NCBI GenBank assembly: GCA_039586365.1
Contig: JBDHKN010000072.1
Coordinates: 1 to 22,935 of the forward strand
Direction: 5' to 3'
DNA from: Gemmatimonadota bacterium
GTDB taxonomy: Bacteria > Gemmatimonadota > Gemmatimonadetes > Gemmatimonadales > GWC2-71-9
DNA: 22,935 nt
The translations under genes and the position numbers were made by a program. This document shows, piece after piece, positions 1 to 22,935 of this stretch (position 1 is the stretch's first letter; each line of letters starts with the position of its first letter). The notes under the pieces were generated by a model. That model saw only the letters and a program-made list of their open reading frames with translations, had not been told where the DNA came from and did not search any database.

Positions 1-26
1 CTGAGGGTCGTTCTCCCTCTCTGAAG

Positions 27-55
27 TTGACTTCTCTCCCATTTTGAGCTATCTT
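27..55 (+). promoter_or_regulatory. Putative sigma70-type promoter of tRNA-Gly
   Basis: TTGACT (27-32), 17-nt spacer, TATCTT (50-55); lies 16 nt upstream of the tRNA 5' end. Confidence 0.65.
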
Positions 56-71
56 TGTATGTAGGAAGCAC

Positions 72-144
72 GCGGGTGTAACTCAGTTGGCAGAGTGTCT
101 GCTTCCCAAGCAGAATGTCGTGGGTTCGAATCCCATCACCCGCT
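72..144 (+). tRNA. tRNA-Gly (anticodon CCC); CCA end not encoded
   Basis: Acceptor stem GCGGGTG/CACCCGC with discriminator T144; D-arm with TGG; anticodon arm CTGCT-TCCCA-AGCAG; T-arm GTGGG-TTCGAAT-CCCAT. Followed by CTG rather than CCA. Confidence 0.96.
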
Positions 145-217
145 CTGTTGAGTACTGGTAGCCCTTCTATCGTCAGACCACTGGTGGTAGTGGCAAGAAC
201 GAAGGAGGGCTTTTGTC

Positions 218-460
218 ATGTCTACAGTGCGTCTGCCGTTGCAGGAATGCCAACCGCTTAGCAGTCTCGAACTTCACGATCAGACCTTCCTCCTGGACCG
301 TGAAGCTCAAAGGTCCACCCGCCAGACTATGACCCACTACAGCTGCACGCTGCGGACCTTTGTGGGCTGGTTGCAGCAGCGCGGCATCAACTCCCCCGCA
401 GAGGTAACCCCCCATCACATAAGAGTCCATCTAATCGAACTTCAACGGCGTGGCCTCAAA
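218..460 (+). pseudogene. Truncated tyrosine recombinase/integrase, N-terminal SAM-like (core-binding) domain only
   Basis: SD-like GAAGGAGG at 201-208. FLLDREAQRSTRQTMTHYSCTLRTFVGWLQQRGINSPAEVTPHHIRVHLIELQRRGLK fits the XerC/D and phage-integrase N-terminal helical pattern. Similarity stops at 'RRGLK' (~460), the ORF runs on to 580 in unrelated sequence, and no catalytic domain is present. It sits directly downstream of a tRNA. Confidence 0.75.
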
Positions 461-545
461 GTCTTCTTGCCACAGGATGACCAGGCTCGGCCACTATCTC
501 TTGCACCACCTGGTAACGATGTCTTGGCGCAAGCACCGCACCCAC

Positions 546-574
546 TTGACAACCGGTCGGGTTTGTGTTATAAT
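546..574 (+). promoter_or_regulatory. Consensus sigma70 promoter with extended -10 for the GntR gene
   Basis: TTGACA (546-551), exactly 17 nt, TATAAT (569-574), preceded by TG at 566-567 (TGn extended -10). Confidence 0.85.
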
Positions 575-581
575 CGGTAAT

Positions 582-1340
582 ATGGCAATACCACCTGACC
601 GCACTTCCAATACAGGCAAGTTCGTAGCCGTCGAAAGAACCTTCCTTGCCCAAGACATAGCGCAGAGGATCTTGGGGCTGATTCAGGAGGGCGAGCTAGA
701 GGCGGGCGAGAGGCTTCCACCGGAGAGGGAACTCGCGTCCCTGCTGGGGGTGGGCCGTCCTTCGTTGAGAGAGGCGCTGCGCGCTCTACAGTTGATGAAC
801 GTCATAGAGGTTCGCCCAGGTGAAGGAACCTATGTTGGCTCCCTGAAGGCGGAGCAACTCGCAGAGCCTTTGAGGCTTCTCCTGGTCTTGCAGGATGTGA
901 CGTACCTGGAGGTTCTAGAGGCGCGACGGAGCGTCGAGCCGGCCATTGCGGCGCTGGCAGCAGAGAGGATCAGCGAGGAGGAACTGGACCAACTCGACTC
1001 GTGTCTGAGGAAAGCCGCAGAGTGTGTTGACGACCCTGATGATTTCCTCCAGGCTGACTTGGAGTTACATTCCACTATCGTTGAGGCCTCACGCAACCCG
1101 CTGCTGGTCGGGATCATGGCCAGCATTAGCAGTCTGGGGCCAGCTACCCGGCAACGCACAGCATACATTCCCGGAGTTCGGGAGATGGTGTTGGAGCACC
1201 ACACCCAGATTGTGGAAGCGATCCGCCTGCGCGATCCAGATGCCAGTTGGAAGGCCGTGGAGAACCACATCTCTCACATCGAAGAGGCTCTACGGAGGAT
1301 CGTTCGAGAGGATGGGTCTTCGGAAGGGCTTGACATCTGA
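582..1340 (+). CDS. GntR-family transcriptional regulator, FadR subfamily (wHTH + FCD), ~252 aa
   Basis: GERLPPERELASLLGVGRPSLREALRAL...IEVRPGEGTYV winged HTH, and FCD motifs (LEARRSVE, ADLELHSTIVEASRN, EHHTQIVEAI). ATG 582 was chosen over GTG 450 because it lies just after the promoter. Confidence 0.93.
   Translation: MAIPPDRTSNTGKFVAVERTFLAQDIAQRILGLIQEGELEAGERLPPERELASLLGVGRPSLREALRALQLMNVIEVRPGEGTYVGSLKAEQLAEPLRLLLVLQDVTYLEVLEARRSVEPAIAALAAERISEEELDQLDSCLRKAAECVDDPDDFLQADLELHSTIVEASRNPLLVGIMASISSLGPATRQRTAYIPGVREMVLEHHTQIVEAIRLRDPDASWKAVENHISHIEEALRRIVREDGSSEGLDI
583..593. promoter_or_regulatory. Candidate FadR-family operator (autoregulatory)
   Basis: TGGCAATACCA is a near match to the TGGT-N3-ACCA box of FadR-subfamily regulators (PdhR/LldR type). 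It overlaps the predicted transcription start and the start codon of the regulator gene. Confidence 0.45.
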
Positions 1341-1695
1341 GAGGCCCTCTCTGGATGGAAGGAGTTCCCTGTTAATTGTGATTCTGGACCTCGAGGGTTG
1401 CGCTCTGGTGGCGGCACCCGCGCCGCAGCGCAGCCCGCAGCTGGCGGACATGGTTCGGCAAGCAACGCTCCCCATCCCGGTACATTTTGGCCATTGAGTC
1501 GCTAATCCCAGTTACCGATAACAGGTAGGTGCGGCACGCAGCAGATCTATCAAGGAAGGGGGGTGATATCTTATCTCCTGGTGAGTAGGGTAGCGAGTCA
1601 GCATGTGCCCAATCTTGCTTCCGATTCCACTCCTGGGCTCGCAGGACCCCGGGTGGCAATCGAGCTAGGGCATCTTTCGAAACTGGTGCTGAGAA

Positions 1696-1775
1696 AGGTC
1701 AAGATGAGCGTCAGAAAGAGGAAAGGAAAGAAGAAGGAAAGAAGGAGGTTAAGATGAGCGGCAGAAAGAGGAAAG
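1696..1775 (+). repeat. 30-bp imperfect direct repeat (period 50) duplicating the start region of the binding-protein gene
   Basis: AGGTCAAGATGAGCGTCAGAAAGAGGAAAG (1696-1725) versus AGGTTAAGATGAGCGGCAGAAAGAGGAAAG (1746-1775); 2 mismatches. Confidence 0.9.
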
Positions 1776-3367
1776 CATCGGGGCTCTGGAAAATCACTAG
1801 GCGCGAGTTCCTGAAGGGGTCGGTGCTGGGGGCAGTGGGTACCATGCTTGCTGCCTGTATGCCCAGCGCTGAGCCGACCCCCTCGCCCGAGGTTGCACCC
1901 ACACCTACGCCCAAGCCGCCTGTGCCCACACCGATCCCCACGGTACCCAAGGCCCAAGAAGCCAAGTTCCTGGTGGGCCAGAACTTCTTCGGCGACATGA
2001 ACCCCTACTCCAACTGGATCACGGCGAGCGCGGAAGTGACCCATCACATCTACGATCCCTTGGTGAAGTGGGATGAGACGCAGGGGAACATCCTCGGCGA
2101 CTTGGCCGAATCCTGGGAGGTGGTAGATCCCAATACCTGGCTCTTCAACTTGAAGCAGGGCGTTACGTTCCATGACGGCACGGAATTCACCGCCGACTCG
2201 GTCAAGTACAGCCTGGAGGAGATTCAAGTTGGCGAATATGGCATGGCCTTCTCCACTCTCTTCGTGACGCCCATGGAGATAGAGGTGGTGGACAAGTACA
2301 CGGCGAAGGTAACTACAGAGGATCCCTTCAGTGCGCTCTTGCCCAACCTGACGATCGTGGGCATGCTGAACCCCGCCCAGACGAAGGAGGAGATAGACGT
2401 AGCCCCCATAGGCACCGGCCCCTTCAAGTTCGTCTCGCGGGAGGGGAACACCATAGCGGTGGAGGCGCACGAAGACTATTGGCGGGGGGCGCCTCAGCTG
2501 AGCCAGATAGCCTTCGAGTACGTGGAGGATCCAACCACCCGCATCGTCGCGCTACGCGGTGGGGAGGCGCAGATTGCGGAGCGGATCCCGGTGGATCGGG
2601 TGCAGGAACTGGAGGACGACCCGGCTACGAAGGTCATTGTCGCCCCCACAAACGAGACCACCCGCTGGACGGGCATCACGGACAGATTCCCCTGGGATGA
2701 CATAAAGTTCCGAGAGGCCTTTTGGCACGCAGTCGATCGCCAGGAGCTCATCGATTCGTTTCTTGAGGGGCTCTTCCCAGCTGCCACCGCTCACTGCGCC
2801 AAGTCTGTATTCGGGTATCCTCCCGACCTCAAGGAGATCCCCTACGATCCGGAGCTCGCCAAGAGGTTGCTCGATGAGTCCACTTACGCCGGCGAGGAGT
2901 TGGAGTTCGTAGGCCCGGCCGGGTACCACCCCAAGAACGCGGAGATAATGCAGGCGGTGGCCGACCTAGCAGCGCCCGTGGGCTTCAACATCAGAGCCAA
3001 TCCCATGGAGGTGGGAGCGTTCATTGACAGGATCAGATCAGAGGACTTCAACGGGATCAGCTACTCCAGCTGGGTGTCCTGGACTGGAGATGCCGATTTC
3101 GTCATCGGGTTCCTCTATACGCCAGCCACCTGGGCTCACTGGAGCGACCCAGTTACTCAGGAGACCTTCGAGGCTTCGCGACAGGAGTTCGATCCCGAGA
3201 AGCGGCGGGCCAAGCTCCAGGAGTGCTTCAAGTCCATCTGGGATGGCTACATGTCAGTCAGCTTCTACGAGACCGTGCAAGTAGTGGCCATGGCCCAGAA
3301 CCTGGAAAACTGGCCTACGCCTCCCACCATGCTGCTGGTGGCCGAACCGGATACCTATCTGTCGTAG
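1754..3367 (+). CDS. ABC transporter substrate-binding lipoprotein, family 5 (DppA/OppA-like), Tat-exported
   Basis: SD GGAGG; twin-arginine TRREFLKG; lipobox LAAC; Pro/Thr linker; family-5 motifs IYDPLV, LAESWE, GVTFHDGTEFTADSVKYS, PIGTGPFKF. Confidence 0.95.
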   Translation: MSGRKRKASGLWKITRREFLKGSVLGAVGTMLAACMPSAEPTPSPEVAPTPTPKPPVPTPIPTVPKAQEAKFLVGQNFFGDMNPYSNWITASAEVTHHIYDPLVKWDETQGNILGDLAESWEVVDPNTWLFNLKQGVTFHDGTEFTADSVKYSLEEIQVGEYGMAFSTLFVTPMEIEVVDKYTAKVTTEDPFSALLPNLTIVGMLNPAQTKEEIDVAPIGTGPFKFVSREGNTIAVEAHEDYWRGAPQLSQIAFEYVEDPTTRIVALRGGEAQIAERIPVDRVQELEDDPATKVIVAPTNETTRWTGITDRFPWDDIKFREAFWHAVDRQELIDSFLEGLFPAATAHCAKSVFGYPPDLKEIPYDPELAKRLLDESTYAGEELEFVGPAGYHPKNAEIMQAVADLAAPVGFNIRANPMEVGAFIDRIRSEDFNGISYSSWVSWTGDADFVIGFLYTPATWAHWSDPVTQETFEASRQEFDPEKRRAKLQECFKSIWDGYMSVSFYETVQVVAMAQNLENWPTPPTMLLVAEPDTYLS

Positions 3368-3379
3368 ACTACGGGAACC

Positions 3380-3414
3380 TGTGGAGTGGCGGCTGGCATA
3401 GCCGCCGCTCCACA
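3380..3414 (+). terminator. GC-rich stem-loop after the binding-protein gene (mRNA-stabilising hairpin or leaky terminator)
   Basis: TGTGGAGTGGCGGCT (3380-3394), loop GGCAT, AGCCGCCGCTCCACA (3400-3414): 15-bp stem with one G-U pair and only a weak CTTCT tail. Confidence 0.65.
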
Positions 3415-3518
3415 CTTCTGGTACGGCCCTTTCGTTCCGCACAACCGGTATTCCTGGGCATGGCGGTAATCACATGTGTTGAGGGCTCGATTGGACAAGG
3501 CGGTGAGACGAGACAGAG

Positions 3519-4451
3519 ATGGGTCGCTACGTACTGAATAGGCTATTGCAGTTGATACTGGTGCTATTCGGGGTCTCCATCGCCATTTTCCTGATACTGC
3601 GGGTTATCCCAGGAGATCCGGCCGCCCTCATGCTACCTATTGACGCGCCCCGAGAGCAGGTTGAACACCTCAGGGAGGTGTTGGGCCTCAAGGAACCCCT
3701 TCACGTTCAATATCTGACCTTCATCTCCAACGCACTGAGAGGCGACCTGGGAGATTCTTTTCGGTGGAAGATACCAGCCACTGAGTTGGTGCTGAGCCGA
3801 CTGCCGGCGACATTGCAGTTGACGGTTGCGGCCATGGCATGGGCCGTGGTCCTATCCCTGATAATGGGGGTCTTGGCTGGGGCTCGCCAAGGATCGCTGG
3901 TGGACCGCTTCGTCTTGGCCCTGAACTCTCTAATCCAGGCCACCCCTTCCTTCTGGTTCGGTCTGGTCCTTATCATAGTCTTCGCCTTGCGATGGAAGGC
4001 GCTTCCGGCTATGGGGCGGGGGAACATCGAACATGTCCTAATGCCCAGCTTCACCCTCTCGTTGGTCTTGATACCTACCCTAGCGTTGACGATTCGGACC
4101 AACCTGCACCAGATTCTGCATGAGGATTTCGTGCGCACCGCTCGAGCCAAGGGCTTGTCGGAGGGGGTGGTTCTGCTCAAGCACGCCACGGCTCCGCTAC
4201 TGATCTCCCTAATAACCATATTGGGGATGCAGTTCGGCCGGCTGCTGGGAGGTGCTTTCATCATTGAGGTGGTCTTCGCCTGGCCAGGGATAGGCGACCT
4301 GACCCTGCAAGCCATCCGAGCACGCGACTATACGGTGGTTCAGGCAGTGACGCTGATAGTCTCGGGCGTCTTCGTGCTGGTGAACTTGTTCGTAGACCTA
4401 TCCTACGCCTTCATAGACCCACGGGTACGTCTTAGCAGGGGGGGGAGGTGA
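3519..4451 (+). CDS. Peptide/nickel ABC transporter permease (DppB/OppB-like)
   Basis: PGDPA, GDLGDS, RLPATLQL, EAA loop DFVRTARAKGLSE, IIEVVFAWPGIG, DLSYAFIDPRV. Confidence 0.95.
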   Translation: MGRYVLNRLLQLILVLFGVSIAIFLILRVIPGDPAALMLPIDAPREQVEHLREVLGLKEPLHVQYLTFISNALRGDLGDSFRWKIPATELVLSRLPATLQLTVAAMAWAVVLSLIMGVLAGARQGSLVDRFVLALNSLIQATPSFWFGLVLIIVFALRWKALPAMGRGNIEHVLMPSFTLSLVLIPTLALTIRTNLHQILHEDFVRTARAKGLSEGVVLLKHATAPLLISLITILGMQFGRLLGGAFIIEVVFAWPGIGDLTLQAIRARDYTVVQAVTLIVSGVFVLVNLFVDLSYAFIDPRVRLSRGGR

Positions 4452-4463
4452 GGTGGCGGCATC

Positions 4464-5354
4464 ATGACGGTGGGCGAGACGACATCCGAGAGGGGTAGAA
4501 CGGTCAGAGGGTTGTTGAATTCCATGGAAGGGATACGGGGACACCCCCTGCTTGTCGTTGGCGGTCTCATGCTGGCCGTCTGTATGTTGGCTGTTCTCTT
4601 TCCCGGCGCGCTGGCCCCTCATGATCCTCTCAGGAGCGACATCGGAAACCGACTAGCGCCTCCGTTTTGGTACCCTGACGGCTCCATGGAATATCCTCTG
4701 GGAACGGATGGATTGGGAAGGGACCTCTTGAGCAGGATGATATACTCGGCACGGATCTCGTTTACCATCGGCGTCGCAGGCGCAGCCGTCTCTGCGGTCG
4801 TAGGAGTCGCTGTCGGACTCGTGGCAGGGTATTTCGGTGGTTTTCTGGACACGGTCTTGATGAGGTTGACCGACATCCAGCTAGCCTTTCCTTCTACCCT
4901 GCTAGCCATCGCCCTTCTCACCGTGGTGACGCCATCAGTGATCAGCATCGGCTTGGTACTAGCCGTGACGCTATGGGTGTGGCATGCCCGGACCATACGG
5001 GGTATGGTCCTATCCATAAGGGAAAGCCCCTTCGTCCTAGGTGCGAGAGCGTTGGGGGCAAGCAACGGAAGGATCATGCGGAAATACATCACCCCCTTCG
5101 TATTGGGACAGGTATTGGTCTTCGGCATCATCCAGGTGGCTATCATCATCCAGCTCGAAACTGGACTGAGTTACTTGGGCTTGGGCATAAGGCCCCCCGT
5201 ACCCTCCTGGGGGAACATGCTGGCTGAGAACAGGGAATACTTGACCACCGTTCCTTGGGTAGCCATCTTCCCCGGCCTTGCCGTCATCTTCGCTGTTCTT
5301 GGGCTGAGCCTCTTCAGCGAGGGCATGAGGGAGATTCTAGGAAGAAGGTTGTAG
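4464..5354 (+). CDS. Peptide/nickel ABC transporter permease (DppC/OppC-like)
   Basis: LGTDGLGRDLLSRMIYSARIS, EAA loop FVLGARALGASNGRIM, LSYLGLG..PPVPSWGNML. Confidence 0.95.
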   Translation: MTVGETTSERGRTVRGLLNSMEGIRGHPLLVVGGLMLAVCMLAVLFPGALAPHDPLRSDIGNRLAPPFWYPDGSMEYPLGTDGLGRDLLSRMIYSARISFTIGVAGAAVSAVVGVAVGLVAGYFGGFLDTVLMRLTDIQLAFPSTLLAIALLTVVTPSVISIGLVLAVTLWVWHARTIRGMVLSIRESPFVLGARALGASNGRIMRKYITPFVLGQVLVFGIIQVAIIIQLETGLSYLGLGIRPPVPSWGNMLAENREYLTTVPWVAIFPGLAVIFAVLGLSLFSEGMREILGRRL

Positions 5355-5363
5355 AGATTTCCC

Positions 5364-6332
5364 ATGACGACTTCGCTGTTGGAGATCCAAGATCTGACGA
5401 TTTGTTTCCCTGGCCCAAACGGGCTCGTTCCCGCCGTTGATGGGGTTAGTCTGACCCTGGAGGCGGGAACGGTACTGGGCATAGTGGGGGAAAGCGGTTC
5501 CGGAAAGACTATGACGGCCCTCGCCGTCATGCGCCTTCTGCCTCGTGCCGCAAAGGTCACGAGCGGAAGCATATGCTTCAAAGGGCGCGACTTGCTGCAA
5601 CTCTCCATGCGGGAGATGCGAAAGATAAGGGGTGCCGAGATCTCCATGGTCTGGCAGGAACCGATGAGCTCCTTCAACCCGTTCTTCCGCCTGGGAGGTC
5701 AGGTTGCTGAGGCGCTCAGCGCTCACAGGATAGTCAAAGGGAGAGAGGCCTTGAGGAGGGTCATAGAGTTGTTCCGAAGCGTCAAGATCCCTGGAGCGGA
5801 AGATCGGTGTAGGGATTATCCCTTTCAGTTCAGCGGTGGCATGCTACAACGAGCCATGATCGCCATGGCTCTCTCCTGCAATCCGGACATCGTCATAGCC
5901 GATGAACCCACTACCGCCCTGGACGTCACGGTCCAGAGGCAAATCCTCGACCTCGTACAGGATCTGAAGGAGGAGTATGATACCGCCGTCATCTTGATAA
6001 GCCACAGCATGGGGGTGATCAGCGACATAGCTGATGAGGTATTGATGATGTATTCTGGCATGGTTCTTGAAAAGAACGCCACTGAGGAGATCTTAACCTC
6101 ACCCGCTCATCCCTATACAAAGGCCTTGCTCCAGTCAGTCCCCAAGATGACCACAACGGAAAAGCGTCTACCGGCCATACCTGGTGCACCGCCGAACATA
6201 TTCAGCAGGCCCTCGGGCTGTCCCTTTCATCCCCGCTGTCCAAATGCGGGCGCGGCATGCAGCGAAGAAAGGCCGATCCCCAGGGAATTGGAGGAAGGGC
6301 ATCTGGTCGCTTGTCATAATGCCTACACATAG
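5364..6332 (+). CDS. Peptide ABC transporter ATP-binding protein (DppD/OppD-like)
   Basis: Walker A GESGSGKT, signature FSGGMLQR, Walker B IIADEPT-like (VIADEPTTALD), HPYT and C-terminal GCPFHPRC...VACH. Confidence 0.95.
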   Translation: MTTSLLEIQDLTICFPGPNGLVPAVDGVSLTLEAGTVLGIVGESGSGKTMTALAVMRLLPRAAKVTSGSICFKGRDLLQLSMREMRKIRGAEISMVWQEPMSSFNPFFRLGGQVAEALSAHRIVKGREALRRVIELFRSVKIPGAEDRCRDYPFQFSGGMLQRAMIAMALSCNPDIVIADEPTTALDVTVQRQILDLVQDLKEEYDTAVILISHSMGVISDIADEVLMMYSGMVLEKNATEEILTSPAHPYTKALLQSVPKMTTTEKRLPAIPGAPPNIFSRPSGCPFHPRCPNAGAACSEERPIPRELEEGHLVACHNAYT

Positions 6333-6363
6333 GCGCCGACATTCGATTGGGAATCCATCAGCA

Positions 6364-7341
6364 ATGGATACTGAACACATCCTGATGGTAGAAAGGCTAG
6401 TCAAGCATTTTCTTCTCAAGGGAGGCGTTTTTGGGCGAGACAAAGGCGTGGTGAGGGCTGTGGATGGGGTATCGTTTCGTCTGCGCCAAGGGGAGACACT
6501 GGGTCTTGCTGGGGAGAGTGGATGTGGCAAATCGACCTTAGCCCGGGCGATGCTGCGGCTAGAGGAAGACGTCCAAGGGAAGGTACTCTTTCAGGGCGAG
6601 GATTTGCTTACCGTGCCACCCGGTAGGATGCGGGCCTTGCGCCGAGAGGTCCAGATGGTATTTCAAGACCCGACAACCTCACTACACCCCCTGATGAGCG
6701 CTGGGGATTTGGTGGCGGAGCCTCTGTTGATACATAAACTGGGGGATGAGAAGCAGAGGCATGAGAGAGCTTTGCAGCTTTTGGAGATGGTGGGGTTGGG
6801 TCGGGAGTTGGCGGAAAGTCTCCCTCACGAGTTGAGCGGAGGCCAGAGGCAGAGGGTGGGCATCGCTCGGGCCGTTGCTCTGGAGCCCAAACTGCTAGTG
6901 TTCGATGAGCCCCTGTCGGCCATCGATGTCTCCGCTCAGGCCCAACTTCTGAACCTGATCCAAGACCTCCAGGAGAGATTGCAGTTAAGCTATGTCTTCA
7001 TCTCCCATGATCTAGGCGTGGTCAAGCATGTCAGCCAGCGAGTGGCTATCATGTACTTAGGACGGCTCGTAGAGGTGGCGCCAAGCGAGGACCTGTATCG
7101 TCATCCATTGCACCCTTATACCCAGACCCTCCTATCCTCCATCCCTCGGCTTTTCCTGGGCGAGATGGACGTGACCAGCTATCCACCGCCTATGGGTGAT
7201 ACGCCTAGCCCCGTTGATCTGCCCTCTGGTTGTCGGTTTCACCCTCGCTGCTCCAGAGCGGAGGAAGGTTGCGAGACCTGTGAGCCAGAATTGGTGGATG
7301 TTGGAGGAGGTCACGCGGTCGCTTGTCACTATGTCACGTAG
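6364..7341 (+). CDS. Peptide ABC transporter ATP-binding protein (DppF/OppF-like), ~325 aa
   Basis: GESGCGKST, LSGGQRQR, FDEPLSAID, HPYT, GCRFHPRC...VACH. Start moved to ATG 6364 (MDTEHIL) to avoid overlapping the upstream ATPase. Confidence 0.94.
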   Translation: MDTEHILMVERLVKHFLLKGGVFGRDKGVVRAVDGVSFRLRQGETLGLAGESGCGKSTLARAMLRLEEDVQGKVLFQGEDLLTVPPGRMRALRREVQMVFQDPTTSLHPLMSAGDLVAEPLLIHKLGDEKQRHERALQLLEMVGLGRELAESLPHELSGGQRQRVGIARAVALEPKLLVFDEPLSAIDVSAQAQLLNLIQDLQERLQLSYVFISHDLGVVKHVSQRVAIMYLGRLVEVAPSEDLYRHPLHPYTQTLLSSIPRLFLGEMDVTSYPPPMGDTPSPVDLPSGCRFHPRCSRAEEGCETCEPELVDVGGGHAVACHYVT

Positions 7342-7395
7342 AGGTGGGTGGATAACAGTGGTTCACATTCTCAGGGAGGTGAAGAAGGAGGAGAG

Positions 7396-8616
7396 ATGAG
7401 TGGAGAAACCCACATAACCATGTGGACCTATCCTTGGGATATCAAGGATGAGGGAATCGAGAAGGTGGTCAGATTCGCCAAATCCGACTTGGGCTTGACG
7501 TCTCTAAGCGTTACTGCCCTCTATCATAGCGGTAAGTTCCTTCTGCCTCGCAACCCCAGGCGAAGGGTCTACTTCCCGGAACCTGGCGCTGCCTACTTTC
7601 GGCCCAATCCCGAACTCTACGAGGGCTTGAGACTACAACCCCTTGTGAGCAGCCTCGTTCAAGAGGGGGATTTCTACCCTCTCATCCGCGAGGCGTGTCA
7701 GAAGGTGAGCCTCAACTTCGAGGCTTGGGTCTTGGCCTTCCACAACTCCGGGCTGGGGTGGCAACACCCCGAATGCTGTCAACGAAACGCCTACGGAGAC
7801 ATATACCCGTATGCGCTGTGTCCTTCTAACCCCCATTGTCAGGAATACCTCAAGGCCCTGGTGACTGACCTGGTAACTAACTATCAACCTGATACGGTGA
7901 GCGTGGAATCACCCAACTACATCGGCTATCTGCATGGTATGCATCATGAGGCTACCCCCACCAACTACGGCGAACTGGAGGTCTTCCTGCTCTCCCTTTG
8001 CTTCTGCGACAGTTGCCGGGACATGGCCCAGGAAGCAGGAATCGAGGTCGATGATCTCCAACATTGGATCAGGGAGAGCCTGGATGGCCGCTTGAACGAG
8101 GATTCGTTCTCCCAGGAGTGGATGAAGAAGAACATGGAAGATGTCTACGGCCTTCTCATGTATAGGTCTGACCTGATGGACTTCGTCCGTGCCCGACAAA
8201 GGGTGGTGATCTCCATAATGCGGGATTTGAAGGCGATATGTGAGAAAGCAGGTGCGAAACTCTTTACCATCGCTTCCATCTTCTCTCGACCCTCCAATCG
8301 ATCCTGGACCGAGGGCACGCATCTGCCAGAGCTAGCGGACCTGGTGGATGGATTAGCCATCCTCTGCTACTATCCTACCCCGACCGAGGTGTATGATGAT
8401 CTCCGCTTCGCGGTCTCGGTGGTGCCCGACAAGGAGAAGTTGATGGTGGGCCTCATGGCCTCTATGCCCACGGCTTCCTCCAAAGGGGTGCTTCTGGGCC
8501 AAGTCTCAGCAGCGAAGGCTTTAGGCATATCCAAGTTTGGTTTCTACAACTATGGTTTCATAGACAGTCTTCGGCTGCCCTGGGTAGCCGAGGCGGTGAG
8601 ATTGATCAAGGGGTAG
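7396..8616 (+). CDS. Conserved hypothetical protein, probable glycoside-hydrolase-like TIM barrel with a Cys cluster, ~406 aa
   Basis: Strong SD AGGAGGAG before ATG 7396; tightly packed in the operon; YPWD, YHSG..L.PRNP...YFP, LCPSNP and LCFCDSC motifs; no signal peptide. The fold is inferred. Confidence 0.8.
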   Translation: MSGETHITMWTYPWDIKDEGIEKVVRFAKSDLGLTSLSVTALYHSGKFLLPRNPRRRVYFPEPGAAYFRPNPELYEGLRLQPLVSSLVQEGDFYPLIREACQKVSLNFEAWVLAFHNSGLGWQHPECCQRNAYGDIYPYALCPSNPHCQEYLKALVTDLVTNYQPDTVSVESPNYIGYLHGMHHEATPTNYGELEVFLLSLCFCDSCRDMAQEAGIEVDDLQHWIRESLDGRLNEDSFSQEWMKKNMEDVYGLLMYRSDLMDFVRARQRVVISIMRDLKAICEKAGAKLFTIASIFSRPSNRSWTEGTHLPELADLVDGLAILCYYPTPTEVYDDLRFAVSVVPDKEKLMVGLMASMPTASSKGVLLGQVSAAKALGISKFGFYNYGFIDSLRLPWVAEAVRLIKG

Positions 8617-8624
8617 GAGAGACG

Positions 8625-9431
8625 ATGGTTGAAGAGAAGAGTATTCTGCTGGGGGAGATGACGTGGCAGGAGATCAAGAAAGCGATCGGCCCGGGGACGG
8701 TGGTGGTGTTGCCCGTGGGCTCCACAGAGCAACACGGACCTCACATGCCGTTGAAGACCGATCACTATTTCGTCTATGAGATCGCCAAGCGAGCAGCATT
8801 GAAGGCCAGCGAGACGACCCGGGTGCTGGTCGCCCCGGTCTTGGCTTTCGGTTGTTCAGGTGTCCATATCGATTTCCCGGGGACCATCTCTATAGGTCAT
8901 CAGACCTACATCGCATTGATAGAAGAACTTGGAGAGAGCATTCTCAAGCATGGTTTTGAGAAGCTTCTTATCCTAAACGGTCACGGGGGCAACTTTGGAG
9001 CCTTGGTAGTAGCAGCCAAAGACCTCTACGATTCCACAGCTGCTACTATCGCTGTGGCCTGCTACTGGCATTTAGCAGCCAAGGAGATAGCGGCCCTTCG
9101 GGAGTCTCCCCCCGGGGGGATATCTCACTCTGGAGAAATGGAGACCTCGTGTATGCTATTCCTAGAGCCCTCGGCTGTTCGGTGGGAGAAGGTCAGGAAG
9201 TCTATCCCGAAGTGGAAGAGCCGCTATGTACTAGACGACCTTCTAGGAGGGGGACAAGTGGTCCCAGCCCTTCATGTGGCCGACTACAGCCCCACTGGGG
9301 TGATAGGCGATCCGACCATTGCTACTCGAGAGAAGGGGGAGGGGTTCTTGCAGGCCATCGTGAGTGGAGTGGCTGCTTTCATCGTTGATTTCGCCGGATG
9401 GGATGCGGGGCAGATGTGCTCCTTTGAATAG
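8625..9431 (+). CDS. Creatininase-family amidohydrolase
   Basis: EMTW, PVGSTEQHGPHMPLKTD, FPGTIS, NGHGGN, HSGEMETS, GVIGDP...AT.EKG. Confidence 0.93.
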   Translation: MVEEKSILLGEMTWQEIKKAIGPGTVVVLPVGSTEQHGPHMPLKTDHYFVYEIAKRAALKASETTRVLVAPVLAFGCSGVHIDFPGTISIGHQTYIALIEELGESILKHGFEKLLILNGHGGNFGALVVAAKDLYDSTAATIAVACYWHLAAKEIAALRESPPGGISHSGEMETSCMLFLEPSAVRWEKVRKSIPKWKSRYVLDDLLGGGQVVPALHVADYSPTGVIGDPTIATREKGEGFLQAIVSGVAAFIVDFAGWDAGQMCSFE

Positions 9432-9685
9432 CGACTCTCACCATGCGCGATGAGGCGCACACGTAGTGAAGAGGGCCGGGGAATCACCCAACTGCATTGT
9501 TCCGTTGTCCGGCCTCCGGATCCTGGATCGGATCATGCGCCCTCAGTCTGTGCACCCAAGGGCGCCTTGAGGGATGGGGGGGTAGACCTACCCCATCATA
9601 AGAGCTTCACCTCAGTCCACGCCTTCTGGAAACGCCGCCCCGAAGCGGCGAGGTGAGGCTCAATGACATAGAGGAGGTGACTTCC

Positions 9686-10975
<1,290 letters not shown>

Positions 10976-10998
10976 GGATCAGAGGGAGGGAAAGGCCC

Positions 10999-11889
10999 GT
11001 GATCGTCGATACCCATACCCATACCCCGCAATACAGAGACGAGATACTGGAAGAGGAGATCCAGTACAACACCGTTTGGCGTCCGGATAGGGCAGTCAAG
11101 GTGCCCGTCAACTGGGAAGAGTACTTGAAGGCCATGGAGCCAGTGGACAAGGCCATCGTCTTTGGGATCGCTGAACTCGATGAAGAGCCTGAGGGGCGGC
11201 TTGCTGATCCGTTGCGCGAGCAAGGCCGTTGGAAGGGTAATGTTAACGATATGACCGCGGAGTTTGTGCGGGCCGATCCACACAAACTGATAGGCTACAT
11301 GTCGGTCCACCCCAGAGACGGGGACTGCTTGGATGAGATCGACAGGTGCGTGTCCGATTTGGGATTAAAAGGGTTGAAGCTGGGCCCTAACTACCAGAAT
11401 TTCGAGCCGTGCGGCGATGAAGCCTTCCTGGTGTACGCGCGGGCCCAGGAGTTGTCGCTGCCGATAGTATTCCACACAGGCACCTCTCCTAGGAGGTATG
11501 CCGCTCTGGACTACGCCCATCCCCGCCATTTCGATCGAATTGCGATCGCCTTCCCCGATGTGAAGATGGTCCTGGCTCACATGGCGCATCCTTGGCAAAC
11601 CACCGCCATCGCGGTGATAAGGAAACACCCAAACCTCTACGCCGATGTCTCTGCCCTCTTCTATCGACCTTGGTCCTTCTATAACTGCATGAGGCTAGCG
11701 GAGGAGTGGGGGGTATTGCACAAATTGCTCTTCGCAACCGACTACCCGGCCTCCACCCCGCAAGAGACCATCGAGGCCCTGCGGGCGCCCAACCGAGCTA
11801 TCGAGGGGACGAACCTGCCTCGGATATCGGAGGCGGCTATGGAGGAGATAATCAACCGGGATGCCTTGAGCTTGCTGGGGCTTGGCTGA
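10999..11889 (+). CDS. Amidohydrolase family protein (Amidohydro_2 metal-dependent TIM barrel), ~296 aa
   Basis: SD GGGAGG before GTG 10999; IVDTHTH (HxH), GLKL, FHTG, LAHM, NLYADVS, LLFATDYP. Confidence 0.9.
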   Translation: MIVDTHTHTPQYRDEILEEEIQYNTVWRPDRAVKVPVNWEEYLKAMEPVDKAIVFGIAELDEEPEGRLADPLREQGRWKGNVNDMTAEFVRADPHKLIGYMSVHPRDGDCLDEIDRCVSDLGLKGLKLGPNYQNFEPCGDEAFLVYARAQELSLPIVFHTGTSPRRYAALDYAHPRHFDRIAIAFPDVKMVLAHMAHPWQTTAIAVIRKHPNLYADVSALFYRPWSFYNCMRLAEEWGVLHKLLFATDYPASTPQETIEALRAPNRAIEGTNLPRISEAAMEEIINRDALSLLGLG

Positions 11890-11956
11890 GCTATTGCTCA
11901 ATCTGATCGCTCGAGAGGGCTAGCCGGATTGGGGCCCGCAAAGGAGGATACTGCAT

Positions 11957-12961
11957 ATGGACCGGGTGAGAACGGCAGTGATCGGAATCGGCAGTTTTGG
12001 CGAACTGCACGCCCGAGCGTATGTGCATAGCCCAATGGCAGACCTCGTGGCGGTAGTCACGACCACCGAGGCTCGAGCGCGCGAAGTAGGAGAAAAGCTG
12101 GGAGTGCACTGGTACACCGATTTCCGGGAGATGCTGGGGATGGAAGATGTGGACGCTGTCTCCATCTCCAATCGAGACGCCGATCACAGGGAACCAGCCA
12201 TCGCCTGCGCTCGGGCGGGGAAGCATATCTTGTTAGAGAAGCCCATGGCCCCCACTGTCGAGGAGGCGGTTGCCATCATCGACGTGGTGGACGAAGCAGG
12301 GGTCAAGATGATGGTGAACTTCATAAACCGCTTTGCGCCGAATTACGTGGGTGCTTACGAGGCCATTCAGAGGGGAGAGATAGGAGAGGTCATATCAGTA
12401 TTCAGCCGCAGGAACGGAAGTAGGTGGGCGATGGAGAACTACGGCAAGTGGACTGACATTCTCATGTCGACAGGTATCCACGAGATCGACCTTATTACTT
12501 GGTATGCCGACTCCCCGGTGAAAAGAGTCTATGGTGAGTCAGCAAGATTCTCGGTGCCTCAGGAGCAGGAGGACAACGTATTCATGTCTCTCTTGAGAAT
12601 GGAGAACGGAACCATAGGGAATCTGGAAACCAGTTGGTCCCTTCCTGCAACTCATCCCACCTATCTGGAATTCCGGACCGATATCGTGGGCACCAAAGGG
12701 ATCATCTCCATGAACAACTCCAACAGAGGGATGGTTGTCTCGACCGCGGAGGAATGTACCTACCCGGACATATCGCTCTGGCCGGTTCAACGAGGGCGGG
12801 TGGGAGGAGCTCTCCGAGAGGCGATTGCTCACTTTCTGGAATGCATCTTGGAGGATCGAGAGCCCATAGTGGGCAGTGCGGAAGGGCGTCACTCGCTGGA
12901 AGTGGTCATGGCTATCAAGGAATCATGCCGCTCAGGGAAACCGATAGAGGTGAATCGCTGA
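11957..12961 (+). CDS. Gfo/Idh/MocA family NAD(P)-dependent oxidoreductase
   Basis: SD AGGAGG; Rossmann motif VIGIGSFG; AGKHILLEKPMA; catalytic region STGIHEID. Confidence 0.93.
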   Translation: MDRVRTAVIGIGSFGELHARAYVHSPMADLVAVVTTTEARAREVGEKLGVHWYTDFREMLGMEDVDAVSISNRDADHREPAIACARAGKHILLEKPMAPTVEEAVAIIDVVDEAGVKMMVNFINRFAPNYVGAYEAIQRGEIGEVISVFSRRNGSRWAMENYGKWTDILMSTGIHEIDLITWYADSPVKRVYGESARFSVPQEQEDNVFMSLLRMENGTIGNLETSWSLPATHPTYLEFRTDIVGTKGIISMNNSNRGMVVSTAEECTYPDISLWPVQRGRVGGALREAIAHFLECILEDREPIVGSAEGRHSLEVVMAIKESCRSGKPIEVNR

Positions 12962-13359
12962 TGAAGAATCTAGTAAACTCGTCTGAAGAATCCGATAGGA
13001 CCGGAACATTCATTTCGCCGGCGATGGTGGGTGGCGATTTCGTCTTTACATCAGGTCATGTCGGCTGGGACCCAGAAAACCGCAAGGCGCCGCCCACGAT
13101 CGAGGCGCAGACGGCACAGACGATTGAGAACTTGAAGGCTGTGCTAGAAGCTTCGGGCAGCTCGCTGACTGACGTCGTCAAGGTGAACGTCTACCTCGTT
13201 AACATCGATGACTTCGATGCCATGAACCAGGTATACCGTCGGTACTTTGCCGACAACGCGCCTGCACGCACCACTGTCGGTGTCGCTGCACTGGCGCGTT
13301 CCGACCTGCTGATTGAGATCGACATGGTCGCCTTGCTGCCCGAAGCGGGGGTGTTATGA
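12961..13359 (+). CDS. RidA/YjgF/UK114 family enamine/imine deaminase, 132 aa
   Basis: FTSG, EAQTAQTIENLKAVLEASGSSLTDVVKVNVYL, MNQVY, PART (catalytic Arg), LIEID. ATG overlaps the upstream TGA (TGATG). Confidence 0.92.
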   Translation: MKNLVNSSEESDRTGTFISPAMVGGDFVFTSGHVGWDPENRKAPPTIEAQTAQTIENLKAVLEASGSSLTDVVKVNVYLVNIDDFDAMNQVYRRYFADNAPARTTVGVAALARSDLLIEIDMVALLPEAGVL

Positions 13360-13862
13360 CCACGACGTGATCCTTCGGGTCTTACAGTAAGCGTCGTGCA
13401 GAGGCGTCCCTACACTCGTGATGATCTGTCTGCGGGCTTACGCGACACACGTTCCGAGGCAGCCCAAACGGGATGCATTGTCCCGGAGACGGAAGACCCA
13501 AGCCGGGAGTGGAGAGCATCAGGGAGTGAGCACATACATGTAGTCATCGGCGGCATGGTGCATGACGCGCGCGCCTTGTCTAGAGTGCCTGGCATCTCGA
13601 ACTCCTGCTGGACGAACCATTCGCTTTCCACCAAGGGAGGCGATCCTGGCGTTTCCGAGGGCGAAGGGCTCTCGAAGGAGGAGATCTTGATGTCCTCAAG
13701 AGAGGCCGGTAGTTGAATCAATTCTTGTGGGGAGCGGAGCGGCCCTTGGGGTGGGCAATGGGCAGATTGAGCTAAGCAGGAGAGCAACTGCTCTTGGGCT
13801 CCAGAGAACCCGCTTAGAGATTGGGCCCAGGACGTTGGAGATGCTAGCTCTCAGCGTGGGTC

Positions 13863-15161
13863 ATGGCAGAGGAAGAGGTCAGACGATTGGCGAATCTGTC
13901 AGAACTCGTTCCGAAGGAACTGGCTGACCTCCAACTCGAACGGTTGAAGTGGAGTGTGAGTCACGCCTACGAGAACTCGTGTCTGTACACTGAGAAGTTG
14001 GACGCCGCTGGCGTGAAGCCTGAAGACATCCGCACACTGGACGACGTGAGGAGGCTGCCCTTCACGGACAAGGGAGAGCTGCGGAAGGACTATCCCTTTG
14101 GCTGGCGTGCAGTTCCCCTCGAAGACATAGTTCGCATTCATGCCTCGTCGGGGACGACGGGAAAGAAGACGGTGGTGTACTACACCCAGAAGGACATCGA
14201 CGACTGGGCCGACATGTTTGCCCGGTGCTATGGGATGGCAGGGGTGATGAAGAACGACAGGGTACAGATCACCCCTGGCTATGGGCTGTGGACGGCTGGG
14301 ATAGGCTTCCAGCTGGGCGCTGAGCGGCTGGGGGCGATGGCGGTCCCCGTGGGACCAGGCAACACGGCACAGCAACTGGAGTTGATGCAGGATTTTCAGA
14401 CCACGGTGATCACTGGCACGTCCTCGTATGGGTTGGCGATGGCCGAAGCCATTGCCGCGGAAGGTTTGGGGCCGAAGTTGAGATTGAGGATAGGGATCTT
14501 CGGATCAGAGCGGTGGAGCAAGCAGATGCGAGCTCGCATTGAAGAGGCTATGGGTGTGGAGACCTTCGACATCATAGGCATGACGGAGTTATACGGCCCA
14601 GGCACGGGGATCGACTGCCGCTTCCACGAAGGGATTCACTTCTGGGGCGACTACTTCTTGTTTGAGATAGTGGATCCTGCAACCGGGGAGCCGGTACCCC
14701 ATGGTGAGAGTGGAGAGATCGTCGCCACGACTTTGGCTAAGGAAGCCATGCCTCTCTTGAGATACCGCACTAGAGACGTCTCGCGGCTAATCCCCGAGCC
14801 CTGCAAGTGTGGCAGCGAGCACCCCAGGATAGACAGGATTCTGGGCCGTACCGACGACATGTTCAAGATCCACGGGGTGAATATCTATCCAGGTCAGATA
14901 GACAACCTTCTGTCACAGACCGACGGCGTCAGCAGCGAGTATCAGATCGTGCTGGAGAGGGTACGCGGTCGGGACAGTATGTTGATCAGAGTGGAGAGGG
15001 ACCCGGAGACCGACCTGCCTGAGCAGGACGTAGCGCGTGACCTGCGGAGCAAGATCAAGACGCAGATAGGGGTCACGGTGGACGTTGAACTGTTGGACTA
15101 TCGTAGTCTGCCGAGGAGCGAGAAGAAGACCAAGAGAGTGTTCGACAGCCGTGCTCTGTAG
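13863..15161 (+). CDS. paaK: Phenylacetate--CoA ligase family protein (AMP-forming, PaaK-like)
   Basis: LPFTDK, RIHASSGTTGK, GYGLWTAG, FGSERWS, GMTELYGPG, LLRYRTRD, GRTDDMFKIHGVNIYP, KTKRVFD. The substrate is not proven. Confidence 0.88.
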   Translation: MAEEEVRRLANLSELVPKELADLQLERLKWSVSHAYENSCLYTEKLDAAGVKPEDIRTLDDVRRLPFTDKGELRKDYPFGWRAVPLEDIVRIHASSGTTGKKTVVYYTQKDIDDWADMFARCYGMAGVMKNDRVQITPGYGLWTAGIGFQLGAERLGAMAVPVGPGNTAQQLELMQDFQTTVITGTSSYGLAMAEAIAAEGLGPKLRLRIGIFGSERWSKQMRARIEEAMGVETFDIIGMTELYGPGTGIDCRFHEGIHFWGDYFLFEIVDPATGEPVPHGESGEIVATTLAKEAMPLLRYRTRDVSRLIPEPCKCGSEHPRIDRILGRTDDMFKIHGVNIYPGQIDNLLSQTDGVSSEYQIVLERVRGRDSMLIRVERDPETDLPEQDVARDLRSKIKTQIGVTVDVELLDYRSLPRSEKKTKRVFDSRAL

Positions 15162-15213
15162 GCTGGCACGTTGCTGGAGCTGGCGGGGGAATAGGCGTAA
15201 GGATATCTTGATG

Positions 15214-15236
15214 GCGGCGCGGACCGTTCGCGCCGC
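15214..15236 (+). other. GC-rich hairpin between the paaK-like gene and the acyl-CoA synthetase gene
   Basis: GCGGCGCGGA, loop CCG, TTCGCGCCGC (10 bp with one G-U pair); no U tract. Confidence 0.4.
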
Positions 15237-15366
15237 TCAGTGAACATGTCTGTGCCAACAACGGTGGAGCTGTTCAGCAAAGGTTGCCTGATACGCGCGT
15301 GGTTTGCCCACCCAGGAAGGAATTTGCAGAGGCAGGACGGAAGTCACGGTAGAGCATTCTCTGACA

Positions 15367-17415
15367 ATGAGCGAGAGGTCGAACGTGTACCACAAGTACG
15401 GTTTCCTGAGCCCTCGGAGCCAGATAGCCCACAGCGGCGATGAAGCGGCGGCGTTAGCTACGGCAATCGGTTTCCCAGTTGTGCTGAAGGTGGTGTCTCC
15501 GGACATCGTGCACAAAACCGATGTCGGAGGCGTTGCGCTCGGACTCGATTCCCCGGAGGCTGTCAGAGCAGCCTACGCCCGAATGATAGCTGCCGTCCGG
15601 GACAAGGCTCCGGAGGCTCGGATCGACGGGATCAGAGTCGAGGAGATGTGCCAAGAAGGGGTGGAGATCATCATTGGGCTCATCAATGATGGACAGTTCG
15701 GACCCTCGGTAATGGTGGGGATGGGCGGCATTTTCACGGAGGTGCTTCACGATGTGAGTTTCCGCGTGCTGCCCATCTCCAGAGATGACGCCAGGGCCAT
15801 GATAGGGGAGCTCAGAGGGCACGTCTTACTGGAGGGGTATCGGGGTCAGCCTGCTGTGTCCAGGGAGATGCTGTTGGATCTCCTGATGAAGGCCAGTGTC
15901 ATGGGCCTGGACTTGGCCGACAGGCTGGGCTATGTGGATTTCAACCCCATACTTGTTTGGGACGACCAGCACAGGGTCCTGGATGCCAAGATTTCGCTGC
16001 GCTCTGAGAGGGTCCCTCTCACCCACAGGGAGCCTGATACTTCACACCTTGACACCTTCTTCGGTGCCAAGTCTGTGGCCCTCGTCGGGGCGTCCGCCAC
16101 GCCGGGAAAGATAGGGAACGCCGTGCTGGATAGCCTCTCCAAACACGACTACCGGGGGAGGGTCTACCCCGTGAACCCCACCAGACGGGAGATAATGGGC
16201 CTGAAGGCTTACCGGTCTCTGTCCAGCATACAAGATGATGTCGATTTGGTGGTTGTCACGGTGGCCCTGGCCAAGGTCCCCGACATCATCCGGGAGTGTG
16301 CTACCAAGGCGGTGCATAACATGGTCATAGTCTCAGGGGGCGGTAAGGAGCTGGGCGGCGAGGGCGAGGAGATCGAGGCCACCATCAAGCGGTTGGCTGA
16401 AGAGAGCGATGTGCGGGTCATCGGGCCCAACTGCATTGGTGTCTTCGATGGTGGTGCGCGCCTGGATACGTTCTTCCAAGTCCACGAAAGGATGACGCGT
16501 CCCAGCAAAGGCTCCATCGGCGTGCTTACCCAGTCGGGAACCGTAGGTGCGGCCTTCTTGGAGGCGATGTCGGACGTGGGCATCAGCAAGTTCATCAGCT
16601 ATGGCAACCGCGCAGATGTCGATGAGGCTGATATCGTGGCGTATTTGGGGGACGACCCGGGGACGAAGGTCATTGTCTGTTACGTGGAAGGTCTTGGCGA
16701 TGGGCGTAAGTTCATCTTCACCGCCCGCGAGGTGGCCGAGAGGAAACCGGTGGTAATCTTCAAAGCTGCGAGAACGCACCAGGCCGCGCGAGCCTCTATC
16801 TCCCACACTGGTTTCTTCGGGGGGACCTACGAGGTCTGCCGCGGCGCTTTCAAGCAGGCGGGATTGATAGCCGTGGATAGTCTCGAGGAGCTATGTGCTG
16901 TGGCCAAGGCTTTGGCCTTGCAGCCTCCAGCCATGGGCCTTCGCGTGGGCATGATCAGCAATGGCGCTGGGACTGTGGTGCAGGCCATTGACTTCCTGCC
17001 AGAATACGGGCTGGAGCTGATCCCTCTGGCCGCTGGCTCGGTCGAGAGGTTGAGACAGGTCTTCCCGCCGTACTTCCTAGTCCAGAATCCTATTGACGTG
17101 ACGGGTTCAGCGACGAGTGCCGAGTATGAGATCGGCATAGACGTGCTCCTTGATGACCCTCACGTAGACATCATCATGCCCTGGTTCGTCTTTCAGGACA
17201 CACCTCTGGATGAGGGGATCGTAAGGGTACTGGGCGCCTGCTGCAAGCGGCGACGGAAGCCTATCCTCGCTGGTGCAATGGGAGGGGATTATACGCAAAG
17301 GATGTCCAGACTCATAGAGGGCGAAGGCGTGCCGGTCTATCACTCAGTTCGTGACTGGGTATCGGCTGCCAAGGGACTTGCACATGGAAGAAAATCGAAG
17401 GAGGTCCGCAGATGA
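15367..17415 (+). CDS. ADP-forming acyl-CoA synthetase with fused beta (ATP-grasp) and alpha (CoA-binding) domains
   Basis: N-terminal GFPVVLKVVSPDIVHKTDVGGV, FGP.VMVGMGG, DFNP..VLDAK; then KSVALVGAS..PGKIG, YPVNP, RVIGPNCIG, QSG, GNRADVDE, SHTG (phospho-His), NPIDVTG. The start is uncertain (TTG 15304 or ATG 15367; no clear SD). Confidence 0.9.
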   Translation: MSERSNVYHKYGFLSPRSQIAHSGDEAAALATAIGFPVVLKVVSPDIVHKTDVGGVALGLDSPEAVRAAYARMIAAVRDKAPEARIDGIRVEEMCQEGVEIIIGLINDGQFGPSVMVGMGGIFTEVLHDVSFRVLPISRDDARAMIGELRGHVLLEGYRGQPAVSREMLLDLLMKASVMGLDLADRLGYVDFNPILVWDDQHRVLDAKISLRSERVPLTHREPDTSHLDTFFGAKSVALVGASATPGKIGNAVLDSLSKHDYRGRVYPVNPTRREIMGLKAYRSLSSIQDDVDLVVVTVALAKVPDIIRECATKAVHNMVIVSGGGKELGGEGEEIEATIKRLAEESDVRVIGPNCIGVFDGGARLDTFFQVHERMTRPSKGSIGVLTQSGTVGAAFLEAMSDVGISKFISYGNRADVDEADIVAYLGDDPGTKVIVCYVEGLGDGRKFIFTAREVAERKPVVIFKAARTHQAARASISHTGFFGGTYEVCRGAFKQAGLIAVDSLEELCAVAKALALQPPAMGLRVGMISNGAGTVVQAIDFLPEYGLELIPLAAGSVERLRQVFPPYFLVQNPIDVTGSATSAEYEIGIDVLLDDPHVDIIMPWFVFQDTPLDEGIVRVLGACCKRRRKPILAGAMGGDYTQRMSRLIEGEGVPVYHSVRDWVSAAKGLAHGRKSKEVRR

Positions 17416-18647
17416 CTCAACCATGGAAGACAGATAAATGGTTCACCAGCTCCTGGAACTACTTACCAGAGGTGACTCAGGGCTTTGCTTTCCCCAATGA
17501 GATCAAGATCCATGACATGACTCTACGGGATGGAGAGCAGCAAGCAGGTATCGAGCTACGAAAGGAAGACAAGGTTCGCATAGCGGAAGTGCTGGCCGAA
17601 TTGGGGGTCCATCGTATAGAAGCCGGTATGCCTGCGGTCTCCGAACAGGATGAGGAGGCGATCAAGGAGATCGTGAAACGCGATCTGGGGCCAGAGATAT
17701 TCGCCTTCTGCCGCTGCATGGTGAGCGATGTGGAACGAGCCGGCGATTGCGGAGTGGATGGCATCGTGGTAGAGATACCGACCAGTCGACACCTTATAGA
17801 GAATGCCTACCAGTGGCCTCTGGAGAGAGCACTCGAACAATCGGTGAAGGCCACCAGCCGAGCCCAGGAGTTAGGCCTGTACACGTCGTTCTTCACCATC
17901 GACGCGACGAGAGAAGACATGAACTGGCTTCTTGATTTCATCGATGATGTAGCCGCCCAGGGTCATATGGACAGCCTCGTCCTGGTAGATACGATGGGAG
18001 TCTGCACGCCTCAAGCTATACAGTATTTTGTGCAAAGAGTGAAAGAAAGAGTGGATAAGCCGCTGGAGGCGCATTTTCACAACGATTTTGGCCTTGCCGT
18101 GGCCAATACCCTGGTCGCCTTGGCCAACGGAGTCGAGGTGGCGCATACTTCAATTTGTGGCGTGGGAGAGAGGTCTGGGGCTGCGGCGCTGGAAGATGTG
18201 GTGTTGGGGCTTCTGACCCTATACGGAATTGACCTGGGCCTGAGTTACGATAGGCTTTACGAGCTGGCTCAGATGACAGTTGGGCTTTGCAGGCATCGGC
18301 TGCCTCAGAACAAGTCCATTGTGGGGGAGGCGCTATTCTCCGTCGAGTCGGGGATAGTCGCCATGTGGCTGGATAGATGCACCGGGCCGCTAGCCACCGA
18401 GGTTTTTCCCCTTCACTGGGAACTGATGGGCCACAACCCTCCCCAAGTGGTCCTGGGCAAAGGTGCGGGCCAGGCCTCCATCGTGTCTTGGTTAGAAAAG
18501 CTGGGCTTAGAGGCTTCCGAGGAGGAGATGGAGCGCCTCCTACCGTTGGTGAAGGAGAAAGCGATGGCAAAGAGAGGTCTGCTAACGGAGGAGGAATTCG
18601 AAGACTTGGCGCGGGGAATCTTGGGGCACAGTTCGGATCGGGCTTAA
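17412..18647 (+). CDS. DRE-TIM metallolyase, LeuA/homocitrate/citramalate synthase-like, lacking the C-terminal regulatory domain
   Basis: SD GGAGG; ATGA overlap with the upstream gene; DMTLRDGEQ, IEAG.P, DTMG, HFHNDFGLAVAN, GVGERSG, NKSIVG...F..ESGI, LGK..G; 411 aa. Confidence 0.88.
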   Translation: MTQPWKTDKWFTSSWNYLPEVTQGFAFPNEIKIHDMTLRDGEQQAGIELRKEDKVRIAEVLAELGVHRIEAGMPAVSEQDEEAIKEIVKRDLGPEIFAFCRCMVSDVERAGDCGVDGIVVEIPTSRHLIENAYQWPLERALEQSVKATSRAQELGLYTSFFTIDATREDMNWLLDFIDDVAAQGHMDSLVLVDTMGVCTPQAIQYFVQRVKERVDKPLEAHFHNDFGLAVANTLVALANGVEVAHTSICGVGERSGAAALEDVVLGLLTLYGIDLGLSYDRLYELAQMTVGLCRHRLPQNKSIVGEALFSVESGIVAMWLDRCTGPLATEVFPLHWELMGHNPPQVVLGKGAGQASIVSWLEKLGLEASEEEMERLLPLVKEKAMAKRGLLTEEEFEDLARGILGHSSDRA

Positions 18648-18880
18648 TCACGCATGCACGCCAGAGTGGCGAGACATGAACAGTGCGGGCGTCTAAGCAG
18701 CACTGTGTATGGACGGGCCTTTGTTGGATGGCCTCTGTTGCGAAGTTCGAGGACCACAGTAGTGCGAAAAGAATCGATGCGGTGATAGATGGATGCGGAT
18801 AGTTTGAGTTCCATCGAGCCTGTCCCTGTGAGAGCACGACTGATCAAGAGCCCGCTCGACGGGTGGTGAGTACAGTAGTC

Positions 18881-20278
18881 ATGATGGACACCAAGATTCT
18901 CAGAGAGTTGGGGCTGATAGTAGGAGAAAGGGACCTGCTTACCTCGCCAGAGGATTTGGTCTGCTACTCCTATGATGCATCTCAACCTACCTTGGATCAA
19001 CTGCCGAGCGCCGTTCTCAACGCCGATTCAACGGAGGAGGTGGCCGCCATCGTCCGGCTGGCCAATCGAAGACGTTTCGCGGTAGTCCCGCGCGGGTCGG
19101 GCACCAATCTGAGCGGCGGCGCCATCCCGCTGCGAGGAGCTGTAGTGCTGAATCTTGGTCGCATGAAGCGGATCTTGGAGCTCGATGCGGACAACCTGAC
19201 CGCCACTGTGGAGGCCGGGGTCATAACCGACCAGTTGCTAGCCGCGGTAGAGGCCGAGGGGCTACTGTATCCTCCAGATCCAGCCAGTTCCTCGGTGTCA
19301 AGCATCGGGGGCAACGTGGCCGAGAACGCCGGAGGTCTGAGGGGCCTGAAGTATGGAGTAACCGGCGACTACGTATTGGGGTTAGAAGTAGTCCTGCCCA
19401 CCGGGGAGGTCATAGTCACGGGCGGGAAATGCTTCAAGGATGTGGCTGGTTATGACCTGACATCGTTATTCGTGGGTTCCGAAGGCACTCTGGGTGTGGT
19501 CACCAAGATCACGGTGAGATTGATCCCTCCTCCACAGGCCAAACGCACCTTGCTCGCCCTTTACCGTCAGGTGGAGGAAGCTTCCCGCTCTGTGTCAGGA
19601 ATAATCGCCGCTCACCTGATCCCGGCCACCTTGGAGATCTTGGACGGTACTACCATCAGATACGTGGAGGAGTTCAAAGGCCTCGGTCTACCTGTGGACT
19701 TGGGAGCCATACTCCTGATCGAGGTTGATGGGCGCCCGACAGAGGTGGAGGAAGAATCCTCACGTGTAGCCGAGATCTGCCGCAGCCTGGGCGCCACTGA
19801 GGTAAGCATTGCCTCCAGCGAGGAAGAGGCCCTGCAACTCAGGGAGGCACGGAAGGCCGCTTTGCCCGCCTTGGCCCGGGTCCGCCCGACCACGATCCTG
19901 GAGGATGTTACGGTGCCCCGCAGTCAGTTGGCACCTATGGTGAAGAAGGTTAGAGAGATCGCTCAGCATCACGACGTCTCAATTGCCGTGTTCGGCCACG
20001 CGGGGGACGGCAATCTTCACCCCACCTGCATGACCGATGAACGGGACCGAGAGGAGATGGAGCGCGTGCAGGCAGCCCTGACTGAGATCTTTGCCACGGC
20101 CCTGGAATTGGGGGGAACCATCACCGGGGAACACGGCATCGGCCTTAAGAAGCGACCCTTCTTGCCTCAGGCGGTAGGTCAGGCCAGGTTAGAAGCGATG
20201 GTCAGGATCAAGAATGTGTTGGATCCCCAAGGCATTCTGAACCCCGGCAAGATATTCAGGGAAGCGGGTCCAACATGA
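18881..20278 (+). CDS. glcD: FAD-linked 2-hydroxy-acid dehydrogenase (glycolate oxidase subunit GlcD / D-lactate dehydrogenase-like)
   Basis: YSYDA, PRGSGTNLSGG, YPPDPAS, GGNVAENAGG....KYG, GSEGTLG, FGHAGDGNLHP, GTITGEHGIG, LNPGK. The start is 18863, 18881 or 18884. Confidence 0.88.
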   Translation: MMDTKILRELGLIVGERDLLTSPEDLVCYSYDASQPTLDQLPSAVLNADSTEEVAAIVRLANRRRFAVVPRGSGTNLSGGAIPLRGAVVLNLGRMKRILELDADNLTATVEAGVITDQLLAAVEAEGLLYPPDPASSSVSSIGGNVAENAGGLRGLKYGVTGDYVLGLEVVLPTGEVIVTGGKCFKDVAGYDLTSLFVGSEGTLGVVTKITVRLIPPPQAKRTLLALYRQVEEASRSVSGIIAAHLIPATLEILDGTTIRYVEEFKGLGLPVDLGAILLIEVDGRPTEVEEESSRVAEICRSLGATEVSIASSEEEALQLREARKAALPALARVRPTTILEDVTVPRSQLAPMVKKVREIAQHHDVSIAVFGHAGDGNLHPTCMTDERDREEMERVQAALTEIFATALELGGTITGEHGIGLKKRPFLPQAVGQARLEAMVRIKNVLDPQGILNPGKIFREAGPT

Positions 20279-21429
20279 TTGCCGGCCAAGTCTATGACCA
20301 GATTGTGAGTTGCATGCGTTGCGCCTATTGTTCGCCCACTTGTCCCAGCTATCTCTCCTTGGAGACGGAGCGAGCCTCTCCTCGCGGGAAGATCGCCCTC
20401 ATTCGGGCCTTTGCAGAGGGACGTCTTGCCCTCTCGAGCAATTTGGCCAGTCAAGTATACCAATGCCTTGACTGTGAACTCTGTACACTGAAGTGCCCGG
20501 GAGGAGTGAATATCGCTGAGATACTCAGAGAGGCGAAGAGGATCCTGACCCAAAGCGAGTTCTTCCCTCCAAGCTTGGCTGGATTGCACACCCGAATATC
20601 TGAAACAGGCAATATCGCTGGGGAGGCTGCGGAGAATCGTCTCCTGTGGTGTCAAGACTATGGCGAGATACTCCAGGAAGTGGTAGGAGCAAGGGGCGCA
20701 GAGGTCATTCTCTTTGTAGGTTGTGTAGCATCTCTCTTTCCTACGGCCTATTCCCTCTGTCGGAGCCTAATAGAGATCATGCTCAAGATGGGGATAGACT
20801 TCAGCATCTTGGGAGACGGGGAGGTCTGCTGCGGCTACCCCCTGTTGCTCGCTGGTTTGCCCCCCGACGATCAGATAGAGCGTAACACGACTCTACTTGC
20901 GACCCTGGGCGCCACCAAGTTGGTTACGGCCTGTCCCTCCTGCTTCTACACGTTCAAGGAGCTTTATCCAGAACTCGGCATGGAGCTGTGGCACACCAGT
21001 GAATTCTTGCTCCAGATTCTGGAGGAGCGGGCCCTTGCCCTGAGACCCTTCCCCAAGAAGGTCACCTATCATGATCCCTGTGATCTGGGCCGCAAGAGCG
21101 GGATCTACGAGGCACCGCGGCAAGTTCTCCAGTCCATCCCGGGATTGGAGTTGGTGGAGATGGAAGCCAACCGGGCGGAGGCATTCTGCTGTGGTGGCGG
21201 CGGCAACATGGAGAGCATCGATCCGGCCTTGTCGGCTACCATTGCCGACAGGAGGCTAGCCCAGGCTCAGGCCGTAGGCGCGGAGGTGATAGCCAGTGCT
21301 TGCCAGCAATGCGAACGCACCCTGGCCATGGCTGCCCGCCGAGCCAAGGCCAGGATCAGGGTGGTGGATATCGCCCAGTTGGTCCGGGAGGCGATGGACG
21401 GTGGAAGGCAGGAGCAAGGTGCTGGCTAG
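20275..21429 (+). CDS. Fe-S oxidoreductase subunit (GlcF/HdrD-like: 2x[4Fe-4S] plus two CCG domains)
   Basis: CMRCAYCSPTCP, CLDCELCTLKCP, FVGC, EVCCG, ACPSC, YHDPCDLGR, CCGGGG, ACQQC. ATGA overlap with glcD. Confidence 0.9.
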   Translation: MIAGQVYDQIVSCMRCAYCSPTCPSYLSLETERASPRGKIALIRAFAEGRLALSSNLASQVYQCLDCELCTLKCPGGVNIAEILREAKRILTQSEFFPPSLAGLHTRISETGNIAGEAAENRLLWCQDYGEILQEVVGARGAEVILFVGCVASLFPTAYSLCRSLIEIMLKMGIDFSILGDGEVCCGYPLLLAGLPPDDQIERNTTLLATLGATKLVTACPSCFYTFKELYPELGMELWHTSEFLLQILEERALALRPFPKKVTYHDPCDLGRKSGIYEAPRQVLQSIPGLELVEMEANRAEAFCCGGGGNMESIDPALSATIADRRLAQAQAVGAEVIASACQQCERTLAMAARRAKARIRVVDIAQLVREAMDGGRQEQGAG

Positions 21430-21521
21430 GGATGCTCTCGATGGAGGCGACGTGCGGTGGATGAGTCGTGCCGTCACGTCGGGGAACTGCGGGCACCGCG
21501 ATCGTCTTGCGCCCATCATGC

Positions 21522-22157
21522 CCACAGGTGGCCGGTGCCTCAAACACTCCCCAGGGAGTAGCTCTCTCGCCTATACTGCGTCACTAGAGCCCCGACGGAT
21601 GCTGCCAGCCCCATGAACGAAGGGTGCTTCCGCCCCTTTTCCCGTGCGCGTGCCGCTAGGAACGGTGCTCAAGACATTGCCTAAGTGCGGTGGCTGGAGC
21701 AAACGTGGAGATCAGCATACGCAACGCGGGTCTACCCCTCCGAGCCTTAGCTCAGATCTGTTCGGGGAGAATCCCTGCTGCTTGCGGAGGGGCCATTACT
21801 AACCTCATGGCCGGTGGCCCCTTGGACGGAACCGAAGGATCCTGGGCATACTATGAGACGATGGGCACGGCAGCCGGGCCGTGCCAGGGAGCCGACAGGG
21901 TCGATGGCATTCACTGCGACATGACCAACACCTTGAATACTCCCATCGAATCCCCGGAGCACTACTATCCTATTGAGATGACCCAGTACGGATTTCGGGA
22001 GAGCAGTGCGGGGGCGGGAGAATGCTGGGGAGGCTATGAGTCTCCACGACAACGAGATGCAGGAGCAGTGATCGAGGATCTGCGTAAGGGTCTCACTAGC
22101 AATGAGGCACCTCGCCCAATGTATGGGTTGCGACCAGACGAGACACATGAGCCATAG
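21522..22157 (+). pseudogene. Degraded hydantoinase B / 5-oxoprolinase beta-subunit fragment
   Basis: Family motifs spread across frames: PQVAGASNTP, PMNEGCFRPF followed by a frameshift at the TTTT run (~21637-21640), PVRVPLGTVL, AVAGANVEIS, YYETMG, MTNTLNTPIE..E..YP, then a jump to the C-terminal-like YESPRQRD..AVIEDLRKGLTS. The N-terminal half is absent. Confidence 0.85.
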
Positions 22158-22255
22158 CACCAGAAGCCGGTAGGCGTTGGCTTCAAGCATCATGACGACG
22201 AGATAACGGTCGTAGCGATATGATTAGTCAGCGTTCCGAGCGAGGAGGAAACAAC

Positions 22256-22935
22256 GTGCCAGGTTTCACTAGCCGTCCAGTCATCATGGGGTCGCGGGGC
22301 GTCGTGACCGCGGGGCATTACCTGGCCACCACCGCTGGCTTTCGCATAATGGAGCAGGGCGGTAACGCTGTGGACGCGGCGGCGGCAATGTGCTTCTGCC
22401 TGAACGCGTTGGAGCCACAGAGCAACGGGATCGGCGGCGAGGTCCCGATGCTGATCTACTCCGCGAGGGAAGGAAAGGTCTTCGCGATCAGCGGCGTGGG
22501 CTGGTCCCCCAAAGCGTTCACCATTGAGTGGTGCCATGAGCACAGCATTGACCTCATCCCCGGCGACGGGTACTTGCCAGCATGCGTTCCCGCGGTGGTG
22601 GACACGTGGGCGACAGCGCTCATGCGATTTGGAACCATGAGTCTTGCGCAGGTCCTTGCACCCGCGATCGAATTGGCGGAGAAAGGGTTTCCCGTCTACG
22701 ACGGTTTGCGCAGCAGTATCTCCTCGAATGTGAGCAAGTTCACCGAGGCCTATCCGACTACAGGTGAGGTCTATTGCCCCGGGGGGCGTGTACCTGAGGT
22801 GGGCGAGCTCTTGCGCAACCCGGAGTGGGCGAATATGCTGAAGTTGCTATGCCGAGCTGAACGGGCAGCGCAGCACAAGGGGCGCATCGCAGGTATCGAA
22901 GCGGCGAGGGACGTCTTCTACAAAGGAGAAATAGC
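22256..22935 (+). CDS. Gamma-glutamyltransferase family protein (cytoplasmic type), 5' part, truncated by the window end
   Basis: SD GAGGAGG before GTG 22256. Hand translation: MPGFTSRPVIMGSRGVVTAGHYLATTAGFRIMEQGGNAVDAAAA...EPQSNGIGGE...VPAVVDTW...RFGTMSLAQVLAPAIELAEKGFPV...FYKGEI. The frame is open to the window edge, so it is missing from the ORF track. Confidence 0.92.
   Translation, partial: MPGFTSRPVIMGSRGVVTAGHYLATTAGFRIMEQGGNAVDAAAAMCFCLNALEPQSNGIGGEVPMLIYSAREGKVFAISGVGWSPKAFTIEWCHEHSIDLIPGDGYLPACVPAVVDTWATALMRFGTMSLAQVLAPAIELAEKGFPVYDGLRSSISSNVSKFTEAYPTTGEVYCPGGRVPEVGELLRNPEWANMLKLLCRAERAAQHKGRIAGIEAARDVFYKGEI

Follow-up and report, generated by a model that had tools for sequence, protein, structure and literature searches.

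A LeuA-like DRE-TIM metalloenzyme lacking the synthase triad is linked to an acyl-CoA ligase and a 2-hydroxy-acid dehydrogenase in uncultured sediment-type bacteria

LeuA, homocitrate synthase, CimA and MAMS have in common with the DRE-TIM enzyme described here the fold family, the DRE helix, the HxH metal site, a Thr that serves the C1 carboxylate, the accessory subdomains and a set of basic residues. According to PMC11532901, the catalytic triad of MAMS comprises Glu227, Tyr399 and His388, and the E227A and H388A variants are inactive. Two-step ligase/lyase systems include malate thiokinase with malyl-CoA lyase, citryl-CoA synthetase with citryl-CoA lyase, and CoA activation with (R)-citramalyl-CoA or HMG-CoA lyase. 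The acid/base work of malyl-CoA lyases is done by one Arg and one carboxylate (PMC3832036), and anaerobic glycolate users route via malyl-CoA (PMC8092247, PMC6313629). Here we describe a four-gene unit in which a DRE-TIM enzyme without the triad is linked to an acyl-CoA ligase and a dehydrogenase, a link that is new here. In the literature searched, with most subscription papers outside its reach, no paper on this DRE-TIM subfamily or unit was found; the DRE-TIM fingerprint study of Kumar 2016 may cover the cluster.

The unit lies in a window of 22,935 nucleotides, the whole stretch of DNA analysed, and its four open reading frames are all on the + strand. An ADP-forming acyl-CoA ligase of 682 residues (15367..17415), with the ATP-grasp part first, is followed by a LeuA-like DRE-TIM metalloenzyme of 411 residues (17412..18647; PF00682), an FAD-linked D-2-hydroxy-acid dehydrogenase of the GlcD/D-lactate type (18884..20278, open from 18863; 464 or 471 residues) and a GlcF-like electron-transfer subunit of 384 residues (20275..21429; PF13183 and PF02754). 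The first two genes overlap by ATGA at 17412-17415 and the last two at 20275-20278, as the initial annotation had noted; such overlaps are frequent in operons and prove little alone. A gap of 215-236 bp between the DRE-TIM and dehydrogenase genes divides the unit into two gene pairs; conservation of this gap was looked for and not found, and a promoter and terminator scan gave chance level only. The reported absence of leuBCD, aconitase and nif families also held, with no match among the 15 + 4 window ORFs profile-scanned. Upstream, on the same strand, are a PaaK-like AMP-forming CoA ligase (13863..15161; TIGR02155, 454/646 bits), which is no constant member of the unit and is present only as remnants at locus L001, and a catabolic block assigned by profile matches (450..13359). 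This block comprises a FadR-type regulator, a peptide-type ABC transporter, an unknown protein with a weak GHL10 lead from the protein atlas, a creatininase-like amidohydrolase, a class III aminotransferase, an amidohydrolase, a Gfo/Idh/MocA oxidoreductase and RidA.

The contig probably stems from an Anaerolineae genome and was misbinned in its source assembly (G000). It is a composition outlier within G000, and its tRNA-Gly(CCC) (72..145, + strand), an Anaerolineae-like marker that precedes an N-terminal integrase fragment (218-580; weak PF02899 match), is 99% identical to that of genome G001 and 78-79% identical to those of G000 itself and of the same genus. Furthermore, no homolog above 34% identity was found in 30 relatives of G000. 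G000 was thus ruled out as host context, and the results obtained on it were set aside. The upstream regulator shares 79% and the aminotransferase 72% identity with genes that precede the four-gene unit in G001.

Residue conservation across the family, together with alignment of the DRE-TIM enzyme to MAMS (6e1j), revealed that the DRE helix (Arg, Asp, Gln) and the HxH metal site are kept, with R39, D40, Q43, H221 and H223 in 196/196 rows. Thr194 and the basic residues R101, R167, R254, K301, K350 and K381, common to canonical synthases, are kept as well. Given Arg39, Gln43, the metal His, Thr194 and these basic residues, the enzyme probably still binds a CoA ester. The position of the triad Glu, mapped on MAMS, is Ile, Val or Ala in all 196 rows (Ile163 here), the triad His is found in at most two of them (Val316 here), and no triad Tyr is present at 329-331; an HMG-CoA-lyase-type enzyme likewise lacks the triad Glu and the His segment. 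Glu121, new relative to canonical synthases, occurs in 195 of the 196 rows and, by analogy with malyl-CoA lyases, could form an acid/base pair with Arg39. At positions taken from PMC12961565, the side-chain pocket holds Phe99, Phe161 and Val192, which would give the substrate side chain little room. When mapped by alignment on the table of that paper, the pocket F99/S159/F161/V190/H245 matches neither HCS (H/R/T/S/H) nor IPMS (L/E/S/N/E).

Profile searches placed the DRE-TIM protein below every NCBIfam cut-off shown (best TIGR02090, 306/485 bits). It belongs neither to PRK05692 (HMG-CoA lyase/(R)-citramalyl-CoA lyase; 66/246 bits, 24% identity to a member) nor to the 4-hydroxy-2-oxovalerate aldolases (TIGR03217, 62/286 bits; DGEQQ against DGMHS in the aldolase of L169). 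Compared with LeuA, homocitrate synthase, CimA and MAMS, it lacks the triad, carries Glu121, the Phe99/Phe161 pocket and an N-terminal extension (PWKTDKWF), and stands in a catabolic context; a regulatory domain is absent. Its identity to LeuA-type synthase genes in plasmids and in the relatives of G000 is about 30-35%; 287 plasmid records match it, the 25 listed at 31-36%. Matches in the protein atlas are unnamed HMGL-like clusters only, and no cultured organism carrying a relative is named in the protein-cluster look-up. The initial suspicion that this is no standard IPMS or homocitrate synthase is therefore borne out by scores below all cut-offs, the lost triad and the pocket mismatch, as far as sequence can tell; its treatment as an ordinary Claisen synthase is not, because the Glu/His/Tyr triad of such synthases is missing across the family.

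The ligase scores 879 bits against NF045492 (3-hydroxypropionate-CoA ligase; cut-off 1300), and its best structure match is PDB 9y43 with 696 bits, the next chain reaching 342. Phylogenetic analysis placed it in a bacterial clade that is sister to the thaumarchaeal 3-hydroxypropionate-CoA ligase Nmar_1309. It shares with the archaeal enzyme the domain order 3-4-1-2-5, retains both catalytic His, and is identical at 12 of the 13 active-site residues named in bioRxiv 10.1101/2025.09.22.677778, as counted on the alignment. However, it falls in a separate bacterial clade, its Phe369 (29/29) takes the place of Ala390 of archaeal-type enzymes, and 3HP/4HB cycle genes were not seen beside it. In four of the five cluster genomes it is an extra paralog beside a housekeeping acetate-CoA ligase, so it need not supply acetyl-CoA.

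The dehydrogenase scores 526 bits against TIGR00387 (GlcD; cut-off 568), and its best structure matches are the glycolate oxidase 9qgz and LctD 7qh2. With GlcDEF and LctD/LDHD it shares the FAD fold, the catalytic Arg/His/His/Glu/His set and a hydrophobic pocket end. The distal-carboxylate residues of D2HGDH (Thr390, Lys401, Tyr432 and Asn443), located by their distance in sequence from the Arg and from the paired His, are replaced by Leu, Leu/Ile, Phe and Thr. The pocket thus appears to suit glycolate or D-lactate, in line with the first assignment, and its oxidation of D-malate or a malate-type product, which had been offered as an option, is disfavoured. The Fe-S subunit has two CxxCxxCxxxC and two CCG motifs and is far from E. 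coli-type GlcF (88/333 bits against the GlcF profile); unlike GlcDEF, the unit contains no GlcE and is not a full member of that system.

The linkage exceeds chance, and the unit recurs in many uncultured sediment-type bacteria; the linkage that had been proposed on one locus is thus conserved. The ligase adjoins the DRE-TIM gene in 13/80 loci fetched with DRE-TIM, and the reverse holds for 18 of the 79 loci fetched with the ligase. A 2-hydroxy-acid dehydrogenase lies within 5 kb of the DRE-TIM gene in 54/115 loci, near-duplicates and kin included, versus 0.8% of random G000 positions. At least four subfamilies have contributed the dehydrogenase, which is replaced by ETF-linked or NAD-linked enzymes at other loci. 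Ligase-adjacent DRE-TIMs fall in two separate DRE-TIM clades, the adjacency recurs in each of the four branches at the base of the bacterial ligase clade, and the two genes adjoin in all six class genomes that hold both. An obligate partnership is ruled out by ligase-free loci and ligase-only genomes: 83/115 family loci have no adjoining ligase, and 13 of the 19 class genomes with the ligase yielded no family member. No fusion was found in a weak search of 7997 longer candidates. LarA is present in all five cluster genomes, often in many copies, and therefore says little.

From the observed genes, linkage and residue changes, we infer activities, substrates and direction as follows. Our tentatively preferred reading, which we hold at somewhat less than an even chance, is that the ligase works together with the DRE-TIM enzyme as a CoA-ester lyase, so that (R)-malate or (R)-citramalate is interchanged with acetyl-CoA and either glyoxylate or pyruvate. 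The DRE-TIM enzyme would form or cleave the C-C bond that joins acetyl-CoA to a small 2-oxo acid, glyoxylate being likely and pyruvate the alternative, and leave the CoA ester unhydrolysed. The ligase would interconvert this ester, which is likely (R)-malyl- or (R)-citramalyl-CoA, and the free acid; the GlcD/GlcF-like pair would likely convert the 2-oxo acid to or from glycolate or D-lactate. In the glycolate direction, ATP would be gained at the ligase step. The absent triad and the tight pocket, together with the recurrent adjacency, point this way. Moreover, the best characterised relative of the ligase activates a 3-hydroxy acid, malate synthase is absent from all five cluster genomes, and the same genomes hold other ligase and lyase pairs, in which an SCS-like ligase accompanies citryl-CoA lyase, a CitE-like or an HMG-CoA-lyase-like protein. 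Like the two-step systems above, the unit has an ADP-forming CoA ligase gene adjoining a C-C enzyme without the synthase hydrolytic set; in contrast to them, its ligase is a single-chain ACD rather than SCS-like, and its putative lyase is LeuA-like, not CitE, and 24% identical to an HMG-CoA-lyase-type protein.

Several observations run against the lyase pair. Most family loci have no ligase beside the DRE-TIM gene, and another CoA-related neighbour, among those queried, is present in only 10 of the 83 ligase-free loci, where the pocket residues are identical. No active-site column separates partnered from solo ligases in the alignment part shown, and no additional basic residue that could hold a second carboxylate was seen in the ligase. 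Solo ligases, in genomes that yielded no family member, precede ArgJ or neighbour phosphate butyryltransferase and a 2-oxoacid oxidoreductase, a context that fits a plain short-chain acyl-CoA ligase. Of the Claisen module first proposed, the non-standard enzyme, the conserved linkage and an acyl-CoA plus a small 2-oxo acid as likely reactants survive; ordinary synthase chemistry is not supported, and the ligase need not be the acetyl-CoA source.

A true synthase with a rewired active site stays close to the lyase pair, at roughly one chance in four by our estimate. The DRE-TIM enzyme would then use Glu121 as base in a condensation and hydrolysis that yields (R)-malate or (R)-citramalate, the ligase would activate acetate from upstream deacylases, and GlcD/GlcF would make glyoxylate or pyruvate. 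Among 128 full-length representatives at 50% identity, 61 carry Glu121 without the triad and none carries both Glu121 and Glu163, a mutual exclusion that also suits a synthase in which the base has shifted by one strand; 44, however, have neither Glu. M20, M81 and creatininase-type deacylases lie upstream, ArgJ follows solo ligases, ligase-free loci in some cases have other acetyl-CoA sources (E1 subunits in four, phosphate acyltransferase in three), and malate synthase is absent from 20/20 anaerobe-type genomes. Against this stand the triad requirement reported for MAMS, the existing housekeeping acetate ligase, the many ligase-free loci and the lack of a next step in a unit whose dehydrogenase has no D-malate-binding residues. 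Canonical malate synthase is also present in 23 of the 50 family-bearing genomes (50 of 77 chosen loci were searched), which weakens a family-wide malate-synthase role and rules out the family as a general replacement for that enzyme.

Less likely is a CoA-independent cleavage, by a retro-aldol, decarboxylase or C-C hydrolase reaction, that would free pyruvate or glyoxylate from an intermediate of a pathway and leave the ligase and dehydrogenase merely to dispose of the pieces. Such a reaction would suit catabolic clusters with aldehyde- or pyruvate-handling neighbours (Zn-dehydrogenases, Mo-hydroxylases, AOR, PEP-synthase-like proteins and E1), and the commonest cluster, with a DddP-like M24 protein, an NAD 2-hydroxy-acid dehydrogenase and a Zn-dehydrogenase, has no CoA ligase. 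However, the C-terminal subdomain and the basic residues common to CoA-using synthases are kept, the DRE helix is DGEQQ and not the His form of the L169 aldolase, other aldolases adjoin the DRE-TIM gene at some loci, and the reading gives no account of why a special ligase is so tightly coupled to the enzyme in two clades. Thiolytic cleavage of a 2,4-dioxo acid, with CoA attacking C4 to give pyruvate and an acyl-CoA (for instance glycolyl- or lactoyl-CoA) from which the ligase makes ATP before GlcD oxidises the hydroxy acid, would use all three enzymes in series and suit the SDR, Zn-dehydrogenase, sugar-acid dehydratase, LarA and FAH-family neighbours, but we consider it improbable, as the ligase-linked clade has no 4-dehydrogenase among its constant partners and we know of no DRE-TIM precedent. 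An ordinary isopropylmalate, homocitrate or citramalate synthase beside unrelated genes is very improbable: the best profile and structure matches and the database names of homologs are of this kind, but the scores, the lost triad and the pocket speak against it, and full-length LeuA-type genes exist elsewhere in G001-G004; in G005, by exception, this gene is the sole match.

Within the lyase-pair reading, the whole unit might serve as an ATP-yielding (R)-malyl-CoA glycolate route in anaerobic Anaerolineae, in which GlcD/GlcF would make glyoxylate, a LeuA-derived lyase would join it to acetyl-CoA while keeping the thioester, and the ligase would harvest the thioester as ATP. We regard this fuller scheme as unlikely but worth stating. 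If it is true, thousands of records labelled LeuA would be misannotated members of a new class of DRE-TIM reaction, and the scheme would hint at the origin of the thaumarchaeal carbon-fixation ligase.

In summary, the unit has a bearing on the part that the triad plays in separating condensation from hydrolysis in LeuA-type enzymes. This large and diverse DRE-TIM branch is filed under isopropylmalate, homocitrate or citramalate synthase, so that predictions of amino-acid biosynthesis for uncultured anaerobes can come out too high, and filing the ligase-like proteins as 3-hydroxypropionyl-CoA synthetase can suggest carbon fixation where gene context indicates catabolism.

The four + strand open reading frames and both ATGA overlaps are present as first described: a ligase gene (15367–17415), a DRE-TIM gene (17412–18647), a GlcD/D-lactate-type dehydrogenase gene (18863/18884–20278) and a GlcF-like Fe-S protein gene (20275–21429). 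Pfam and NCBIfam searches typed the products as an ADP-forming acyl-CoA ligase, an HMGL-like DRE-TIM protein, an FAD 2-hydroxy-acid dehydrogenase and a 4Fe-4S/CCG protein; none of the four reaches the threshold of its best-scoring curated family. The short N-terminus of the ligase is usual in its clade. Downstream lie a hydantoinase B/oxoprolinase fragment (21690–22157) and a gamma-glutamyltranspeptidase-like gene truncated at the contig end (22202–22935). The protein encoded at 7348–8616 has no Pfam or NCBIfam family; it shares 30% identity with the gene immediately 5' of the ligase in locus L004, and its nearest named protein-atlas clusters, a weak lead, are GHL10-like.

The window spans the entire contig C121, whose tetranucleotide distance to its assigned genome (G000) is 0.292, ranking fourth among 56 contigs of similar length; in composition it is closer to an Anaerolineales locus (0.148) than to the best G000 contig (0.207). 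Its tRNA-Gly(CCC) is 99% identical to a copy in the Anaerolineae-type genome G001 and 78% to the other G000 copy, the anticodon being duplicated in G000 once C121 is counted in. Composition, tRNA match and duplicate anticodon together suggest that C121 is probably a misbinned Anaerolineae contig, and G001–G005, five genomes carrying the ligase/DRE-TIM pair, were hence taken as its genomic context. A DRE-TIM homologue above 34% identity was found in none of 30 G000 relatives. At 72–580, the tRNA-Gly is followed by an integrase N-terminal fragment; no repeat of the tRNA-Gly end was found in the window. The clustered catabolic genes may represent an ancient island.

Alignment of 196 DRE-TIM family rows (top homologue matches plus fetched loci above 330 aa, one G000 paralog excluded) revealed no variation at Arg39, Asp40, Gln43, His221 or His223. 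In all 196 rows Ile, Val or Ala takes the place of the xED-motif Glu, the ESGxH His is kept in at most two, and a new residue, Glu121, occurs in 195. Upon alignment to MAMS, a Claisen synthase of known structure, the lost residues correspond to Glu227 and His388 of its Glu/His/Tyr triad; PMC11532901 describes E227A and H388A as inactive and names His388 as the likely base. Of 150 listed representatives, 128 are 340 aa or longer; 61 of these possess Glu121 but not the triad, 21 are of the canonical type, 44 carry neither Glu, and the two Glu residues never occur together. The pocket resembles neither that of HCS nor that of IPMS in the residue table of PMC12961565. Triad loss and pocket mismatch bear out the initial annotation's proposal of a non-standard enzyme. 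The bulky pocket, as mapped by alignment, suggests glyoxylate or pyruvate as the 2-oxo acid, and we infer that the retained basic residues common to canonical synthases bind CoA. Other LeuA-length DRE-TIM genes stand at separate places in each of G001–G004, with translations revealing a leucine operon in G001 and G004 and, in G001, homocitrate-synthase-like genes within a lysine cluster; the window-type gene is the sole DRE-TIM match in G005. That lysine cluster (L167:4692-7046, G001:C1) holds two such genes in tandem, the operon-first one lacking the HESGIH histidines, which recalls split NifV subunits.

The top structure match of the ligase is Nmar_1309, a thaumarchaeal 3-hydroxypropionate-CoA ligase (696 bits; runner-up 342). 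By alignment count, 12 of 13 residues named in bioRxiv 10.1101/2025.09.22.677778 are identical, one residue number being unmatched. A quick-method, midpoint-rooted tree of 77 rows separated a bacterial clade (51 rows) from 20 low-GC rows, likely archaeal in origin; all four basal branches of the bacterial clade contain DRE-adjacent rows, among which the solo rows are nested. Solo members lie immediately 5' of ArgJ (L110, L111, L114, L116, L242-L245) or near phosphate butyryltransferase and VorB, a context that speaks against a special ligase substrate. A further acetate-CoA ligase exceeds the TIGR02717 cut-off in four of the five cluster genomes.

The dehydrogenase, mapped by spacing and via 3pm9, keeps the Arg/His/His/Glu/His set intact. 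It has none of the four residues by which the distal carboxylate of D-malate or D-2-hydroxyglutarate is bound; enzymes without these accept only glycolate or D-lactate, according to PMC7801405.

Neighbourhood conservation, suggested at the outset as a check, was found to hold: locus counts and a class survey demonstrated that ligase/DRE-TIM pairing is tight where present, yet optional in both directions. The ligase adjoins DRE-TIM in 13 of 80 DRE-TIM-fetched loci and the converse holds in 18 of 79 ligase-fetched loci (kin included, not independent), none of the latter 18 being low-GC. Across 401 genomes of G001's class (kin not independent), 18 contain DRE-TIM and 19 contain the ligase; both occur in five, adjacent in all five, which were already among the DRE-TIM-fetched loci. 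Profile search of the other 14 ligase-bearing genomes added one DRE-TIM, also adjacent. Within the window's DRE-TIM subgroup (≥66% identity), the ligase is present in 13/13 loci and the dehydrogenase in 9/10 with sufficient downstream DNA, two being near-duplicates. In a second DRE-TIM clade (38–41% identity), the DRE-TIM gene sits 5' of the ligase gene, accompanied by ETF and GlcD. Dehydrogenase partners form at least four groups (mutual identity 38–53%); of 115 DRE-TIM loci, 15 have the FAD type nearby, 39 have the NAD type and none has both (13 and 18 for the FAD and NAD types after merging at 90% identity to 80 loci). Related loci are not independent in these counts either.

Other settings were also observed. 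In L042-L059 and L194-L203, window-type DRE-TIM clusters with a DddP-like M24 protein, an NAD 2-hydroxy-acid dehydrogenase and a Zn-dehydrogenase, an arrangement common to Acidobacteria and Anaerolineae, with M24 proteins >80% identical in some pairs. In L011, L013, L014, L016, L017 and L019, the ligase and DRE-TIM genes are followed by a molybdenum hydroxylase whose large subunit is split. Upstream of G001's copy of the unit (L170, G001:C1:330000-345000) are ectoine-utilisation-like genes (EutA-, DoeA- and deacylase-like) and a TfrAB-like pair.

We tentatively favour a ligase/lyase pair that keeps the CoA ester, given the loss of the triad, an extra ligase paralog akin to a hydroxy-acid ligase and the recurrence of this design in cluster genomes. 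In this reading, as in that of a true synthase, acetyl-CoA and a small 2-oxo acid would be joined, the dehydrogenase supplying or removing the 2-oxo acid; whether the thioester is hydrolysed separates the two. LeuA-family stereochemistry gives an (R) product, which would be expected here also. Malyl-CoA lyases rely on a single Arg together with a single carboxylate (PMC3832036). SCS-like genes adjoin a citryl-CoA lyase in G001 and a CitE-like lyase in G004 (L251, L252; G001:C14, G004:C14), and full-length citrate synthase was not found in G001, G002 or G004. A further instance of the ligase/lyase design is a row of LeuCD-like, PrpF-like, SCS-beta/alpha-like and HMG-CoA-lyase-like genes (L168:2-5996, G001:C7), which likely encodes degradation of an unsaturated dicarboxylate.

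The hydrolysing synthase of the initial annotation's route is a close but less likely alternative; it is kept alive chiefly because 83 of 115 DRE-TIM loci lack the ligase. The same point sustains CoA-free cleavage by DRE-TIM, which we consider improbable. Canonical malate synthase exceeds its cut-off in 23 of 50 genomes with the DRE-TIM family, and in none of the first 20 of these (Chloroflexota and other mostly anaerobic lineages).

As background to the favoured ligase/lyase pair, glycolate use in Moorella reportedly yields ATP. A malyl-CoA pathway is reported in anaerobic glycolate users (PMC8092247, PMC6313629). Our literature search, with most subscription papers outside its scope, found no paper on the DRE-TIM subfamily or the four-gene unit. 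The component enzymes are of known kinds; their combination and the active site are new.
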